A stretch of 64,000 bases of DNA from positions 5,659 through 69,658 of the IMG/VR virus record IMGVR_UViG_3300020389_000255. One strand, 5' to 3'. Positions 1-64,000 of the stretch are shown one piece after another. The notes under the pieces were generated by a model, which was not told where the DNA came from, did not search any database, and worked only from the letters and a program-made list of their open reading frames with translations. Source of the DNA: a virus. Numbering within the stretch: position 1 is the stretch's first letter; each line of letters opens with the position of its first letter. Position numbers and translations under genes: made by a program.

Positions 1-3000
1 TTGCCCACCAGAACTTTGAACAGTCTCAGTACCACTACTAAAATCTCCATCCCATGATGTAAATACAACATTTGTTCCATCAGGAATACTAGTAAGTGTT
101 GCAGTTGCTGTAATTTCACTTGGACTTATTCTATCTGCTTCCGTAGCTGTAGAATCAATAGTTTTTCTAAAAATTTGAGAATCAACACTTAATATTATAT
201 TTTCAGAATTAGTTCCTGCTCTAGACTTTGAATAAAGTAATTCTTTAGTCCTAGTAACAACAGTAGTTGAATTAGTTCCTTGAATTTTAAAAGTGAGAGT
301 AAGAACAGAAATATCATTAAATAAACTACCAATCTTTCCAGGAAAATTAACATTACCACCTGTTACTCCAGGAACAACAGTATAAGAAGTACTATCAGTA
401 ACAGCAGCTGCAAGTGTTATCGTATCAGTAGTAGTACTAGGAAAATCAGAAATTGCTACACTATCAACATACCATTTACCCGCACCACCAGCTGCATCAT
501 ATCCTAAAACTGTAGATCCATCAACTACAGTATATGTAATTTTTCCACTATCTTGTAAACTATCATCAACAACTCCATCCTTATCAGCTGCAAAAACATG
601 CGAATCTCGTTCTGGAAGTATCTGTATTGCTTGTTCACCATCTCTTACTTTATATGAAGTCAGCGAATCAATAAAATCTGTACTACTATGTGTTATCGTT
701 GCCTCAACTTTAACTGTATTTCCAGATGCGCCAATAGCAGTATTAAAAGCTCCCACTCTCAAATAAACATCATCATCGGAAACTGTAGTATTTTGAGTTA
801 CTACATTACCACTTGTACTTGCATCATATAAAACTGCTGTTGGAGTAGTAGTCCATGTAATGAGTGGACTACTTCCTAAATTTTGAGATTGTGCAACATA
901 TTGTATAACTTGTGAACTATCTTTTACGTTATTATCTTGATCATAATTAAAAACTTGTCCACTAGAATTTAAACGCAAAATACGTGCTTCTGCACCACCA
1001 CTACCAGCAACATTTTTAGAGATTGATTGAATCACTTCTATTTCACTAAAAGTTCCATCACCCCGTACAACATCAACAACTATAGTAACTGTAGTACTAT
1101 CAGATTGCATATTTCCATAACCACTGGTATATACACTCGTATCCCCATCCTCTACCGCAGTTCCATCACTCTGGACAACTCCATTTGTTACAGAAATTCC
1201 AGCCCCAGTAACACTATGAACTTTAAACTTCTTCAAATCACCTGATGCAGGAGAATAACTGCTTGCATGAATATCTAAATTAGTTTTATAATCTAATTGT
1301 ACATTTCCATCATATACTGAAATACTTGTTTTTCCACTACTATAATCAGGATTACTAGTAGGAAGAACTACACCCTGTGAATCAGTAGCAAATGTGTGCA
1401 GAGGATTTGATAATTGAACTTGTGTTACATTAGATCCGTCTCGGGTAGAAATAAGTGTAAGACTATCAGTTGCTAAAACTGTAGAAGTATCTGTAGCTTC
1501 AAATGTCTCAACTTTCAATGCTATTGTCGACCAATTTTTAGTGTCTGGAAGATCAAAACCAAGACCATCACCAATTGTAGTTTTATCTAACGTTGCATAA
1601 ACTTCTCCAGAATCTAACGATTGAAATCCATTGTTTAAAGTAGGATTTAATAATGTAGTTCCTTCATAGAATTTAAAACGTGGATTCCTAAAATTAACAT
1701 GAGTTGCTTTTATTTCAATAGGATCTGTCTGTTCAGGTACTATATCATAAGGAGAAACTCCACCATATGCTATCTGATAATCACTCGCTTCTAATTTTAC
1801 TGCTACTCCAGCAGCCCCTGTCCTTGCTTTATTGTAAGTAATCTTTTTTGTTTGTGTAATCGCATTTTTAGATGCATCATATGGTTGTGCTACACAGGCA
1901 ACAGTTGCACTCGCTGCATCAGCATCCATATCAATAGTAGAAATTATACTCGATACCCCATCCACATACACAGTTTGATTTACTAATTGTGGAACTACAT
2001 CATAATAATCTGGATTTGAATTATTTGCAGTCAACGTAACATCAATATCAGTTTCAGCACCAGGGGCTGAATCTACAGTTAAATAATATTCTCCAGCATT
2101 TAATGAACCCGCAGTACCTATCTCCATTATCTTAACACCATCATAAACACGAATCTCAGTCGAACCATGCGATTGGTAAGTATTCAATACATGTCCATCA
2201 TCTCTTGCAGGAAAATTAACTGCTTCTTGTTCCAACACCACTTCAACTACACCAGAACCTTCACGCAACTTTACCAATGTGACTGTATCAGATAAAGTTG
2301 TAGTTGTGAGAGTAGTATCATAAAATGTTGCTGTAACTTGTATTGTTGCTCTTTTTAGAAAATTTCCACTATCATCTTTAAATTGTGCAACAGGAAGTGT
2401 TGCTGTAGCAGTTGTACTATCATCAATATAATCAATTATATCAGTTCTAGCAACAGCACTTCCAGCATCATTCGTAGCAGCTGTAACTGTCCATGCCCAT
2501 GTTACAGTACTATTAAATTTACTTAGATTATTATGAAATGCTGTAAGTGTAATAGTTTGTGCAGTAGGTTCTGGATCTCCAACATTATCAAAAATATATG
2601 TGTATGTGTCTGGTGCTAATTCTAAAGTCTGTGCTGGATTTCCAACATCAATATAATTTAAATTTTGCTTGGCAACTCTTGTTTGTATTTTTCCATCAGT
2701 ATCCTTTGCAGTAATTGCGAACTGAATTGTTGCTTGTTGTGTATCAATATCATCTGCATCAGCTGTTCTGAGAGCAACAACATCACCATCAACATAGGTA
2801 TTTGTAACTGTACTAACAGCACCAACATCAATATTTGTATCTGTAATTACTACTCTCCAAGTTCCATCTGCTTGTGTTCCAGAACTACTACTATCAAATG
2901 CTAATGCTTTATTTCCCCAATATACTTCTACATCAGTTCCAGATCCAGCATAATTACTAACAGTACCTTGTTCATTTGCCTGGAAACCAAAAGTTGGATT

Positions 3001-4839
3001 TGTGAGTACAACCGTTAAAGAATTATCTCCATCTAATGTTCCAAAAATTGCTGTACTATCTGTTGCCAGAGCATCAGCAGAAGAATCTTCAGTTAATTCA
3101 GTTTGTTCATAAACATCAACCGTATAAAGTCTACGGGTAAATCTATTATACGACAACCAAAATTCTGGACCAAAATCCCATGTATTTGTTCCTGATGCAG
3201 GCCAAATAGGAAATGCATATTCTGGAATATGAATTTCATCTTCATAGAGTTCTGAAATAGTTACGGTAGCATCTGTTGTAGTTCCGGAAACTACAAGTGT
3301 TAATACATCATTTACAGTATAACCAAACCCACCATAATAAGAAGTCAAAGATTGAACAGTTCCACTAGAATCAGTAGTAAATGTTGCTTTAAATCCACTA
3401 CCAGTTCCACCTGTTGCCACAACATCTTCATATAGAGTACTATTACCATAACCAACACCATTGCCAGTTAATGTAACTAACTTTGTAGTCTTATAATGAC
3501 CTTCTGTATTTGTTACATCTGTAGAAATTTGCTTTAAAACAGGATCATATGCCTTTAATTCAGATAAAGTTGCGGAATTTGAAAGATCAGTATTTGTAAG
3601 AGTTTCAGATGTTTCAATTGTCTCGGTTTCTGTTTCTTCAATATCAGTAATAACATATTCAAGATTGTTTATCTTCTTATAAACCTTTGCTTTACCATCA
3701 GAATTTGCAGTTAATCTATCTCCTTCTCTCCAATCTGTACCAGGATCTGTTGCTAATTTAATATATTTTACGTCTGGATTTGTCTCATAAAATCTATAAA
3801 CAGGATTAGTAAATGCATGTGATCTTGCCTTTAATGTAACACCTTTAGGTTGGAGTAAATGTTTTGCAGTATCATAACCAATCTGATAATCATCTGCTGT
3901 CAACGAAACATTTTTAGTAGTTTTATTTTTACTATAAACAATATCACGAACAGTAGTTACAGTTTTTCCATTTTCTTTCGTAATTACAATAGGAATATTA
4001 ATAACTACATTCTCAACAGAACTACTCATTGCGCTAGGAGTATATTTCAATTGGTTGTTTAGTGTTTCTACACTCAATGATATACCACTACTTGGAGTGA
4101 AAGTTATATTTCCACTGTCTACTGTATAAGTTCCTGGTGCACTAGCTGCAGAATAAGTCGCCTGCTCATGTCCAAGAAAAACTCTAATCTGAAATGCACC
4201 AGCTGCATATTCAGTACTTTCAACAACACCAGAAGTAGTAGACTCAAAAACATGAGAATCTTTGGTGAGCATAACTGTGAGACCATCATCACCAGTTCTC
4301 TGATATGATAAAACAACTTCCTCATCATCAGCAAACATAGTTGATGAATCTAAACTATCATTGAGATACGTTATATCAAATGTGAAAAAGTCATTATTAT
4401 CAGTAGAACCTTCAATTTGATACAAAACAAATTTCGCCGCATTTGTCTTTTTAAATAAACGGAAATGTCCGACGATTGCACTAGAAACAGTAGAAATTGT
4501 AGCTAAAAAATTCTTTAGACTAGTACCGTTTTGGTCTAATTCGGAAAGATATAGATTATCAGCAAGGCGGATATCACCGTCAAATCCTAGACGTCCATTT
4601 CCAGGATTTGTTTCTATATTGGTCGCCTCATACTTATATTCAAAAGTGACACCACCTAATGGGATTTGAACATTAGCAAGATCCCTTCTTGCTAGTTCAA
4701 ACCCGCCTTGTGTCGTTCCATCATGTAAAACAACCGATTCCTTATCGGAATCGGTTATCATTGTTAATTCACCTTCCTGACCCGTGAAAACTTCATTTTG
4801 GACCGAGCTGCCACGTTTAATCTTAAAGGTTATTGACAT
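1..4839 (-). CDS. Large tail fibre/adhesin-like virion protein, >1613 aa, runs off the window start; Mtd_N-like N-terminus
   Basis: ATG at 4839 overlaps the TAA of the upstream gene. It reads MSITFKIKRGSSVQNEVFTGQEGELTMITDSDKESVVLHDGTTQGGFELARRDLANV, typical of Mtd_N/phage fibre N-termini. The same frame is still coding at position 1 (…TSWDGDFSSGTETVQSSGGQ). Its absence from the ORF track is consistent with no in-window stop. Thr/Ser/Asp-rich beta repeats. Confidence 0.85.
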   Translation of the reverse strand, partial: MSITFKIKRGSSVQNEVFTGQEGELTMITDSDKESVVLHDGTTQGGFELARRDLANVQIPLGGVTFEYKYEATNIETNPGNGRLGFDGDIRLADNLYLSELDQNGTSLKNFLATISTVSSAIVGHFRLFKKTNAAKFVLYQIEGSTDNNDFFTFDITYLNDSLDSSTMFADDEEVVLSYQRTGDDGLTVMLTKDSHVFESTTSGVVESTEYAAGAFQIRVFLGHEQATYSAASAPGTYTVDSGNITFTPSSGISLSVETLNNQLKYTPSAMSSSVENVVINIPIVITKENGKTVTTVRDIVYSKNKTTKNVSLTADDYQIGYDTAKHLLQPKGVTLKARSHAFTNPVYRFYETNPDVKYIKLATDPGTDWREGDRLTANSDGKAKVYKKINNLEYVITDIEETETETIETSETLTNTDLSNSATLSELKAYDPVLKQISTDVTNTEGHYKTTKLVTLTGNGVGYGNSTLYEDVVATGGTGSGFKATFTTDSSGTVQSLTSYYGGFGYTVNDVLTLVVSGTTTDATVTISELYEDEIHIPEYAFPIWPASGTNTWDFGPEFWLSYNRFTRRLYTVDVYEQTELTEDSSADALATDSTAIFGTLDGDNSLTVVLTNPTFGFQANEQGTVSNYAGSGTDVEVYWGNKALAFDSSSSGTQADGTWRVVITDTNIDVGAVSTVTNTYVDGDVVALRTADADDIDTQQATIQFAITAKDTDGKIQTRVAKQNLNYIDVGNPAQTLELAPDTYTYIFDNVGDPEPTAQTITLTAFHNNLSKFNSTVTWAWTVTAATNDAGSAVARTDIIDYIDDSTTATATLPVAQFKDDSGNFLKRATIQVTATFYDTTLTTTTLSDTVTLVKLREGSGVVEVVLEQEAVNFPARDDGHVLNTYQSHGSTEIRVYDGVKIMEIGTAGSLNAGEYYLTVDSAPGAETDIDVTLTANNSNPDYYDVVPQLVNQTVYVDGVSSIISTIDMDADAASATVACVAQPYDASKNAITQTKKITYNKARTGAAGVAVKLEASDYQIAYGGVSPYDIVPEQTDPIEIKATHVNFRNPRFKFYEGTTLLNPTLNNGFQSLDSGEVYATLDKTTIGDGLGFDLPDTKNWSTIALKVETFEATDTSTVLATDSLTLISTRDGSNVTQVQLSNPLHTFATDSQGVVLPTSNPDYSSGKTSISVYDGNVQLDYKTNLDIHASSYSPASGDLKKFKVHSVTGAGISVTNGVVQSDGTAVEDGDTSVYTSGYGNMQSDSTTVTIVVDVVRGDGTFSEIEVIQSISKNVAGSGGAEARILRLNSSGQVFNYDQDNNVKDSSQVIQYVAQSQNLGSSPLITWTTTPTAVLYDASTSGNVVTQNTTVSDDDVYLRVGAFNTAIGASGNTVKVEATITHSSTDFIDSLTSYKVRDGEQAIQILPERDSHVFAADKDGVVDDSLQDSGKITYTVVDGSTVLGYDAAGGAGKWYVDSVAISDFPSTTTDTITLAAAVTDSTSYTVVPGVTGGNVNFPGKIGSLFNDISVLTLTFKIQGTNSTTVVTRTKELLYSKSRAGTNSENIILSVDSQIFRKTIDSTATEADRISPSEITATATLTSIPDGTNVVFTSWDGDFSSGTETVQSSGGQ

Positions 4840-7800
4840 TATCTACCCTTTAATGTTACTAATGTTGAAACGTCTGCCTCTGGATATTTTGCACTATCAG
4901 AGGTATAAGTAGCAGGAGAATTACCATAATTAAGTGTTCTTGTACGAACACCATGTATGTGTGCATCTTTAACTAATCTAACTTGTAATACTACACCATT
5001 TCCAAGTCTCGTTGGGAACAAAGTTCCATCTGCCAATCGTTTAATTTTTGCTTCAGCAACATGTGTTGAAACAGGTTGATTGCTAAGTGTAGTTTGATCA
5101 TTAAATGTAGCATCAACACCAGTAGTAATTGTAAACTGTGGATATTTATCGCCACTCCAAGTACTAGCAGCTAATGTTCCAGAATATAATTCAATCGTAG
5201 CATGATTTGAAGCTGCAGTTTGATTAGCGTTTCTATCATCATATCCTGCATGATCATCACCCCATCTAAACACCTCATTAGCTTCAAATCCATTACCTAT
5301 ATTAAGATCACCATTTATAGAAACAGTTAAAATATTTCCTCCAGAACTTCCATTATCATCTACAGTATCAATTTTCATTAAAGCAAAAGTACTAAAAACT
5401 CGCCCAGCCGGAGGAGTCAACTTAAACACTGTTCCTGCTATCCATCCTACAACTGTATTTGTCGTTGATCCAGTTTCACTAGTGTCTACTGCAAAAATAC
5501 TAGCACCAGTACTAATAGGACCTTCATTTGAAGTAACAGAAGCAACAATAAATTTATCAGTAACGTGTTCAACTATTGCAGCTGCATCTTCAACATTAAA
5601 ATCAGCAGGAACATCAATTTCATACCAACCATTATCAACAAAATTTGTATCTCGTAATAACCCAAGAAATTCACCAGTATTAGAAACCAATCCAAGTTCT
5701 GCATGACTACTCGTAGTCATATAACGACAAACATTTGCTATTTTAGCTGTAGAAGTTTTTAGTGTTTTAGTTGTTATTCCTTGCAAACTTGAAACATATC
5801 GGAGATTCTCAATTGTAGGTACATTACTAGAATCAGTTGCTTTCAAACTAACTTTAATTTGATAATTTGTGAAATCACCTATTTCTTTAGCGACAAATCT
5901 ATTTTCTGCATCACCAATTTTTAAAACACCAACAGGATTTAATTCTATCCAAGTATCAGACGTAACTGAATTTGGTGAGTTTATTTTAGCATAAACATTC
6001 AATCCAGTTCCTCCTGGCAACGAACTATCTAAAATAATTTCTAAAGAATTTGCTGGTTTACTTGTATTTATAGATTTACTCACATAATTTGCAGAAGTTC
6101 CAGTACTATCAATTATATTACTAATTGCCAAGAAATCAATCATTTCTTTATCTATTACTGGACTAGTTCTATAATCAGTACCAGGTTCATGTGCAAAGGT
6201 TGGAAATAAAGATATATCTTCACGATATCTACTAAAACCTAAATTCTGCACCAATCTATTTGGCCAAACATTAATACCAGAATTAAGACTATCTAACAAC
6301 CAACTAACTCTAGTATCACCAGGAGTTATATATCCTACTCGAGCCGAATATAGATCATTCTTATATGCAGGCCCTTGATTACTAGCATTTTCTTTCAATG
6401 TCGCACCATACGTACCTTGTGCAATACCTTCTCTCCTCATATACAGTCCCATGGCAATACCCACTGTAATAGTATTTGCTGTTTTAGAAACAATATCCGT
6501 AGCATCACCATTAAGCAGACTAACTTTATAACCATTTATATAGTTAGAATCAGAATTCGATATACTAGAAACAACACCTTGTAGTGTATCATTTGTACTT
6601 GAATCTTCAATTAAAAATGCAATTTCTTCATCTTTCTTGAATTGTCCATGTATCATAGCAACAGTTAATGCTAAAGTTCCAGTATCATATTCAATCGCAT
6701 ATCCCCAAGGTCCTTTTATATCACCAAGAGTAATTCCTTTTGGATTTAACGTATTAATAGATGCTGAATAAACAATCTTATTTAGATTTAAATCTGTAGC
6801 AATACTTGCATTTGGACTTGCAGCCAGGGTATATTTTGTTTCTACTCTTCCTCTTAACCCATCAAGAATTATTGAATCTCCTACTTTAAACCCATGTCCA
6901 GGAACCTTAATAGTAAAGTTACTATCATTAAATGTTGAAGAAATACTATCTTCTAACAACAAATATGCATTATCATCTGTACCCCAATTAGCATCTCCAG
7001 AAGATTGTAATTCAACCCATTTATTAGTAGGATTGTCAAAATGAACTCGTTGTAATCTAAATCGTAATATATCAGAAGGATTTACATAATTACCTTGATA
7101 GAGTTTTCCAATTGTCAACGGTCTAGTTCCAGAACCACTGTCAACATTCAACGTTTGTAAAGCAAATTCAGTAGAACTAGATGAAATTGAGATTGCATAT
7201 TTACCTTTTTTAAGATAAACATAATCATTAAAAGCAAAATTTTCCCATCCTTGTCCAGCAGTAACAGTTGTTATTGCAGTTACCGTTTTAGAAACTGTAG
7301 AAAATGGGAGTGCTTTATTGCTTGGTATCCCATTTACGAGTTTACGTATTTGCACAATAACTTTAGGCAAATCTAAATAATCAGTTGCATCACCTGGAAT
7401 AGTATGAATAACAGAAAATCCTAAATCAACACTTTGTGCAAAACAATCACTCAAAATTTCAATTTCTTGGAACAAACTAGTTTCGCCTTGTTCTGGTATA
7501 TTATGATCCAAACTTCTAGTTGATAAATCTGTATTTACTTTATCTGTTCCATAAAAATATCCTTCTGCTTTAATAGTATTATCACTAGAACTAATCTCAA
7601 TCAATTTTGATCCACATGGAAATGCAGATCCTTCTGCATGATCTAAAATAACTCCGACAGCAGTAGTTCCATCCTCACGCAATAATCCACTATTAGTATC
7701 ATACGTATCATCACTCCCAGTTGGTTTAAACTCTCCCGTCACATTTTTTAATCCTATATATGAATCATCACTAGAATCAACTTGGATAAACTCAACTACA

Positions 7801-10800
7801 CCAGTCGAAACCACATATTCATTAGATTGTTCTAACCAACCGTTAATACCTCCATCATCTTGACTAGATTGCTCTATTCGGTGTATAAATTTTTGTTTTA
7901 CTATATCATCAACTTCAATACTCTCTGTAACATCCTTATTCAACCTTAAAGTTACATATCCGTCATTGATATTAGGAATTCTATAACTAAATTCTAATTT
8001 TCCAAATTCATCAGTTTGAAATTTATTCGTTGATGCATAAGAATTTGCAACTTTATTTGATAACCCATGAGCAGGAGCAGTTATATCTTTTCCATCAAAT
8101 TTAACAGTAATATCTTTACATATTGGTCTCAACCCTTCAACCGTTACTTTAATTATTTTTGATGATATTGTATCATCTGCTTCCAATTCCCATGATTTCC
8201 ATTTAGTTCCGGTATATTTTCTACCAGATTTATTCGGATATTGTGAAGGAGAAATTTGCATAACTCCATAATACACACCAGGTTCTGCATATCTAATTGA
8301 TAATGATCCATCAGTATCAGAATTTTCAAGTTCAATTTTCGTAGCAGTAGCAGGAAATGTTATCAAATTATTTTTCTGTAAATTTGAAAGTGTACCTGCT
8401 GATGCTAACATTGTATTATCTTTAGCTTGAAGTGAAGTATTATCAAATGTAATATGCTTTTTAGTAAAACTCGGTCTTATTTTATTTCCATCTGTTGCAA
8501 CAGAATATTCTATATTATCTACATCTCCACCCAAAGAATCACGGAAAACGTGTACTGGTTCTACATCATCTTTAAGAACAATTTCTTTTTGAGCTGAATC
8601 TGTTCCAACAGGATTAACATTAACACTATTTTTATCATACAAATAACCATTAATCTTAACATCTGCCAATTTTATTCCATCCGATATTGATTCCTGATAA
8701 GTACTATTAATATCAGCCAGATTAAAATCTTGAACTCTACTATCCTTAGGTCCTTCTAACAATTTTACAATTCCATCAGATTCTAAAGTTAAAGTATTAT
8801 TTTTTGCAGGATAAACTCCAAGTTTTTCAACCTTTATCTCTCCTCCAAAAGATGTCAATGGACTACGGTTTATTCCTGTATGTGGATTTGCAGAACTATC
8901 TATAACTCCTCGACTATCAATACAATCACTTAAACGATATGTTATACCATTTTTGCCTTCATAAACTGGAATATCATCATGGTGAAAAGCTGAACTTTTA
9001 TTATCAAACTTACTTTTCCAAGTAACATTTACTGGAAAATGAATTCCTTGTTCAACAGTTTGTCCAAGATGAGCATAAGAAGATATATCATAATAATCTC
9101 CAGTCCCATGAATAAAGTAGTAATAAGCAATCCAAATAGGTCCTCCAGGAAGTTCTTCTCCTGTTTTTAATTTAAGAGTTCCTTGTCTATAATATGAATC
9201 ATCTTGTCCAGTATCCAATGTATATCTATCAGTAATATCAAAACCTCTAGCAGGCAAATCCCCTACAGTTGGTGTAAGATCTGGCCAATTGCCAACAAAT
9301 GTCGCATCTTTAGAAATCTCATAAACTTTAAAATTGTGAGAAACAATATCAGGTTTTGATAATAAAATTTCAGTAGATCCAGAAATTAATTGGTCTGTTA
9401 TATACTCATGGTTACTAGACAATGTTTTTGTTGCAGATTTTCCATTTGCTTTAGTAACCGTTGCAACAACATAAAATGTATTGGCAGTAGATAATAATAC
9501 AGAAGATAATTTTTTCTGTGCAGTAGTTATTGCCGGATTAGCTGATGAAGTATTAAAATCAAGTGTTTGTTCAATTACAGGAAGATTTAAATCATTTGTT
9601 TGACGTATTTCTAGATTTTTATTAGAATTTGAAAAATCATACTTATATTGTGTTGGATTCAAAAATCCTCCAGCACTTGTACTCGACGACCAAACTAATA
9701 CAGGTTCAACAGGATCAAATGTAAAATCATCTGTTAAATTGATACTAATCCAACCACCATTAGTAGAATCATTATTTGCTGGTTGTTGAAATGTTTTACG
9801 TATTTTTGTAATAGTAACACCATCAACATCGTTTACTGAAGTTCCAATTTTATACAACCTAGGATTTGAAAATTCCCCTACTTCTCTAGTTTTTGTTCTA
9901 TCAGCTTCAGAAGAAATAGGATATATTTCATCACTACTCACAGTTACACTATATAATCTACTAGTATCCAATTCACAAATTACATCAGTTAAACTTCGTT
10001 TAGAATTAGTAGCCGTATATTTTACCAAATGAGTTACATCTGCAATTGTATAAGGATTTATAGGAGGTTCATATGTTACAGCAGTAATATCAACAGTAGC
10101 ATTTGCATCACCATCAAGAAGATATTTTCCCTTAATAGGAATAAATTTTCCTGTCATATCTTTGACTACAATTTCTGTTGTAGTTTGAGACACAACAGTA
10201 CCTTCTACAGTAATTGCTGAAACACTTGCAGTTGCAGCTGCAATTTCAAGTTCAATTTTATCTCCGGCAGTGGCACCATGAGTTCCAGCTCTATCATTAA
10301 TAGTTAATTTAGCAATTTCAATTTCATCAAATTGAATGTCATTCAATCCAATTTCAAATTCTGCTTGTGCAGGTAACCAACTATAATCATCATTATTAAA
10401 AACAGCAATTCCATCAGATCCTACTGCAACAACAGATCCTACATTTGATATCAAACTTGCAGGTACAGCAATACTACCCGATTCTCGTTCTAAATTAGCA
10501 CCTGTGTTTATAATACCAAAATGAACTTGTACATTTAAAACAATATTTCCAGTGTTACCAACAACAGCACTAAGAAACTTTGCTTTAAACCCACTGGTAC
10601 CAGATCCAGCAGTAGTATTATAAGTTTGTACTAAAAATTCTCCTGGAGTTAAATCAGTATATTCAGCAATATCACCACCATCCAAATGTATTTTAGTAAT
10701 ATTTTCTGCTAAAGTAATATTTTCAATTCTAGCAGATCCGATAGACTTATAAGTACCTTCAGTTATTTCTTTAGTTAATACTACTCTATTATTTTCTACT

Positions 10801-12008
10801 GTATTACCATCTGGAGCAAAATCTGGCCAAACTCCCCCACCCGCAATATTAATACCATTTTTAGTTACAACACGCAAACCAGATTCTGTATGGACAGAAG
10901 ATCCTCCCCATAAAGAAGTAGTACCATCTAAAAGACTACTAGTTTTATCAGTTCCAATACTTCCACTTAAAGTAAATTCATTTGCTTGTCTAACAACTAC
11001 CTTTTTTCCATCAACAATTTTAGAGCCAGAAGTAATTTTCAATTTAACACTATTATCAATATCATCTTCAACATCAATAGTAAATGGTTCTTCCTCTTGA
11101 CTGACAACATCTGTAACATAATCTTTAGTAGCAATAGAATCTTGATATGAAATTTTATTCTGAACTTTTCCATCAATTATTCTTGCCAATTCAACAAACC
11201 CTTCATTAAGAGTGGCAGAACCAGTGTCCTCGTCAAATTTCTTAGAAGATAACGTTACTGCTAATTTATATCTTTCTGCGCCAGCTGCACTTACATTAGC
11301 ATTAAGATCTCCTAATGTTGGATCTAACAAACTAGCATCTGTAAGTTCATTAACTATTGATTCAGTAACAGTTAATCCTATTTGATAGTTTAAACTAGAT
11401 AAATCAGTATATCCATCATTAATTATTATTATTTGTGAGGCAACTTCTACTGCAAATCCATTAATATAATAAGTACCAGCACCTATATAAGCTAAAACCG
11501 CAGATTTAGTACCATCACCAACAACAGCCAATGTCTCTCCAGTATCATTACCAGATTCATACAATGTATCAGTATTTACAAACCTAGAACCAGTTTTCGG
11601 AATTACATATATACTTTCATAATTCTCGCCAGTGCTAGGAGGTCTTGAAGTAATAATTTTTCCTACTTTTTCTCCACCATCAGTTTGTATATTCATACCA
11701 ATTACATATCTAGCAACTAAAGGATCTATAGAATCAGTATGATAAGTATCAAATAAACCATTTGAAGTTAGTATTATTTGTTGAACATCTGTTAATACAA
11801 TTAATTCCCCAGGAACTAATTGATTTCCACTGTCTAAAGTTGCATTAGTAATATCTTTCAACTGTTCTTGAAGGTTGGTTTGGAGTTGGGTTAATTCTCT
11901 CGCCTGTACAGCAAAACTAGGCCTGAATAATATCCTCCTATAATTATCCCCCTTAACAGTCTCAAAATCGTCATAATACGGAGAAGTGTTAAAATCTAAT
12001 TTTGCCAT
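4839..12008 (-). CDS. DUF4815/VrlC-like large virion structural protein (2389 aa)
   Basis: N-terminus 'FNTSPYYDDF…YRRILFRPSFAVQARELTQLQ' is characteristic of this family in marine T4-like phages; located next to gp8. Confidence 0.85.
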   Translation of the reverse strand: MAKLDFNTSPYYDDFETVKGDNYRRILFRPSFAVQARELTQLQTNLQEQLKDITNATLDSGNQLVPGELIVLTDVQQIILTSNGLFDTYHTDSIDPLVARYVIGMNIQTDGGEKVGKIITSRPPSTGENYESIYVIPKTGSRFVNTDTLYESGNDTGETLAVVGDGTKSAVLAYIGAGTYYINGFAVEVASQIIIINDGYTDLSSLNYQIGLTVTESIVNELTDASLLDPTLGDLNANVSAAGAERYKLAVTLSSKKFDEDTGSATLNEGFVELARIIDGKVQNKISYQDSIATKDYVTDVVSQEEEPFTIDVEDDIDNSVKLKITSGSKIVDGKKVVVRQANEFTLSGSIGTDKTSSLLDGTTSLWGGSSVHTESGLRVVTKNGINIAGGGVWPDFAPDGNTVENNRVVLTKEITEGTYKSIGSARIENITLAENITKIHLDGGDIAEYTDLTPGEFLVQTYNTTAGSGTSGFKAKFLSAVVGNTGNIVLNVQVHFGIINTGANLERESGSIAVPASLISNVGSVVAVGSDGIAVFNNDDYSWLPAQAEFEIGLNDIQFDEIEIAKLTINDRAGTHGATAGDKIELEIAAATASVSAITVEGTVVSQTTTEIVVKDMTGKFIPIKGKYLLDGDANATVDITAVTYEPPINPYTIADVTHLVKYTATNSKRSLTDVICELDTSRLYSVTVSSDEIYPISSEADRTKTREVGEFSNPRLYKIGTSVNDVDGVTITKIRKTFQQPANNDSTNGGWISINLTDDFTFDPVEPVLVWSSSTSAGGFLNPTQYKYDFSNSNKNLEIRQTNDLNLPVIEQTLDFNTSSANPAITTAQKKLSSVLLSTANTFYVVATVTKANGKSATKTLSSNHEYITDQLISGSTEILLSKPDIVSHNFKVYEISKDATFVGNWPDLTPTVGDLPARGFDITDRYTLDTGQDDSYYRQGTLKLKTGEELPGGPIWIAYYYFIHGTGDYYDISSYAHLGQTVEQGIHFPVNVTWKSKFDNKSSAFHHDDIPVYEGKNGITYRLSDCIDSRGVIDSSANPHTGINRSPLTSFGGEIKVEKLGVYPAKNNTLTLESDGIVKLLEGPKDSRVQDFNLADINSTYQESISDGIKLADVKINGYLYDKNSVNVNPVGTDSAQKEIVLKDDVEPVHVFRDSLGGDVDNIEYSVATDGNKIRPSFTKKHITFDNTSLQAKDNTMLASAGTLSNLQKNNLITFPATATKIELENSDTDGSLSIRYAEPGVYYGVMQISPSQYPNKSGRKYTGTKWKSWELEADDTISSKIIKVTVEGLRPICKDITVKFDGKDITAPAHGLSNKVANSYASTNKFQTDEFGKLEFSYRIPNINDGYVTLRLNKDVTESIEVDDIVKQKFIHRIEQSSQDDGGINGWLEQSNEYVVSTGVVEFIQVDSSDDSYIGLKNVTGEFKPTGSDDTYDTNSGLLREDGTTAVGVILDHAEGSAFPCGSKLIEISSSDNTIKAEGYFYGTDKVNTDLSTRSLDHNIPEQGETSLFQEIEILSDCFAQSVDLGFSVIHTIPGDATDYLDLPKVIVQIRKLVNGIPSNKALPFSTVSKTVTAITTVTAGQGWENFAFNDYVYLKKGKYAISISSSSTEFALQTLNVDSGSGTRPLTIGKLYQGNYVNPSDILRFRLQRVHFDNPTNKWVELQSSGDANWGTDDNAYLLLEDSISSTFNDSNFTIKVPGHGFKVGDSIILDGLRGRVETKYTLAASPNASIATDLNLNKIVYSASINTLNPKGITLGDIKGPWGYAIEYDTGTLALTVAMIHGQFKKDEEIAFLIEDSSTNDTLQGVVSSISNSDSNYINGYKVSLLNGDATDIVSKTANTITVGIAMGLYMRREGIAQGTYGATLKENASNQGPAYKNDLYSARVGYITPGDTRVSWLLDSLNSGINVWPNRLVQNLGFSRYREDISLFPTFAHEPGTDYRTSPVIDKEMIDFLAISNIIDSTGTSANYVSKSINTSKPANSLEIILDSSLPGGTGLNVYAKINSPNSVTSDTWIELNPVGVLKIGDAENRFVAKEIGDFTNYQIKVSLKATDSSNVPTIENLRYVSSLQGITTKTLKTSTAKIANVCRYMTTSSHAELGLVSNTGEFLGLLRDTNFVDNGWYEIDVPADFNVEDAAAIVEHVTDKFIVASVTSNEGPISTGASIFAVDTSETGSTTNTVVGWIAGTVFKLTPPAGRVFSTFALMKIDTVDDNGSSGGNILTVSINGDLNIGNGFEANEVFRWGDDHAGYDDRNANQTAASNHATIELYSGTLAASTWSGDKYPQFTITTGVDATFNDQTTLSNQPVSTHVAEAKIKRLADGTLFPTRLGNGVVLQVRLVKDAHIHGVRTRTLNYGNSPATYTSDSAKYPEADVSTLVTLKGR

Positions 12009-12020
12009 GTTTGTCTACCC

Positions 12021-13517
12021 CTAAAATTCTAAAACTAATCTAATTTTTTGTGTACTTCCTGATTGTCGTATAATAGGAGGAATATTTGCTTTATACAAGA
12101 TGCTCCCCGTATATCTTTTAATTGTAGGTAATGTAACAGCAGAATATTCTGCAACAGCAGTTTCAGTTCCATTAGTCATGTGTAAATCATAATCAGTCGC
12201 TGTTGTACTAAACGCAGAAGTTCCATAACCAATATCAAATGTTACATGAATATCAGGACCAGATCCTCCTTCTACTTCAACCAATCTTCCTTTTGCTATT
12301 TTACCATCACTGGCATCTCTTTGTGTTACTGTAATATCTGTAGAACTTGAACTTGGAGCAACATAACTATTCAACTCTGTTATTGACGTTATATCTCCAG
12401 TTATACTCGTTAAAGTAAATTTATATGTAGGAATTCCAGAAGCACCAGTAAATTTTGTCCCCAAAGCTTCTCCATTTGTCACAGTATAATCATCAAAATT
12501 TGCAGTATATGCATAAGGCGCATAAAGTAATCCAACTTGTCTAAATTGATTCTCAGACATAAATCCAGTTTCACTCTCTGCTAAATCTACTGTTACCATA
12601 AGTCTGGTTGCATTTAATTCATCCAATACATCATAAGAATGTCCTCGAATTGGAGAAATAATAGGTTTCAAAATATTAATCCAAGGAACACTAAGACCCG
12701 AATGTGTAGTCGCCGATGCTACTTTAATCTCATCAATATTAAAATATCCAGAACCTTTATCAACAATCTCAATATAATAATTTCCTGCAGGAATCTTTTT
12801 AATAATTCCTTCAAATCCAGTTCCATCTCCAACCAACTCAACCTTTTTATTTATAAATCCAGACCAAGTTGTAGTAGATGAAAAATTATATGATCCCTTT
12901 ACAGTAAGATGATAAACTTCTCCTGAAACCGCCTTCTCTCTGTTATCTTCGACCATATCTGAAAGAGAAACTGGTAACCATCCTCCTATCGTATCTGTTG
13001 TGGCCGTTGCAAAATTAGCTTCATCAGTAGTTGAAAAAGTAGTCATATGCTTCCAAATATATCCATCATCACTACTAGCTAAATTTTTTGATAAATAATG
13101 TCTTATTGACGTTGGAGTTCCTGCTGTAATATTATTAACTAAAGGTGTTCCAGCTGAATTAGCAGCTATTCCATTATTAGATATACATTTCCAAATATTA
13201 TGATTTCCACTATCATTAGAATAAACATAATATTGTAAACCATCTAAATCAGTATCGTGAGAATATTCTTGATACGTAGTTCCTGCAGTATAATCATATC
13301 TAGGAACAACAAAACTTTTATTAGTTACCTTTTTGCAAAAAACCATATTATTCCATATGGAAATATCATCACTATCAGCATTTGTTGGTGCTGGAGGAGA
13401 TGCCTCATCCGTCCATGGTACTATCCCGCCAACATATAAATATACATCTCCATTATTAATCAATTCTAAATATTTTTTTGCTAATTCTAATTTATGATTA
13501 TTTGTTAATAATGCCAT
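12021..13517 (-). CDS. gp8: Baseplate wedge subunit, T4 gp8-like
   Basis: 'YLYVGGIVPW', 'VVPRYDY', 'IWKCISNNG', 'DGYIWKHM', 'FRQVGLL', C-terminal 'KIRLVLEF'; gene order gp6-gp7-gp8. Confidence 0.85.
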   Translation of the reverse strand: MALLTNNHKLELAKKYLELINNGDVYLYVGGIVPWTDEASPPAPTNADSDDISIWNNMVFCKKVTNKSFVVPRYDYTAGTTYQEYSHDTDLDGLQYYVYSNDSGNHNIWKCISNNGIAANSAGTPLVNNITAGTPTSIRHYLSKNLASSDDGYIWKHMTTFSTTDEANFATATTDTIGGWLPVSLSDMVEDNREKAVSGEVYHLTVKGSYNFSSTTTWSGFINKKVELVGDGTGFEGIIKKIPAGNYYIEIVDKGSGYFNIDEIKVASATTHSGLSVPWINILKPIISPIRGHSYDVLDELNATRLMVTVDLAESETGFMSENQFRQVGLLYAPYAYTANFDDYTVTNGEALGTKFTGASGIPTYKFTLTSITGDITSITELNSYVAPSSSSTDITVTQRDASDGKIAKGRLVEVEGGSGPDIHVTFDIGYGTSAFSTTATDYDLHMTNGTETAVAEYSAVTLPTIKRYTGSILYKANIPPIIRQSGSTQKIRLVLEF

Positions 13518-13526
13518 ATTTTTTTC

Positions 13527-16500
13527 CTATGTCGTTTCTTGTTTAACATCAGCGGCAATTGTATCCTCAACCACTAAGATTGATTTAGTATGACTATCTG
13601 GTTTACCTGCATATACGTATTTAGGGGTACTTCTAAAACCAACAGGATGTATAGTTTTTTCTAACATATCTTTATAAATTTCTGGAGAAATAGAAGATTC
13701 TAATACATATGAAAAATCGTTATAGACATCTGGATCTCGTAATATTTGTGTTCCATCAGTGAATCCTATATTATCAATTGCACGTGGTTTACTCGTAAAA
13801 ATAGGACTAGTAAGTAATGTTCCAGTTGCAGTTGCAGTTGGATAACCAGTTCCATCATTTCCACCAGGTGCTGATTTTGCTCCAAAAGCAATATCATTTC
13901 CAGTATATCCTAACCCAATATTTTTAACTTCAGTCTTAATAATTGACCCTATTTTACTACTATATGAATATAACTTACACATTTTATCAATTTGATCATT
14001 TGCTGTATTATAAGCATATGCCAGTGGAAAATCACTATATCCATCTCCCTCATCTAACAATTCTATTCCAGTAATCTTATTATTAGCATAACTTTCAATA
14101 ATTGCTTGAGGAACTCTCGGCCCTACTGTTTTAATTTCAGACCCATAACAAGTTGCTACTGGTTTAGCAAATTTCTCATCAGTTGCCCCAGTATAACCTA
14201 GATCACTTTCAATCCATCCTTGATCAGTATTTAAATTTCCATTAGTTCCATTATAAATCATTCCTGCAAGCCAGCCCCCAAGATTATTATGTGCATATGA
14301 TAAATGATATTGTTTACCAATATAATTTTTTCCAACAGATATGTTTTCTGATTTAATCTCTCCTGTCAACCACAATCTCCATTTATTAGTAGAAATATTT
14401 TCAAATTTGACAATATGATATAAAGTTCCCGTACTACCTTCTCTTAAAATAGAAAGTCTATCATAATTGGAAAAAACATCTCCACTCGGCCAATGTGTAC
14501 TGAGAGAAGCTCCATAATTTGTTCCTGAATTCCAGGTTGAATTTATTTCAAATTCTGTTGTTATATCAGCATAAGAAGTTAAACTTCCAGTTTTAGTTGG
14601 AGCAAACCCATATATATCAATATAACGAATAGAAAATCCTATTTTATGAGTAGCACCTATTGAACTTCCCTGATTACTAGCATTACTATCAAGTATAATT
14701 GACTCTACAGGACCAGTAGAAACAGCCGACACAGCTACACTTCCTCCAACACCAGATGCATCCAATTCTGCCGCTTCTTCTCCTACTCGATAACCAATTC
14801 CCCCATTGGTGATAGTTGCACCACTTATAACAGGTTCAACTTTTGCACGTAAAACATTTTCAGAATTACTTATTTTAATATCATTACCATCTTTATCCTG
14901 TGCAGTAATTGTTTCAATTGTACTAAATGCTTCTCCAAAAGGACCTTTTTCTATATCATTACGCAATGACAATTCAGCAGATTCAACTAAAATAATATTA
15001 TCAGTATCAGTTATTTTAATAACTGCATTAGTTGATGATCCATTAAGTCCAATATCTCTCTTATCTTCAATAGTAGGTACCAAATAAACTTCTTCTTTGT
15101 TATCCCCACTGCTTCCAGTATCATCTTCTTTATATCCCACTCCTGGATTATTAATAGCAACACTCGTAACTACACCAGAACTATTAACTACATAATCTAA
15201 AGTCAATCCACTAGCAGTGGTTGAAACTTCACCTGTACTTTCCTTAAAGTAAGTAAGTCCTGCAATACCAGTTGCCTGGATTTTATTAACACGCAACTTT
15301 CTTGAATTACCACCAACTGTTTCTGCTGGTAACGTTGAACTACTACGTATAGTCAATTCATCTCCAACTTTATAATCTTTTCCTATTGCGTTCAAAGTAA
15401 AAGAACTAATTCCACCAGATGAAGTTGTTGTATAATCTACAGTAGCATCTGTTCCAATACCACCATATAAATCTTTAGTAGCGGTAACTGAAGCTAATCC
15501 TGAAACTGCAATACGAGTTCCATTTTGTGGATGTGCAACTTGATAATTTCCAATAGATTTTACTTTAAATCCTATACTATCATCTCCTTCATGGGCAATT
15601 CCATCAAGAGGATCTGTTACAGGAGTTACATTATCATCTACTGCAAATCCAGTTGCTAAATCAGCATTAGAAATATTAGAAACTACAACTGTCTTTTTTG
15701 TATGATCTTGTGAAACAACTTTACCAGTTACTGTCCCAAGATTAATTATACTATCTTGTTCAACCATTTCTATCTTTTTTATTTTCCAATCAGGAATTCC
15801 ACCAAAATCTTCACTAGTAAAACGTTGAAAAAGAGGATCTGTACTCCAGTAACCCACGCCACTAACACTATTAATATCAGATAATATAAGTTTTTTAGGT
15901 CCCCATCCTCTAACAGTTCCAGTTGCAAATTTGTTACCACCTAAATGTTGGGTAACTATTTTATCTATTATATCATCATTTAATGGAGTATCATCAACTG
16001 TATCCTGCAACGTTAATATTAATTCTCCATCACCAGCAACATCATCTAAAGTAACCTCAACTCCTCCCAAAGTATAATTAGAATTATGTAATATATTAAC
16101 TTCCTCGTGAACTTGATAATCTGTTCCAGAAGTACTTGGTGTAAGAGTATCGATATCTATTTCATATACATTTTTATTTCTAGCAACATCATAATCTACG
16201 ACTAATCCACTTCCATTTCCATAAGAAGTTATAACAGCTGTTCCATCTGTAGAATATCCACTTCCAACTCCTCTAGCAGCTAAAACTAAATCAAACAGAT
16301 CTACTACTCCATCTTTATTAATATCACCCACTAAATTTGTTCCAGTTTGAGTAAAAGTAGTAGCAATACTAGTTAATGTTGCCAATCCAGTCACTCCACC
16401 AAAACTATTCACAGAAGTAACAGTAACTATTCCATTATTTCCAGAAACACCAGTAAGAACTGCACCAGATGAAAGACCACCTACCTTATAAGCATCTGCA

Positions 16501-19500
16501 ACATTACTTAAAATATATATTTTATCACCGACCAAATAACCAATTCCAGGATCGGAAGCTGTAGCAGAAACTATTCCACCATCTCCCCTTGTTGTATAAT
16601 CTACAATCAATCCACTACCAGTACCATATGTCGTAGCAGAACCAGTTATAGACCCAGCTGTTGTTATACTTTTAACAACAGAAGTTCCATTAAGACCAGT
16701 TACTTCTTTTAACTGGTAATAAATCTTATTTAAAGTCCAATCAGTCCAATCTAAAGTATCAAGTTCAGTTCCAGCTGCATCCTTTTTATAAAATTTAATA
16801 TTACTACCAACACTAAAACTTCCATCTAAAACTTCAATATTAACCTTAGTATATCCAGAAGCGACTGCCATATTGCTTAATACAGCTGTAAGTGTAGCGG
16901 CACCAGTATTACTCCCACCCGTTACCGTTGGAGCAGAATCATATCCACTTCCAAAATTAGTAATTGTTATAGTATCAATAACTCCTCCATCCACAGTATA
17001 GGTTCCCGTTGCAGGCGTAGTTGGAGACCCACCAGTAAATGTTAAACTTCCTGCATCATATCCTGTACCACCAGCTGCAATAGTAACTGAACGTACAATG
17101 GCAGAACTTGTTGAACTTCCTATAACAAAACGTATATAATCATTTGTTTCTGTTCCTCTTATAATAACTGGATCTCCTTCCTCAAACCAAGAATCTCCAA
17201 CAGAATATAAATTTCCAATTGTTATACTACTTGCAGTATTCAGATCAGTAGTACTTTTTACAATTCCACTAACATACTTATAAATCCCAGTAACAGTACT
17301 AGCAGTTCTAGTTCCTCCAACAGTAGTCGTAACTGTTGCACTAGAACCAGCACCTGTCTCAGTAGTTGTACTTTCACCAGTCGTAGCAGAATATCCAGTA
17401 CCACCTGTAGCACCACCAATCAAATCAAAAGTAACTACAGGACCAGTAGAACCTCCACCACTTATAGTAGCAACCGTTAAAATTGCATTAGTTCCCGCAC
17501 CATTATCATCAACACTAACAGTATCATCAACTGCATATCCACTCCCGCCACTTACAACAGTAGCAGTTAAAATTGTATCTGCTTTCAAATTATTTCCGTC
17601 AATTAATGGTGTTGTAGACGTTGTGCTAAAACTACCATTAACGTCAATCACATACAATTTATTATTTGCTGTATCCCATTTACTAATAATTCCACTTGCC
17701 CTACTCGACGAATCTTCTTGAACAACTTCAGCACCTACTGTAAATTCAGTACTATTACCTTCAGTAACATCTAAAATTGTATACGGTTCAACTTCTACAC
17801 TATCCCCAACATCAAAACCAACACCGGTCAAAGAATGAGCATCATTTGATCCATCTGCTGTAATATCAATTTCAGTACCAGCAATTGCATTAGAACTAGA
17901 AGTAGCTAATTGTAAAATATCATCATCTACTTTTATTACATAATAAGAAACACTTGAAGTCAAACCAGTAATTGCAGAAGCACCACTTCTATACACAACT
18001 AAATTCCCAGTTAAAAATCCATGTGCAGTTATTGTAATCTGATCAGTAGACGGATCAACTGCGGTTGCACCATAAAATAATTTTGTTCCGTTAGCAGTAG
18101 AAATAGTTCCTTGTCCAACAATCGCACTAATACTAGCCACAGTAAGTGTTACCGTTGCATTAGTATAACCAGAAGGATCTTGCAATACAATAGTATCACC
18201 AACAGAAAATCCTACACCAGCAGTAACAGGCGTTGCATTGACAGTTACAACAGATGAACTATCAGTTGTAATAGAAAAAGTTGCTCCAGTTCCATAAAGA
18301 CTAGTAGAATATATAGAAACAGTAGTAGCACTTTGACTTGAATACCAAGTACCAGATGTTGCACCTTGTGTGAAAGTGAGAACTCCAGTATAAATTGGAG
18401 TTGAATCATATTCTTCAACTGTATCAATACGAGTAAAAGGTGTAACAACACCAGGAGTATTTTCTAATAATTCAATCCACATAATTTTTGAAGAAGAATC
18501 CCACGATAAAACCTTTCCACGTTTTGTTTGAATTATTTGAGCTGATTGACCTGGATGTTCTACAATACCACCTATAGTAAACCCAGAAGTGTCAACAGTA
18601 TCTAATACCAATCTTTGTGTTCTTTTATATAAATTAGCATTAGTATCATCATAACCAAGAGTTAGAGCTCTTTCATCTCCATAAAATGCAACTTTACCAT
18701 CCGCAGTTTTACTAGTTACAACATCACTAACATTAGTAGTGCCTTGATAAGCATATATTTCATAACCACTTTCAGCATCATAAGTAATGGGAATATTCCA
18801 AAAATCCTTTTCGGGAGGTATTACTAATTCAGCAGGAACAACTTTTTCACTAGGAGAAAATTCTGGAGGTTTTCCAGAATTCCAATATGCAGTAGCTGTA
18901 TCAGTTGGATCTGAAGTAACAACATGATAGATTGATTTACTACCTACAGTAGTAATAGTTTCTATTTTTCCCATTCCTGATTGAATATTCCAACCAGCAA
19001 ATGAATGTTCTGTCGTTTCATCAAAATTCGCCATAGGTAAAAGTACATCACCTTTTGCCCATCCTGATTGGTTGTTTTCAAATAATTCAATTTTTAAAAT
19101 TCGTTCATAACCACTTCCAACAAAAACAGATTTTAATGTAGAAACTACTCCATTAGAATACCGATTATCATATGATTTTAATAATGAAAGTCCATCTTCT
19201 GCTGGATCCAATGAACCAGGGATTTTATAACCAGTTCCCCCACTACCTAAAAGTACAGTTATAACAGGAGCAGTATCTAAGATTTTAATATTAGATTCAT
19301 GGTCACTATTTAAAACATATGCCCTAGCACCAGTTTGACGTCCAACTACATACGTACCAGCAAATTCAGAAAAATTAGCAAGTTTAGATGGTTCAATACT
19401 AGAATCAATTTCTTGAATACGCATCCTAGTTTCAATGTGATATTTATTAGAAGATAATTTAAATATCTCTTTAGCAGGTTCTACAAATTTTGCAGTAACA

Positions 19501-19964
19501 TTATACGCAAATCTAAATAGTATGTCATAACTTAATGCAGTTCCTTTTGATCTATTAAGTAAATTTGCAATCTTTAAAAGTCTATCTCTATCTCCAAGTA
19601 AATCCCCAGTATATCCATATAAAAATTCATTATATAAATTATACTTCAAATCATCCTTTATCAAATCAACATCTCTATATCCAGTAAGACGCATTAATTC
19701 TCCATGCAATCCTGGAACAGATTCATTCACAAATTCTCCAATCATACTAGACTGAGAAATTCCAATACTATTATTTGATTTATCAGCAAGTGTTGCCAAT
19801 ACATTTTGTTCTAAAAATTCATAATATACTTCTAAAAATCTTGTAAAAAGAGTTCTATCAGTTTTTCCCGATAAAGGTTTTTCAAAATCTAGATGTATTG
19901 TCGCTGGTAATTGAGAATAAATGAATTGTGATATAGTACGTGAAATTTTATCTTGATAATTCAT
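13527..19964 (-). CDS. gp7: Baseplate wedge initiator, gp7-like, expanded with GxGY repeats (2145 aa)
   Basis: 'FTRFLEVYYEFLE', 'SKGTALSYDILFR', C-terminal 'YNDFSYVLESS…IHPVGF'; lies between gp6 and gp8. Confidence 0.75.
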   Translation of the reverse strand: MNYQDKISRTISQFIYSQLPATIHLDFEKPLSGKTDRTLFTRFLEVYYEFLEQNVLATLADKSNNSIGISQSSMIGEFVNESVPGLHGELMRLTGYRDVDLIKDDLKYNLYNEFLYGYTGDLLGDRDRLLKIANLLNRSKGTALSYDILFRFAYNVTAKFVEPAKEIFKLSSNKYHIETRMRIQEIDSSIEPSKLANFSEFAGTYVVGRQTGARAYVLNSDHESNIKILDTAPVITVLLGSGGTGYKIPGSLDPAEDGLSLLKSYDNRYSNGVVSTLKSVFVGSGYERILKIELFENNQSGWAKGDVLLPMANFDETTEHSFAGWNIQSGMGKIETITTVGSKSIYHVVTSDPTDTATAYWNSGKPPEFSPSEKVVPAELVIPPEKDFWNIPITYDAESGYEIYAYQGTTNVSDVVTSKTADGKVAFYGDERALTLGYDDTNANLYKRTQRLVLDTVDTSGFTIGGIVEHPGQSAQIIQTKRGKVLSWDSSSKIMWIELLENTPGVVTPFTRIDTVEEYDSTPIYTGVLTFTQGATSGTWYSSQSATTVSIYSTSLYGTGATFSITTDSSSVVTVNATPVTAGVGFSVGDTIVLQDPSGYTNATVTLTVASISAIVGQGTISTANGTKLFYGATAVDPSTDQITITAHGFLTGNLVVYRSGASAITGLTSSVSYYVIKVDDDILQLATSSSNAIAGTEIDITADGSNDAHSLTGVGFDVGDSVEVEPYTILDVTEGNSTEFTVGAEVVQEDSSSRASGIISKWDTANNKLYVIDVNGSFSTTSTTPLIDGNNLKADTILTATVVSGGSGYAVDDTVSVDDNGAGTNAILTVATISGGGSTGPVVTFDLIGGATGGTGYSATTGESTTTETGAGSSATVTTTVGGTRTASTVTGIYKYVSGIVKSTTDLNTASSITIGNLYSVGDSWFEEGDPVIIRGTETNDYIRFVIGSSTSSAIVRSVTIAAGGTGYDAGSLTFTGGSPTTPATGTYTVDGGVIDTITITNFGSGYDSAPTVTGGSNTGAATLTAVLSNMAVASGYTKVNIEVLDGSFSVGSNIKFYKKDAAGTELDTLDWTDWTLNKIYYQLKEVTGLNGTSVVKSITTAGSITGSATTYGTGSGLIVDYTTRGDGGIVSATASDPGIGYLVGDKIYILSNVADAYKVGGLSSGAVLTGVSGNNGIVTVTSVNSFGGVTGLATLTSIATTFTQTGTNLVGDINKDGVVDLFDLVLAARGVGSGYSTDGTAVITSYGNGSGLVVDYDVARNKNVYEIDIDTLTPSTSGTDYQVHEEVNILHNSNYTLGGVEVTLDDVAGDGELILTLQDTVDDTPLNDDIIDKIVTQHLGGNKFATGTVRGWGPKKLILSDINSVSGVGYWSTDPLFQRFTSEDFGGIPDWKIKKIEMVEQDSIINLGTVTGKVVSQDHTKKTVVVSNISNADLATGFAVDDNVTPVTDPLDGIAHEGDDSIGFKVKSIGNYQVAHPQNGTRIAVSGLASVTATKDLYGGIGTDATVDYTTTSSGGISSFTLNAIGKDYKVGDELTIRSSSTLPAETVGGNSRKLRVNKIQATGIAGLTYFKESTGEVSTTASGLTLDYVVNSSGVVTSVAINNPGVGYKEDDTGSSGDNKEEVYLVPTIEDKRDIGLNGSSTNAVIKITDTDNIILVESAELSLRNDIEKGPFGEAFSTIETITAQDKDGNDIKISNSENVLRAKVEPVISGATITNGGIGYRVGEEAAELDASGVGGSVAVSAVSTGPVESIILDSNASNQGSSIGATHKIGFSIRYIDIYGFAPTKTGSLTSYADITTEFEINSTWNSGTNYGASLSTHWPSGDVFSNYDRLSILREGSTGTLYHIVKFENISTNKWRLWLTGEIKSENISVGKNYIGKQYHLSYAHNNLGGWLAGMIYNGTNGNLNTDQGWIESDLGYTGATDEKFAKPVATCYGSEIKTVGPRVPQAIIESYANNKITGIELLDEGDGYSDFPLAYAYNTANDQIDKMCKLYSYSSKIGSIIKTEVKNIGLGYTGNDIAFGAKSAPGGNDGTGYPTATATGTLLTSPIFTSKPRAIDNIGFTDGTQILRDPDVYNDFSYVLESSISPEIYKDMLEKTIHPVGFRSTPKYVYAGKPDSHTKSILVVEDTIAADVKQETT

Positions 19965-19965
19965 A

Positions 19966-22044
19966 TTATTTGTCGAAATCCGTAATTAATGTTGCAGTAG
20001 TATACTCGTCCCTGATTTCTAAAATTTCTAAGTTTTCTGGAATAATATCTTGTGGGTTAATTTGTCCTATAAAATCAATTGTATTTTTTCCAGAAACAAT
20101 ATTGACAACCGGAAATGGTTTCCATGAATGTATATATCCTGTTTCATAATCAATCTTAGCAACAATAGGATTAAAACTACTTGCTTTTGCATACTCACTA
20201 TTAGGCTCTCCTGATCTGCTAAAATTGTTCATAGTAATATCTACACCATCTTCTGCATTGACTATTTTTATAATTCCAGTTTTACAATTTAAATCTGGAA
20301 CATCAGTTAATTTAACTGTCAACAAATTCCAAAAAGTACTTGATGCACCAGTAGATCCAACAACATGTCCTAAAAGATTGAATGTAGAACTAGAAAACCC
20401 ATTATTAACAATTGCAATTGTTCCACGTTTAGTTCCCTTTGAATCAACAACAGTATCCTTTATATAAAGATCATTGAAAGTAACTGTTGGGATTGCCCAA
20501 GGACCAGATTTTACTGAATATAGATATTTTGGAAGGTCATCCGCATTGTTAACATTTTCTGCAGCCGAAGTACTGGCATCTAAAGTAGGTGCATATTCTA
20601 AAACCTTAGAAGAAGGTTTTATTACTGAAACTTTAACAGTATTACTCATAATAGAGTTATCAGCATCATCAACATCACCTACTAATTGTGAATATCTAAA
20701 AACACCATCAAATATTCCAAGACGATTTTTATTATAATTCTTTATTGATTCCAAAACTTTATATTGTATCGTTCCTGATTTTTCAGCAGTTAAAGTAGGA
20801 TTATATTTAATCTCTGCATTTACCTTCAAACTTATCGTTCTATAATCTTTTATTTCAATACCAATTCCAATAACTTTATACTTATCTAAAAGGTTTCTCA
20901 CAACTTCTTGCTCTGGATCCGATAATTGTTCTCCGATTAAAGGTTTGATAGAAATAAAAACTTTTCCATAATCTTTCGTATTGTTTGATTCTCCACCCCA
21001 AACACGGAGACTACTAATGTTAGTATAATTTGCAGTTAATATTGCTTTATAATCATCAATAGTAACTGCTCTATTTTGATGTTGGAAAGATCTAGGTGCT
21101 AAATATTTAATCGAATCAATAGTTTCTATATTTCCACCACCACTACTCGCAGATGCCGTTGTAGTAGTTACTGTAAGATTTGTTGGATTTCCAGATGAAT
21201 CTTCTCCCCAAGCTTGTGATGATGATGAAAGTTCTAATCCTGTTAAACCATTTGCATCTGCTCCATCAGCTGTTAAATATTCAACTGTTATAACATTCCC
21301 CGCAGATAATTTTTTCCCATAAACTCCGTCACCAAAACTTATTTCATATGTTTGATCTTCTGCTTCAGCAAGGAAATAATATTCTGAGGAAGAAGTTAAT
21401 GCAAGCAATCCATCATATTTCGTATATACATTAGAACTGGTCACACCAGAAGATGCTCTTATTTTAACTGCAATAGTTGATGAATCAATATCAGGATTAT
21501 CAAGTATAAATCGTTGATTCTTATTACCAGTAAAAACAAATTCCTTTATTAATTTAGAACCCTGAGTTACCGATAAATTACTCACGGAAAAGGTTCTATC
21601 TCCATTACTCACAGAACTATCCCAAACAACAATTTTATCTTCTAAAGTATAAAAAGTATAAGATTTTCCTGAACTAGTAACATTAAATTGTGTATATACA
21701 GGTATTTTAACAAAATCTGTATCAACTCCAGTTTCCTCAACCATACTTAAATTTAATAATGCAGTAGCACCTGTTTTAGACCTAGGAGTATATCCCAATT
21801 GTTTTGCTAAAGAAACAACAGAATCACGTTGAGTGGCACTATCTAAATACATTTCATTGGCAACCATATTTAAATAATATGCCATATAATGTGTATTATA
21901 AGCTAAAACATCTAGCAATATAGACAATCCAGACCCACTAAAATCATAATCTGTAAATTCTGTTTGATCAGCAAAAAAATTCTTTAAGTTTGTCTTAATT
22001 GTATCAAAATCTAATTCTGTAACTCGTAATTTATCTGTAGCCAT
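19966..22044 (-). CDS. gp6: Baseplate wedge subunit, T4 gp6-like
   Basis: 'ELDFDTIKTNLK…FTDYDFSGSGLSILLDVLAYNTHY…LDSATQRDSVVSLAKQLGYTPRS', 'QNRAVTIDDY'. Confidence 0.95.
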   Translation of the reverse strand: MATDKLRVTELDFDTIKTNLKNFFADQTEFTDYDFSGSGLSILLDVLAYNTHYMAYYLNMVANEMYLDSATQRDSVVSLAKQLGYTPRSKTGATALLNLSMVEETGVDTDFVKIPVYTQFNVTSSGKSYTFYTLEDKIVVWDSSVSNGDRTFSVSNLSVTQGSKLIKEFVFTGNKNQRFILDNPDIDSSTIAVKIRASSGVTSSNVYTKYDGLLALTSSSEYYFLAEAEDQTYEISFGDGVYGKKLSAGNVITVEYLTADGADANGLTGLELSSSSQAWGEDSSGNPTNLTVTTTTASASSGGGNIETIDSIKYLAPRSFQHQNRAVTIDDYKAILTANYTNISSLRVWGGESNNTKDYGKVFISIKPLIGEQLSDPEQEVVRNLLDKYKVIGIGIEIKDYRTISLKVNAEIKYNPTLTAEKSGTIQYKVLESIKNYNKNRLGIFDGVFRYSQLVGDVDDADNSIMSNTVKVSVIKPSSKVLEYAPTLDASTSAAENVNNADDLPKYLYSVKSGPWAIPTVTFNDLYIKDTVVDSKGTKRGTIAIVNNGFSSSTFNLLGHVVGSTGASSTFWNLLTVKLTDVPDLNCKTGIIKIVNAEDGVDITMNNFSRSGEPNSEYAKASSFNPIVAKIDYETGYIHSWKPFPVVNIVSGKNTIDFIGQINPQDIIPENLEILEIRDEYTTATLITDFDK

Positions 22045-22045
22045 T

Positions 22046-22465
22046 TTACCTTAACCGTTCTAAAAATAGATTTAATTGGACAGAGCCCGATGGTTGATTT
22101 ACAATAGAAAATTCCACAGATACATCATATGCAGCTTCATCTGGATCAGCACTTACATCTACACTTACCAAACTAACCCTGGGTTCAAAATTATTTATAA
22201 CATCTTCTATAGCTAATTGCAATTCATATGCAGTCGTCGGTGTAACTAAATCAAATAACAAATCCCTGACACCAGATGCAAGCTCAGGATGAAATAATCT
22301 TTCAGCAGGTCCAGTGAGCAACAAAACTTTTAATGCTTGTTTTATTGCATTCTCACCTTTTTTCTTTGCTATATCAGTAGACCTTGCCTTAGTAAAATTA
22401 AGATCAATATCAACATATTCTCGATCTTGAAATAATAAAGAACGTTCTAATGGTTGTTGGTTCAT
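22046..22465 (-). CDS. gp25: Baseplate wedge subunit gp25 (sheath initiator)
   Basis: 'YVDIDLNF', 'ERLFHPELAS', 'INNFEPRV', C-terminal 'LERLR'. Confidence 0.9.
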   Translation of the reverse strand: MNQQPLERSLLFQDREYVDIDLNFTKARSTDIAKKKGENAIKQALKVLLLTGPAERLFHPELASGVRDLLFDLVTPTTAYELQLAIEDVINNFEPRVSLVSVDVSADPDEAAYDVSVEFSIVNQPSGSVQLNLFLERLR

Positions 22466-23034
22466 CTATTAATTGCCTCTAATAAGTTTGCTTTTTCTAA
22501 GTCATCCAACTCTATTTTTATGGATGTAGATTCAAGTTCCATTTTAATTTTCTCTAGAATAGGTATCTCATCTAAATTTATATCTGGATCAGAACCACCA
22601 ACTTGTACAGTTTCATTTCCAGTCCTAATAGCTGCTCCGCAAATAGTAAAATCTCCCTTTCTACCTGCTCCCCGACTATTTACAAAAACAGTATCACTAG
22701 CAGTTTTTAACCAAGGAAATTCAGCACCTTCTAATCGTACAGTTCTTCCCTCTGGTTGAGAATCACCAAACGGAACATGTTCTTCTCTAAAATCATATTG
22801 TCTATGTACACCATAACCAACAATCTCATCACCAACATTATTTGTTACACCCAAGTTTTCCGTTCCGATTAAAACATCACCACTACCAGCATAAGGTCCT
22901 TTTGCCTTCTCCGAAGGTTTACCACTTTGATTGCTCTGTTGTGTTGATTGATCTTCACTCCATGCAACTGCTTGGCCATATTGTGAATGTCCACTATCTT
23001 TATCTATACTTACTCTTGTAATTGGTCTAGTCAT
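22462..23034 (-). CDS. PAAR-like spike tip (gp5.4-like) with insertion and C-terminal extension
   Basis: 'TRVSIDKDSGH…ASDTVFVNSRGAGRKGDFTICGAAIRTGNETVQVGG'; between gp5 and gp25. Confidence 0.65.
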   Translation of the reverse strand: MTRPITRVSIDKDSGHSQYGQAVAWSEDQSTQQSNQSGKPSEKAKGPYAGSGDVLIGTENLGVTNNVGDEIVGYGVHRQYDFREEHVPFGDSQPEGRTVRLEGAEFPWLKTASDTVFVNSRGAGRKGDFTICGAAIRTGNETVQVGGSDPDINLDEIPILEKIKMELESTSIKIELDDLEKANLLEAINR

Positions 23035-23036
23035 AT

Positions 23037-24239
23037 TTATGCCGGTTGTAACGTAATATTACTTGTTGTGCCATTTTCTAACAATAAAAACAACAACCCA
23101 TCTGTAGTTATTATTTCTGTATCATTAACTTTTAATTTATTATCATCCATTAATATAAAAGTTGAAGTTCCATCTTCCTTCAATAAAGATAATTTATAAT
23201 TACTCACTGTATCCAAATATGGAAAATAATTATTTCGTCCACTCAAACCCTCTGTACTAAGAAATCCATCTCGTACTGCATCAAAATTTTGATAAACTTT
23301 AATACTAAAGGATTCTTGCGTTAACAATGCATCTGTATCACCATTATACATTCCAATCTCAAAATTGTAATCTCTAGTTACTTGATCTTGTATATTTTCT
23401 GTACTGGTAACTATATTTGTATCAGTATATGTATAAATCCCAGAAGTAGTTACTAATTGTCCGAGAAAAGTTGAATCTTTATTTTTTGTTAAAACTCCTC
23501 GTTCATCATAAACAGTATTTTTAGAATACCACAATGTTTTTGGGTCACTTTCAGTCCCTATAACATAAGGCACAGTAACTTTTGTTTTTGTTACACTATC
23601 TTCAACATATGTGTCTACTGATTCTACTATTCTATGATGTCCAGATTTAGTACTCAATCCAAGACCAGTAAATAATCCAGTTGAAGGTGTTAAATTTAAA
23701 AACTCAACTTTACTTTTAAAAATACTTTCTTTATTAAAATTAGAACTCTCATTACTATTTATAGCCCATGACTTATTAAACACATTCACAGAATCAAAAA
23801 CCGTACCATTTAAATTGAGATCAGTACCACCTATTCCACTAGGAAGATTTACTCCTGGTGGTAATTCTCCAGAAATCAATTTAAATTTAGTATTAACACT
23901 ATTTGAATTTTTAAAGGAAATAATATTTTCATATTTCAATGAATTTCTTGTATGAGTCCCAGATTTTCTGGGTGTAACCATCAAATCAACAAAATTTTCA
24001 AAACCAATATTTACAGGCAATCTATTCGCATTATTAAGTTTTCCTCCGAGAGATGCAAATAATGTAAGAACTATCATATTTACAATAGAACCATCTGAAC
24101 CAATAAATTCATCAAATTGTATAAGTTCAGAACTTGTTAAATCATCATCAGTAAATTTTACATTAGCTTTAAAATCTGTAACAGTAGAATCTATTGTCGT
24201 TTCAGATCCATCTGCTTTAACAAATTTAATCTCATTCAT
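23037..24239 (-). CDS. Virion structural protein with a putative Ig-like segment
   Basis: 'FKLISGELPPGVNL' resembles the He_PIG motif; baseplate context. Confidence 0.5.
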   Translation of the reverse strand: MNEIKFVKADGSETTIDSTVTDFKANVKFTDDDLTSSELIQFDEFIGSDGSIVNMIVLTLFASLGGKLNNANRLPVNIGFENFVDLMVTPRKSGTHTRNSLKYENIISFKNSNSVNTKFKLISGELPPGVNLPSGIGGTDLNLNGTVFDSVNVFNKSWAINSNESSNFNKESIFKSKVEFLNLTPSTGLFTGLGLSTKSGHHRIVESVDTYVEDSVTKTKVTVPYVIGTESDPKTLWYSKNTVYDERGVLTKNKDSTFLGQLVTTSGIYTYTDTNIVTSTENIQDQVTRDYNFEIGMYNGDTDALLTQESFSIKVYQNFDAVRDGFLSTEGLSGRNNYFPYLDTVSNYKLSLLKEDGTSTFILMDDNKLKVNDTEIITTDGLLFLLLENGTTSNITLQPA

Positions 24240-24567
24240 CTAATTTCGGAGGTGATGCATATTTCATAGGTTTTTCATTTTCATCCAATTCTGGATTTAA
24301 CCAAATTGAATATTTTGCTCCGTCATTTCGATTTAGATCTAGATCTTGTCCACTATTAATAACAACGTGTTTGTCACAATCAATATTAAGATTTCCTTTG
24401 AATTTAACTTTCATATCTAAATTTACAGTAAGAGTATTAGTTTCCTCATCATATGCTATTATCTTCTTTTCTCGGAGAACTCCAGCTGCTTTCATAAGAC
24501 TTTTCAATTCATCATCAGTAACATCAATATCTTCCATTGGAATATTTCTCGGCAATTTTTTAATCAC
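24232..24567 (-). CDS. Hypothetical protein with beta-helix-like strands, downstream of gp5
   Basis: 'LTVNLDMKVKFKGNLNIDCDKHVVINSG' resembles the gp5 C-terminal repeats; tightly packed ORF. Confidence 0.5.
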   Translation of the reverse strand: MIKKLPRNIPMEDIDVTDDELKSLMKAAGVLREKKIIAYDEETNTLTVNLDMKVKFKGNLNIDCDKHVVINSGQDLDLNRNDGAKYSIWLNPELDENEKPMKYASPPKLDE

Positions 24568-24571
24568 TATA

Positions 24572-25582
24572 CTATTCTCCTAATTTTATTGTTTTAGGTT
24601 TAGATGGTATAACTGGTTCAACAATAGGTAAATCTGGAATAATAATAGCCGCAGGAAGTGGCAAAGTAAATGGCCCACCCATATGTGCAATTCCTCCCCA
24701 TACACCAAAAACAGACGGCACTGTCATATCCATCCCACCAAATTGAAATATAGGTGATTCAAATTGTGTTGCAACTCCTGTCTTAACTCTAAACTGTCCA
24801 GTTTCTCCAGTTTCAAATCGTATTGTTCCACCTGCCTTAAAATTTATATCTCCATCGGAAACAATATTCAAATTTCCACTAACTTTCAACGTTTTACTAC
24901 TAAGAACCATTTCAAAATCTTCCCCTATAATCTTTACAACTCTTGCTCCATCTCCCTTAATAACTTCAAATGTTCCAGAACTATGAACTTTACTCAATCT
25001 TTCTGAACCAGGAGTATCATCAACTTCAGTAACATGTCCAGCTTGACTTTCTTCTACTTTATTATGTGGATACTTCGCATCATAACCCAAATCTGGAACT
25101 GTAAGTGAAATCGGAATAACCTCACCAGATGTACTTGTTCCATCAAAAGTTTCTCCAGCTGTATAATCTGATACATACGTATCAGCAGTTTCACCTCTTG
25201 CAAGACGATTTGTATTTATTTCATCAGTTAAAATTTCACGTTTTCCACCCCAAGATGGTGCAGATTCTGGAGGTGCTGAATCATCTTCAGTTTTATAACC
25301 AGAATCTATAATGTGTGTCATAACAGGTTCTTGAGCATCATTCCCATCACGAAAAAACCCCATCACCCAAGTTCCCACTACAGGTCCAACAGGAGGATCG
25401 CCAGGCCTACTATTAATAGGCATTGCTGGATAGGCCCACGGCAATCCATCAACTGGAATATCACCTTTATCTTGTGAATGAAATCCTAATATTCGGACAC
25501 GGCAACGTCCTATCTCCAACGGATCATCTCTGTCTTCAACACGACCTTGCCACCAAACAAAAGTATTAAATTGTTCTATCAT
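24572..25582 (-). CDS. gp5: Baseplate central spike gp5 (OB-fold + beta-helix, no lysozyme domain)
   Basis: 'WWQGRVEDRDDPLEIGRCRVRILGFH…LPWA…GTWVMGFFRDG…AQEP', 'YPHNKV…GHVTEVDDTPGSERL…HSSGT'. Confidence 0.92.
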   Translation of the reverse strand: MIEQFNTFVWWQGRVEDRDDPLEIGRCRVRILGFHSQDKGDIPVDGLPWAYPAMPINSRPGDPPVGPVVGTWVMGFFRDGNDAQEPVMTHIIDSGYKTEDDSAPPESAPSWGGKREILTDEINTNRLARGETADTYVSDYTAGETFDGTSTSGEVIPISLTVPDLGYDAKYPHNKVEESQAGHVTEVDDTPGSERLSKVHSSGTFEVIKGDGARVVKIIGEDFEMVLSSKTLKVSGNLNIVSDGDINFKAGGTIRFETGETGQFRVKTGVATQFESPIFQFGGMDMTVPSVFGVWGGIAHMGGPFTLPLPAAIIIPDLPIVEPVIPSKPKTIKLGE

Positions 25583-25892
25583 CTGTATTTTGTGTAATTA
25601 AAACTTCCTTTTTTCTCCAAGCTTGGATGTATTCTTCCTCAAGTTTATATACAACACTAAACATTTCTTTTAACAATTGAACTTTATCGGTCCTAGGAAA
25701 TTCATCTGTAATTGTTTTAAGGATTTTATCGTATGCATCAAATTCAAGTTCACATAAATTAGCTGACTGACTAACATCAGAATGATAAATATAACTTGCA
25801 AAACAACTACAATCAATTGCAATGTTAGATTCCCACATTGTTTTTTCTATAAACTTTAAACGTTCATTTACTTCATCGTAATATACTGGCAT
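25566..25892 (-). CDS. Hypothetical helical protein (108 aa)
   Basis: AAGGAG RBS upstream; overlaps the gp5 start. Confidence 0.6.
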   Translation of the reverse strand: MPVYYDEVNERLKFIEKTMWESNIAIDCSCFASYIYHSDVSQSANLCELEFDAYDKILKTITDEFPRTDKVQLLKEMFSVVYKLEEEYIQAWRKKEVLITQNTDDRTI

Positions 25893-25907
25893 TTTTATTT
25901 CTCCTTA

Positions 25908-25988
25908 TTATGAACAGCAGTTACAATCGCTGCAATCGCAATCGATGCAATCACAATCGCTACAACAACATTCTTTTTTATTTGACAT
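25908..25988 (-). CDS. 26-aa Cys/Asp-rich metallothionein-like peptide MSNKKECCCSDCDCIDCDCSDCNCCS (not in ORF track)
   Basis: Translated by hand. AAGGAG RBS 6 nt before ATG(25988); double stop TAATAA; fills the intergenic gap; 10 of 26 residues are Cys. Confidence 0.8.
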   Translation of the reverse strand: MSNKKECCCSDCDCIDCDCSDCNCCS

Positions 25989-25998
25989 AATTTTCTCC

Positions 25999-26841
25999 TT
26001 ATGTTACCTCATATTCTTCTGCAACATCTACTTTATCGGCATCTTTTTCTTCGATAAACAAATGTCGTAAAGATTTTCGTTGACGTTCTTTTCTACGTTT
26101 TTTAGCGTCATAATAGTCAGTACCATCATATACAAATTGCAATTCGTGATGTTCAAAAAATTCATACATACGTAATGGATGTGTTCCGAATCCCATCCAT
26201 GTCATAACATCAATTCCAAATCCTAATTGAATGTTAGTAATTCTAGAACAAAGTCCTAATAGTCTTCCAGATGCATGAAAAACTCCACCACCAGAATTTC
26301 CAAATATAGACGGTGCATTGTACATGATATAAGCCTTTTGTTCAATCATTTCTCGTAAATAAGTTAATTCTCCTTTATTAGAAAATGGATCGTGCAATAA
26401 ACTACAACCACTTGTCCAAACTTCATCAAACAATTGCAAATTATCAATGTCTGACTTAGGATAAATCTTGGCAACATGATCTTGTTGTCTAGTATTATGC
26501 AACTTAACTGCGGCCAAATCATGTCCTTTGTCATATGCAATAATTTCTGCCTGAGAACTATTTGCAGAAGATATTTTTGATCCGTCATAATCAAAAACTT
26601 CAATAGCAACTTCTTCAAGTATATCTTTTTTAATCTCCCTTTTCAATAAAGAATCCCATTCATTTTTTACTGTAATTGCCCCATCAATCACATGTTGACA
26701 AGTTAACACAATATTAATATATTTATTTTCATTTTTCGGATCAAGCTCACTATATACCAATACACCAGATCCACCAGCTTTTCCAGCCTTAACTCTGGTA
26801 ACAGGATACAAAACTTGTTCGTGCAATTCTTGTTGATTCAC
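25999..26841 (-). CDS. Trypsin-like serine protease
   Basis: Catalytic triad motifs 'GSGV…LTCQHV', 'HDLAAV', 'GNSGGGVF'. Confidence 0.88.
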   Translation of the reverse strand: MNQQELHEQVLYPVTRVKAGKAGGSGVLVYSELDPKNENKYINIVLTCQHVIDGAITVKNEWDSLLKREIKKDILEEVAIEVFDYDGSKISSANSSQAEIIAYDKGHDLAAVKLHNTRQQDHVAKIYPKSDIDNLQLFDEVWTSGCSLLHDPFSNKGELTYLREMIEQKAYIMYNAPSIFGNSGGGVFHASGRLLGLCSRITNIQLGFGIDVMTWMGFGTHPLRMYEFFEHHELQFVYDGTDYYDAKKRRKERQRKSLRHLFIEEKDADKVDVAEEYEVT

Positions 26842-26867
26842 GTTATCACCCCTTATTTTATTAGTGT

Positions 26868-28172
26868 TTATGCAAATGCAATTGTATCAGATGCAATTCC
26901 TGGAATAGTATCTTCTAAATTATCTTGATAAGAATCCTTTACAGCTGTTATTGTTGTATTATATTTATCTGCATCTATTGTATGCCTTAATGAAACAATT
27001 AAATATCTACCCGAATAAACAGGATCCCATACATCTCTCACACCAGAAGGTTCAGGAGAAACAACCCTCAAATCAACAACATCACCAATAGTTTTTGTTG
27101 TATCACCAGCAACTATAATAGTCACTGCAAAATTATTTAATTGTTGTAATTGAGATATCCTTACTGGTAATGAGGTTTGTACACTATCACTGTAATTCAA
27201 ATTATTATACTTTTTCATATGTTTAGGAACATACATTATCTTAGAATCATATTTTTTACTATAAGACTTGTCTCCGGTTAAATCTAATTTCCCATTATTC
27301 ATATGTTTATATGCATCATATGAGTCTGCATAATTAAATTCGTTTATTATAAACGATCTTTTCACAATATCATGTTCAATAATTTTATTTGCATACATTC
27401 CACTGGTAATGTTTTCTGATATGTCTATTGATTGGTCAAAGTCAATTGATTTAATAATATAAGGATTAGGAGTAACCATACTTCTAACTAATTGACTATA
27501 TGTAGTAATATTAGAATCTTCTATATCATTGAATAAACTCTCCAACGAAACAAAATTATATTTATCTTTGTCCTGAAAAAAAACATAACTCGCACCTTTA
27601 TAAGTCTCAGAAATTGCTCTATTCGCCAACCAATTCAATGCTTCAAATGGGGTCCAATTTGGAATTATTAAATTTTGTTGTGGTAATGTATCTTCAATAT
27701 TAATTTCATCAGCATCAAGCTTTAAATCATTCACCAAAATACTATTTACAATTCCAGAAATAGGTTGTCCTACATATGATTTACTTATTGTCGTTGTTAT
27801 ATCTGTAAAATATTTTTCTGAAATAAAATTTACAGCATATGCTGATACCGTAGGATTTTCTTTTTGATAATCACTAATTGAATATATTTTATAACTTTGC
27901 TCAAATTCTTCAGTAGTTACAGAATTATTGTTTGGATCCAATACACTAACAGAATAATTTATATTAACAGTTTCATAACCAAGAATTGGTAAATTTCCAT
28001 ATACATTTCTACTATCATTAAATATCATATTTCCAGTTATACAATTTTCAAACATATTTTCATACAAATTCACCTCAACTGCAATACTTCCCATTTCAAA
28101 TACTAGATCATCACTAAAATCTGAAAATAATTCAATCGCTATTATTTTATATGATCCTGGAATAATATTCAT
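26868..28172 (-). CDS. Baseplate hub protein (gp27-like)
   Basis: 'LYENMFENCITG…LPILGYETV', 'IIPNWTPFEALNWLA', 'SGRYLIVSLRH'; between gp53 and gp5. Confidence 0.7.
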   Translation of the reverse strand: MNIIPGSYKIIAIELFSDFSDDLVFEMGSIAVEVNLYENMFENCITGNMIFNDSRNVYGNLPILGYETVNINYSVSVLDPNNNSVTTEEFEQSYKIYSISDYQKENPTVSAYAVNFISEKYFTDITTTISKSYVGQPISGIVNSILVNDLKLDADEINIEDTLPQQNLIIPNWTPFEALNWLANRAISETYKGASYVFFQDKDKYNFVSLESLFNDIEDSNITTYSQLVRSMVTPNPYIIKSIDFDQSIDISENITSGMYANKIIEHDIVKRSFIINEFNYADSYDAYKHMNNGKLDLTGDKSYSKKYDSKIMYVPKHMKKYNNLNYSDSVQTSLPVRISQLQQLNNFAVTIIVAGDTTKTIGDVVDLRVVSPEPSGVRDVWDPVYSGRYLIVSLRHTIDADKYNTTITAVKDSYQDNLEDTIPGIASDTIAFA

Positions 28173-28966
28173 CGTATTTTATCTTTAAAATCCTTTTCAA
28201 AAGTTCCAATAAGTCCTGGGTTCAGCATTTTAATTTCTCGTTTTTCTTCATTTATCCTATCTTCATATGTTGCATTATCAACTGCAACTGGTGGAGCCCA
28301 AGAAGATGTTCCTCCTGGAAGTTTTGCTCTCTCAACATCACTAAATCCTTTATCAACAACCAATCTATCAACAGAACCATCTCCATTATCTCGTACAACT
28401 TCATAGAACCTTGGTGCGGCAAACTCTTTAACAGTAGAGTCAACATCAGCTGATACACTAGATGTTGAACCAGTAATTACATCAGTAAGATCCCAATCAG
28501 GATCAAGACTATTTTCATAAACAATCTGTCCTAAATCTGGATTATAATCTTTGACAGTAGCAGTAGCACTAGAAACACTTCCAGTTATAGTTTCTCCTAT
28601 TATAAAAATATCACCATCGGGACTAAGAGTTGAAATATCATACACTAAAACTTCATCTGGATACTTCTTCTGAATATAATCATCAAATTTCTTTCCATCT
28701 AATACCCAATCAAAATAAGGATCAACAACTCCATTTACATGAAGAACAATCCAATGATCAAGTGGAGATCCATATGCACCTCTAGCATATTGTTCTGGAG
28801 GTCTACTGTCTGTGACTACATGTTTGTAATAAGAACTAATATAATCAGAAAAATCATTTCTAATTCCAACTCGTCTAGTTATATCGACTACAGTTTTAGC
28901 ATCCATTAAATCTTTAGTTAATGTATACTTAATTGTAGGAAATGCTCCAAAATATTGTATAGGCAT
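28169..28966 (-). CDS. gp53: Baseplate wedge component gp53
   Basis: 'YFGAFPTIKY', 'RPPEQYARGAYGSPLDHWIVLHVNGVVDPYFDW', 'YEDRINEEKREIK'. Confidence 0.85.
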   Translation of the reverse strand: MPIQYFGAFPTIKYTLTKDLMDAKTVVDITRRVGIRNDFSDYISSYYKHVVTDSRPPEQYARGAYGSPLDHWIVLHVNGVVDPYFDWVLDGKKFDDYIQKKYPDEVLVYDISTLSPDGDIFIIGETITGSVSSATATVKDYNPDLGQIVYENSLDPDWDLTDVITGSTSSVSADVDSTVKEFAAPRFYEVVRDNGDGSVDRLVVDKGFSDVERAKLPGGTSSWAPPVAVDNATYEDRINEEKREIKMLNPGLIGTFEKDFKDKIR

Positions 28967-28977
28967 TCTTTTTTTCC

Positions 28978-30066
28978 CTATTTATTTTCTACATGGATAT
29001 TTTCTTTCAGTTGTTTACTTTCCCAACCAACATCTGCTAACTCTCCAATTTTCTTTCCTGCTTGACCCGCAAAATTCGCTGCTGTAGGTATTACTAATTC
29101 TGTCAAAGAAAGTGTTAAATCAATCTCAACTGGTGAACCATCAATATGACTTGCCCATGCTCCAGCACCACTAAAATTAGTAGCAATCTGTGTTATTGCA
29201 CACGTATTTAGTTTTGGTAAATAAGGATTATCTTTATCAGCAAAATTGGTTTTCTCCATCTTTCCTTTACCTTCAGACCCCATCATAAATCTAACATCCC
29301 AATGTAGAGGATAATTTAAAAAATAATCTCCACCACCTAATTTTGCTGAAGAAGCACTTTTAAAAATATTAATAATTCTATCAAGTCGTATTGCTTCCTC
29401 ATGTGATTCTGCAACTAATTTATGTACAAATTCCCATGTTCTATGTGACATACCAGTAAAAAATTGTTCTGATACTGGATTTACAATACGTCCTCTTCTG
29501 CGTTCAATAGTTCTTTGTCCTACCCCTCCACCTCCAAATGCACCTGCAACCATACCAACTATATCTTCTACTATACTAGTTTTTCCAACTCCTTTAGTAA
29601 ATTCAGTCTTTATTGACTCTAACGCTTGCTTACTCAAATATTTAACATTTCTCTTTAGCCAATCATCTTGGGCACCCCATCCTGCCTCAAGTTGTTCATT
29701 GAGTTCTGCTGGCATAGGTAAATAAAGTACTGCTTGTTCCTCATTTCGGGTATTTCCTAAAATAAAATCTTGATATGGTTTACATTCATAACGTATGTAA
29801 TCATAATTTGTTATATTTATTGGAAATGCATATTTACCATGAGGTCCTTTTGACTCACGGTTCTCCCCTGGTTTATAAGCTACAGCGTCCTTTGCCGCTT
29901 GTTCACGGCTCGTTGATAGATTTTGTTTAACTCTAGGATCTTCTCCACTCCAGTCCTCTGGAGAATATAGGTGCCCATCACCATGCCCCTGTGTACCTTG
30001 AGTAAACTCCCGTGCCGTGTCTAGCGTATAAACCAAATTGCTTAAATTCAATATTGTACCTAACAC
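28978..30066 (-). CDS. gp48: Baseplate tail-tube cap gp48
   Basis: 'LYLPMP', 'VNPVSEQFFTGMSHRTWEF', 'DGSPVEIDLTLSLTE'; GTG start after AGGAGG. Confidence 0.8.
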   Translation of the reverse strand: MLGTILNLSNLVYTLDTAREFTQGTQGHGDGHLYSPEDWSGEDPRVKQNLSTSREQAAKDAVAYKPGENRESKGPHGKYAFPINITNYDYIRYECKPYQDFILGNTRNEEQAVLYLPMPAELNEQLEAGWGAQDDWLKRNVKYLSKQALESIKTEFTKGVGKTSIVEDIVGMVAGAFGGGGVGQRTIERRRGRIVNPVSEQFFTGMSHRTWEFVHKLVAESHEEAIRLDRIINIFKSASSAKLGGGDYFLNYPLHWDVRFMMGSEGKGKMEKTNFADKDNPYLPKLNTCAITQIATNFSGAGAWASHIDGSPVEIDLTLSLTELVIPTAANFAGQAGKKIGELADVGWESKQLKENIHVENK

Positions 30067-30077
30067 AATTCACCTCC

Positions 30078-30115
30078 TATAAATATTAATATACTAGTAG
30101 CTTTATTTATAAATA
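30078..30115. promoter_or_regulatory. T4-type late promoters (TATAAATA), divergent
   Basis: TATAAATA on + at 30078-30085 and 30108-30115, and on - at 30104-30111 (palindrome TATTTATAAATA), between divergent gp48 and gp4. Confidence 0.85.
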
Positions 30116-30120
30116 CTTGT

Positions 30121-30561
30121 ATGGCAAGAACCGGTTTTTATGAATTAAAAAATCCACATAAGTATTTAGGTGTCACCCGAAAGTTGAAGTATCGGTCTAT
30201 GTGGGAAAGAAATATTATGAAGTGGTGTGATATGGAACACAACATCGTGAGATGGTCATATGAACAAATAATTATTCCATATAGAAGTCCAATAGATAAG
30301 AGAAATCATAAATACTATCCAGACTTCTACATAGAACGTTCTAATGAAAAGGGAATTGAAAAATTCTTATTAGAAGTTAAACCTCAAAATCAAGTAATAA
30401 ATCCAGCAAAAAAATCAAAGGCAACTATCTACGAAATGAAAACATATGCAGTCAACGAGGCAAAATGGATCGCCGCATTACGTTTCTGTAAAAAACGAAA
30501 TCTAACTTTCAAGATAATAACTGAATATAATCATCCAGTTCTAAAGAGATATAAAAAATGA
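30121..30561 (+). CDS. gp4: Head completion nuclease gp4 (TnsA-like)
   Basis: 'NPHKYLG…YRSMWE…WCD…WSYE…PYRSPID…HKYYPDF…EVKP…NEAKW'. Confidence 0.92.
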   Translation: MARTGFYELKNPHKYLGVTRKLKYRSMWERNIMKWCDMEHNIVRWSYEQIIIPYRSPIDKRNHKYYPDFYIERSNEKGIEKFLLEVKPQNQVINPAKKSKATIYEMKTYAVNEAKWIAALRFCKKRNLTFKIITEYNHPVLKRYKK

Positions 30562-31088
30562 GAATACAACCACAACAATGGACCGCTTGGGATAGAGTAA
30601 GAGGTATTACTCAAGCAAATACTAAAAGAGCAATGACTTGGTTCAGTCAACAAGTAAGAGCAATAAGCAACTTTGGACCTGCTCAAATGTGGGCACAACA
30701 TAGAGATGATCTAGTCTCACAAATACATCGTGGTGGAATGTTCTTATTCTTCTACAATCCAAAATTGAAAGATAAACTTCCATACTATGATAAATTCCCA
30801 TTGGTGATTCCACTAGAACGTTATGCAGATGGATTCTTAGGAATAAACTTGCATTATCTTCCACCAAAAATACGTAGAATTTTACTCAATAGAATACGTG
30901 ACAGACACATGTCTTACAAGACTTTAAAACGTTACAAATACATAAAACCTATCATAAAAAGATATCTAAATAGTCATATACAAGGTAGATTTCTATTAGT
31001 CAAAGAAGAGGACTGGGAAACAGCAATCTTTCTTCCAGTTGAACGATTTGTAAAGGCAACTAAAAAATCAGTTTGGAGTGACAGATAA
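30558..31088 (+). CDS. gp2: DNA end protector gp2
   Basis: 'FFYNPKLKDKLPYYDKFPLV…GFLGINLHYLPP…IKRYL…AIFLPVERF'. Confidence 0.92.
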   Translation: MRIQPQQWTAWDRVRGITQANTKRAMTWFSQQVRAISNFGPAQMWAQHRDDLVSQIHRGGMFLFFYNPKLKDKLPYYDKFPLVIPLERYADGFLGINLHYLPPKIRRILLNRIRDRHMSYKTLKRYKYIKPIIKRYLNSHIQGRFLLVKEEDWETAIFLPVERFVKATKKSVWSDR

Positions 31089-31910
31089 ATGGGAGTACCA
31101 CAAAAATTCATAAATAGTTTACAATCTGGAATGGGAATAGCAAAACCTTCACATTTTTATGTTCAAATATTTGAAAAAACTTACGAAAATGAATCTAGAC
31201 AGCGTGGAGAATCACAATTACTTGTAGGATCAAACAGTCATATACAAGAAAACGTCATTAGTTTAAGATGTCACCAAGCAATTCTTCCGGGGATAACAGC
31301 CGCAACCAGCCAATATGGTACTGGAATGCCAGAAAAAAACAATCCTTATCGTGCTACCTTTGAAGATGTTGCATTTAGTTTTTACTGTTCTGAAAATCTC
31401 ATTGAAAGAGATTATTTTGAAACTTGGGCAACTTTAATATTCAACACTTTAAATAAAGAAAAAAAACGATATGAAAATTGGCAAGTTGCTTATAGAGAAG
31501 AATTTACAAAGAATATAGAAATAATAAAATTAAGTCAAACTGGACATGCAACGAGAAAATACACTCTACACAATGCTTTTCCAACTATCTTAAATGACAC
31601 AACATTAGATTGGGGAGATGAAGAAGTTTTAAAAATGGAAGTTACAATGTCATATGATTGGTGGACATCTACTACTAGAGATCTTCCAGATATGAAAGTT
31701 CCAGATCCGGGCAATTACATGAAGGATTTTCATCCTAAAATTCATTCAAAAACTCCAACTAGCTTTTTTGATAAACCATTAGAAGATTGGCCCGAACCAA
31801 GATCTCAATCCGGTCCTGCAGTTTCTAGCAGCGATCCAAAGAGTTTTGGACTTACAAAAGATAAGGGGAACTGGATAAAACGAAATCTCATAGGAACAGA
31901 TGAATTTTAA
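31089..31910 (+). CDS. Tail tube initiator/tube-fold protein (gp54/gp19-like)
   Basis: 'LRCHQAILPG', 'ERDYFETW', 'YTLHNAFPT…LDWG…VTMSYDWW'. Confidence 0.75.
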   Translation: MGVPQKFINSLQSGMGIAKPSHFYVQIFEKTYENESRQRGESQLLVGSNSHIQENVISLRCHQAILPGITAATSQYGTGMPEKNNPYRATFEDVAFSFYCSENLIERDYFETWATLIFNTLNKEKKRYENWQVAYREEFTKNIEIIKLSQTGHATRKYTLHNAFPTILNDTTLDWGDEEVLKMEVTMSYDWWTSTTRDLPDMKVPDPGNYMKDFHPKIHSKTPTSFFDKPLEDWPEPRSQSGPAVSSSDPKSFGLTKDKGNWIKRNLIGTDEF

Positions 31911-31936
31911 AATACAACAAGGAGCAATAATTAATT

Positions 31937-32656
31937 ATGCCTTTACCAACAATTGAAGTACCAAGTTACAAAATAAACATTATTTCAGTACCAAACACAA
32001 TTACATACAGACCTTTCCTAGTAAAGGAAGAAAAAATTCTACTAACAGCATTAGCTGGAGAAGATGAAACAGAAATTATCAATGCTATAAAACAAATAAT
32101 TTCAAATTGTATTATTGAACCAGAAATAAATGTAAATATATTACCAATCTTCGATATAGAAAATTTATTCGTTAACTTACGTTCAAAATCTGTTGGATCA
32201 TTATCAACAATTGGACTAGCATGTAATGAATGTGAAGAATCTAATCAATTTGAAATTAATTTAGATGATATTCAAATTAACACCGATAAAAAACATACAA
32301 AGGATATAGAATTAATCAAAGATGTAATTGGTGTTACAATGAAATATCCATCAATAGATATATTAACATCGGTTGAAAATACAGAAGAAGATGATGCAGG
32401 AATTTCTCAAGTTTATGATTTAGTTTCTGATTGTATCGAAACTATTTACACAACCGATGAAGAATTTCAAATGACAGACTACACAGATTTAGAACGCAAT
32501 GAATTTTTTGAAAGTTTAACTCAAGAACACTTTTTAAAAATACAAGAATTTTTTGATACTATGCCATACATCTACTATGATTTAAAATATGATTGTGAAC
32601 ACTGTAACCATAAAGAAAAACTCAACATAAGAGGTATCCAAAATTTTTTTACATAG
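31937..32656 (+). CDS. gp26: Baseplate hub subunit gp26
   Basis: 'MPLPTIEVPSY…YRPFLVKEEKILL…FDIENLFVNLRSKSVG', two CxxC motifs. Confidence 0.9.
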   Translation: MPLPTIEVPSYKINIISVPNTITYRPFLVKEEKILLTALAGEDETEIINAIKQIISNCIIEPEINVNILPIFDIENLFVNLRSKSVGSLSTIGLACNECEESNQFEINLDDIQINTDKKHTKDIELIKDVIGVTMKYPSIDILTSVENTEEDDAGISQVYDLVSDCIETIYTTDEEFQMTDYTDLERNEFFESLTQEHFLKIQEFFDTMPYIYYDLKYDCEHCNHKEKLNIRGIQNFFT

Positions 32657-32658
32657 GC

Positions 32659-32841
32659 ATGGGGCATAATAATCTAGAAAATTATTATATTTTAAATTTT
32701 GCACTCATGCAACACCATAATTATAGTTTAACAGAAATTGAAAATATGATGCCATATGAACGTGATATTTACACAACAATGCTTGAAAGTCACATTCAAG
32801 AAGAAAACGAAAGAATTAAACGAGAAAATAATAGCGGGTAA
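32659..32841 (+). CDS. gp51: Baseplate hub assembly catalyst gp51
   Basis: 'NYYILNFALMQHHNYSLTEIENMMPYERDIY'. Confidence 0.88.
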   Translation: MGHNNLENYYILNFALMQHHNYSLTEIENMMPYERDIYTTMLESHIQEENERIKRENNSG

Positions 32842-32846
32842 AACAT

Positions 32847-34625
32847 ATGGGCAGACAACCACGTACACGTAAAAGAACAGCACAAGTCTTAACAAGTATA
32901 GAACAAAGACGGTTAAAATTACAAGAAGAAATAAGAGCTCTAGAAGCCCAACCAGAAAGTCCATCCACAACTAAAAGTCTAACAACAAAACGGAGATTAT
33001 TAGCTAATGTAGATAAGGAAAGATACAATTGGCTAGGTTTAGAAGATGAAGAAGAATTAGGAACTCAACATTTCATTAAAAATGTCCAAGCAGTCATTAG
33101 ACAAAGAAAAGCTGGTCTTGCAACTGCAATCAAAGGTGCAGTTGGAATGAAAATTCTTGGAGCAGATCCTCTAATTTCTAATGCTTGGGCGGGTGCTTTA
33201 ATGCTCCGAGACATGTTTCGTGGAAATAACAACATAGAACCAGATGCTGGAACAGCAGGAAAACCTTCTTCAATACCATCTTCTGGAGGTGGAGGTAAAG
33301 GTGACGCAAATTTAGTTCCAGATTTACTCGCCAGAATAGCTACCACAACTGAAAAAACATATGATTTATTAGATTGGGTTTATACTTATAGGCGTGCTAG
33401 ATTCCGAGAAATAATGAATCTTGATACCCTCTCATCCGCTGCCGAAGCAACAGTTGCAATGAATGCCCTGCCTCCTGCTGAACGGCAAGAAAGAATAGCT
33501 AGCCGTGAAAATTCCGTAGAAGATAAAGTAACAGATCTAATCGAGTTAACTAAAGAAGGTTTATTTGGTAGTCCAAAATTATTAGGACCTGCAGGTCCAA
33601 TTGCTAGTTTGTTGGGTAAAGTTCATGAAGGAGTACTGATTCAAGGAGATGCACTTAAAGGTTTAGAACCTACTGAAGAAGAATCAAGAGAATCGCAGAT
33701 GAACAAATTAGCAAGACTGAATCAATTTTCAAAAAATAAAAATATTAGTAATTTAGCTGCACTCGGAGGTACAGCTGCCGGTGCTGGTGGAGGATTTCTC
33801 AGCAATCTTGCAAGTGAAACAGGAGGAGAATTATTAGGAAGAACTCTTTGGAGAGGAAAAGGAAGAGGTTTACTTCCAAAAGCTGGAAGAGCAATTGCAG
33901 GAAGTAGAATGGGTCAAGGAATAGCAGGCCTTGCTGGTAAAATTGGTCCTAAAGGTTTAGCAATTGGAGGTGGACTTGCTACCTTTGCAATAATGGGTGC
34001 CATGGATATGGTAAAGGGTGCAATATATAAACACAAAGAATGGGGTGTTGGTAAAGTGTCTGGTTCTCTCGGAGGATTACTTGCTGGAACAGGAGATAGA
34101 GGAATTTGGAGTGTATTTGCAAATATGGGTAAATGGGCAGGTGCTGGTGCCGCAGCTGGAAGTGTTGTCCCAGTAGTAGGTACAATAGGAGGAGGTATCC
34201 TTGGAGCTGCATTAGGTGGAATACTTTCCTTATTAGGAGGACAAAAAATCTCACAGTGGATAAGTAATGCAGGAAGATGGTTACGAGATGAACTTTGGGA
34301 AGGACTAAAACAATTTGTAATTGATATAAAAGAATGGGTATTTGGTACAAAAAATCTAAAACCAAATAAAGATGAAAAGCCAACAGATAATGACACAGAG
34401 GACAAAAAAATATCATTTCTTAACAGAGGACAAAGAATTAATGATGGAAGTATAGAATTAAATTCATCAGGTGGGAATACAGGATTTCAAACAGCATCAT
34501 TATCACCAAATATTATAAATGCAACTACAGTATCAAGTAATGAAGAAACAAATTTCTTTGGGAGGGCATCATCAACTAACCCAAACAGTCCATCTGCAAA
34601 CAAGATTGTAGCATTAGTAACCTAA
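32847..34625 (+). CDS. Putative tape measure/hub protein (gp29-like), 592 aa
   Basis: Follows gp26-gp51; helical, Gly/Ala-rich with hydrophobic segments. Confidence 0.6.
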   Translation: MGRQPRTRKRTAQVLTSIEQRRLKLQEEIRALEAQPESPSTTKSLTTKRRLLANVDKERYNWLGLEDEEELGTQHFIKNVQAVIRQRKAGLATAIKGAVGMKILGADPLISNAWAGALMLRDMFRGNNNIEPDAGTAGKPSSIPSSGGGGKGDANLVPDLLARIATTTEKTYDLLDWVYTYRRARFREIMNLDTLSSAAEATVAMNALPPAERQERIASRENSVEDKVTDLIELTKEGLFGSPKLLGPAGPIASLLGKVHEGVLIQGDALKGLEPTEEESRESQMNKLARLNQFSKNKNISNLAALGGTAAGAGGGFLSNLASETGGELLGRTLWRGKGRGLLPKAGRAIAGSRMGQGIAGLAGKIGPKGLAIGGGLATFAIMGAMDMVKGAIYKHKEWGVGKVSGSLGGLLAGTGDRGIWSVFANMGKWAGAGAAAGSVVPVVGTIGGGILGAALGGILSLLGGQKISQWISNAGRWLRDELWEGLKQFVIDIKEWVFGTKNLKPNKDEKPTDNDTEDKKISFLNRGQRINDGSIELNSSGGNTGFQTASLSPNIINATTVSSNEETNFFGRASSTNPNSPSANKIVALVT

Positions 34626-34656
34626 AAAAAACCCGTTAGAATTAACTAACGGGTTT
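34624..34656. terminator. Rho-independent terminator between convergent operons
   Basis: Stem aaacccgttag/ctaacgggttt with 6-nt loop; A8 run gives a U-tract on the - strand after gp32. Confidence 0.85.
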
Positions 34657-34677
34657 CGATTAAACATAGATAAGTAA

Positions 34678-35559
34678 CTACTCACCTGCTAATTTTTTAA
34701 AGTATGACAAAGTTTCTTCTTCAGATCCTTCCTCATAAGTTGACTCAACTGAAATTTCTGGTTCAGCCGCATCAACTGATTCTTCAACTGCCTCAAATTT
34801 AACACGATCCGAATCTGCCTCAAAACCTAAAACACGTTCCATCTTTGTTTTAAGTTCATCAAACGTTTTAAATTGATCTGGCGCAACCAATTCTTGCAAT
34901 GAATACTGCTTATTATACAATTCTTCCAATTTTGCATCATCACCATCAAGAATTGCAGCGGTAGCATCAAATTCTGACCTATCATAATTAACAAACCCAT
35001 CAACAGTACGAATTTTAAGTTTAAAATCAGCACCTTCCCAATAATCAAATGGATTCATTGGAGTTTCATCTTGAAATTCTGGGTTCATTGTATCATTAAT
35101 TTTATCAAATATCCTCTTTCCATAACGATAAATAAAATTCTTACCTTCATTATCAGGATTTGCTGGATCTTTAATTACCATAATATTAGATACATAATTC
35201 AGACGCCGTTTCTGCTTACGTGCTTGTTCTTTGCCTGCCTCTGTACCATTATTCCAAAGACCAGTATTAAATTCACTAACAGGATCTTTCTGATTCAAAG
35301 TTGTGAGTGAATTCTCAATATACCAACCACCAGGACCTTGAAAACCATGTGAAAAAATACGAACCCATGGTAAATCTTCTCCTTCAGTCTGTGGTAGGAA
35401 ACGAATCACAGCATAACCATTACCAGACTTATCACGTTCTGGTTTCCAATAACGATCATCGATATAACTAACCGTTTGTTGTTGGGTTTTTTCTAATTCT
35501 GCGGTGAGATTAGCAATTGTTGCATTACGATTTTGCTTTAAACTTGCAAAAGATGACAT
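34678..35559 (-). CDS. gp32: Single-stranded DNA-binding protein gp32
   Basis: 'DDRYWKPERDKSGNGYAVIRFLP…HGFQGPGGWYIENSLTT', 'NPFDYWEGADFKLK', acidic tail. Confidence 0.96.
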   Translation of the reverse strand: MSSFASLKQNRNATIANLTAELEKTQQQTVSYIDDRYWKPERDKSGNGYAVIRFLPQTEGEDLPWVRIFSHGFQGPGGWYIENSLTTLNQKDPVSEFNTGLWNNGTEAGKEQARKQKRRLNYVSNIMVIKDPANPDNEGKNFIYRYGKRIFDKINDTMNPEFQDETPMNPFDYWEGADFKLKIRTVDGFVNYDRSEFDATAAILDGDDAKLEELYNKQYSLQELVAPDQFKTFDELKTKMERVLGFEADSDRVKFEAVEESVDAAEPEISVESTYEEGSEEETLSYFKKLAGE

Positions 35560-35632
35560 ACATGATACTCCTTATTGTTTTATATGCGTTGTATTAGTTG
35601 TATAGCGACTTGTTCACTAAACATTATACTAT

Positions 35633-35661
35633 ATTATAACATATTTTTCAGGCAATGTCAA
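35633..35661 (-). promoter_or_regulatory. Sigma70-like early promoter for gp32
   Basis: TTGACA-N17-TATAAT with TGn extension. Confidence 0.8.
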
Positions 35662-36235
35662 GCCTATTTTTAATAATTTCCTTATATTTTTTAATATCGA
35701 CACTAAGGAAACTCTTATACTTCTCACAGACTATTCGATTTGCTGGCCATTGATACTCGTCCAACTCCTCATCAAACTGTGGGAAAAAATTTAATATCAT
35801 ATCCATAATGATAAATGTTTCGGGTGAAATAATACCCTGATAAAACAATTTTAATATTGTTGGATCTGCATCTTTCAACCTAAACAATTCATCAAAATGA
35901 CTAACATTATCTAACATAACATCCAATTCCTGTTGGAAATTGTATGTCATACTCTGCATACGGTTCTTCCAAGCAACGAAAATATCATCACCTGTATTTA
36001 CCATATCTTCTAATCTTTTGTTTCCAGAAACAAAATTAGAAACAAAAAACGGTAATAACTGTCCTTCTTTATATCGTTTATTAAACGTTTCAAAGTAACG
36101 AGGAAAACCTCGTCGACCATAAAACTTCTCGGACGATTGTACACGGACACCACCATTGTAACGAAAATAATCGTATCCAGGTTGTTCAAAATGTTGCTTA
36201 ATGCCCATGTACAATTTATAAGTTTTATAACTCAT
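35648..36235 (-). CDS. gp59: Helicase loader gp59
   Basis: 'YKLYMGIKQHF…YDYFRYNG', 'ISPETFII', 'KYKSFL'; gene order gp33-gp59-gp32. Confidence 0.88.
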   Translation of the reverse strand: MSYKTYKLYMGIKQHFEQPGYDYFRYNGGVRVQSSEKFYGRRGFPRYFETFNKRYKEGQLLPFFVSNFVSGNKRLEDMVNTGDDIFVAWKNRMQSMTYNFQQELDVMLDNVSHFDELFRLKDADPTILKLFYQGIISPETFIIMDMILNFFPQFDEELDEYQWPANRIVCEKYKSFLSVDIKKYKEIIKNRLDIA

Positions 36236-36486
36236 AAAGGCAAAGATCCTGTTCTTGGTAAAAAGTTAAATTTAACTGCCTCTGCCTCGACTTTATCTTT
36301 CAATGATTTACTCAATAACTTAGGCACAATATCAGTATCAATATTATGTTTGACACAATAATCTAATATTGCATCCATGTAACCGAGTCCTTCATCTCTA
36401 ACCAAATCACAAATAGCATCAGAAAATTTTCTTGGATTGTGTAAGTTTGTTATTTCCAAGAATTCTTCTTCAGTCAATTTCGCCAT
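36232..36486 (-). CDS. gp33: Late transcription co-activator gp33
   Basis: 'YMDAILDYC…KLLSKSLKDKVEAEAVKFNFLPRT…LPL'. Confidence 0.9.
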   Translation of the reverse strand: MAKLTEEEFLEITNLHNPRKFSDAICDLVRDEGLGYMDAILDYCVKHNIDTDIVPKLLSKSLKDKVEAEAVKFNFLPRTGSLPL

Positions 36487-36502
36487 AAAATATCATATCT
36501 CC

Positions 36503-37366
36503 TTAATGATTTTGTAAAAGTTGGAATATAGTTTGTGACAAGGATTGTGCTTGTGCCATCATTGCCAATGCTGTTTGTTGTTTAATTTGATTCACTGACA
36601 TATCAGTGATTTCTCTCGCCTCATCCAATGCAGTTAAACTATTTCGATTGTTTTCTGTTTGCAAGACCATGCCTTCCAAGTTAGTTATAGTAAAATCAAA
36701 CCTACGGATAGTTGCACCAATTCGTGCTTGATGTTCAATCAATTGGTTAAGTGCAGCGTCTAACGTTTCAACTGCATCAAGTGATTTTGATGTATCATCA
36801 ACTGAACTATCAGAAACAGCAAATAACGTGGGAGTTCCAGCGACCTCTTTAGTCTTTCCCAATACATCAGCAGATGCATCACCCAATGATATATTAATTC
36901 TTTGATCTGGATCGTCATTAATTCCAATTGCAACTATCTTATTAGTAAAATCACCACCTAACAATTCAATACCATTGTATTTGGTTGTAGCAACCACAAA
37001 CTCAGCTTCTTCCAATAGTTGATTATATTCAGCAGAAAGAATCACTCGTTCTTCTTGTGAAGTAGAATCATTTGAAGATTCGACACCAATTTCTCTCAGA
37101 CGTTCAACAATAGTCCTGACTTGTGCCATTCCAGTATCAGCAGTAATAAGCAAATCTTGAGAATTCTTGACATTCCGATTTGCTTGTTCTAATGCAACTA
37201 TCTTATTGGTCATTCGGACGACACTTGCCGAAGCGACACTATCATCAGAAAAATTCGGAATCCGTGAACCACTAGAAATCTTCTCTACATTCTTCTCAAT
37301 ATCAGCTGTTGCTTTTTTGTAATTGTTGTATGCGTTGAGCATTGCACGTTGTAAACCTTGAATCAT
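36503..37366 (-). CDS. fliC: Flagellin (short, D0/D1-type), divergent
   Basis: Flagellin_N: 'EKISSGSRI…DD…LEQANRNVKNSQDLLITAD…VERLREIGVESSN…ER…EYNQL…TKYNGIELLGG'. Flagellin_C: 'ARIGATIRRF…ITNL…QIKQQTALAMMAQA…IFQLL'. AGGAG RBS. Confidence 0.92.
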   Translation of the reverse strand: MIQGLQRAMLNAYNNYKKATADIEKNVEKISSGSRIPNFSDDSVASASVVRMTNKIVALEQANRNVKNSQDLLITADTGMAQVRTIVERLREIGVESSNDSTSQEERVILSAEYNQLLEEAEFVVATTKYNGIELLGGDFTNKIVAIGINDDPDQRINISLGDASADVLGKTKEVAGTPTLFAVSDSSVDDTSKSLDAVETLDAALNQLIEHQARIGATIRRFDFTITNLEGMVLQTENNRNSLTALDEAREITDMSVNQIKQQTALAMMAQAQSLSQTIFQLLQNH

Positions 37367-37394
37367 TTGTTACTCCTATAAAAAAAGTGTATAC

Positions 37395-37595
37395 TTATAT
37401 ATCGTCACATTTCGGAAAAACTTTAGCCTTTTCTTCAAATATTCCACAAGTATATGTATTTCTATCTGGTATGGTAAACAAGCTTCCATCTTTACAAGTT
37501 TTTGTACATTTCGCATTATGTTTCCATTCATTATTAATATACTCATGCACATGTGGAACTATATGCTTACAATTTTTACAAACTTTCTCCATCAC
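37395..37595 (-). CDS. Small Cys-rich, putative Zn-binding protein
   Basis: 'CKNCKH…C..TC…TC..F'. Confidence 0.55.
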   Translation of the reverse strand: MMEKVCKNCKHIVPHVHEYINNEWKHNAKCTKTCKDGSLFTIPDRNTYTCGIFEEKAKVFPKCDDI

Positions 37596-37912
37596 TTAAT
37601 ACTCCATATAGGCAATTCTGAAAACCATTTTTTTACTCGTCTCCAAAATGTTATTTTTTTCATCGGTTCTTCCTTTTCAACAAACTCCCATGTAATCTTT
37701 GCACCAGGGATTACCTTAATAGATTTCTTCTCCATCTAATTAGGTCCTTTAACAGGAGTATTCAACCAATCTTTTATACGTTGCCATCGTGTTTTAGGTC
37801 GTTTAACTCCTGAAAGATTCTCAGAAATTGTTCTTTTTTTACCTAAACGTTTTCCTGTATTAATATCAAGCAACCCATCCCTAATAACTTTAGTTACTGC
37901 TCCATGGTGCAT
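37592..37912 (-). CDS. Two small basic ORFs (37736-37912, 58 aa; 37592-37735, 47 aa)
   Basis: Translated by hand; GGAGG RBS before 37912; both carry a 'W.R(I/V)K.W' motif. Confidence 0.5.
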
Positions 37913-38009
37913 TTTATTCCTCCTACAAGTCGTGGTGACTACTTATGTCATATCGGTGAGTCACCTGAACCTTTCCTATATCTGCTTGGGCCATATAGAC
38001 TCTTGGAAA

Positions 38010-38244
38010 TATAGTAGGGGTTTCTGTTGACAGGTACCCCATAGACCCCGGCATTACCTATTAGGCAGCCATTTGTAATTCATAATCGTTTCCAATTATT
38101 AGTTTGCAACTTCTGAGATGTTGCCACTCCAAATAACCTACTCTCCATCATCGTCATACCTGTCGAATCCGTTACGCCCCCATTATGGTGGAGGCGGTGG
38201 GAGTTGAACCCACGTCCAGTGTATCGACAACTTCGTATCATCGG
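38010..38244 (-). ncRNA. ssrA: Circularly permuted (two-piece) tmRNA
   Basis: Acceptor piece ends GACGTGGGTTCAACTCCCACCGCCTCCACCA (CCA end at 38186). After a 4-nt spacer TAAT, the coding piece starts GGGGGCGTAACGGATTCGAC (38181). Acceptor stem has G3-U70. Tag frame 38093-38061 reads GNDYELQMAA-TAA-TAG after ATAATT. Outer ends approximate. Confidence 0.92.
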
Positions 38245-38736
38245 TTAAAAGTCCTTAAGATGTTTTTCTAGACTTGATTGTGTTTCACTACCTTCAAAAC
38301 CAACTCTAACTGAAGGTGAATCTTCAGATTTAAATTCAGGATTTTCCTTTTCTAATTTTTCTAATTCCTTCATCTTCATATCATAATCATAATCAGAAAT
38401 TTCTACATTATCTGGATCTGTATAATATAAATTTTCGTGATATTCTAAATAATTTCTCAACGTAGCAATATCATCTTCTGGATCATTCGTAGGAATCCAT
38501 GTTACCATTGTCGATTTTTCTCCGACATCTACAATACGAGTTCTCCAATCTATGACATTCTCATCAGGTAGGTTATTGGGTTCAGATTGTCTCAATTCGG
38601 TAATGAACGCATTCCAATATTCTCGACCCTTTTCTTCGACAATCCATCTATTCCCAATCAAAGATTCATCTTCAACTTGATCTGGAAATCTATTATAAAC
38701 TTTATACATCATTGATTTATAACTATCAACACTCAT
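38245..38736 (-). CDS. Protein with a stand-alone NAD-dependent DNA ligase domain Ia
   Basis: 'LRNYLEYHENLYYTDPDNVEISDYDYDMKMKELEKLEKENPEFKSEDSPSVRVG' matches the LigA N-terminal subdomain; no KxDG catalytic domain. Confidence 0.8.
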   Translation of the reverse strand: MSVDSYKSMMYKVYNRFPDQVEDESLIGNRWIVEEKGREYWNAFITELRQSEPNNLPDENVIDWRTRIVDVGEKSTMVTWIPTNDPEDDIATLRNYLEYHENLYYTDPDNVEISDYDYDMKMKELEKLEKENPEFKSEDSPSVRVGFEGSETQSSLEKHLKDF

Positions 38737-38768
38737 TATTCAGTTCCTTCTCAATTGTTTTATACTAT

Positions 38769-38812
38769 AGTATAACATATTTCTGGCCAATTGTCAAGAG
38801 GAAAGCCATTTT
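38769..38812 (-). promoter_or_regulatory. Sigma70-like early promoter cassette
   Basis: TTGACA-N17-TATACT with upstream AAAATGGCTTT box. Confidence 0.8.
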
Positions 38813-39224
38813 ATTCCCCTCTTGTAACAATTAAAATTCGTTTAATTTGCTCTTCCACAACTTGCTTCCGATTTGGCCAATGTATATATGGATTATTCTC
38901 TGAATCTTTTGATAAATTCATGAGTAATGGAATCACCAATTTTTCTAATGTTTTAAATTTTTCTTGATTTCCCACCGTCAATTCCAACTCCTTTTCTTCA
39001 AGGCGAATATCATATTTTTTCTGTGCTACACCTAACACCTCTTCAAGTTTATTTTCTATTTGTTCCAATTTCTGTGATACATTTTCTGAACTAACAGAAA
39101 CTTGTTCTAATTTTTCCGTTTGTATTTTTGATTGATCTACTTGATCACTACTGACAGACTTAATTCCAAAATCAACATTAGTATCAAAATCAAAATCATC
39201 AAAATTGAAATCTTTAATATCCAT
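38811..39224 (-). CDS. Conserved-type T4-like phage hypothetical protein (coiled coil)
   Basis: 'DFGIKSV…LEKLVIPLLMNLSK…YIHWPNR'. Confidence 0.6.
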   Translation of the reverse strand: MDIKDFNFDDFDFDTNVDFGIKSVSSDQVDQSKIQTEKLEQVSVSSENVSQKLEQIENKLEEVLGVAQKKYDIRLEEKELELTVGNQEKFKTLEKLVIPLLMNLSKDSENNPYIHWPNRKQVVEEQIKRILIVTRGE

Positions 39225-39894
39225 ATGAATTCCTTTGGTAAAAATGTTTGATTTGTTTTAATAAGGAGTTTGTCCAATTATCTCTATGTTCTACAAATAT
39301 TTGAGGTTTCTTATCTGTAGGTGCAATAATAACAACCAATTGAGTAATAGGAAGATCAGTCCTTTCTTCCCACATAATTGAATATGCACACGACTGCATA
39401 AAATAATCAGGAATCCATTCTTTCTTTTTTTCTTTCCGTGAAGTTTTAAAATCTATAATAGATAATCTTCCGTCAAATTCTGCAACACAATCTACTCTCC
39501 CAGCAAGTTTCAAATGATCTGACCACAAAGGAACTTCTTGCGAATGTATATTGTCAATATACCTATCTAATACCGGTTGCATAGTCCGAAATGATTCAAT
39601 CGCTAAAGGGTTTGAAAATTTACCTTCAAATGAATTATTCAAATATTCTTCTACGAGTTTATGTACAGCAGTTCCTTTTGCCGATGCCTTTGTAGAAATC
39701 TTATTTGCTTCCTTTACTCCAACCTTTTTACGCCAATCGTTCAACCCTTTAACTTTAGACGGAAGACTTCCAGTAACAGTAGTCACAGAAGGATATTTTT
39801 TATCACCCACCACATAATGACGTTTTTTGTTTATAGTCTCAGTTATCAACTCAACAAATTCATAACTACCGACATGATTAAAATTTTTCATCAT
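39214..39894 (-). CDS. PD-(D/E)XK exonuclease (Cas4/RecB-like)
   Basis: 'YPSVTTV', 'GTAVH', 'AGRVDC…IIDFKTS', 'QSCAY'. Confidence 0.88.
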   Translation of the reverse strand: MMKNFNHVGSYEFVELITETINKKRHYVVGDKKYPSVTTVTGSLPSKVKGLNDWRKKVGVKEANKISTKASAKGTAVHKLVEEYLNNSFEGKFSNPLAIESFRTMQPVLDRYIDNIHSQEVPLWSDHLKLAGRVDCVAEFDGRLSIIDFKTSRKEKKKEWIPDYFMQSCAYSIMWEERTDLPITQLVVIIAPTDKKPQIFVEHRDNWTNSLLKQIKHFYQRNSYGY

Positions 39895-40427
39895 TTTAAA
39901 TTAAAACACCGTCGGATCCATCCTCGAATAAACTTCACTTGACTAGTCCGTTGTGTATATTTAGATCCATCAAACACTAAATTCCAATAAAATCCAGAAC
40001 GTTCAACTTTTAATTCCCAATCTTGTAATGTTGCACACGCTTTAATTGTATTAGGACCAATCCCACCATCAACGTCAATTTTATTTTCTGGTTTGCGTTT
40101 ATTGTTACATGCTTGTTGCAAAATCTTAACCGCCCCACCTTGTCCATGATTCACAACCATATCAAAATAAGTTTCCCGCACTTCGGCAGGAAGTTGTTCT
40201 GCCTTTGAAGGCAACCAATACATTTCATAATAAATTTCTTCCGCCTCTTCCTGTGTCATATTTTTAATATCATCTACAGTACATTTTTCTTCACGAAATG
40301 TCTCATAGACTTTTTGTGTTACACCCCAATTAGTCGCACCTCCACGGTCATCTGGGTCATCTACAAACCCACCTTCATGTCCCAGCACAACTGCAATAAT
40401 ATCTTCAAATTTTGTTAATTTCGCCAT
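39891..40427 (-). CDS. Glycoside hydrolase family 108 lysozyme/endolysin with PG-binding domain
   Basis: 'HEGGFVDDPDDRGGATNWGVT', 'FDMVVNHG', 'VDGGIGPNT', 'FIRGWIRR'. Confidence 0.92.
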   Translation of the reverse strand: MAKLTKFEDIIAVVLGHEGGFVDDPDDRGGATNWGVTQKVYETFREEKCTVDDIKNMTQEEAEEIYYEMYWLPSKAEQLPAEVRETYFDMVVNHGQGGAVKILQQACNNKRKPENKIDVDGGIGPNTIKACATLQDWELKVERSGFYWNLVFDGSKYTQRTSQVKFIRGWIRRCFNLK

Positions 40428-40440
40428 TATAGTTTCTCCT

Positions 40441-40710
40441 CTACCATCTAAAATTTTTCAATGAATCACCTGCCATATGGCCCTGATTCTTTTTTATTTC
40501 ATTTATCCTATTAATAACATCTTTTTGAGGTTTACGAATTCCAAGTTGCACAGGATCAGCAAAACCAGGCGCACCTATTTGCAAAACAAAACATTCTGGT
40601 TCGTGGCACTTAGGACACGTCCATGCTCTTGGCTCATGTCTACGTGCAATAGTTAAACTTTTCTCAAATTTATATCCACAAAATTCACAAGTATAATCAT
40701 AGAATGGCAT
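40441..40710 (-). CDS. FmdB-family zinc-ribbon protein
   Basis: 'MPFYDYTCEFCG…FE…CPKC'. Confidence 0.85.
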   Translation of the reverse strand: MPFYDYTCEFCGYKFEKSLTIARRHEPRAWTCPKCHEPECFVLQIGAPGFADPVQLGIRKPQKDVINRINEIKKNQGHMAGDSLKNFRW

Positions 40711-40994
40711 TATTCTATCCCAAATTCTGTATCATCTAATTCTTCAGTCCGTCCACCTTCTTCCAGTGGTTCTTCATCATCACCTAACTCAATATCAACT
40801 TCTTCACCAGTCAAGGCCTTAATAAGTTGTTCAATAACAGTTTCTGTAACTTCTTCAATAATTTCATCAAGCAAATCACTTTTTTTAATCTGCTCAATAA
40901 TAGTATCAATTATTTCAGATCCTTCATCCAGAATTGAATCAAGTACACCGTCAATAATTTTATCAGTAAGTTTACTTAGATTTCCGAAACGCAT
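40710..40994 (-). CDS. Very acidic small helical protein
   Basis: About 31 D/E versus 7 K/R in 94 aa; AAGGAG RBS. Confidence 0.6.
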   Translation of the reverse strand: MRFGNLSKLTDKIIDGVLDSILDEGSEIIDTIIEQIKKSDLLDEIIEEVTETVIEQLIKALTGEEVDIELGDDEEPLEEGGRTEELDDTEFGIE

Positions 40995-41334
40995 CTCTAT
41001 ACTCCTTCACTTTTTCAGTTTTGCTAATTGGGTTAATTTTATATTCACTTGTTTTGCTATTTTTTATTCTCATTTTATTTACTTTTTTAGTAGGACTAAA
41101 CATTTTAGATGCCATTATACTTCTTGTTATCACACTCACAATTGTTTTCTCCTACTTTTATTTATGATTCTCTTTTCCATACACCCAACCTTGAGCATCC
41201 CCCTTTGTACCAAATGCTGTTATAAATTTTCCTCTATTCCTAACTGTCCAAAACTTTTTATGATATCCTAATCGTTCCTTTTGCACAGTATACGATGGGG
41301 GTTTCCCGTCCAGTGACTCCATTTATAGCTCCTT

Positions 41335-41586
41335 TTAAATTAAAAAAAATTCAGACCCATCTTGGATCAGTGCCTTACCGCTCCAATCGGGTCTGTATAA
41401 TACAAATAATTTTGCAATATCTTTTCGTGTAGGATAATATCCCTTACGATTACAGCTATAATACACACTATTAATATACCACTCAGGTTGCATATTACTA
41501 AACATATCCAAATATGTCATAAGACATCTATGGATAACATTAGATTCTGAAACGTATTTTGAATGATGCCTTGTTTTATCTTTCAT
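41335..41586 (-). CDS. Hypothetical protein
   Basis: ORF co-oriented with neighbours. Confidence 0.5.
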   Translation of the reverse strand: MKDKTRHHSKYVSESNVIHRCLMTYLDMFSNMQPEWYINSVYYSCNRKGYYPTRKDIAKLFVLYRPDWSGKALIQDGSEFFLI

Positions 41587-41590
41587 ATAT

Positions 41591-42442
41591 TTAGTTTATC
41601 AGTAATCTATACAAACATCTTATACAGTATGTAATTGTTATTATAATTAGAACATATGAAAAATATTGTTTCAATGCCCATTTGGTAATTGGACTCATAG
41701 AATTCAATTCCTCCTAAAATAAATTAAAAAATTTCCATAAGCTTTTTAATGTAATAAACCAAACACCAAATGAAAATATTAACATACAAAACCAAACAAC
41801 CATTTTTTCCCAATCAAAATTCATAAGCGATCCTATCTTTTATTTATAAGTGCAAACGTTTACAGACCTTTCTATATATTAACATTAACAATGTAAATGA
41901 AAAAACTATCGACGGCCAAAATATAATATTACCATACAAACTCAATATTAAAAAATAACTCAATCCATAACCTATCACATAAGTTATTAAAATAATAAAA
42001 AGTATTTTTCTAAATTTCTTAATCATCTAACCATTCCTGGAGTGATTCTATTGCATTATCTGTCCACTTTGGCCAAAACAAACTCGTCCAACCAAAGAAA
42101 GCAATTGAAACTATCCCACATATTGTTCCTAGAACCTCAACAATTATTCTCATTACTTTTCCAAATAACGATCCAGACTTCCATTATTAATAGGAATTAT
42201 CATTAAGATCAAACCGAGAACACCAAAGAAAAATCCTACGATGATTGATAAGTTGAAATGCTCAATTCCACCTACTGCACCAAGAACGAAAAATAAACCA
42301 GCCAATAATCTAATCATCTTATATAAATCTCCTTTGCTTTTTCTAAACCTCTTTTGAAACCACATAGATCTCCTAAAAAGTATGCTATTCCACTACTTGT
42401 AAATAGCAATATCAACATCATAATCAATTGTTTACTTTCCAT
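41591..42442 (-). CDS. Cluster of six small predicted membrane proteins (41591-41698, 41714-41824, 41844-42026, 42019-42153, 42153-42317, 42314-42442)
   Basis: Translated by hand; each has 1-2 hydrophobic stretches; closely packed, several with overlapping start/stop codons. Confidence 0.65.
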
Positions 42443-42805
42443 TATTCTTCTCCATCTTCAATTAGTTCTCCCCAATAATCCCAAGGATTTTCAAGTTTAT
42501 CATTTTTACAAATTACACTTTTCAATTTATTTACATCACTATTCAACTTAATCAACAAATCTTTAATCTCTTTTAACTCCTTTTGGATAGTAAGTTCTCC
42601 TGCCCATTCATCTACAATTGACATCTTGCTCCTCCCCTTTTAACTCCTTTTTTAATCTAGCAACTTCACCTCGTAATACAAGGTTGCTAATATAAATCAT
42701 CAAGGTATGACTTGAACCTTCCATGATTTTTTCAGTGTTCCAACCTTGTTCTTCAAATTCTTTTCCAGTAATTTTTTGCAAACAATCACCACACAATTTA
42801 ATCAT
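42442..42805 (-). CDS. Two small hypothetical proteins (42442-42624, 42608-42805)
   Basis: Overlapping co-oriented ORFs. Confidence 0.5.
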
Positions 42806-42992
42806 TGCTGTTCCGTTTCTTCGTTAGTTTCAACTACTTCATCACATTTTTCTAAACTGTTTTCTGTTAATTTCACATAGATACTAATCTCCAAAAGTTT
42901 TTTCTGGAGATTAACAAATTCGTCTTCCGACATGTTCATTACATCAAATACATATTCGGGATGTACGTTAGGCATACGTTCCGCCGCTGACT

Positions 42993-43295
42993 CTAATATC
43001 CAAGAAGTACTCCTTTACCTTTCCTTTCTTCTTTTTCCAATTTATTCTTCACTGTAACTTCATCAAGACTCTTGGCACCGTGTTGCATCTTGATCCACTC
43101 TCCATGATGTTTCCAGCAGAGATGCCCACTACCACCAAATCTCAGTCTAAATGCAGTATTAACTCTAGGTTTATATTCACCCCCTCCCACTTTGTTGTGT
43201 GTTTCCTTCTTACAACCAGGTACACAACAAATCGGTCGTTTAGGAGGTTTTACTTCTTCGTATTTTCCAGTTTCTAAATTAAATAATACTTTCAT
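42993..43295 (-). CDS. Small Zn-finger-like protein
   Basis: 'RPICCVPGC…LCWKHH'; translationally coupled to the upstream VWA gene. Confidence 0.6.
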   Translation of the reverse strand: MKVLFNLETGKYEEVKPPKRPICCVPGCKKETHNKVGGGEYKPRVNTAFRLRFGGSGHLCWKHHGEWIKMQHGAKSLDEVTVKNKLEKEERKGKGVLLGY

Positions 43296-45361
43296 TAACT
43301 TATCGCCTCTATGAAATTATCCAAGATGACTTTATTAGAAACCTTAGAACGTTGAGTTTTTTTGAATGCCGTCATCAACACACGTTTGGTCGCATCAGCA
43401 GCGACGCCGTCCAAACTGTCTGCTTCGACTTTCAAATCTTTACCGCCACGAATGACGTACAATTCAGTATAACCATCGTGTTCCAATACTGTCACTGATT
43501 TTTCTTTACGTAATTTCTTATTGAATTCTGCTATATGTCCATATGGTTTGTCTCCATTAGGGTCGACTTGTTGCGCCAATTCCCCACCAACAACTCTGTC
43601 TACAATGAAGAAACCGAGTACACTCGCACCATAACGTGTTCCGAGATGTTTCAACAAAGCATTAGTGATGTTGTGAGTTTTCTTGATTCCAATACTTATT
43701 TTCGTGATGGGGTCGACAATATACGTCATTGCCTCTCCCCACCAATTCACAGAAATCGTCTTATAACCATAATTACTCTCTGGGTCATACATGAGAGTAT
43801 TTCCATTAGATGCACCGTCTGTCAAGTAAATAACGTTGACTTTTTCTAGACGATTCGCAGCCTTAAACTTTTCGTAGATATCGAAAGTTGCTAAAACTGC
43901 ATCATTGAGTGGAGTAGAACCAAGAGAATCACATGTTCCCCAATGTCCCTTTTCAATACAATCTGCTAGATAGTAGATGTTCCACAATGCTTGATCAAAT
44001 TCTCTGTTGTTCATACGTGAACTGAGATAATTTCGTAAATTGAAAGGACTGAAAATAAGATCATCTACTTTATATGAAAGAGTATAATCAATTTCTTTGT
44101 CAATATTCGCATCCGTGAACGTGTAAATCTCAAAAGGTATATTCACTTTTTTACAGAACATCGCCAGAGTTATCGTCTGCTTGATGGTGTCAAAAAGTGA
44201 ACCGTTCATTGATCCAGACCAATCGATGAACATCAGCAAACCGTGATTCTTGCCTTGTGGGATGCTTGTCACACGACGAAACAGGTCGTCATTGAATTTG
44301 TAAGAATGAATCTTATTTGTGTCTATCACACCAGTTTTTGCGCTGTTTGCTTTTGCATATTCAGCGGCAGATTTTTTCATCTCAAAACCTTTTGCGAGAT
44401 AATTAACAGTCTTGGTGATTGACTTCTTGAAATGTTTAAAATTATTGAATTCTACAGCCAAAGTTTTTCCTGATAACCAAGTTGAAATCTGCTTATTACA
44501 AATCTTATAGTCAATGATAAATTTCTCTGATGATACACTGGGTATCTTTGCATAGACATATTCTGATGTTCTTTTCGATGCAGTATCTTTCATACTTTCA
44601 TTGAAATTTTCTTGTGTTTCAGATTCTTCCAATTGTTCATCATCTTTTTCTTCCTGCACAGGATCAGTACCACTAGAAGATTCTTCCTTTTCACCTTCTT
44701 CAGTGTCATTAGAAAAATCATCAACAAAATCTTCATTGTCGTCCGATTCATCACCTTTACTAAGTTCAGACTCAGAAGGATCTAAATTTTCCTCTAATTC
44801 TTCCATTTCGTGTTCGTAGATTTTCTTGACGATTTCCATCACAGTATCGAAATTTTCTGCTAAATCTATTTCGTCTATGATTTTCTTTTCAGTCGAGTCT
44901 AGAGGAATATCAATGTGTGAACCAATCTTGAAATGCAAATTGATTTTATCTATTAGTGCGTAACTAGCGAGTTCTCTTCCAGAAGTACCGAAAAAGTTTT
45001 TCTCTACTAATTCTTCGTAACCCTTGTAGAAATTCTTACGCAAACCAGGAAATTTACGTTTTATTTTTTTCTCTATTCGTGCATCCTCGACTACGTTTAT
45101 GAACGATTTCACTGCCATTACGTTGTTGGGATCGATGTCCTTTGCGAGATCTACGAAATTTGTGTTGGGGGTGAACAGTGCGTGACCGACTTCGTGTCCT
45201 ACGAGAAGATCATAGACATCTTTGGATGCATCTTTCCAGATGGGGAGACCCAAGATACGATTCTTAACGTCAAAGTATGCAGTTGGGATGTTTTTGTGTT
45301 CTACTGAGATGTCCTCAGTTGCTAAGAGTTTTGCTAAGTTGTTTCGAGATTCTTGATTCAT
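43295..45361 (-). CDS. CobT-like protein: HExxH metallopeptidase-like N-domain + acidic linker + VWA domain
   Basis: 'LAKLLATEDI…TAYFDVKNRIL', 'GHEVGHAL', 'NVVEDARIE', MIDAS 'DWSGSM', 'STPLN', 'LTDG'. Confidence 0.88.
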   Translation of the reverse strand: MNQESRNNLAKLLATEDISVEHKNIPTAYFDVKNRILGLPIWKDASKDVYDLLVGHEVGHALFTPNTNFVDLAKDIDPNNVMAVKSFINVVEDARIEKKIKRKFPGLRKNFYKGYEELVEKNFFGTSGRELASYALIDKINLHFKIGSHIDIPLDSTEKKIIDEIDLAENFDTVMEIVKKIYEHEMEELEENLDPSESELSKGDESDDNEDFVDDFSNDTEEGEKEESSSGTDPVQEEKDDEQLEESETQENFNESMKDTASKRTSEYVYAKIPSVSSEKFIIDYKICNKQISTWLSGKTLAVEFNNFKHFKKSITKTVNYLAKGFEMKKSAAEYAKANSAKTGVIDTNKIHSYKFNDDLFRRVTSIPQGKNHGLLMFIDWSGSMNGSLFDTIKQTITLAMFCKKVNIPFEIYTFTDANIDKEIDYTLSYKVDDLIFSPFNLRNYLSSRMNNREFDQALWNIYYLADCIEKGHWGTCDSLGSTPLNDAVLATFDIYEKFKAANRLEKVNVIYLTDGASNGNTLMYDPESNYGYKTISVNWWGEAMTYIVDPITKISIGIKKTHNITNALLKHLGTRYGASVLGFFIVDRVVGGELAQQVDPNGDKPYGHIAEFNKKLRKEKSVTVLEHDGYTELYVIRGGKDLKVEADSLDGVAADATKRVLMTAFKKTQRSKVSNKVILDNFIEAIS

Positions 45362-45390
45362 TATATAAAATTCCTTTTCACTCGTTTTAA

Positions 45391-45446
45391 CCTTACACTA
45401 TATTAGACGTATTGGAAGAGGAAAGGTTTAGGGTAAAAGTGGTTTT
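45391..45446 (-). promoter_or_regulatory. Class-2 (ECF-sigma-like) promoter, copy 1
   Basis: TAAACC-N15-CGTCTAAT-ATAGTGTAAG; conserved elements recur at 57723-57777. Confidence 0.6.
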
Positions 45447-45593
45447 TTTCGATATTATTTTGGAAAAATTGTTGCGGAAAAAATATTGAAAAATGGTTAA
45501 CTGGATTACTTTCGGGATATACAGTACTAGTAGCATTGTCCGTTCCACGGCAGGTCCGACTGTTGTTTTCCACTAAGCCGTTTCAAAAATACG

Positions 45594-45645
45594 TGTCAAA
45601 ATGACATTTTGTCAATATGACACGATATTTGTCAATATGACACGA
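45594..45645. repeat. Three TGTCA-N3-TGACA inverted repeats, including an 18-bp direct repeat
   Basis: Units at 45594-45606, 45610-45622, 45630-45642; tttgtcaatatgacacga x2 with period 20. Confidence 0.85.
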
Positions 45646-45662
45646 ATTAACTGGTTTTTCCC

Positions 45663-46856
45663 CTAAAATGGGGTAACATCGACCTCATTTGACTTTTCCT
45701 CGATGGAAATGGTCGAATGGTGAGTTTTTGAGGATTCAGCCGGATCAACCTCTGCATCGACTTTTGAGTATAAATCCCTAAAACTTTCTTTTGTTTCATC
45801 ATCGAATCTTTGTATGCAAAGATCAATTGCCTTCGCACGATCCTCAAAAATAGAATATGCCTTAGCAATATGCACTAATCGGCGAGTACTGATAATTTCA
45901 TCAACTCCACCATCATAATAGGTTTTTCTGATAATATCTGCCCAACTCACCAAATTTTGCACATAATCATCATCTTTTATATTAAAAGTATCAAAATTCT
46001 TGCTTAAGATCTTTTTTTCAGTTGAAACGGCAGGATATTCCTGTTCGAGGGTAATTGCAAATCTTTCGAGGAATGCCTCATTTAAGATATTCGTGCCAAT
46101 GAATGCCCCACTCTCACTGCCTTTACCCTTAGTATTTGCGGTAGCAATGATGGTAAAGCCATCTGCCGGACGAATCCACTGATTGATTTTTTTGAGGTAA
46201 ACACCTTTTCCTTCAAGAACGGGTTGCAGACACAAGATCTTGTTAGACGCCAAATCTACCTCATCTAGCAGTAGTACAGCACCACGTTCCATAGCATCAA
46301 TCACAGGACCTTTATGAAAAACAGTTTCACCATCGACTAGACGAAATCCTCCTAAGAGGTCATCTTCGTCTGTCTCTATAGTGATATTCACACGGATCAT
46401 ATCTCTTTTGAGTTTAGAGCAAATTTGCTCTACCATAAAAGTTTTACCATTTCCGGAAAGTCCTGTAATGAAGGTAGGATAGAAATAACGAGATTTTACG
46501 ATAGATTCTAAATCCTTATGATTTCCAAAAGGAACATAGGTTTTATCAGTATCTGGTATAAAACTGATAATACTATCAACTTCCTCAGAAGTATCAATTA
46601 CCTCACCTTTGATGGCATTCCCAGTAATTGCGGGTGTGGTAATAGGAACAGGAATATCGACGGAAACATCAATTTGAGTAGTATCTAAGGCATATTCTGC
46701 TTTTGCAACAGTATTTGCTTTCAACCATTTAGGAGGGAATTTTGAGATATCAGGGTATTTTTCGGAAAGTTCTAATACCTGCGACCGAGTGATAGTCTCA
46801 ATATCTCCATATTCTGCTTTTACGGCACTCAAAAATGTTTGCATCTTCTTAGTCAT
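45663..46856 (-). CDS. CobS-like/MoxR AAA+ ATPase
   Basis: Walker A 'GLSGNGKT', 'ETDEDDLLGGFRL', Walker B 'LLLDEVD', 'TANTKGKG', 'NEAFLERF', 'ISTRRLVHI'. Confidence 0.92.
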   Translation of the reverse strand: MTKKMQTFLSAVKAEYGDIETITRSQVLELSEKYPDISKFPPKWLKANTVAKAEYALDTTQIDVSVDIPVPITTPAITGNAIKGEVIDTSEEVDSIISFIPDTDKTYVPFGNHKDLESIVKSRYFYPTFITGLSGNGKTFMVEQICSKLKRDMIRVNITIETDEDDLLGGFRLVDGETVFHKGPVIDAMERGAVLLLDEVDLASNKILCLQPVLEGKGVYLKKINQWIRPADGFTIIATANTKGKGSESGAFIGTNILNEAFLERFAITLEQEYPAVSTEKKILSKNFDTFNIKDDDYVQNLVSWADIIRKTYYDGGVDEIISTRRLVHIAKAYSIFEDRAKAIDLCIQRFDDETKESFRDLYSKVDAEVDPAESSKTHHSTISIEEKSNEVDVTPF

Positions 46857-46911
46857 TATCTAAAATCTCCATCAATATTGTAATTAGGTGTTTCATTCAT
46901 TATTATACTAT

Positions 46912-46940
46912 AGTATAACATATTTTGGATGCATTGTCAA
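46912..46940 (-). promoter_or_regulatory. Sigma70-like early promoter
   Basis: TTGACA-N17-TATACT. Confidence 0.8.
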
Positions 46941-47007
46941 GTAAAAAAGCGGTTAATCCATGTGAAAAGTGGTTTATATTCATTTTATTTCTTTCTATGT
47001 CTTTAAT

Positions 47008-47064
47008 CCCTACACTCTATTAAACGAGCGTTGGACGGGAAAGGTTTACACGAAAACCACTTTT
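47008..47064 (-). promoter_or_regulatory. Class-2 (ECF-sigma-like) promoter, divergent copy
   Basis: TAAACC-N16-CGTTTAAT-AGAGTGTAGG plus AAAAGTGGTTTT box. Confidence 0.5.
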
Positions 47065-47311
47065 TTTTGATATTTTACCATTTTTCTGAGTTTTTCTGTA
47101 TTTTGTGGTGTCGCAGGGACTTTTTTGGGTCTCAGATGGGGATTGAGGACTTTTTCCTTGAGTATGGGGTGATTCCTGAAAAATTCTGTGTGTTTTTAAC
47201 TGCCTGTGGGTCATCTTGGGACTCCGTACGGATGCGGGATCAACTCCACGTGGAACGTTGTTTATATGGCATTTAATTAGTTGCTTAATTTTTAAGCACA
47301 TTGCACAATTT

Positions 47312-48422
47312 TTATACAAACTCCAAAAACGCATCAGAGAAATCCGTTGCAACTGTGTTTTCCAACCAATCATCAAAATCTACAACTTCATTAGATTGTA
47401 TCATCATAGCCAAATCTAAGACAGATTTCCCATTGAGTTCTTCACAAGGTTCTAATGCTAATTGCATTCTCATCCCCATCGGAATATCACCGTATATTTC
47501 TGTTCCATCATCATTAATCTCGTGGAATCGTTTCTGTTTTGTAGTTTCTATCATTGTATTCTCTTATGCCAATTTTCTTGTCCAATACTTCTAATTTAGA
47601 ATGCATTTCTCTTTGCATTGTCAACACCTCAACTAATATTTCGTATATAACCTCAGTAATAGGTTTCAATTTCTCTGGAAAAGGTTTCTTTTTATTCATC
47701 ATCATCACCCGAATGTTTAAATGTGGACCAAGTATCTGGATTTTCTACAATATTTTTAACAGTCTCTGCATATTCTTTTCTCGCAGCTCCTGCAGATTTA
47801 ATATTGATTTCTACTGCTTTTTCTATTTCTTCTGCAGGAACCTTAGCGAGGAGTATTTCAATGGTAGAACTAGATCCTAGTGTCCATTCATCTTTCTTTA
47901 CTCGTTGAAATCTTGCTATTTTCTGATGATGACGTAATATCTCCTTTAAGGTTTTTATTAAGTCATGCACACGTTTTCTATCTCCTTGGTCAATTCAACG
48001 ATTCTATTGGACTTCCAGATTACTTCAAAATTTACTGTGGTACTATAGTTCTTCACTTGTCTTAGTTGTGCCTTGAGTTCTCTCAGTTTCTTGCAGTATA
48101 AATCTTCTCGTTTCTTCAGCATAATTTCTCCATATTTTATTCAACGTTGGATTCTCTTGTAATAGTATGTGCCAATCACGTTCTGGGATTTGTTCGGATA
48201 GGTAGCATTCTATATATTGTCGTGCCTTGTGGATTTTCAATTCTCAATTTCTCCTCGTGCCCAGCGTTCAGTGAGGGATTGATTGCGTTTATGAGTTTCT
48301 AATTGTTCCTTTAGTTTGTCGTTTTCTACTCCCAATTCCACTAATCGTTTTTCAAGGAGTGTGACATATTGACTGTACTCAGAAATTTTTACGTTCTTAT
48401 CGTTTTCCGCCATAATAGGCAT
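47312..48422 (-). CDS. Run of small hypothetical proteins (47312-47554, 47514-47708, 47692-47970, 48043-48240, 48237-48422)
   Basis: Mostly overlapping co-oriented ORFs; no recognisable motifs. Confidence 0.5.
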
Positions 48423-48816
48423 AACCGTGTCCTTCTACTATTAGTTGATTGTTAATAGAGGTTTTAAGTTCCTCTTCGTATGTTTCACCATCGTCATCTT
48501 CTTCAGTTTCTGTTCTATAGTAGAATAGTTCACCGAGGCATCTTCCGAATTTACCGATACCGTGTGACTTCAGGAATATTTGATTGTCGAGTTCTTCGAG
48601 GATTTCTATTAGTCGTGCCTTTGCGGCGAGTCCTAGTTTCTTCTCGGCAAGATCTCTCGTTCTTGATTCTGGTGCATTGATACCGTAGAGTCTGACTCGG
48701 ATCTTCCGGTGTGTGGAGAATCCGAGGTCAACGAGGACGTCAATTGTGTCCCCATCTACGACTCTCAGCACCTTAGCGTGATACACAAACATGTCACTAA
48801 CAAAGGCCATCATCAT
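48397..48816 (-). CDS. SNase/thermonuclease-family nuclease
   Basis: 'RVVDGDTIDV..DLGF…RVRLYGINAPESRTRD', 'GKFGRCLG', 'EGHGYAYYGG'. Confidence 0.9.
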   Translation of the reverse strand: MMMAFVSDMFVYHAKVLRVVDGDTIDVLVDLGFSTHRKIRVRLYGINAPESRTRDLAEKKLGLAAKARLIEILEELDNQIFLKSHGIGKFGRCLGELFYYRTETEEDDDGETYEEELKTSINNQLIVEGHGYAYYGGKR

Positions 48817-49216
48817 TCACCAAGTGTCTCAATCCTTCATTTCTGTTGACGTTGATTGCAAATGCAGTTTTCATACGTCGGTTGCTTAAATTATCTTCCG
48901 ATTCTAGGGGTTTAATGTCATTGACGAGTACCCTTTCACCGGAACCTAGATTGTAAATGATTGTATCCCATATGATCCCAAGACGGACGAGTGCCTTCTC
49001 GGTGTGTTTTGCGTGACGGGAAAGTCTAGCAGTCGTCAAGATAATATGTTGATCAGAAATAGTTTTTAAAAAATCGAGTACGCCAGGTAGCACTTCTTCA
49101 CCGTCTTCCTTTTCGTGACTCGAAACTTCAATTTCATTATTGTTTCTGTGTCTCAAGACAGTCCCATCTAGATCAATAAACCACGTTCTCGTCATTCTGG
49201 TATCAACCCCGGCCAT
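48797..49216 (-). CDS. HAD-superfamily phosphatase-like protein (probable start 49195)
   Basis: 'WFIDLDGT', 'ILTTAR', 'VLVNDIKP'. Confidence 0.75.
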   Translation of the reverse strand: MAGVDTRMTRTWFIDLDGTVLRHRNNNEIEVSSHEKEDGEEVLPGVLDFLKTISDQHIILTTARLSRHAKHTEKALVRLGIIWDTIIYNLGSGERVLVNDIKPLESEDNLSNRRMKTAFAINVNRNEGLRHLVNDDGLC

Positions 49217-49647
49217 GCTTGATTGACGACTCTCGCTGTTAGTCCCTTATACGGCAATCGTTTATTTACAATTTCTACCAATAGATCTGCCTCGGATGTA
49301 TGTAGTTGTTTCATCACTGTGATAAAATCATTTTCGCATTCTGCCAAGTTACGAAAACCTGCACCTTTTGCTTGTGCAGTCAACTTGCCATCAAATTTAC
49401 AATAACGACCGAGTCGCATTGCGGCATCTTCTAGACGTATCTCACATTTACTCCAATCTTCTTCTGGATTCTCATCGAACGGAGGTTTCGTATCAGGTAC
49501 AACCCATTCAATTCTCTTGTCAAATGCACTACGCAATACTGCGAGTAGTCCATCAGTTTGATTCTCTTTTAATATTTCTGCCTTGCGATTAATTGATTTC
49601 TCGTCGGCAATCTCTTGAAAAAATTCTGGTAATGATTTATTCGGCAT
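49192..49647 (-). CDS. Conserved T4-like hypothetical protein adjacent to rnh
   Basis: 'AFDKRIEWVVP..KPPF', 'LHTSEADLL…K.LPYKGLT…AWPGLI'. Confidence 0.65.
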   Translation of the reverse strand: MPNKSLPEFFQEIADEKSINRKAEILKENQTDGLLAVLRSAFDKRIEWVVPDTKPPFDENPEEDWSKCEIRLEDAAMRLGRYCKFDGKLTAQAKGAGFRNLAECENDFITVMKQLHTSEADLLVEIVNKRLPYKGLTARVVNQAWPGLIPE

Positions 49648-49649
49648 CG

Positions 49650-50492
49650 TTAAAACTCCTCTATATTTTCAGTCAAATTTTTCAACCTTTTATGTATAAA
49701 ATAATTTAATAGACCGGATCGGTCGTTGCATTCATACTCATGGTAATTCGTCGTTATCTCATTCTCCAAAGATTCGGGGATGAGATTCAAATCAATGAGT
49801 AAGCAATTGCGTTTGTAACCACGCAACATTTCATAATCACAAAACATTTCGGGATCTTGTTTGACCCATGCTTGCAATTTCTTCTTCGATAATGGTGCTT
49901 GTCTTCCTCCGTTGACGAACACATCGTCCTTCGACAAGAAATTCGGAATGCCGTCACCTCGATCACCTTTCATTATCTGTTCCTTTAGGAAGTTAGTAGG
50001 TGATGGATCGTTCACGAATTTTTTTTGAATCGGTGAGTACTGCTTGACATGTGGATATGCTTGTAATTGCACAAAATCTTTGTCGCCGGAAAGAATGATA
50101 GTGTCATCTTCCTCAATTTTACACACGATGGCAATGATGTCATCTGCCTCAGCAGTGTTAAACTCTAAAACTTTGTAGGGAAACACATTTTTAAGTTCTG
50201 CCTTGACTTCATTCAGGCATCGGAATATTTCATTCCAATCGAACTCGGATTCCTCTCTATTCTTTTTTCGGTGTGCTTTATAATACGGAAAGAGTTCCCG
50301 TCTCCAATAATTTCTATTGTCGCAGGCAATAACTAACTCCCCATAATCTGCTAGGAATTTACGTCGGTAGGAACGGAGAGAATTGAGGACCATGTGTCTC
50401 ACCAGTCCTTCATTGACTCCACCTTTTCTTATTCCAGGTTGTTGCACCAAATTAGCAATGAACACTTGGTTATAATCAACTAATGTAGGCAT
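49650..50492 (-). CDS. rnh: T4-type RNase H (5'-3' exonuclease/FEN)
   Basis: 'LVDYNQ', 'YWRRELFPYYKAHRKK', 'AEADDII', 'SGDKDFVQLQ', 'GDRGDGIPN'. Confidence 0.93.
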   Translation of the reverse strand: MPTLVDYNQVFIANLVQQPGIRKGGVNEGLVRHMVLNSLRSYRRKFLADYGELVIACDNRNYWRRELFPYYKAHRKKNREESEFDWNEIFRCLNEVKAELKNVFPYKVLEFNTAEADDIIAIVCKIEEDDTIILSGDKDFVQLQAYPHVKQYSPIQKKFVNDPSPTNFLKEQIMKGDRGDGIPNFLSKDDVFVNGGRQAPLSKKKLQAWVKQDPEMFCDYEMLRGYKRNCLLIDLNLIPESLENEITTNYHEYECNDRSGLLNYFIHKRLKNLTENIEEF

Positions 50493-50506
50493 ACTCTACT
50501 CCATAA

Positions 50507-52182
50507 TTATTCAAGAGGATCAGTCTGTTTTTTTGTACTAAGACCCGTCTGTACATCATGATGAATTCCCATTTGAGCATATAATAATGCTCGGAGAATC
50601 TCAACTACCATACGAAAATCAGTTTGAAATTCTTTCGACTGACAATCAAAGCCAAAGTCCATCAAGGTCTCAAGCAAAGGTGGAAGTGCCTCTTTGAGTG
50701 CTTCCTCTGCTGAATACCTTGGATCAATTTCATGATCTGGCGTTGATGGATGTTGAACTATTTTAGTAACCATTATAAAGTATTTAGGTGCGTCTCCAGA
50801 ATAGTTTGTGTAACACTCGCTTCAGTTCCATTTTTGGTAGTCCTCTTCTTAACCTTTGATCTCATATATTTATCTGCGGCATTATGCAAACTATCATAAA
50901 ATTTGTGTATACGTTTCAACTCTGGTTTTGATAAATTTGAATATGCCTCTTTCAGTTGTTTATCAGGTTTCAGTTGAATAACTTCTTCCATGAATTGTCG
51001 TTCAATTTTTGTCCAACGTTTAATATTGGTACAATCTTTACGTTTGACATTATGTCCACTGAGAAATCGGATAGGATCAAAATGCATCTTGCAATTATTA
51101 TCAATAAACACATCAAGTTGATGTTCCAATTCTCCTAAAATCCCAACTTCAACTTTTATCTTCTTAGGTTTTCGTTCTACTGCAGGAGATTTTTCTACTT
51201 CAACAACATCGTTAATGCATTTTTGGATCATATTTTTGAATTTAAATTCTTGATCCAGATCTGGAAATTCAACACCTTTGCTTAGGAGTCTAGCAATCCA
51301 ACCTTCAGATGTCAAGTAGTTCCACCGTGAAACATCATTAACAGTCAACGATGAATCAACATTATTTTTAGCATAATCATGTAGAAAACGTCTAGAATCT
51401 AACTCGCTACGATTCATGTGATACCAATTCATTGCACGTAACACTCCGAGTTTATTGAGTTTAAGACCAAAATCTGGTTCTGGTTGTTTAGCCATTTTCT
51501 TTATTCCTCTTTATTTCTTCTTCGATAATCTTCCGCAATTCTATTTCTAAAGCCGGTTCAAGTTTATATTTCTTAATCCAATCATTGACTTCATTAGGAT
51601 TAGAAATATCTTCCATCATTTCTGCAAAAGCATCTTTTGCAGTCAATACAAGATCAGCCTTCTCCAGAAGTTTCTCTTTCACTTTGATTTCCAGTTTCCG
51701 TAAATGTACTTGCTTCCTTCTCTGCTTCCGTTTCAGTTCCTTCAGGTGTTTCATCTTTGCTCTGCTCATCATAACCTTCCAAATAAAATTTATTAATTAA
51801 ACTTTTTGCTTCCACCCAACTAGGAACAGAAGTATTATTTGCCAATTCGTGTACTGTAACTTTGCCTTGATTCAAGGATCCACGCATTCTCCTCTTATGC
51901 AAATACTCTAAACATTCTTGATCATACTTCATCGTCATAATCACCACAATATAAACACCATTCATTACACCTTCCAAGAAGGTGTGCTATTCTTGCTTGT
52001 ATCCATAGGGTCTCAGATGTATCCTTTTCGAGAATATCATTGAGTAAATCATTGAAGAAAACATGCCAGAATGCAGCGAGAAAACTAGCATCCTTTTCGT
52101 TCTCTGGTTCCATATATTTGAATTTTGCAAGATGTTCCTTTACAACTTTACCTGCAAATCCTAATTCATCTGCTAATTTCAT
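50507..52182 (-). CDS. Hypothetical proteins (50507-50773, 50773-51495, 51488-51772, 51922-52182)
   Basis: Co-oriented, closely packed ORFs. Confidence 0.55.
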
Positions 52183-52853
52183 TGAGGTTGTCCGTGATTT
52201 TCTAAAAATGTAATTCGGTTAAATTTCGTGATAGGAACATTATCAAATTTGCAAATCTCATGGGTTTTAATAGTTCCTTTAAATAGAAAACAATCACCAA
52301 TGGTTATTGGATGATCATTCTTATCATAAAATAATACCAAGTCACCCTCTCTAGTTATGCCTTTGTAAATGTAATACCCAGGATAGACATCCATCTTGTG
52401 ATCCTTGTAAACTAATTTAACAAAACAATTTTCTCGATTATTCAAATCTCCTATATAACTAGAACCCTTTATTATTTCTCTAAACTTATCAGAGGTGAAT
52501 TTTTGATTATAGAATTGCAAAGAAGAAGCAACTACAGCAATCTGAATTTCAGATTTACCCGCAAGCTGAGATTGCAACTTCTGCCAAAAATTGGGATCAA
52601 CATTCTTTGGAATACTGTTTAATCCAACGATCCAATCAATTATTTTCTGTGCTTGTTCTTCGTATGCAACAATTTCATCATACCGGTTATTATCAATCAA
52701 TACTCTGTGTGCTAATTTAGCAGTACTCGTCAATGGTCCGACAAGTGTTTGAGATTGTTGTGCCGTTTTTACTGAAACATAACCACGCTGTTCATTGACA
52801 ACCAATAAGGCACTACTAACAATTTTCAAAACAGAAAATGATTCCATAATCAA
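52179..52853 (-). CDS. Hypothetical protein, possible C-terminal OB-fold
   Basis: 'SSYIGD…FKGTIKTH…TKFNRI' beta pattern. Confidence 0.45.
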   Translation of the reverse strand: MIMESFSVLKIVSSALLVVNEQRGYVSVKTAQQSQTLVGPLTSTAKLAHRVLIDNNRYDEIVAYEEQAQKIIDWIVGLNSIPKNVDPNFWQKLQSQLAGKSEIQIAVVASSLQFYNQKFTSDKFREIIKGSSYIGDLNNRENCFVKLVYKDHKMDVYPGYYIYKGITREGDLVLFYDKNDHPITIGDCFLFKGTIKTHEICKFDNVPITKFNRITFLENHGQPQ

Positions 52854-52860
52854 ATATCCT

Positions 52861-54258
52861 CTAATTCAAGTTCCACAAATAATCATCAAGATTCAACTCT
52901 TCCAGAATTGAATCAATTTGTTCAATTTCAATATCATTCAATTCTTTATTTGTCGGACCATCAAGGTCGTCCAAACTATGTAACTTCTTATTTACTTCTG
53001 ACTTAGGTTGCAACACTTCCCAATTTCCATCGTTTAAATCAATTTTCAATTTACCAATCTCCTTCATCTTCATCTTCTTCCCATGTGACTAATTTCGTTG
53101 ACCCTAGACATAAATTCCCAAGGTACAAATCTTTGAGCATATCAATTGGCATCCTCTCATATTTTTCTTGCAGTAATTTAATAATTTCCCTAGTAGTTAT
53201 AAAACCATATTCTTTCTGTGCCAAGATTGAACAAATCTCAGCGGCAGAAGTTTTGTTGACTTTTTTGAGTATTTCTTCACTTTTTGTCATTGAAGATCCG
53301 GATCCCAAGCATTTTCATCCTCATCTAAATATTTTTCCATATTACCCCACATTGATTCAACATTTTCATAGGTTTCACCGAGTTCTTTCTCTGGTTCCCA
53401 ACCAATGAATCCTGCTTTATCTCCATAGTCTGCAATAAGATTTAAATTCTCTGCATAAATTTCTTGGACTACTTTCTTTTGCATACGATTATATATCGTA
53501 AAATCCGTGCAACGAGTATCCATCTCAAACAACGTTGCACGGATATCCTTTTCAGGAGTGTTAACTACTTTTCTCAAAATACTATAAGGTATTTTTCCAA
53601 CCATCATTATCTCCAATGATTCTCTGCATCTAATGTGTGGTGTGTTTCAATTTCAGCAAGATGTTCTTTTGCTTGTGCCCATTGATTCAACACCGTCAAA
53701 TAAATTGATGGGTTACGTTCAACTTCAAACATCCTGCTCAAACCATCCAATGCTCGGAGATAGTTAGAACACTCATTTCGCAGGATTGTTTGAAGTTTAC
53801 TAATATCTGTTTCAGGTCTCAACTAAGACTCCCGACTACAAAAAATATGAATATTCCAATCAGTACTGCATAACAAAGTATCATTTTATTCTCCATTAAG
53901 ACCAAGGGGTTGTTTTAATGTGTCCATCTACATCAAGAGCATCGCCGAGTAGATATTTTTTGTAGTCTCCGTCAATGTACAAATCGTAAGCAGGATCAGC
54001 ATCAATATCTGCAATATCTTCTTCAACCGTAGGACGATTTATAAAGTCATTGATATCATCATCATTATTTATAACTTTTAAGGCATCCAATTCTTCAGTT
54101 GAAATGTTTTTGACATCAGCTGAAATTACGAATTCACCATTTACGGTATCAACGAATTTAGGGGAGCAATCGTAATCCGCATAATTCACGGTGACGGGGA
54201 TGTCACCATGAACTTTATGGGTGTGTTTGAGTGCGGCAATTAATTCTGTAACTGTCAT
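52861..54258 (-). CDS. Run of small acidic hypothetical proteins (52861-53073, 53051-53308, 53287-53616, 53607-53822, 53896-54258)
   Basis: Mostly overlapping co-oriented ORFs. Confidence 0.5.
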
Positions 54259-54274
54259 TATATGTATCTCCTTA

Positions 54275-54940
54275 TTAAGAATTCACAATTTTTATAATCA
54301 ATTCACTAACTACATTAGAAGAAAACTTACCATCATCAAGTGCAAAAATTAAAGTTTTAGCAAGTTCATCCAATGTCCCAACACTATCATTATCTTTATT
54401 GGGAGTTGAATCTTTTTTTGTTGTATGTATTTGTATTTCAGGCCTTTCTCCTAATCTTTCTATCCGAGAGGCAAATTCCGCATCAATTTCTTCGTTTGAT
54501 AGTTCAACAACTTCCTCTAACGTAAATTCAAAAAACTTTCCAAACTTATTTAATGAAAATGAACACGATTCTTGATCACTATTTAAGTAATATTTATCAA
54601 CTATTCCTGTGAAAATATAATCAGTTTTAGGATCTATTTCTAGAACTCGTAAGTGTCCAAATTTATGATTGCAACTGCTGAAAGTCATCCTTAAAGGTGC
54701 GGTTCCTGATTTGTTCACAGCACCCCAAGATAAAGTTCCATACTTGGCATCTGTGCCATCAGTAAAATCAACCTTTGCACTATGTCCACCTGGACTATGA
54801 TCTAAGTGTACATTATTATCGGCAATAAGATTTTCCCATATCGTTGCAATTGGTAGTGTGGAAAAAACGGTTGGATCAACATTGTATTTAGAATTTTGGA
54901 TTAATTGTTTAGCGATGCGGTCGGTTGCTGGTTTATTCAT
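54275..54940 (-). CDS. Putative PD-(D/E)XK nuclease-like protein (start MNKPATD at 54940)
   Basis: 'WE…VDFTDGTDAK' E…D…DxK pattern; AAGGA RBS before 54940. Confidence 0.4.
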   Translation of the reverse strand: MNKPATDRIAKQLIQNSKYNVDPTVFSTLPIATIWENLIADNNVHLDHSPGGHSAKVDFTDGTDAKYGTLSWGAVNKSGTAPLRMTFSSCNHKFGHLRVLEIDPKTDYIFTGIVDKYYLNSDQESCSFSLNKFGKFFEFTLEEVVELSNEEIDAEFASRIERLGERPEIQIHTTKKDSTPNKDNDSVGTLDELAKTLIFALDDGKFSSNVVSELIIKIVNS

Positions 54941-55017
54941 TATTTTTTCCTTTTTTATATGCGTTATATGCGTTGTGTACGTTGTATGTGTTCTCGTTCT
55001 CAATTGTTTATAATGTA

Positions 55018-55062
55018 ATTATAACATATTTTGGATTGATTGTCAAGCCAAAAGCCACTTTA
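55018..55062 (-). promoter_or_regulatory. Sigma70-like early promoter cassette
   Basis: AAAGTGGCTTT box, TTGACA-N17-TATAAT. Confidence 0.8.
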
Positions 55063-55063
55063 T

Positions 55064-56845
55064 TTAAGCATTTTCCAAAACTTTTTTGATTTTCAGTTTT
55101 TTCTCAACAAGATCATTATCTTCTTCTAACTCATCAAGAAATAATTCCTTTTCACCTTTTATTCGGTCCTTACTACCAAAATGATCACTATCAACAACAC
55201 TCGTTGAATCTAACAATGTATCAATAGTATCCTCAAGTGAATCAGCATTATCAGATGGATTAATACTACCTGATTGTTGTGGAACATCAACTAAGTGAGC
55301 ATCCAATTCATCTGTCAAAACTGCATAATCAGCATCAAAAATTTCATTTGCCTCAATATTAGCATCAGTATCAACAATTGTTCGATAACAAACATTGAAC
55401 GTATTCCAAATCAGAAGTTGAGTTTCTGGATCAAGCAGTTTGATTTGTTCAAAGGTTAAACCTCCTAACCATAGACGACTAAAACGACCCAAAAATTGCA
55501 ATACACTTTTGACAATTAATCCTTGATCATTAGTAACGTCACTACTACGGAGATAAAAACATTCTCTCAACGATGGAATATTAACTCCCATAGTTCCCAT
55601 ATTAATAACTATCAGAATTACAAATTCATTTTCTGGATCATTTGCATAATCGAGCCAACCAGTACTATGCATAGCACCAGCAACTGGTCTACCATTACTG
55701 TTGTATGCAGACCAACCTTCCTTAGCATTAGCAGTAACAATCTTTGCCTCAACAGGAAGACCTCCTTTGAAAAGTTCATCCCTAACATTGTCAAAGGTAG
55801 TATTTTCTTCACCCTTTGTTTCAGCACGTATCAACATGGTTTGCTTATAAGTTATATTCTTTAAAGTAGAGATACTTTCCTTATCATTGTTTGAATGCAA
55901 TTCAGAAATCTTTTTAGTTATTGCTTTTTTTGTTTCATGTTTCCATACTTGCATCATAGTAATACGATAACGCAAAGCATTCATTTGTGCATCAAAATCC
56001 CTATATGGAATCCATTCTATTTCATTAGAAAAATGTTTTGTGCAAGTAACAAATTCACTTGGTGAAATCCATTCATTTACTATAACAAATCTTTTAGATC
56101 CAATTTCCTTATGCTCAGGAGTAGGTGTTGCCGTAAAACCAAAAACATAAGGAGTAACATTATCAAGTAAAAAATCAATAACTTTAACTGTTTGTCCTTT
56201 GTAGTTTTTATTGAGTACACCAACTGCTTGTGCAGCCCATGCAGGAGTTGAATGACCTCCCCAGTGAATTTCATCACGCAAAAATGCAAGTCTACGTCCT
56301 TGTTCTTCAAAAACAGGAATCAACTCGTCAATACGGGAAGACAACATAGCATCAGTCATCAAAACAATAACAAGTTTGCCCTTTTCTAATTCATCTTGAA
56401 TATGATCAGCCCGAATTAATTCTTTATCATCTTCATCAATACCATCTAAAATAACAGTATTATACATTGCATAATAAGGATTATTACGTGCAATATTCCG
56501 AACTTCCGTTTGATTAATTAGTCCTTGTTGAGGAACTACATAAATAACAAGTTTAACGGCATCTTTCTTTGTATCATCAATCAATTGAGGAAGTAATATG
56601 TTAAAGGCACCATGAGTTTTACCAGCACCTGTAAGCATTGTAATAACTTTCATTTTATTCGCATGTAAATATTGGAGCATACTTTTACCAACAAAAACTT
56701 TTCGTTGGATATTTTTACGATCTGATTCTTTATAAACAGAATAACGTATTGCTGATACGTAATTTCCTTTAGATATATCTCTAGCAGTATTACGTTGATC
56801 TGCTCTGTTACCTGTGAGGTGATATGATTGTGTGTTTCTAGACAT
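55064..56845 (-). CDS. SF2 helicase/ATPase, ResIII-like (start MSRNTQ at 56845)
   Basis: 'MLTGAGKT', 'RDEIH', 'FTATP', 'GTMGVNIP', 'QFLGRFSR'; AAGGAG RBS. Confidence 0.82.
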   Translation of the reverse strand: MSRNTQSYHLTGNRADQRNTARDISKGNYVSAIRYSVYKESDRKNIQRKVFVGKSMLQYLHANKMKVITMLTGAGKTHGAFNILLPQLIDDTKKDAVKLVIYVVPQQGLINQTEVRNIARNNPYYAMYNTVILDGIDEDDKELIRADHIQDELEKGKLVIVLMTDAMLSSRIDELIPVFEEQGRRLAFLRDEIHWGGHSTPAWAAQAVGVLNKNYKGQTVKVIDFLLDNVTPYVFGFTATPTPEHKEIGSKRFVIVNEWISPSEFVTCTKHFSNEIEWIPYRDFDAQMNALRYRITMMQVWKHETKKAITKKISELHSNNDKESISTLKNITYKQTMLIRAETKGEENTTFDNVRDELFKGGLPVEAKIVTANAKEGWSAYNSNGRPVAGAMHSTGWLDYANDPENEFVILIVINMGTMGVNIPSLRECFYLRSSDVTNDQGLIVKSVLQFLGRFSRLWLGGLTFEQIKLLDPETQLLIWNTFNVCYRTIVDTDANIEANEIFDADYAVLTDELDAHLVDVPQQSGSINPSDNADSLEDTIDTLLDSTSVVDSDHFGSKDRIKGEKELFLDELEEDNDLVEKKLKIKKVLENA

Positions 56846-56898
56846 TTGATACTCCTTATGCATTGTATGTGTTGTCTTGCTTAATTGTTTATAATGTA

Positions 56899-56965
56899 AT
56901 TATAACATATTTTACTACTGTTTGTCAAGGGGAAAGCCACTTTTTTCCAAAAAAAAGCCACTTTT
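56899..56965 (-). promoter_or_regulatory. Sigma70-like early promoter cassette with duplicated upstream box
   Basis: TTGACA-N18-TATAAT; aagccactttt occurs twice. Confidence 0.8.
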
Positions 56966-57694
56966 TTAAGAAACCATCTTTTTTTTCTTGATGGTCGTTC
57001 TACCTTCAGACAAATGATCACCAGCACGATAAGTTTTTATTTTATGACAATGGGTACATAAAGTTTGATAATTATCAGGATGTTCATGTGATGAATTACC
57101 ATCAATATGATCAACTTGAAGATTAGAAAAATATTCTGCTTTAGTAATTACACCCTGCTCTACAAGGGGCATCCAAGTATCAGAATAATTACATTTTATA
57201 CCCTCAAGATGTTTTATCTTCGTATCTTCATTTTCACAAAGATTTTCTACACAAATTCTATGGATTGATGCTCTATTAAGTTTATAGGTCTCTAAATCAA
57301 TTGAGATTCCCCAAGACGAACTCAGTTCTACACATTCTGTTTTATACTTTTCTTCTAGATCATATGCATTCATGGCCTTAACGTCTGCCACTCCTTTCAT
57401 CTTGACAAACCCACGACGAACCGCTTCCTTTTGTTTCTTTTGTACACTCTTAGAGGACATTCCAGGAGTTTTCCGAGTATTGCATGAAACACAAAGACCA
57501 CCAATAGCCATGCCTTTAACTACATAAGGTCTCCATTTAAACCCTCCATTTCCAACTTGATTTTGTGCTTGACGGACTTTACCAGTAGGAGAGGTTTTTG
57601 CACAACCAGGGTGGGCACAATCAGGTCGATTGGATTCGGTATGTATTATGTTTCTTGATCCTGAAGGGTAGGGGTAAATCATTTTACTGCTCAT
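56966..57694 (-). CDS. HNH endonuclease with N-terminal Zn-finger (probable start 57694)
   Basis: 'LQVDHIDGN…NYQTLCTHCHKIKT'; N-terminal 'RPDCAHPGC…LCVSC'. Confidence 0.85.
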   Translation of the reverse strand: MSSKMIYPYPSGSRNIIHTESNRPDCAHPGCAKTSPTGKVRQAQNQVGNGGFKWRPYVVKGMAIGGLCVSCNTRKTPGMSSKSVQKKQKEAVRRGFVKMKGVADVKAMNAYDLEEKYKTECVELSSSWGISIDLETYKLNRASIHRICVENLCENEDTKIKHLEGIKCNYSDTWMPLVEQGVITKAEYFSNLQVDHIDGNSSHEHPDNYQTLCTHCHKIKTYRAGDHLSEGRTTIKKKKMVS

Positions 57695-57722
57695 TATAAA
57701 ATTCCTTTTCATTTGTTTTTAT

Positions 57723-57777
57723 CTTACACTATATTAGACGTATAAAAACTAAAAAGGTTTAGGGTAAAACCATTATT
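57723..57777 (-). promoter_or_regulatory. Class-2 (ECF-sigma-like) promoter, copy 3
   Basis: TAAACC-N15-CGTCTAAT-ATAGTGTAAG; downstream leader GAAAAGGAATTTTATA shared with copy 1. Confidence 0.6.
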
Positions 57778-57885
57778 TTTTCAAAAAAACCATTATTTTT
57801 TTTGTGCCCGTATAACTAAGTAACCCACTAATGAACCTATTAACAAACCTAATAATATACAACCTATCATAGGTACAATCATCTA

Positions 57886-59133
57886 TTAACTCCAATTTTT
57901 TAAACTGTTAAAGTTGTTGTAAGAGAATTCTGGTCTATCAATCAACTTTACCGCACTTCCATTATCATTGACTGCAACGTAACCTTCATCATTGACAGAA
58001 CGATATCCGTTATCAGTCAAAACAAAAGTTCCTGGAAATCTTGATACTCCAGCATTCAACTTTTCAATAATCAAGTTTTTAACAGTAATAAAATGATTAT
58101 ACAAAACACATGCTTTTTCTATTGTTTCTCTACAAGAATACAAGATAGATACATGTTCAAACAATTTTCGGTAATGAGCATTTTTTGCTTTTTCAGTTTT
58201 AACCTTATCTATAAATCGTTTACTATACCCATCAATGAAAAACTCAACATATTCTTGGACGTGGTCCTTCGGTTTGCTGAACTCTCTACCTTCTCGAATA
58301 AATTTATTGTTAAAACATTTGAAATGCAATCCTGCCCTATTGCCATCAAGTGTTTTTTGCCAAGCGAGGAACTTATCAAGATTCTCAGTTGCTATCGTTT
58401 GGAACGTTTTACCAGCACTACTCAACAGTTTAGTTATGTCGGCAACTTCAGTTCCAACTAATGTAGAAAAATCAGAAAATTCAGCATTAGCATACCAGAT
58501 ATTCGGAACAAAACTTAGTGCATCAACATCAGCACCGAAAGAGGCAGTCATTTCTGACAATGTTTTTCCTTTGTACGTGGTATGAAATACAATTCCAAGA
58601 TCAGCATTACGGACAGCATCATTCAAATCAGTATCTTTCAATACAGCATATACTATAGTATTAGGTTGGAATATAGTATACGCATCGCCATCTATGCTTT
58701 CATCTTTTAGGTCTGTCTTAACCCATAGCAAGTCTCCTTGCAAAACAATTCCCTTTGGGATGTCAAGTTTGGATAATTCATCTAAGCAGATATGTAATTT
58801 ATCTGCCAAGTCACCAGTGTATCCCAATTCAGAAATATCATCATGTGTCTTGACTACTTTCGGAGTCTTATTGAAAACTCCCTTAGTACCGATGAAGAAT
58901 TTTTCATCAGCGGGATCATAACCACAAAAAATTGCAGGTGCCCCATCAAATTTAGTCGTGATACTCACATCATCAGATTTCTTGGAGAGCAAATCTCGTA
59001 AGGATCGTAGGAATGTAATAGACTCTCTAGCACCGTTAGTGCCAAAATTGAAAATTTCATCTTCAACATGTTCCAAATGCAGATTTTTTTCAGCAGGCAT
59101 TAGTTCCCTTATCGCAAGTAGATGTTGACCCAT
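57886..59133 (-). CDS. DUF6267-like protein with a ligase-type KxDG nucleotidyltransferase motif
   Basis: 'KNLHLEHVED', 'TTKFDGAPAIFCG', 'LQGDLL', 'EGYVA…VKLIDR.EFS..NF'; true start probably slightly downstream (MPAEK). Confidence 0.7.
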   Translation of the reverse strand: MGQHLLAIRELMPAEKNLHLEHVEDEIFNFGTNGARESITFLRSLRDLLSKKSDDVSITTKFDGAPAIFCGYDPADEKFFIGTKGVFNKTPKVVKTHDDISELGYTGDLADKLHICLDELSKLDIPKGIVLQGDLLWVKTDLKDESIDGDAYTIFQPNTIVYAVLKDTDLNDAVRNADLGIVFHTTYKGKTLSEMTASFGADVDALSFVPNIWYANAEFSDFSTLVGTEVADITKLLSSAGKTFQTIATENLDKFLAWQKTLDGNRAGLHFKCFNNKFIREGREFSKPKDHVQEYVEFFIDGYSKRFIDKVKTEKAKNAHYRKLFEHVSILYSCRETIEKACVLYNHFITVKNLIIEKLNAGVSRFPGTFVLTDNGYRSVNDEGYVAVNDNGSAVKLIDRPEFSYNNFNSLKNWS

Positions 59134-59504
59134 TTTTGATTTTTAACATCATCCCAATCGTGTGTTTGGTCTATTTCGTGTGCAATTGCATCTTCATCAC
59201 TCGACCAATCACCTGCTTCGATGTTGAATTCGATATTTGTATCTGCACCATGTTGTGTTTCCAACTCTTGTAACTTCTTTACTAACTCACCTAATTTCAT
59301 ATTATATCCTTTTCATTTTATTAATTGAAACACAGTTCCAAAATCAACACCTGTTATTACATTATCAACATCAAGCATATTATTTACCTTACTGTATAAT
59401 GCTGAATCAGGATTATTTGGATCAACATTGATTTCGATGTCAATCTCCCTACCATATTCCTCTGCCAACTGTTGTAAATCTTCTATTAAGTCACCTAATA
59501 TCAT
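59109..59504 (-). CDS. Two tandem paralogous 63-aa proteins (59109-59300, 59313-59504)
   Basis: 'MKLGELVKKLQELETQHGADTNIEFNIE' versus 'MILGDLIEDLQQLAEEYGREIDIEINVD'. Confidence 0.65.
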
Positions 59505-59941
59505 TATATAGCTCCTTTAGTTTTCAAATAATATGCTTTCCTATATGCTATGCTTTCTGGAGATTTATTTCTCTCTCGTTCCTTTGCATTATAATAATCT
59601 CGATTTTCTTGACGATAGGTTCTTGCCCGTTCATTAAGGAGTTCTCTATCCAGTTCGTTATTTTCTACATACCTCTTTCGTGCTAACTCGTTTCTTCTCT
59701 CTTTAACTTCTGGTCTGCTGTAGTACTCCAACCGTTCTTCTCTTGTTTGCTTTGGTTTGTGGTCAACCAAATTAGAACGTTCATAAGTTTTCGGTAACAG
59801 CAATTCTTGTTCTTCTTGCGTTACAGATTTTCCTGTTTCCAATTTATATTTGACTCGATCTTTTTGGGCGAGTCTTGCTTTATTCTGCCGATACCACTTT
59901 GCTCGATATGCTTTACGTTCTGCTGTTTCACTCATAATCAA
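59504..59941 (-). CDS. Arg/Lys/Glu/Tyr-rich helical protein
   Basis: Repeated 'R..YR..N' helices like those found in HNH-associated domains; no nuclease motif. Confidence 0.55.
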   Translation of the reverse strand: MIMSETAERKAYRAKWYRQNKARLAQKDRVKYKLETGKSVTQEEQELLLPKTYERSNLVDHKPKQTREERLEYYSRPEVKERRNELARKRYVENNELDRELLNERARTYRQENRDYYNAKERERNKSPESIAYRKAYYLKTKGAI

Positions 59942-59951
59942 ATTACCTCTT

Positions 59952-60597
59952 TCTCAATTGTTTATAGTACTATTATAACATATTTTACTACTGTTTGTCA
60001 AGGGGAAAGCCACTTTTTATAAATCATTCCTAAGAATTTTTAATACTACGACTAAAACATCTTGATCTAATGAATCACCTCTACCAGGTATCCATTGTCG
60101 ACCATTTTCTTTCATAACTTTTCCAACTGTTATAATCCAATTTGAATCCAAACTTCCTTCAACTGCCTTAACTATCTGCTGGTGCAATTTAGGACCAATC
60201 TGTCTAATTGTTCTCAATTTATCAAATGCTGGGTTCATTATGTATCTCCTTCTCAATTGTTTATAGTACTATTATAACATATTTTACTACTATTTGTCAA
60301 GGGGAAAGCCACCTTTTTTCAAACTTTTTCCATTTTTGGATTTTCTCTTACTTCATAATCCATTTCAAATCCATCAACAGAAAACCCATCATAATTTTTC
60401 CTAATTCGTATTTCATCAGCAATTATGTTAACCACATGTTTCGGGTTTATCTCAATATCTTCTGTATCAATCTTTAATTGAAAGGTCAGTTTTATATCCA
60501 ATGTATTAGTTTTCAAATTCATAAGCACCTCTCAACTCTTTACTATACTATATTATAACATATTGGTATGCTGTTTGTCAAGGGGAAAGCCACTTTT
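59952..60597 (-). repeat. Three near-identical sigma70 early-promoter cassettes (~59952-60018, 60251-60318, 60541-60597), each heading a small gene
   Basis: AAA(A/G)GTGGCTTTCCCC-TTGACA-N18-TATAAT-A; genes 60017-60256 and 60319-60528 lie between them. Confidence 0.9.
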
Positions 60598-60598
60598 C

Positions 60599-60886
60599 TC
60601 AAAAAAACTTGAAAATAAAATGAGGTTTCACATATGGAGTGTCCGTGTTCTCCGCAGTTGGCCACACCTCTAACGTCCCACCAACTCGTTTTTTGTAATG
60701 ATACCATGCATTTTGTGAACCATAATGAGTAGACTTTTTCATTCTCGGAATACCCATTAACGGATCTTCGTTATGCACAATCATCATTATTTCTTTCAAT
60801 AAATCTTTGTCATCACGTTCCCATTTTTGGTGAAATGAATATCTCTCAGAAATGAAATGTGTGAACTGCCAAAAATTATGTCCCAT
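60599..60886 (-). CDS. Hypothetical protein
   Basis: Coupled to the SET gene (TAATG). Confidence 0.55.
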   Translation of the reverse strand: MGHNFWQFTHFISERYSFHQKWERDDKDLLKEIMMIVHNEDPLMGIPRMKKSTHYGSQNAWYHYKKRVGGTLEVWPTAENTDTPYVKPHFIFKFF

Positions 60887-61242
60887 TAATCATTCATCTT
60901 ATACAAAATGTATTTGCATGTTAATTCTATTCCCTTTTCAATTTCGTCCAGTGTATATAATTCTAACACACTAGTAACCAATCTTTGGTGTGAGCGAGAA
61001 TCAATAAAATAAATTAGATGAGATTCTAAATAGCAATTAGGTGTTATTGAATGATTATAAAATCCTCCTAAGGGAGTTCTGCAATATGATTGTGGGAACA
61101 GCTTTTTAGAATGTGGGATTAAAATGTGTGCTACACCTAAGTTAGTATCTTTCGGGATATTCTCAGTAGCAAATAACCCCAAGCCATGAATGTCAGATTT
61201 ATCAATAGTTAAAGAAGAAGGCAGAGGCGAATAATTATTAAT
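60886..61242 (-). CDS. SET-domain protein (putative lysine methyltransferase)
   Basis: 'SDIHGLGLFATENI', 'GGFYNHSITPNC', 'IEKGIELTCKY'; the frame extends upstream of the track start (61182) to ATT at 61242. Confidence 0.85.
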   Translation of the reverse strand: MNNYSPLPSSLTIDKSDIHGLGLFATENIPKDTNLGVAHILIPHSKKLFPQSYCRTPLGGFYNHSITPNCYLESHLIYFIDSRSHQRLVTSVLELYTLDEIEKGIELTCKYILYKMND

Positions 61243-62324
61243 TTTTTTGCACTCCTTTCAGTTGTTCTTTTTGTTCAATTATGTAAAGTTGGCACTGACT
61301 CGCAGATAATTCATGTGACAAATCTATTATCCTTTTTTCCAACATATTAATATACCTTTCAACTAAATGTAGATGCATTTGCGTTTCTAAACAAACATCA
61401 CTTTCCAAAATTGGTTTTTCCATTCCTAAGATTCCTCATCGTCCTCAATTGTAAAAATTTCTATAATCACATCCAAAGATTCTTGAATCTTATCAATTTT
61501 GTTACTGAGTTCTTCTATCTTATCAGTAGCACCACTTATTTGATCCTTTACAATATCTGGAATAGGAATCGGAGAAACTTTTGTCGCTAATTTCGCAACA
61601 TTTCGTAAATGCTTTCTTCTTAACATACACATTTTCTCCTAATCAGTAACTTCTTCCTCAAACTCAGTTTCTATTTCCCTAGCAACTTTAAAAAATCTAT
61701 AAATCATAAAACCTATACCAATAAAAGCACCTCCACCCAAACCTCCGAGAAGTTCTTCACCAAATTCTTCACCTAAAACTGCTAAAGTTCCAGTAACTGC
61801 TGAAACAGCACCTCCTGATATACCAATAAGTTTTGGGGTATGATCAGAAGATCCTGCTTTGGAACCTTCCTTTAATAATTCTCCATAGGACATCTCATGA
61901 AAATCTGAATCGTGTGGAAGTAACTGTGATTGTTTTGACACAACAATTTCAAATCTGTTCTAGGTACTTTTTAGAATATTTCGATACTGTTTCCAATTCA
62001 TCTTCAGCATCTGCAAGTTGAATTATACACAATTTAACTTCACTGACTATATCACTGTGTTCTCCAATACCAATTGGATTTTCTAAAAGTATTTGCAAAT
62101 TTGCCTCCACTCTATCTTTTTTTGCCTTTACATCACTTTCAACTGCTTTTAATAATTTCATCCCAATCGAGCTCATGCTTATTAATTCCTCCACGGTGGT
62201 TTTTCTTCTTCTTAGTATTAGGTTTTGATACTTTCACTTTAGGAATTCGTTTTTTCTTATCCCTAGTTTTAATTTTAATTCCATAATTTTCCAACTCTTG
62301 AAAATCATCAGATGTTAATTCCAT
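61238..62324 (-). CDS. Small hypothetical proteins (61238-61423, 61426-61632, 61639-61941 membrane, 61949-62194, 62139-62324)
   Basis: Co-oriented packed ORFs; 61949-62194 has 'NPIGIGEHSDI'. Confidence 0.55.
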
Positions 62325-62326
62325 TA

Positions 62327-62749
62327 TTACTCCTTACTAAACCATCTATTCATTATATTGGAATTGTAATATTTCCGAGTTCCATTCGGAAATTTCATAT
62401 CCAATACTTCTTCTTTAAATTGATACATTGTTTCTGTATATCCCAAGTCTCCCTTTGTTAAACAAAATTTTAAAATTTCAAATTCAAATTCCCCCTTTCC
62501 TATCCTTTCTATTTCGTTGTTTAACTCATCACAAGATCCAGTATAACTCTTCCAATCAGATTCCTTTTTAACGTGCTTTCGATTTTTACGTCCTTTAACT
62601 TTAATCTTTCTGGTAAAAACAGTTTGTTTTTTTCCAATATATGACCTACCTGTATCTTTACGAGTGATCCTATAAACAAAACCAAAAAAGTTCATTGGAT
62701 TAAAATCTTCATTGAGTAAAGTAGAATTCCAATGACCAAAATCACTCAT
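62327..62749 (-). CDS. GIY-YIG family nuclease-like protein
   Basis: 'FGFVYRIT…GRSYIGKK…ESDWKSYTGS…FEIL…E…YYNSNI'. Confidence 0.85.
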   Translation of the reverse strand: MSDFGHWNSTLLNEDFNPMNFFGFVYRITRKDTGRSYIGKKQTVFTRKIKVKGRKNRKHVKKESDWKSYTGSCDELNNEIERIGKGEFEFEILKFCLTKGDLGYTETMYQFKEEVLDMKFPNGTRKYYNSNIMNRWFSKE

Positions 62750-62750
62750 A

Positions 62751-63172
62751 TTATTTCACAACTATTTTTTCCATTTGTTTCACAGGTACAGTAATATGTT
62801 TATTCCCAACTGTTTTCATAGAACATATATCTTCATAATCATCCCAGGTAATTCTTGTAACTATACATTCTTGGTACATTCCATTACGTGAAAACCCAAT
62901 CAACTGATTTGTGTCTGATGCTTCCTGTAATATATTTATGTTACGCACTAAATCATTCATTACATTATCCCCTTAGAATTATTTGTTGAAACTTTACGTA
63001 TTTTCTTAACCTTTTTTTTTAACTTTTTCAAATTTTTCTTTTGCCCCTTCTTGTTTGCCAAAGACGTTAATGCATTTATTTTTTCAATAATCGCATCACA
63101 ATGACCTTTAATTTCACTATCCACAATAGTTTTGCAAGTCAAAAAAAGATTAGTTAAATCTATAGGTTCCAC
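62751..63172 (-). CDS. Two small hypothetical proteins (62751-62960, 62960-63172)
   Basis: Coupled ORFs. Confidence 0.5.
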
Positions 63173-63281
63173 GTATCACTCCTCTTGACAATTGTTTCTC
63201 CTTTCATCTTTGCTGAAACATAATTTAAGTATTGCACAAATATATACTCTACTAAACAGAAAAATATAAATATACCAAGTC

Positions 63282-63803
63282 CTATCTTCTCCACACGGTT
63301 TCCTTTATGCCTTCGCACTCTACCTTATTGTTACGGAAAAATCCATTGTGTATCCGTACACTTTTATGATTGACCGTTACACCAACCTTTGCATACTCTA
63401 CAATCACATTATCCAATCGGGTAAGTCCATTCAACACGATACCTTCCCAATCTCCAACATATGGATTCTTCACCTGATTACTAGTAAATCGAATTGGAGT
63501 TTCCATCGTTCCACTACCAATACAAAATGCATCGTCCTCGATAATCAATTTCCCCTTAGTTTCAAGTTCACCATACAACACCGAACCATTTTCTATCCGT
63601 AAATATGCACCATTTCTTATTCGTACTGTACCACGAATATGTGTCGCATCGGTATTCTTTACATATACATTCTCATCGTAATCACCAATCAACACTCGAT
63701 ACTTTCCAGGTGCTTGGCCAGGATCTTTCATAATCTCATATGCAGTCATTTGAAATTCATCACAACCACACAACAACACCCAACACATCACAAAATATTT
63801 CAT
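63282..63803 (-). CDS. Putative lipoprotein with beta-helix (pectin-lyase-like) motif; start MKYF at 63803
   Basis: Signal/lipobox 'MKYFVMCWVLLCGC'; 'GTMETPIRFTS…GDWEGI'. Confidence 0.65.
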   Translation of the reverse strand: MKYFVMCWVLLCGCDEFQMTAYEIMKDPGQAPGKYRVLIGDYDENVYVKNTDATHIRGTVRIRNGAYLRIENGSVLYGELETKGKLIIEDDAFCIGSGTMETPIRFTSNQVKNPYVGDWEGIVLNGLTRLDNVIVEYAKVGVTVNHKSVRIHNGFFRNNKVECEGIKETVWRR

Positions 63804-64000
63804 TATTTTTCCATTTTTAAGTTTTCTATCTCTTTTCTTATTTCTTCCATTCGAATTTTCTTCCAATTTACCATAACTGCATTAGAAACGCCTGGCATAG
63901 TAGAAGTATGTTCCTTATCTGGTGGTATATAATAACTCGAAACTTGTTTCAATTGTGCCTCTAAAATTCCCAACTTTTTATTAATTTCTTCAATATTCAA
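63803..64000 (-). CDS. Small coiled-coil hypothetical protein (may extend past the window end)
   Basis: ORF at the window edge. Confidence 0.4.
   Translation of the reverse strand: MNIEEINKKLGILEAQLKQVSSYYIPPDKEHTSTMPGVSNAVMVNWKKIRMEEIRKEIENLKMEK

What the first reader, a model, noticed from the sequence alone, without database searches (positions are those of the whole stretch)
36503..37399. A flagellin gene embedded in the core of a T4-like phage
Seen: a 287-aa protein with complete Flagellin_N and Flagellin_C domains and almost no variable domain. It sits directly upstream of gp33-gp59-gp32, has its own RBS, and a late-promoter-like TATAAGTA lies at 37392-37399. Normally conserved residues have drifted (RINxAxDD to RIPNFSDD; QNR to IRR; SRIxDAD to NSLTALD). 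No other flagellar gene is present. Inference: it is a repurposed flagellin. It could cap or poison the host filament (saving energy, or excluding flagellotropic phages), titrate FliS/FliW and so the CsrA circuit, or be a virion filament. It implies a flagellated host.
Basis: partly seen in the sequence, partly recalled or inferred. Interest (0 to 1): 0.87.

Follow-up and report, generated by a model that had tools for sequence, protein, structure and literature searches.

The report
Flagellin gene family in marine phages
An uncultured ocean phage related to T4 carries an intact, selected copy of flagellin, the protein that builds bacterial swimming filaments, and the same gene sits at the same spot in many related ocean phages, hinting that these viruses tamper with host motility.

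Summary
Window 36503-37366 (-) encodes a 287-aa protein with Pfam Flagellin_N and Flagellin_C above cut-off. Its predicted fold matches filament flagellins at TM about 0.8. It lies just upstream of gp33-gp59-gp32.

It is neither an assembly chimera nor a lone recent capture. The flagellin-gp33-gp59-gp32 order recurs in 8 of 8 close viral contigs. It also recurs in most contigs of a second flagellin clade only 33-36% identical. A third clade sits in a phage record without gp32 or gp33.

dN/dS is 0.07-0.30. The flagellin's divergence disagrees with that of its neighbours, so the cassette moves between phages.

The backbone matches pelagimyophage Mosig (lysozyme, nuclease, ssrA, gp33). The flagellin is an insert between the tmRNA gene and gp33.

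No FliS, FliW, FlaF or FlbT was found in five partial phage records. Host, expression timing and function remain untested.

Best guess (0.38): export through the host flagellar apparatus and incorporation into the filament. Rivals: an intracellular decoy, or a phage-owned structure. I found no paper describing this. The only phage flagellins found in print belong to temperate enterobacterial phages.

The parts
36503..37366 (-). Phage flagellin gene, 287 aa plus stop. Minimal D0-D1 flagellin.
   Evidence: ORF. Pfam Flagellin_N and Flagellin_C. PDB profile hits to flagellins, best 7.6e-44. AF2 model with mean pLDDT 80.4. Foldseek TM 0.79-0.83 to filament flagellins.
37373..37377 (-). Shine-Dalgarno AGGAG, 6 nt before the ATG
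   Evidence: Sequence. Invariant in 6 of 6 clade-A loci.
37392..37399 (-). TATAAGTA, one mismatch from the T4 late-promoter octamer. It overlaps the stop codon of the upstream 66-aa ORF.
   Evidence: Invariant in 6 of 6 clade-A loci. Not conserved before clade-B genes. Function not shown.
37367..37404 (-). Almost invariant upstream leader (promoter-like octamer, T-run, RBS) that travels with the gene
   Evidence: Alignment A3: nearly every column is identical in 6 of 6 loci whose flanking genes are strongly diverged.
37395..37595 (-). 66-aa Cys-rich ORF just upstream. Present in some but not all clade-A loci.
   Evidence: Homologous 62-aa ORFs lie in L001, L005 and L006. They are absent before the gene in L004 and L007. 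Only a weak zinc-finger hit at E 0.0035.
37970..38292 (-). Permuted two-piece tmRNA gene (ssrA), alphaproteobacterial type, upstream in the same orientation
   Evidence: ARAGORN. Rfam RF04321 102 bits and RF01849 63 bits. Also upstream of the flagellin in L002, L005, L006, L020 and L029.
38769..38797 (-). Sigma-70-like promoter (TTGACA-17-TATACT, 11 of 12, TG). It could drive ssrA, the small ORFs, the flagellin and gp33-gp59.
   Evidence: No terminator-like site on the - strand between it and the flagellin. Consensus match only.
36232..36486 (-). gp33 late-transcription co-activator, 16 nt downstream of the flagellin stop
   Evidence: Pfam PF16805 at 4.1e-17. phrog_254.
35648..36235 (-). gp59 helicase loader
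   Evidence: Pfam T4_Gp59_N and T4_Gp59_C. phrog_269 at 1e-44.
34678..35559 (-). gp32 single-strand DNA-binding protein. It has its own perfect sigma-70-like promoter (35661-35633) and a terminator (34657-34628).
   Evidence: Pfam gp32 at 3.7e-44. phrog_224. Promoter and terminator.

Best explanation
What it is (near certain). The gene is a member of a phage-specific family of minimal flagellins with D0 and D1 domains only. Uncultured marine T4-like myophages with a pelagimyophage-like backbone keep it under purifying selection. In these phages it is an accessory cassette inserted between the phage tmRNA gene and gp33. The cassette is exchanged among phage lineages.

How it most likely works (inferred, not shown). 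The protein is made in the infected cell and recognised by the host flagellar type III export apparatus. It polymerises into or onto the host filament. The phage thereby supplies or re-specifies the main building block of the flagellum while host gene expression is being taken over. The purpose would be to maintain or retune swimming, or to change the filament surface. This would be a lytic-phage counterpart of the flagellar remodelling shown for prophage-encoded FliC_P in Enterobacter. The confidence of 0.38 applies to this mechanism.
For: Identity.
- Both Pfam flagellin domains score above cut-off.
- Flagellin models outscore FlgL models in NCBIfam.
- The phage profile hits solved flagellins at up to 7.6e-44.
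- The AF2 model (pLDDT 80.4) superposes on filament-state flagellins of about the same size: Kurthia 6t17 TMq 0.81, rmsd 3.1; Leptospira 9lrz 0.80; P. aeruginosa core 5wk5 0.81, rmsd 2.7.
- The six columns invariant in 68 phage and cellular flagellins are kept.

Conservation pattern resembles a filament former. The D1 helices and the C-terminal D0 helix are invariant across phage clades that are only 33-39% identical overall. Residues about 140-195, which are surface-exposed in filaments, carry the indels and most of the substitutions.

Selection and age.
- dN/dS is 0.065-0.295 in the 12 of 13 printed pairs that had any divergence.
- GC matches the phage.
- The same locus is occupied in 8 of 8 clade-A loci.
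- The same locus is occupied in 7 of 9 T4-like clade-B/B2 loci examined. In the other 2 the gene lies about 3.5 kb further upstream.

Portability points to a partner outside the virion.
- Flagellin identity to the window is 77-92% in loci whose gp33, gp59 and gp32 are 45-54%, 29-41% and 63-68% identical.
- In L002 the flagellin is 85% identical while the neighbours are 95-98% identical.
- A third clade sits in a 104,851-bp phage record that lacks gp32 and gp33 hits. The four T4-like records all have them.

Position. The gene lies in the replication/early module, co-oriented behind a sigma-70-like promoter and ssrA, with no predicted terminator between.

Precedent. Prophage FliC_P replaces the host flagellin in the filament (bioRxiv 10.1101/2025.07.22.666180, passages read).
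Against: - The host is unknown. The nearest isolates by gp6 (about 38-40% identity) are pelagimyophages and cyanomyophages. Their hosts have no flagella (recalled knowledge, not from a call).
- Relatives of this phage carry curli-pore genes that their hosts lack, so an appendage gene in a phage does not prove that the host has the appendage.
- No cellular flagellin is closer than about 28-37% identity. Compatibility with any host filament is therefore unproven.
- Clades B and C lack four residues at the start of the first D1 helix, together with the RIxxxxDD motif.
- No FliS, FliW, FlaF or FlbT was found in five partial phage records. No repressor of a host flagellin is evident beside the gene.
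- Transcription was not demonstrated.
- A lytic cycle may be too short for filament remodelling to matter (inference).
Confidence: 0.38

Rival explanations
1. Intracellular decoy. The phage flagellin stays in the cytoplasm. There it occupies the host proteins that sense or chaperone flagellin: FliS, FliW with CsrA, or FlaF/FlbT in Alphaproteobacteria. This shuts down or jams the host's costly flagellin synthesis and export.
For: The C-terminal D0 helix is the segment bound by FliS in known complexes (recalled knowledge). It is the most conserved stretch across all phage clades. Solved flagellin-FliS complexes are among the sequence and fold matches (5maw, 6gow). The gene sits in an early/takeover-type context. 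The cassette's portability between phage backbones fits a host-directed function.
Against: A decoy needs only the binding segment. Yet both D1 helices and the full length are conserved, and the universal flagellin invariants are kept. No partner could be named because the host is unknown. No binding test was run.
Confidence: 0.2
2. Phage-owned structure. The flagellin fold has been exapted as a self-assembling coiled-coil part of the virion (a fibre, whisker or decoration) or of another phage-made structure. It would be independent of any host flagellum, possibly in a host that has none.
For: A one-mismatch T4 late-promoter octamer with good geometry lies before the gene and is invariant in clade A. 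Single deviations occur among T4 late promoters (PMC2988020, passages read). The nearest cultured relatives infect hosts without flagella (plus recalled knowledge). The family is long separated from all cellular flagellins: motif scans of 185,579 species genomes gave 2 relatives among 396 pattern matches, both on short phage-like MAG contigs.
Against: The gene is in the replication module, not the structural module that fills window 1-32,650. The octamer is not conserved before clade-B genes. The gene moves between phage backbones, including one without gp32 or gp33. That is less expected for a part that must fit other virion proteins. No viral protein in BFVD resembles it (best TMq 0.38).
Confidence: 0.2
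3. No adaptive role. The gene is a hitch-hiking or decaying host gene, or an artefact of assembly or binning.
For: IMG/VR labels the record 'provirus' with CheckV completeness 31%. Two relatives lie in MAG bins.
Against: - The frame is intact in every locus examined, and dN/dS is well below 1.
- The junctions are bridged in other runs. X6 has a contig over 36923-37680, across the 5' junction. X20 has one over 36384-36605, across the flagellin/gp33 junction.
- 8 + 1 + 20 + 63 loci were returned from viral and metagenome collections, with some contigs duplicated between collections.
- The two MAGs have no other flagellin, and one is archaeal, so those contigs are mis-binned phage DNA.
Confidence: 0.03

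Closest known systems
Bacterial minimal flagellins (D0-D1 only), e.g. Kurthia, Leptospira FlaB, Caulobacter FljK, Bacillus Hag
   Same: Same two Pfam domains and the same length class (about 270-300 aa). The predicted fold has TM about 0.8. The universal invariant residues are kept.
   Different: It is encoded by a lytic-type phage, with no flagellar genes nearby. It is at most about 37% identical to any cellular flagellin. It carries phage-specific signatures: RF(D/E)FT, DEAxE and AQAQ(Q/S)LS in place of QNRF, DxDxAxE and AQAN. No NCBIfam flagellin model reaches its cut-off.
Prophage-encoded flagellin FliC_P with the RNA-guided repressor TldR (temperate Enterobacter phage)
   Same: A phage carries its own flagellin. 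There it is shown to replace the host subunit in the filament.
   Different: That system is in a temperate phage. It has large outer domains and an adjacent TldR-guide RNA cassette that silences host fliC. Here the phage is T4-like, the flagellin has no outer domain, the neighbours are a 66-aa ORF and gp33, and no such repressor is seen beside it. The paper calls FliC_P the first known prophage-encoded flagellin.
Pelagimyophage / Melnitz-type marine myophages (Mosig EXVC030M, HTVC008M, Melnitz)
   Same: Same local gene order: GH108 lysozyme, PD-(D/E)XK nuclease, two-piece ssrA, gp33, gp59, gp32. A phage tmRNA directly upstream of gp33 is described for Melnitz (PMC9004378, passages read). They also carry appendage-related genes of unclear role (curli CsgGF).
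   Different: These isolates have no flagellin. tblastn of 50,697 phage records gave 4 weak hits, none T4-like. In Mosig, ssrA abuts gp33. gp6 is only about 38-40% identical. No CsgG was found in the five partial records searched here.
FlgL (hook-filament junction protein 3)
   Same: It shares the flagellin N-terminal helical region. The TIGR02550 model gives 82.7 bits.
   Different: That score is below the model's cut-off of 127.2, and flagellin models score higher (up to 130 bits).
Cell-surface flagellin homologue of Sphingomonas (PDB 3k8v, 3k8w, 2zbi)
   Same: It is a flagellin-family protein reported in a role other than propulsion. That role is recalled; the PDB title is 'bacterial cell-surface flagellin'. 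It appears among the sequence and fold matches.
   Different: It is a cellular protein with an extra domain. The match is lower than to filament flagellins (TMq 0.69).

Membership tests
Flagellin (Pfam PF00669 + PF00700) | N-terminal helical region above the gathering score | tested here: met
   84.8 bits against 26.6, residues 8-140 on profile positions 6-138 of 139
Flagellin (Pfam PF00669 + PF00700) | C-terminal helical region above the gathering score | tested here: met
   51.9 bits against 23, residues 200-284 on profile positions 2-86 of 86
Flagellin (Pfam PF00669 + PF00700) | D0/D1 helical hairpin fold | tested here: met
   Predicted only. AF2 pLDDT 80.4, with helices 2-32, 45-98, 104-127 and 192-286. 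Foldseek TMq 0.79-0.83 to filament flagellins.
Flagellin (Pfam PF00669 + PF00700) | Residues invariant across flagellins are kept | tested here: met
   G33, A76, E113, R222, D248 and Q272 are invariant in a 68-sequence alignment of phage and cellular flagellins. Several classical motif positions differ.
Flagellin (Pfam PF00669 + PF00700) | Secreted by the flagellar type III system and polymerised into a filament | not testable with these tools
   Needs expression, secretion and microscopy assays
Flagellin (Pfam PF00669 + PF00700) | Encoded together with flagellar chaperone or regulator genes | tested here: not met
   No FliS, FliW, FlaF or FlbT in 5 of 5 partial phage records. FliD, FlaG and hook genes were not searched.
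Named flagellin subfamilies of NCBIfam (FliC/FljB, Hag, LafA, polar flagellins) | Score above the curated cut-off of a subfamily or equivalog model | tested here: not met
   Best is 130.3 bits against a cut-off of 531. None of the 25 listed models reaches its cut-off.
FlgL (TIGR02550) | Score above the equivalog cut-off | tested here: not met
   82.7 bits against 127.2
Prophage FliC_P-TldR flagellar remodelling system | Adjacent TnpB-derived TldR gene with guide RNA | tested here: not met
   The flanking ORFs are gp33 (84 aa) and small ORFs of 47-66 aa. No large ORF lies beside the gene. No dedicated TldR profile was run.
Prophage FliC_P-TldR flagellar remodelling system | Temperate phage | tested here: inconclusive
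   The backbone is T4-like, a group known as lytic (recalled). The IMG/VR label is 'provirus', but the 5.8 kb beyond the window is one giant phage-type ORF, not host DNA. Integrase was not searched.
T4-like marine myophage (pelagimyophage-like backbone) | gp32, gp59, gp33, baseplate gp6/gp5/gp48/gp25-type genes, RNase H | tested here: met
   The local order matches Mosig.

The most novel reading that the evidence does not exclude
These phages infect abundant streamlined ocean bacteria that have no flagella. The flagellin has been exapted over a long time into a phage-owned self-assembling filament: a virion fibre, or a structure built in or on the infected cell. This would be a second life for the flagellin fold outside motility. 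It would parallel the unexplained curli-pore genes of their pelagimyophage relatives.
Probability: 0.15. Interest if true: 0.92.

Novelty: new variant of a known kind. Interest (0 to 1): 0.78.

Why it matters
Flagellin is among the most expensive and most recognisable bacterial proteins. Until the TldR work, phages were known only to use flagella as receptors, not to encode flagellin. Here an entire family of flagellins is maintained, diversified and traded among uncultured marine myophages, which turn up in marine, seawater and vent metagenomes of 15 studies.

If the protein enters the host filament, ocean viruses would be directly controlling bacterial swimming and chemotaxis during infection. 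That would be a new kind of auxiliary gene, bearing on particle colonisation and carbon flow.

If the hosts have no flagella, it would be a striking exaptation of the flagellin fold.

Either way the gene is a clean marker for a phage group whose host is unknown. The question can be settled with ordinary expression, secretion and virion-proteomics experiments.

Tried and rejected
- Maximum-likelihood tree and AU test of phage against cellular flagellins. The script machine failed and was lost. Monophyly of the phage family therefore rests on shared motifs and search ranks, not on a tree.
- Late-promoter reading. TATAAGTA (7 found, 4.5 expected) and TATAAATA (11 found, 10.1 expected) are not enriched in the window. 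No common motif precedes clade-B genes. Timing is left open.
- Expression. The one run on record as RNA (X19) gave a single contig on gp59 only. X20, whose RNA label is a guess, gave a 222-nt contig across the flagellin/gp33 junction. Both are contigs and may hold DNA, so there is no evidence for or against transcription.
- Depth differences between genes are not used.
- Host from the tmRNA.
  - blastn against phage records found only 41 nt of Mosig ssrA.
  - A search of 401 genomes of one phylum returned only the universal 32-nt tRNA-like arm in 180 genomes, plus the mis-binned phage contig. No taxon labels were given.
  - The alpha-type Rfam match is a weak hint only. Melnitz carries an alpha-type tmRNA but infects a gammaproteobacterium.
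- Host from bins. The two MAG contigs (Pacearchaeota, Chromatiales) are short and mutually inconsistent, and neither MAG has another flagellin. Rejected as mis-binning.
- Donor lineage. The best cellular match (P0124, 34% identity) belongs to a cluster named Candidatus Poribacteria in 6 rows. It is too distant to name a donor.
- psbA, CsgG and Gp23 profile searches of partial records found nothing. The Gp23 search matched nowhere, so it is uninformative.
- The long metagenome contigs (148,284 and 141,376 bp) could not be searched whole.
- The first AF2 model, from 16 sequences, was poor (pLDDT 63) and was replaced.
- Complex prediction was not used. The host partner is unknown, and a homo-oligomer pass would not separate the hypotheses.
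- Supplementary files of the pelagimyophage and Melnitz papers could not be seen. Their gene tables might mention flagellin-like genes.
Full report
**Observation.** On the minus strand, window 36503-37366 is an open frame of 287 codons plus stop.
- Pfam places Flagellin_N on residues 8-140 (84.8 bits, cut-off 26.6).
- Pfam places Flagellin_C on residues 200-284 (51.9 bits, cut-off 23).
- PHROGs knows it only as families of unknown function.
- In NCBIfam, flagellin models score best (up to 130 bits) and FlgL models lower. No model reaches its curated cut-off.
- A profile of 16 phage homologues hits solved flagellins down to 7.6e-44.
- An AlphaFold2 model built on 68 sequences has mean pLDDT 80.4. 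It shows the four long flagellin helices and a small beta insert.
- The model superposes on filament-state flagellins of the same size at TM about 0.8.
- Nothing comparable exists in the BFVD library of viral proteins (best TMq 0.38).
- AGGAG lies 6 nt before the ATG, and TATAAGTA lies at 37392-37399.
- gp33, gp59 and gp32 follow immediately on the same strand.

**The phage.** The window lies in a 69,658-bp IMG/VR record, labelled 'provirus', with CheckV completeness 31%.
- It carries T4-type baseplate and tail genes, cobS/cobT-like genes, RNase H, a helicase and homing-endonuclease genes.
- GC is 0.33-0.36 throughout.
- Its gp6 is only about 38-40% identical to those of pelagimyophages (HTVC008M, Mosig) and cyanomyophages. 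It is thus a separate, uncultured lineage of marine T4-like phages.
- A permuted two-piece tmRNA gene lies about 600 nt upstream of the flagellin: RF04321 at 102 bits and alpha_tmRNA at 63 bits.
- The local order is GH108 lysozyme, PD-(D/E)XK nuclease, ssrA, gp33, gp59, gp32. This is the order annotated in Pelagibacter phage Mosig, where ssrA abuts gp33. The same arrangement is described for the OM43 phage Melnitz (PMC9004378, passages read).

The flagellin is thus an insert between ssrA and gp33 in an otherwise familiar backbone.

**Not a chimera, not a lone capture.**
- A word-indexed search of 5.8 billion proteins listed 120 clusters. Of these, 106 are 70-93% identical to the query and nearly all are 285-287 aa. 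The other 14 are at most 32% identical.
- Eight viral contigs carry close homologues. All eight show flagellin, gp33, gp59, gp32 in that order, one with a 247-aa ORF inserted.
- A scan of metagenome contigs with family motifs returned 63 loci. Four are on contigs of 72,844-148,284 bp. Some duplicate the viral contigs.
- Parts of the stretch are held by 20 public runs from 15 studies, all marine, seawater or vent metagenomes.
- In runs other than the likely source, contigs bridge both junctions of the gene.

**An old phage family.**
- An exhaustive phmmer search of 1.84 billion representatives found 9 proteins at E <= 1e-30.
- Four are the query's own cluster and its fragments.
- P0125 and P0126 led straight back to viral contigs.
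- P0124 belongs to a cellular cluster named Candidatus Poribacteria in 6 rows.
- P0127 and P0128 are unplaced.
- The P0126 clade (33-36% identical to the window protein) sits immediately upstream of gp33 in 7 of 9 T4-like loci examined. In the other two it lies a few genes further upstream. One further locus was checked by eye and agrees.
- The tmRNA gene also precedes it in several loci.
- The P0125 clade (38-40% identical) lies next to thyX, a dNMP kinase, an Hsp20-like gene, a DNA ligase and nucleases. Its 104,851-bp record has no gp32 or gp33 hit, although the four T4-like records all have both.
- All phage clades share substitutions that set them apart from the cellular consensus: RF(D/E)FT, DEAxE and AQAQ(Q/S)LS.
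- Scanning one genome from each of 185,579 species for two of these motifs gave 396 pattern matches. Only 2 were relatives. Both lie on short contigs of MAGs that hold no other flagellin, and one MAG is archaeal. These are mis-binned phage DNA.

I could not build a tree because the script machine was lost. Single origin is therefore inferred, not tested.

**Selection and mobility.** Nei-Gojobori estimates were printed for 13 of the 36 possible pairs among nine clade-A genes. They give dN/dS of 0.065-0.295 for the 12 pairs with any divergence.

The gene's divergence disagrees with that of its neighbours:

| Loci compared with the window | Flagellin identity | Flagellin dS | gp33 identity | gp59 identity | gp32 identity | Neighbour dS |
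|---|---|---|---|---|---|---|
| L001, L003-L008 | 77-92% | 0.33-0.76 | 45-54% | 29-41% | 63-68% | gp32: 1.3-1.9 |
| L002 | 85% | 0.35 | 95-98% (all three) | | | 0.08-0.11 (all three) |

- The roughly 38 nt before the ATG are almost invariant in 6 of 6 loci.
- The simplest reading is a cassette, with its own leader, that recombines among diverged phages at one locus.
- This resembles what is known for photosynthesis genes of cyanophages (recalled knowledge).
- GC of the gene (0.37) is close to its surroundings.

**What it probably does.** The following is shown:
- a full-length, foldable, minimal flagellin;
- strong conservation of the D1 helices and the C-terminal D0 helix;
- a variable middle segment that carries the indels;
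- purifying selection;
- portability between unrelated phage backbones;
- a position in the replication/early module, behind a near-consensus sigma-70-like promoter and ssrA, with no predicted terminator between.

The rest is inferred. A protein that stays exchangeable between phages probably works with host parts rather than with virion parts. A protein that keeps every feature of a filament subunit probably still assembles.

I therefore favour, at 0.38, export through the host flagellar apparatus and incorporation into the host filament during infection. This would be the lytic analogue of prophage FliC_P, which replaces the host subunit in Enterobacter.

The rivals are:
- a cytoplasmic decoy for FliS, FliW or FlaF-type partners (0.20);
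- a phage-owned structure independent of host flagella (0.20);
- no adaptive role (0.03).

The remainder is left for something not thought of.

**Against all host-flagellum readings.**
- The host is unknown.
- The closest cultured relatives infect bacteria without flagella (recalled knowledge).
- Those relatives already carry curli-pore genes that their hosts lack.
- No FliS, FliW, FlaF or FlbT gene was found in five partial phage records.
- The late-promoter resemblance is one mismatch from consensus, is not enriched in the window, and is not shared by the other clade. Single deviations do occur among T4 late promoters (PMC2988020, passages read).
- Transcription was not shown.

**Novelty.** Full-text searches for flagellin together with T4-like, marine phage, pelagimyophage or viral-contig terms found no description of such genes.
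- The pelagimyophage paper has no occurrence of 'flagell' in its main text (PMC7029224), and neither has the Melnitz paper.
- 'Phage-encoded flagellin' occurs in 5 papers, of which 3 were listed (the others are copies). All come from the TldR work on temperate enterobacterial phages. That work calls FliC_P the first known prophage-encoded flagellin.
- tblastn of 50,697 phage records gave 4 weak hits, none in a T4-like phage.

I class the finding as a new variant of a known kind: a phage-encoded flagellin, but in lytic-type marine myophages, as an old phage-specific family without a TldR partner.

Noticed in passing
window 37970-38292 (-): Complete permuted two-piece tmRNA gene of alphaproteobacterial type (ARAGORN tag GNDYELQMAA; RF04321 102 bits, RF01849 63 bits). 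The 'ORFs' at 38080-38241 and 37923-38054 therefore probably do not code. This is known for Melnitz-like phages, but no glutamine riboswitch reached the gathering score here. Its core at 38186-38218 is a depth hot spot with loose ends on both sides in three runs.
   Followed up: partly
window 1-19964 (-) and L033 1-5800: Three giant ORFs lie beside the baseplate wedge genes: 2389 aa, 2145 aa, and one open at the window edge. The last continues for at least 1933 more codons in the record, so it exceeds 3500 aa. They are presumably fibre or host-recognition proteins. Not analysed.
   Followed up: no
window 38245-38736 (-): A 163-aa ORF whose C-terminal half matches only the N-terminal Ia domain of NAD-dependent DNA ligase (Nlig-Ia, 26.7 bits, just under the cut-off of 27; phrog_3869). 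It is conserved next to the tmRNA in related loci and preceded by a near-perfect sigma-70-like promoter.
   Followed up: no
window 30121-30561 (+), 56966-57712 (-), 62327-62749 (-): Mobile-endonuclease-type genes: a TnsA-like endonuclease in the divergent baseplate intergenic region, an HNH endonuclease, and a SegE-type GIY-YIG endonuclease. They are possible vehicles for the cassette exchange seen at the flagellin locus.
   Followed up: no
window 30078-30115: Three exact TATAAATA octamers on both strands lie in the short divergent region between the gp48-like gene (-) and the + strand operon. These are the best candidates for true T4-type late promoters in the window.
   Followed up: no
L031 and L032 (MAG contigs NZCQ01000013.1, PBYE01000017.1): Short phage contigs carrying the phage-type flagellin are binned into a Pacearchaeota MAG and a Chromatiales MAG that serve as species representatives. 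Each MAG has no other flagellin, so they are likely binning contaminants.
   Followed up: partly
L056 7475-7891 (-), and L010 and L058 contexts: The clade-C flagellin lies in a different large phage, beside an Hsp20/alpha-crystallin-like gene (judged by eye), thyX, a NifU-like protein, a ThaI-like endonuclease and an ATP-dependent DNA ligase. That phage type was not identified.
   Followed up: partly
G000 record: IMG/VR classes this T4-like record as 'provirus', yet the sequence beyond the window is a giant phage-type ORF rather than host DNA. The label looks like a classifier artefact.
   Followed up: partly

What the first reader, a model, noticed from the sequence alone, without database searches (positions are those of the whole stretch)
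38010..38244. Phage-encoded circularly permuted (two-piece) tmRNA with a 4-nt intervening segment
Seen: the tRNA-like 3' half (T-arm GTGGG-TTCAACT-CCCAC, acceptor CGCCTCC-A-CCA) comes before the 5' half (GGGGGCG…GATTCGAC), separated only by TAAT. The G3-U70 alanyl determinant is intact. Cross-piece pairing is possible (GTATGACGAT with GTTGTCGATAC). The tag ORF GNDYELQMAA** ends in the ClpXP-type AA, followed by GGGGT…ACCCC pairing. Known: permuted tmRNAs occur in Alphaproteobacteria, some marine cyanobacteria and some Betaproteobacteria, and the phage tmRNAs I know of are mostly one-piece. Inference: the phage supplies its own compact ribosome-rescue RNA, perhaps to resist host RNase toxins or to change tagging. 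The Gly resume codon, short tag and minimal spacer may mark an independent permutation lineage. No smpB is present in the window.
Basis: partly seen in the sequence, partly recalled or inferred. Interest (0 to 1): 0.88.

Follow-up and report, generated by a model that had tools for sequence, protein, structure and literature searches.

The report
Phage-borne two-piece tmRNA, known kind
A marine T4-like phage carries a genuine, conserved "two-piece" ribosome-rescue RNA gene, but such genes, at this same genomic spot and with similarly tiny spacers, are already known, so it is a new member of a known kind.

Summary
On the minus strand at ~38242-37990 lies a circularly permuted tmRNA gene: ARAGORN tmRNA*, tag GNDYELQMAA**; Rfam tmRNA_permuted 102.1 bits against a cut-off of 47. 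The acceptor piece ends in CCA at 38186, the spacer is TAAT, and the coding piece starts at 38181.

It is phage-borne. T4-like genes flank it on both sides, and no integrase or host flank was found.

It is not a new kind. Buchholz et al. 2022 (passages read) already report many two-piece tmRNAs in marine phages. The cultured pelagimyophage Mosig has an annotated SsrA at the same position: GH108, nuclease, small ORF, SsrA, gp33, then gp59 further on.

The 4-nt spacer is not special. 23 of 74 viral junctions have 3-5 nt spacers. 4 nt is the commonest length among short-spacer cellular junctions, 60 of 76, mostly Accumulibacter/Rhodocyclaceae titles.

Eight copies in this phage lineage share Gly-resume tags ending in MAA and show compensatory stem changes. 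The gene is therefore under selection and is not a recent capture: the nearest fetched cellular gene is ~67% identical.

An independent permutation lineage is not supported. Processing, charging and tagging remain inferred.

The parts
38769..38797 (-). Sigma-70-type promoter-like site TTGACA-17-TATACT with TG before the -10, upstream of the small ORF and the tmRNA
   Evidence: 11 of 12 consensus positions, the best of 12 sites found in 37300-39300 (shuffles average 9.1 sites, so a consensus match only). No T4 late-promoter motif TATAAATA in 37300-39300 on either strand.
38245..38736 (-). 163-aa ORF whose stop codon ends 2 nt before the tmRNA start; probably co-transcribed with it
   Evidence: weak match to the N-terminal Ia domain of NAD-dependent DNA ligase (phrog_3869 E 2.4e-09; Pfam Nlig-Ia 26.7 bits, just under its cut-off of 27). 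A homologous ORF precedes the tmRNA in L209. An ORF of similar size occupies that position in L048 (homology not tested).
38186..38242 (-). Acceptor piece (3' half of the tRNA-like domain): P2 5' strands, T-arm GTGGG-TTCAACT-CCCAC, CGCCTCC-ACCA
   Evidence: (RF04321 starts at 38242). The 5' end is taken from the model and is not mapped.
38182..38185 (-). Intervening spacer TAAT, predicted to be removed on maturation
   Evidence: Lineage variants are TAT, TTAT and TATAT.
37990..38181 (-). Coding piece: GGGGGCG acceptor 5' strand, P2 3' strands, PK1-like stem (GCAAC 38124..38120 with GTTGC 38110..38106), tag frame, 3' stem GGGGT/ACCCC with inner CTG..CAG hairpin
   Evidence: The 3' end is uncertain: the alpha model ends at 38013, the beta model at 37987, and ARAGORN at 37970.
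38058..38093 (-). Tag reading frame: resume codon GGA (Gly), N D Y E L Q M A A, then TAA TAG
   Evidence: (coding part 188-223 of the gene), alignment.
37934..37965 (-). Conserved hairpin GGTGACT...AGTCACC just 3' of the tmRNA and 5' of the next small ORF's ribosome-binding site; possible 3' boundary or processing element
   Evidence: L154/L155 have GGTGGCT...AGCCAC, a change on both sides seen by eye. There is no T-run, so the terminator scan did not call it.
36232..36486 (-). gp33-like late-transcription regulator, followed by gp59 (35648-36235) and gp32 (34678-35559): the conserved module downstream of the tmRNA locus
   Evidence: phrog_254, E 1.5e-16; gp59, gp32. Same order as in Mosig and L214.

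Best explanation
This is a functional, phage-encoded, circularly permuted ssrA gene. It is the positional counterpart of the SsrA already annotated in marine pelagimyophages.

Shown here: the gene anatomy, its phage context, its conservation and its covariation.

Inferred mechanism:
- It is transcribed early from the sigma-70-like promoter at 38797-38769, together with the upstream 163-aa ORF.
- RNase P cuts 5' of G38181, which frees the coding piece.
- The acceptor piece is left with CCA plus a 4-nt trailer, which host 3' processing enzymes trim.
- The two RNAs stay joined by the 7-bp acceptor stem and about 13 bp of P2.
- Host AlaRS charges the RNA through G3-U70.
- With host SmpB and EF-Tu it enters stalled ribosomes. 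Translation resumes on GGA and adds (A)GNDYELQMAA, and the ribosome is released at TAA TAG.
- The likely benefit to the phage is keeping ribosomes free while host and phage mRNAs are being cleaved during infection.
- The fate of the tagged proteins is not known.
For: Identity:
- ARAGORN tmRNA*.
- RF04321 102.1 bits against a cut-off of 47; alpha_tmRNA 63 against 50.

Fold:
- My explicit 43-pair structure is 93.5% paired across 5 lineage sequences, against 41-51% when the 3' partners are slid by 1-3 columns.
- 5 pairs change on both sides: 2 in the T-arm, 1 in the acceptor stem, 2 in the 3' stem.
- G3-U70 is kept in 5 of 5 sequences.
- RNAcofold of the two predicted pieces independently recovers the T-arm plus 20 intermolecular pairs, 7 acceptor and 13 P2.

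Phage context:
- gp32, gp59, gp33, PD-(D/E)XK exonuclease, GH108 endolysin, CobS/CobT-like proteins, baseplate gp5/gp6/wedge and a tail tube-like protein.
- No integrase.
- The record's first 10.5 kb is one open giant ORF, so there is no host flank at that end.

Conservation:
- Eight copies (six distinct) sit in syntenic viral contigs. All have 3-5 nt A/T-only spacers and 10-residue Gly...MAA tags.
- Of 3 loci with gp59 at least 84% identical, 2 cover the position and both have the gene.

Synteny with a cultured phage:
- Mosig EXVC030M has GH108, PD-(D/E)XK, a hypothetical ORF, SsrA, gp33 and, further on, gp59. Its SsrA is permuted, with the Gly-resume tag GEDNFALAA.

Expression, weak:
- Contigs from RNA-type libraries of 3 studies cover relatives of 37968-38256.

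Literature:
- The Himeno 2014 review passage (PMC3985003) describes two-piece tmRNA with PK1 and PK2 and probable RNase P/tRNase Z processing.
Against: - No experiment shows processing, charging or tagging. The public RNA data available here are contigs, which cannot show RNA ends, and the libraries may contain DNA.
- No smpB is in the record, so function depends on a host SmpB accepting this RNA. The host is unknown, and the record is ~31% complete.
- The cofold energy is only z = -1.42 against shuffled acceptor pieces, so thermodynamics alone is not convincing.
- The covariation rests on only 5 related sequences, 2 of them truncated, and I derived the structure from these same sequences.
- The outer P2 helix (73% of cells paired) and the PK1-like stem (84%) are less well supported on the MAFFT alignment.
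- The gene scores below the beta_tmRNA cut-off (63.4 against 84) and only just above the alpha one.
Confidence: 0.8

Rival explanations
1. Decoy or inhibitor: the RNA mainly titrates host SmpB, EF-Tu or AlaRS to block host trans-translation. A TLD-only tmRNA-like molecule (as in mycobacteriophage DS6A) has been reported to do this. On this reading it does not rescue ribosomes for the phage.
For: - No phage smpB was found in the record.
- Hudson et al. 2014 (PMC4131195, passages read) note that a molecule similar to the TLD-only DS6A sequence strongly inhibits tmRNA, perhaps by titrating SmpB.
- The RNA is divergent from the clade-specific cellular models.
Against: - Unlike DS6A, it keeps a complete tag frame with stop codons.
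- All 8 lineage copies have a 10-residue tag starting with Gly and ending in MAA, across RNAs only 70-80% identical.
- The PK1-like stem and the 3' stem are also retained.
- A decoy would not need any of these.
Confidence: 0.08
2. Neutral passenger: a captured cellular ssrA that is not used and is decaying.
For: - Scores against the clade-specific models are low: 63 bits here against 222 for an Accumulibacter gene.
- ARAGORN misses the copy in L209.
Against: - Compensatory changes keep the stems, and G3-U70 is invariant.
- The tag frame is intact in all 8 copies.
- The locus is retained in distant T4-like phages: L214/L215 with gp59 36% identical, and Mosig.
- No near-identical cellular donor was found among the 76 cellular junction hits from the species-representative genome collection. 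The best is 67% over 175 nt.
Confidence: 0.06
3. Host gene at a prophage boundary, or an attP-type ssrA fragment used for integration. The record is labelled 'provirus', and ssrA is a classic integration site.
For: - IMG/VR classes the record as a provirus.
- Papers read in passages state that tmRNA genes are frequent integration sites.
Against: - The gene lies about 38 kb and 26 kb from the window ends, with T4-like phage genes on both sides.
- It is complete, not a 3' fragment.
- No integrase was found in the record (control rings in 14 of 14 genomes).
- The same phage neighbours recur in six other viral contigs and in a cultured lytic-type myophage.
Confidence: 0.02

Closest known systems
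SsrA of Pelagibacter phage Mosig EXVC030M (MT647606.1) and the two-piece ssrA of OM43 phage Melnitz and related pelagimyophages (Buchholz et al. 2022, PMC9004378)
   Same: - Permuted tmRNA in a marine T4-like myophage.
- Same gene order as Mosig: GH108, PD-(D/E)XK nuclease, small ORF, SsrA, gp33, then gp59 further on.
- Gly resume codon and a tag ending in AA.
- Downstream of an early-type promoter (here; stated for Melnitz in the passages).
- No smpB in this record; the neighbourhoods of the relatives were not scanned for it.
   Different: - The spacer is 4 nt here and 43 nt (a hairpin) in Mosig.
- Sequence similarity to Mosig is limited to 41 nt of the T-arm/acceptor region at 87.8%.
- The T-loop here is TTCAACT; Mosig has TGCAACT.
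- No glnA riboswitch is detected here, whereas Melnitz is reported to have one in the 3' domain.
- A flagellin-like gene and three small ORFs are inserted between the tmRNA and gp33.
- gp32 is closest, at about 60%, to cyanomyovirus gp32.
Betaproteobacterial two-piece tmRNA (Rfam RF01850; Accumulibacter, Dechloromonas, Azonexus)
   Same: - Canonical T-loop.
- 4-nt spacer: 60 of 76 short-spacer cellular junctions.
- Best clan model for this gene and for all 7 viral copies tested.
- Nearest fetched cellular sequences: 67% over 175 nt.
- Some Accumulibacter tags also end in MAA.
   Different: - Scores 63.4 bits, below the family cut-off of 84, while an Accumulibacter gene scores 222.4.
- Tag GNDYELQMAA with Gly resume, against ANDERFALAA with Ala resume.
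- A/T-only spacer, against CTGC, CTGG and the like.
- Low-GC phage context.
Alphaproteobacterial two-piece tmRNA (Rfam RF01849; Caulobacter type)
   Same: - Passes the family cut-off (63 against 50) with an end-to-end alignment.
- The 3'-terminal ACCUG-CAACAGAA-CCCC element aligns strongly.
- Mosig's syntenic gene is best matched by this model, at 67.6 bits.
   Different: - 22 of 22 parsed alpha-type cellular genes have a non-canonical T-loop (mostly GGCGGTA or GGCAGTA). 21 of those 22 have spacers of 22-49 nt.
- This gene has TTCAACT and a 4-nt spacer.

Membership tests
Permuted (two-piece) tmRNA, Rfam RF04321 | Score at or above the family's gathering threshold over the full model | tested here: met
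   102.1 bits against 47, model positions 1-213 of 213, E 9.4e-19.
Permuted (two-piece) tmRNA, Rfam RF04321 | Gene order permuted: T-arm, 3' acceptor strand and CCA lie upstream of the 5' acceptor strand and the tag frame | tested here: met
   (ARAGORN tmRNA*).
Permuted (two-piece) tmRNA, Rfam RF04321 | tRNA-like domain: 5-bp T-arm, 7-bp acceptor stem, G3-U70, encoded CCA | tested here: met
   All 12 pairs are standard in all 5 lineage sequences, 3 pairs show compensatory changes, and G-U is kept 5 of 5.
Permuted (two-piece) tmRNA, Rfam RF04321 | Tag reading frame with resume codon, hydrophobic ...AA end and stop codon | tested here: met
   GNDYELQMAA**; intact in all 8 lineage copies.
Permuted (two-piece) tmRNA, Rfam RF04321 | Pseudoknots PK1 and PK2 flanking the tag region (Himeno 2014 review passage) | tested here: inconclusive
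   The GCAAC/GTTGC stem before the tag and the GGGGT/ACCCC stem with an inner hairpin after it are present. The second strand of each pseudoknot was not established, and L154 is shifted by one column in the alignment.
Permuted (two-piece) tmRNA, Rfam RF04321 | Precursor is cut into two stable RNAs that stay base-paired | not testable with these tools
   Only contigs of RNA-type runs were available, and these cannot show ends. The cofold predicts 20 intermolecular pairs.
Permuted (two-piece) tmRNA, Rfam RF04321 | Alanylation, SmpB binding and trans-translation activity | not testable with these tools
No SmpB is in the record.
Betaproteobacterial tmRNA, Rfam RF01850 | Score at or above the gathering threshold (84 bits) | tested here: not met
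   63.4 bits. L154 scores 80.1 and L048 50.9, while Accumulibacter scores 222.4.
Alphaproteobacterial tmRNA, Rfam RF01849 | Score at or above the gathering threshold (50 bits) | tested here: met
   63 bits, model positions 1-355 of 355.
Alphaproteobacterial tmRNA, Rfam RF01849 | Alpha-type non-canonical T-loop (mostly GGCGGTA or GGCAGTA), as seen in the sampled cellular members | tested here: not met
   The window has TTCAACT. 22 of 22 parsed alpha-type genes have the non-canonical loop. This feature is my own reading of the sample, not a curated criterion.
Pelagimyophage/Melnitz-type phage ssrA locus | Permuted ssrA upstream of the gp33 late-transcription coactivator in a marine T4-like myophage | tested here: met
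   The 84-aa ORF is gp33-like. The gene order matches Mosig and the description of Melnitz (passages). Here four ORFs lie between the tmRNA and gp33.
Pelagimyophage/Melnitz-type phage ssrA locus | Glutamine (glnA) riboswitch in the 3' domain, as reported for Melnitz | tested here: not met
   No glnA RNA match at gathering thresholds in the window, nor at E up to 1 in 37300-38900.

The most novel reading that the evidence does not exclude
The window's gene belongs to a phage-restricted tmRNA clade. This clade has been inherited vertically at one conserved locus (upstream of gp33-gp59-gp32) in marine T4-like phages, long enough to diverge below the cut-offs of the clade-specific cellular models. 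It has its own signature: a Gly resume codon, 10-residue tags ending in (Q/P)MAA, and 3-5 nt A/T-only spacers. This would mean a trans-translation RNA tuned by the phage, for example with a changed tag fate or a minimal single-cut maturation, and not simply a borrowed host gene.
Probability: 0.35. Interest if true: 0.5.

Novelty: new member of a known kind. Interest (0 to 1): 0.27.

Why it matters
It adds a well-defined sub-lineage to the known set of phage-borne two-piece tmRNAs: 8 copies with a shared tag signature and shared synteny. It shows that the ssrA site next to gp33-gp59-gp32 is shared between pelagimyophages and a more cyanophage-like marine myovirus. It also shows that the spacer in positionally equivalent phage genes ranges from 3 to 96 nt. 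The short-spacer forms are handy natural substrates for asking how little spacer RNase P and 3' trimming need to mature a permuted tmRNA. It opens no new question. What phage tmRNAs do during infection remains unknown, and this locus does not make that more testable than the cultured Melnitz/Mosig systems already do.

Tried and rejected
- blastn of 501 bases around the gene against 50,697 phage records found nothing at E 1e-5. A relaxed search with 107 bases (E up to 1) gave Mosig SsrA as the only meaningful hit. The other rows listed lie over tRNA genes or unannotated sequence, at E of 0.08 or worse.
- glnA riboswitch: not found.
- SmpB, integrase and SspB: no match in the record. The record is a fragment, so this does not show that the phage lacks them.
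- BLAST of the tmRNA against three cellular genomes hit only the T-arm/acceptor region.
- L156 was a chance match to the 18-nt motif and not a tmRNA.
- ARAGORN missed the L209 copy, which Rfam then found.
- My first junction regex assumed a canonical T-loop and so failed on alpha-type genes. I redid it, where 4 of 27 ARAGORN-called genes still could not be parsed.
- The Pf16 paper turned out to report no tmRNA.
- L214's locus matched no named phage beyond short gp59 pieces.
- Sharkady and Williams 2004 (PMC516066) is not held. I could not check whether the 4-nt beta spacer is described there.
- Supplementary tables of Buchholz 2022 (the list of two-piece phage tmRNAs) and of the 2025 tmRNA database paper were not seen. 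They may already list members of this lineage.
- RNA-run contigs leave the flanks of the tmRNA uncovered.
- Cofold z-score of -1.42: not significant on its own.
- The metagenome-contig scan, protein homology searches and structure tools were not used.

Full report
**1. What is there**

On the minus strand the window reads:
- an acceptor piece starting about 38242;
- the T-arm GTGGG-TTCAACT-CCCAC (38213..38197);
- CGCCTCC-ACCA ending at 38186;
- four bases, TAAT (38185..38182);
- the coding piece from G38181 (GGGGGCG...GATTCGAC...), carrying the frame GGA AAC GAT TAT GAA TTA CAA ATG GCT GCC TAA TAG at 38093..38058;
- a GGGGT/ACCCC stem (38040..38036 with 38021..38017) around a small CTG..CAG hairpin.

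ARAGORN reports exactly one RNA gene in the 64-kb window, a permuted tmRNA at 37970..38280 with tag GNDYELQMAA**. At Rfam's curated thresholds the window has two matches, both here: tmRNA_permuted RF04321 at 102.1 bits (cut-off 47, E 9.4e-19, full model) and alpha_tmRNA RF01849 at 63 bits (cut-off 50).

**2. Is it phage DNA?**

The record is a 69,658-base IMG/VR entry labelled 'provirus', with a CheckV completeness of 31%. That label raised the rival that this is a host ssrA at an integration site. The context speaks against it.

Neighbours on the same strand:
- GH108 endolysin, 39891-40427
- PD-(D/E)XK exonuclease, 39214-39894
- two small ORFs
- the tmRNA
- three small ORFs and a flagellin-like ORF
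- gp33-like regulator, 36232-36486
- gp59, 35648-36235
- gp32, 34678-35559

Further out are CobS/CobT-like proteins, baseplate gp5/gp6/wedge proteins, a tail tube-like protein, giant DUF4815-type proteins, another exonuclease and an HNH protein.

No integrase was found. The record's first 10.5 kb is one open giant ORF that continues from the window. The best gp32 matches, at about 60% identity, are marine cyanomyoviruses. The gene is therefore about 38 kb and 26 kb inside phage sequence.

**3. Is it maintained?**

I ran two pattern scans of IMG/VR. One used the T-arm/acceptor junction with a 0-30 nt gap. The other used an 18-nt lineage motif. A gp59-based locus search added more.

Together these gave seven further copies of the same RNA lineage:

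| Copy | Relation to the window's gene | Spacer | Tag |
|---|---|---|---|
| L030 | 95.5% identical over the 245 nt present | TATAT | GNSYELQMAA |
| L154, L155 | same tag as the window | TTAT | GNDYELQMAA |
| L035 | 81.9% identical over 166 nt (copy cut at the contig end) | TTAT | GEYNQLPMAA |
| L048, L053 | about 80% identical | TAT | GEYNQLPMAA |
| L209 | about 70% identical; RF04321 76.3 bits; missed by ARAGORN | TATAT | GNSINLPMAA |

Where contigs are long enough, an ORF of similar size lies just upstream (L048 by size; L209 by similarity). The flagellin-like ORF, gp33, gp59 and gp32 follow downstream in the same order.

I wrote an explicit 43-pair structure on an alignment of the five distinct alignable sequences:
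- 93.5% of cells are paired, against 41-51% with the partners slid by 1-3 columns.
- Five pairs change on both sides: 2 in the T-arm, 1 in the acceptor stem, 2 in the 3' stem.
- G3-U70 never varies.

Caveats: there are only five related sequences, two of them truncated, and I drew the structure from them.

RNAcofold of the two predicted mature pieces independently returns the T-arm, the 7-bp acceptor stem and 13 bp of P2, which is 20 intermolecular pairs. The energy is only z = -1.42 against shuffled acceptor pieces.

**4. Is it new?**

No.
- Buchholz et al. [quoted passage not shown]
- They also report 53 ARAGORN-called two-piece forms among the 133 unique tmRNA structures of 402 tmRNA-carrying phages, 50 of them from marine or aquatic phages. 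Permuted tmRNA occurs in 17 of 47 Melnitz/pelagimyophage-like contigs.
- A relaxed BLAST of the window's T-arm/acceptor segment found the annotated SsrA of the cultured Pelagibacter phage Mosig EXVC030M.
- Mosig's locus reads GH108, PD-(D/E)XK nuclease, hypothetical ORF, SsrA, late-promoter accessory protein (gp33), thyX, hypothetical ORF, gp59-like. That is the same order as in the window.
- Mosig's gene is permuted, has the tag GEDNFALAA (Gly resume) and a 43-nt hairpin spacer, and is best matched by alpha_tmRNA at 67.6 bits.
- More distant phages, L214 and L215 (gp59 36% identical), carry a permuted tmRNA with a 96-nt spacer upstream of gp33-gp59-gp32.

**5. Is the 4-nt spacer special?**

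No.
- Viral contigs. 74 junctions match the canonical-T-loop pattern with a 0-30 nt gap. Of these, 5 have 3 nt, 13 have 4 nt and 5 have 5 nt (23 of 74), and 4 nt is the commonest length. ARAGORN calls a permuted tmRNA in 65 of the 74.
- Cellular genomes. The same pattern with a 0-8 nt gap was run on the species-representative genome collection and gave 76 loci. Of these, 60 have exactly 4 nt, almost all titled Accumulibacter, Rhodocyclaceae, Azonexus or Dechloromonas, with tags such as ANDERFALAA.
- Other beta-type genes have long spacers: L198 has 30 nt and L008 has 29 nt.
- Of 22 parsed alpha-type cellular genes, 21 have spacers of 22-49 nt and one has 5 nt.

Both scans required a canonical T-loop, so alpha-type genes were not sampled by them.

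**6. Which lineage?**

This is unresolved, but the gene does not look independent.
- It aligns end to end with both the alpha model (63.0 bits, passes) and the beta model (63.4 bits, below 84).
- Beta is the best clan model for all 7 viral copies tested.
- It has a canonical T-loop like the beta genes, and unlike the 22 sampled alpha genes.
- Its 3' element matches the alpha consensus well.
- Its positional counterpart in Mosig scores as alpha.

The nearest cellular sequences I fetched are Azonexus/Dechloromonas-type genes at 67% identity over 175 nt. Further beta-type genes from a sample of 151 genomes of that order (4 over the cut-off) and the non-Rhodocyclaceae hits are no closer. The sub-threshold row of the unpublished genome G178 supports no claim here. 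A simple recent capture from a sequenced species is therefore not supported, and neither is a separate permutation event.

**7. How it most likely works (inferred)**

- A near-consensus sigma-70-type promoter (TTGACA-17-TATACT with TG) lies at 38797-38769, upstream of the 163-aa ORF whose stop codon is 2 nt before the tmRNA. No T4 late-promoter motif is nearby. This suggests early co-transcription, as proposed for Melnitz.
- By analogy with the two-piece tmRNAs described in the Himeno 2014 review passage, RNase P would cut before G38181. That single cut leaves the acceptor piece with CCA plus TAAT, to be trimmed by 3' processing enzymes.
- Host AlaRS, SmpB and EF-Tu would then supply the rest. 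No smpB or sspB was found in this fragment.
- A conserved hairpin at 37934-37965, with a two-sided change in L154, may mark the 3' boundary.

**8. Expression**

The stretch occurs in marine and seawater metagenomes. Six runs hold at least half of its sampled words, two of which may be the source of this DNA. Contigs from four RNA-type libraries of three studies cover relatives (90-99% alike) of 37968-38256, and one contig (38150-38256) bridges the junction. Contigs cannot show RNA ends or rule out DNA, so this is only a weak hint of transcription.

**9. Verdict**

This is a correct and careful observation of a real phage-borne two-piece tmRNA. It is a new member, and a recognisable sub-lineage, of a kind already described in marine T4-like phages. 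Neither its small spacer nor its Gly resume codon sets it apart.

Noticed in passing
window 36503-37366 (-); also L048 3685-4542 and L030 1576-2439: A 287-aa flagellin-like ORF lies between the tmRNA and gp33: Pfam Flagellin_N 84.8 bits and Flagellin_C 51.9 bits. ORFs of matching size (285 and 287 aa) lie at the same place in two related viral contigs, and L209 has a similar ORF there. tblastn against 50,697 phage records hits only 4 records, the best at 33.6% identity. A minimal flagellin in a marine T4-like phage is odd and remains unexplained.
   Followed up: partly
window 1-4839, 4839-12008 and 13527-19964 (-): Three giant ORFs sit next to the baseplate genes. The first is open at the window start and runs at least 3,500 aa to the start of the record. 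The other two are 2,389 aa (N-terminal DUF4815) and 2,145 aa with no Pfam match. They are presumably baseplate or fibre proteins.
   Followed up: partly
window 37934-37965 (-): A conserved hairpin, GGTGACT...AGTCACC, lies between the tmRNA 3' region and the ribosome-binding site of the next small ORF. L154/L155 carry GGTGGCT...AGCCAC, a change on both sides. It has no T-run.
   Followed up: partly
L035 4234-4474 (-): This lineage copy has a 28-nt insertion directly after the tag stop codon, absent from the other four aligned copies.
   Followed up: no
viral loci L017, L027/L059/L070, L029, L034, L048/L053, L209: Many short-spacer viral permuted tmRNAs from otherwise dissimilar RNAs share tags ending in ...LPMAA, for example DEQYALPMAA, AVPFELPMAA and AKDEPFALPMAA. 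I did not find a cellular group with this ending among the loci fetched.
   Followed up: no
L027 14-1187 (-): In this viral contig five tRNA genes lie next to the permuted tmRNA. In some phages the tmRNA is therefore part of a tRNA cluster, unlike in the window, where ARAGORN finds no tRNA.
   Followed up: no
window 37395-37595 (-): A 66-aa Cys-rich small ORF (CxxC...C...C pattern), one of three tandem small ORFs downstream of the tmRNA, with no PHROG match.
   Followed up: no
Short spacers therefore also arise within the alpha lineage.
   Followed up: no
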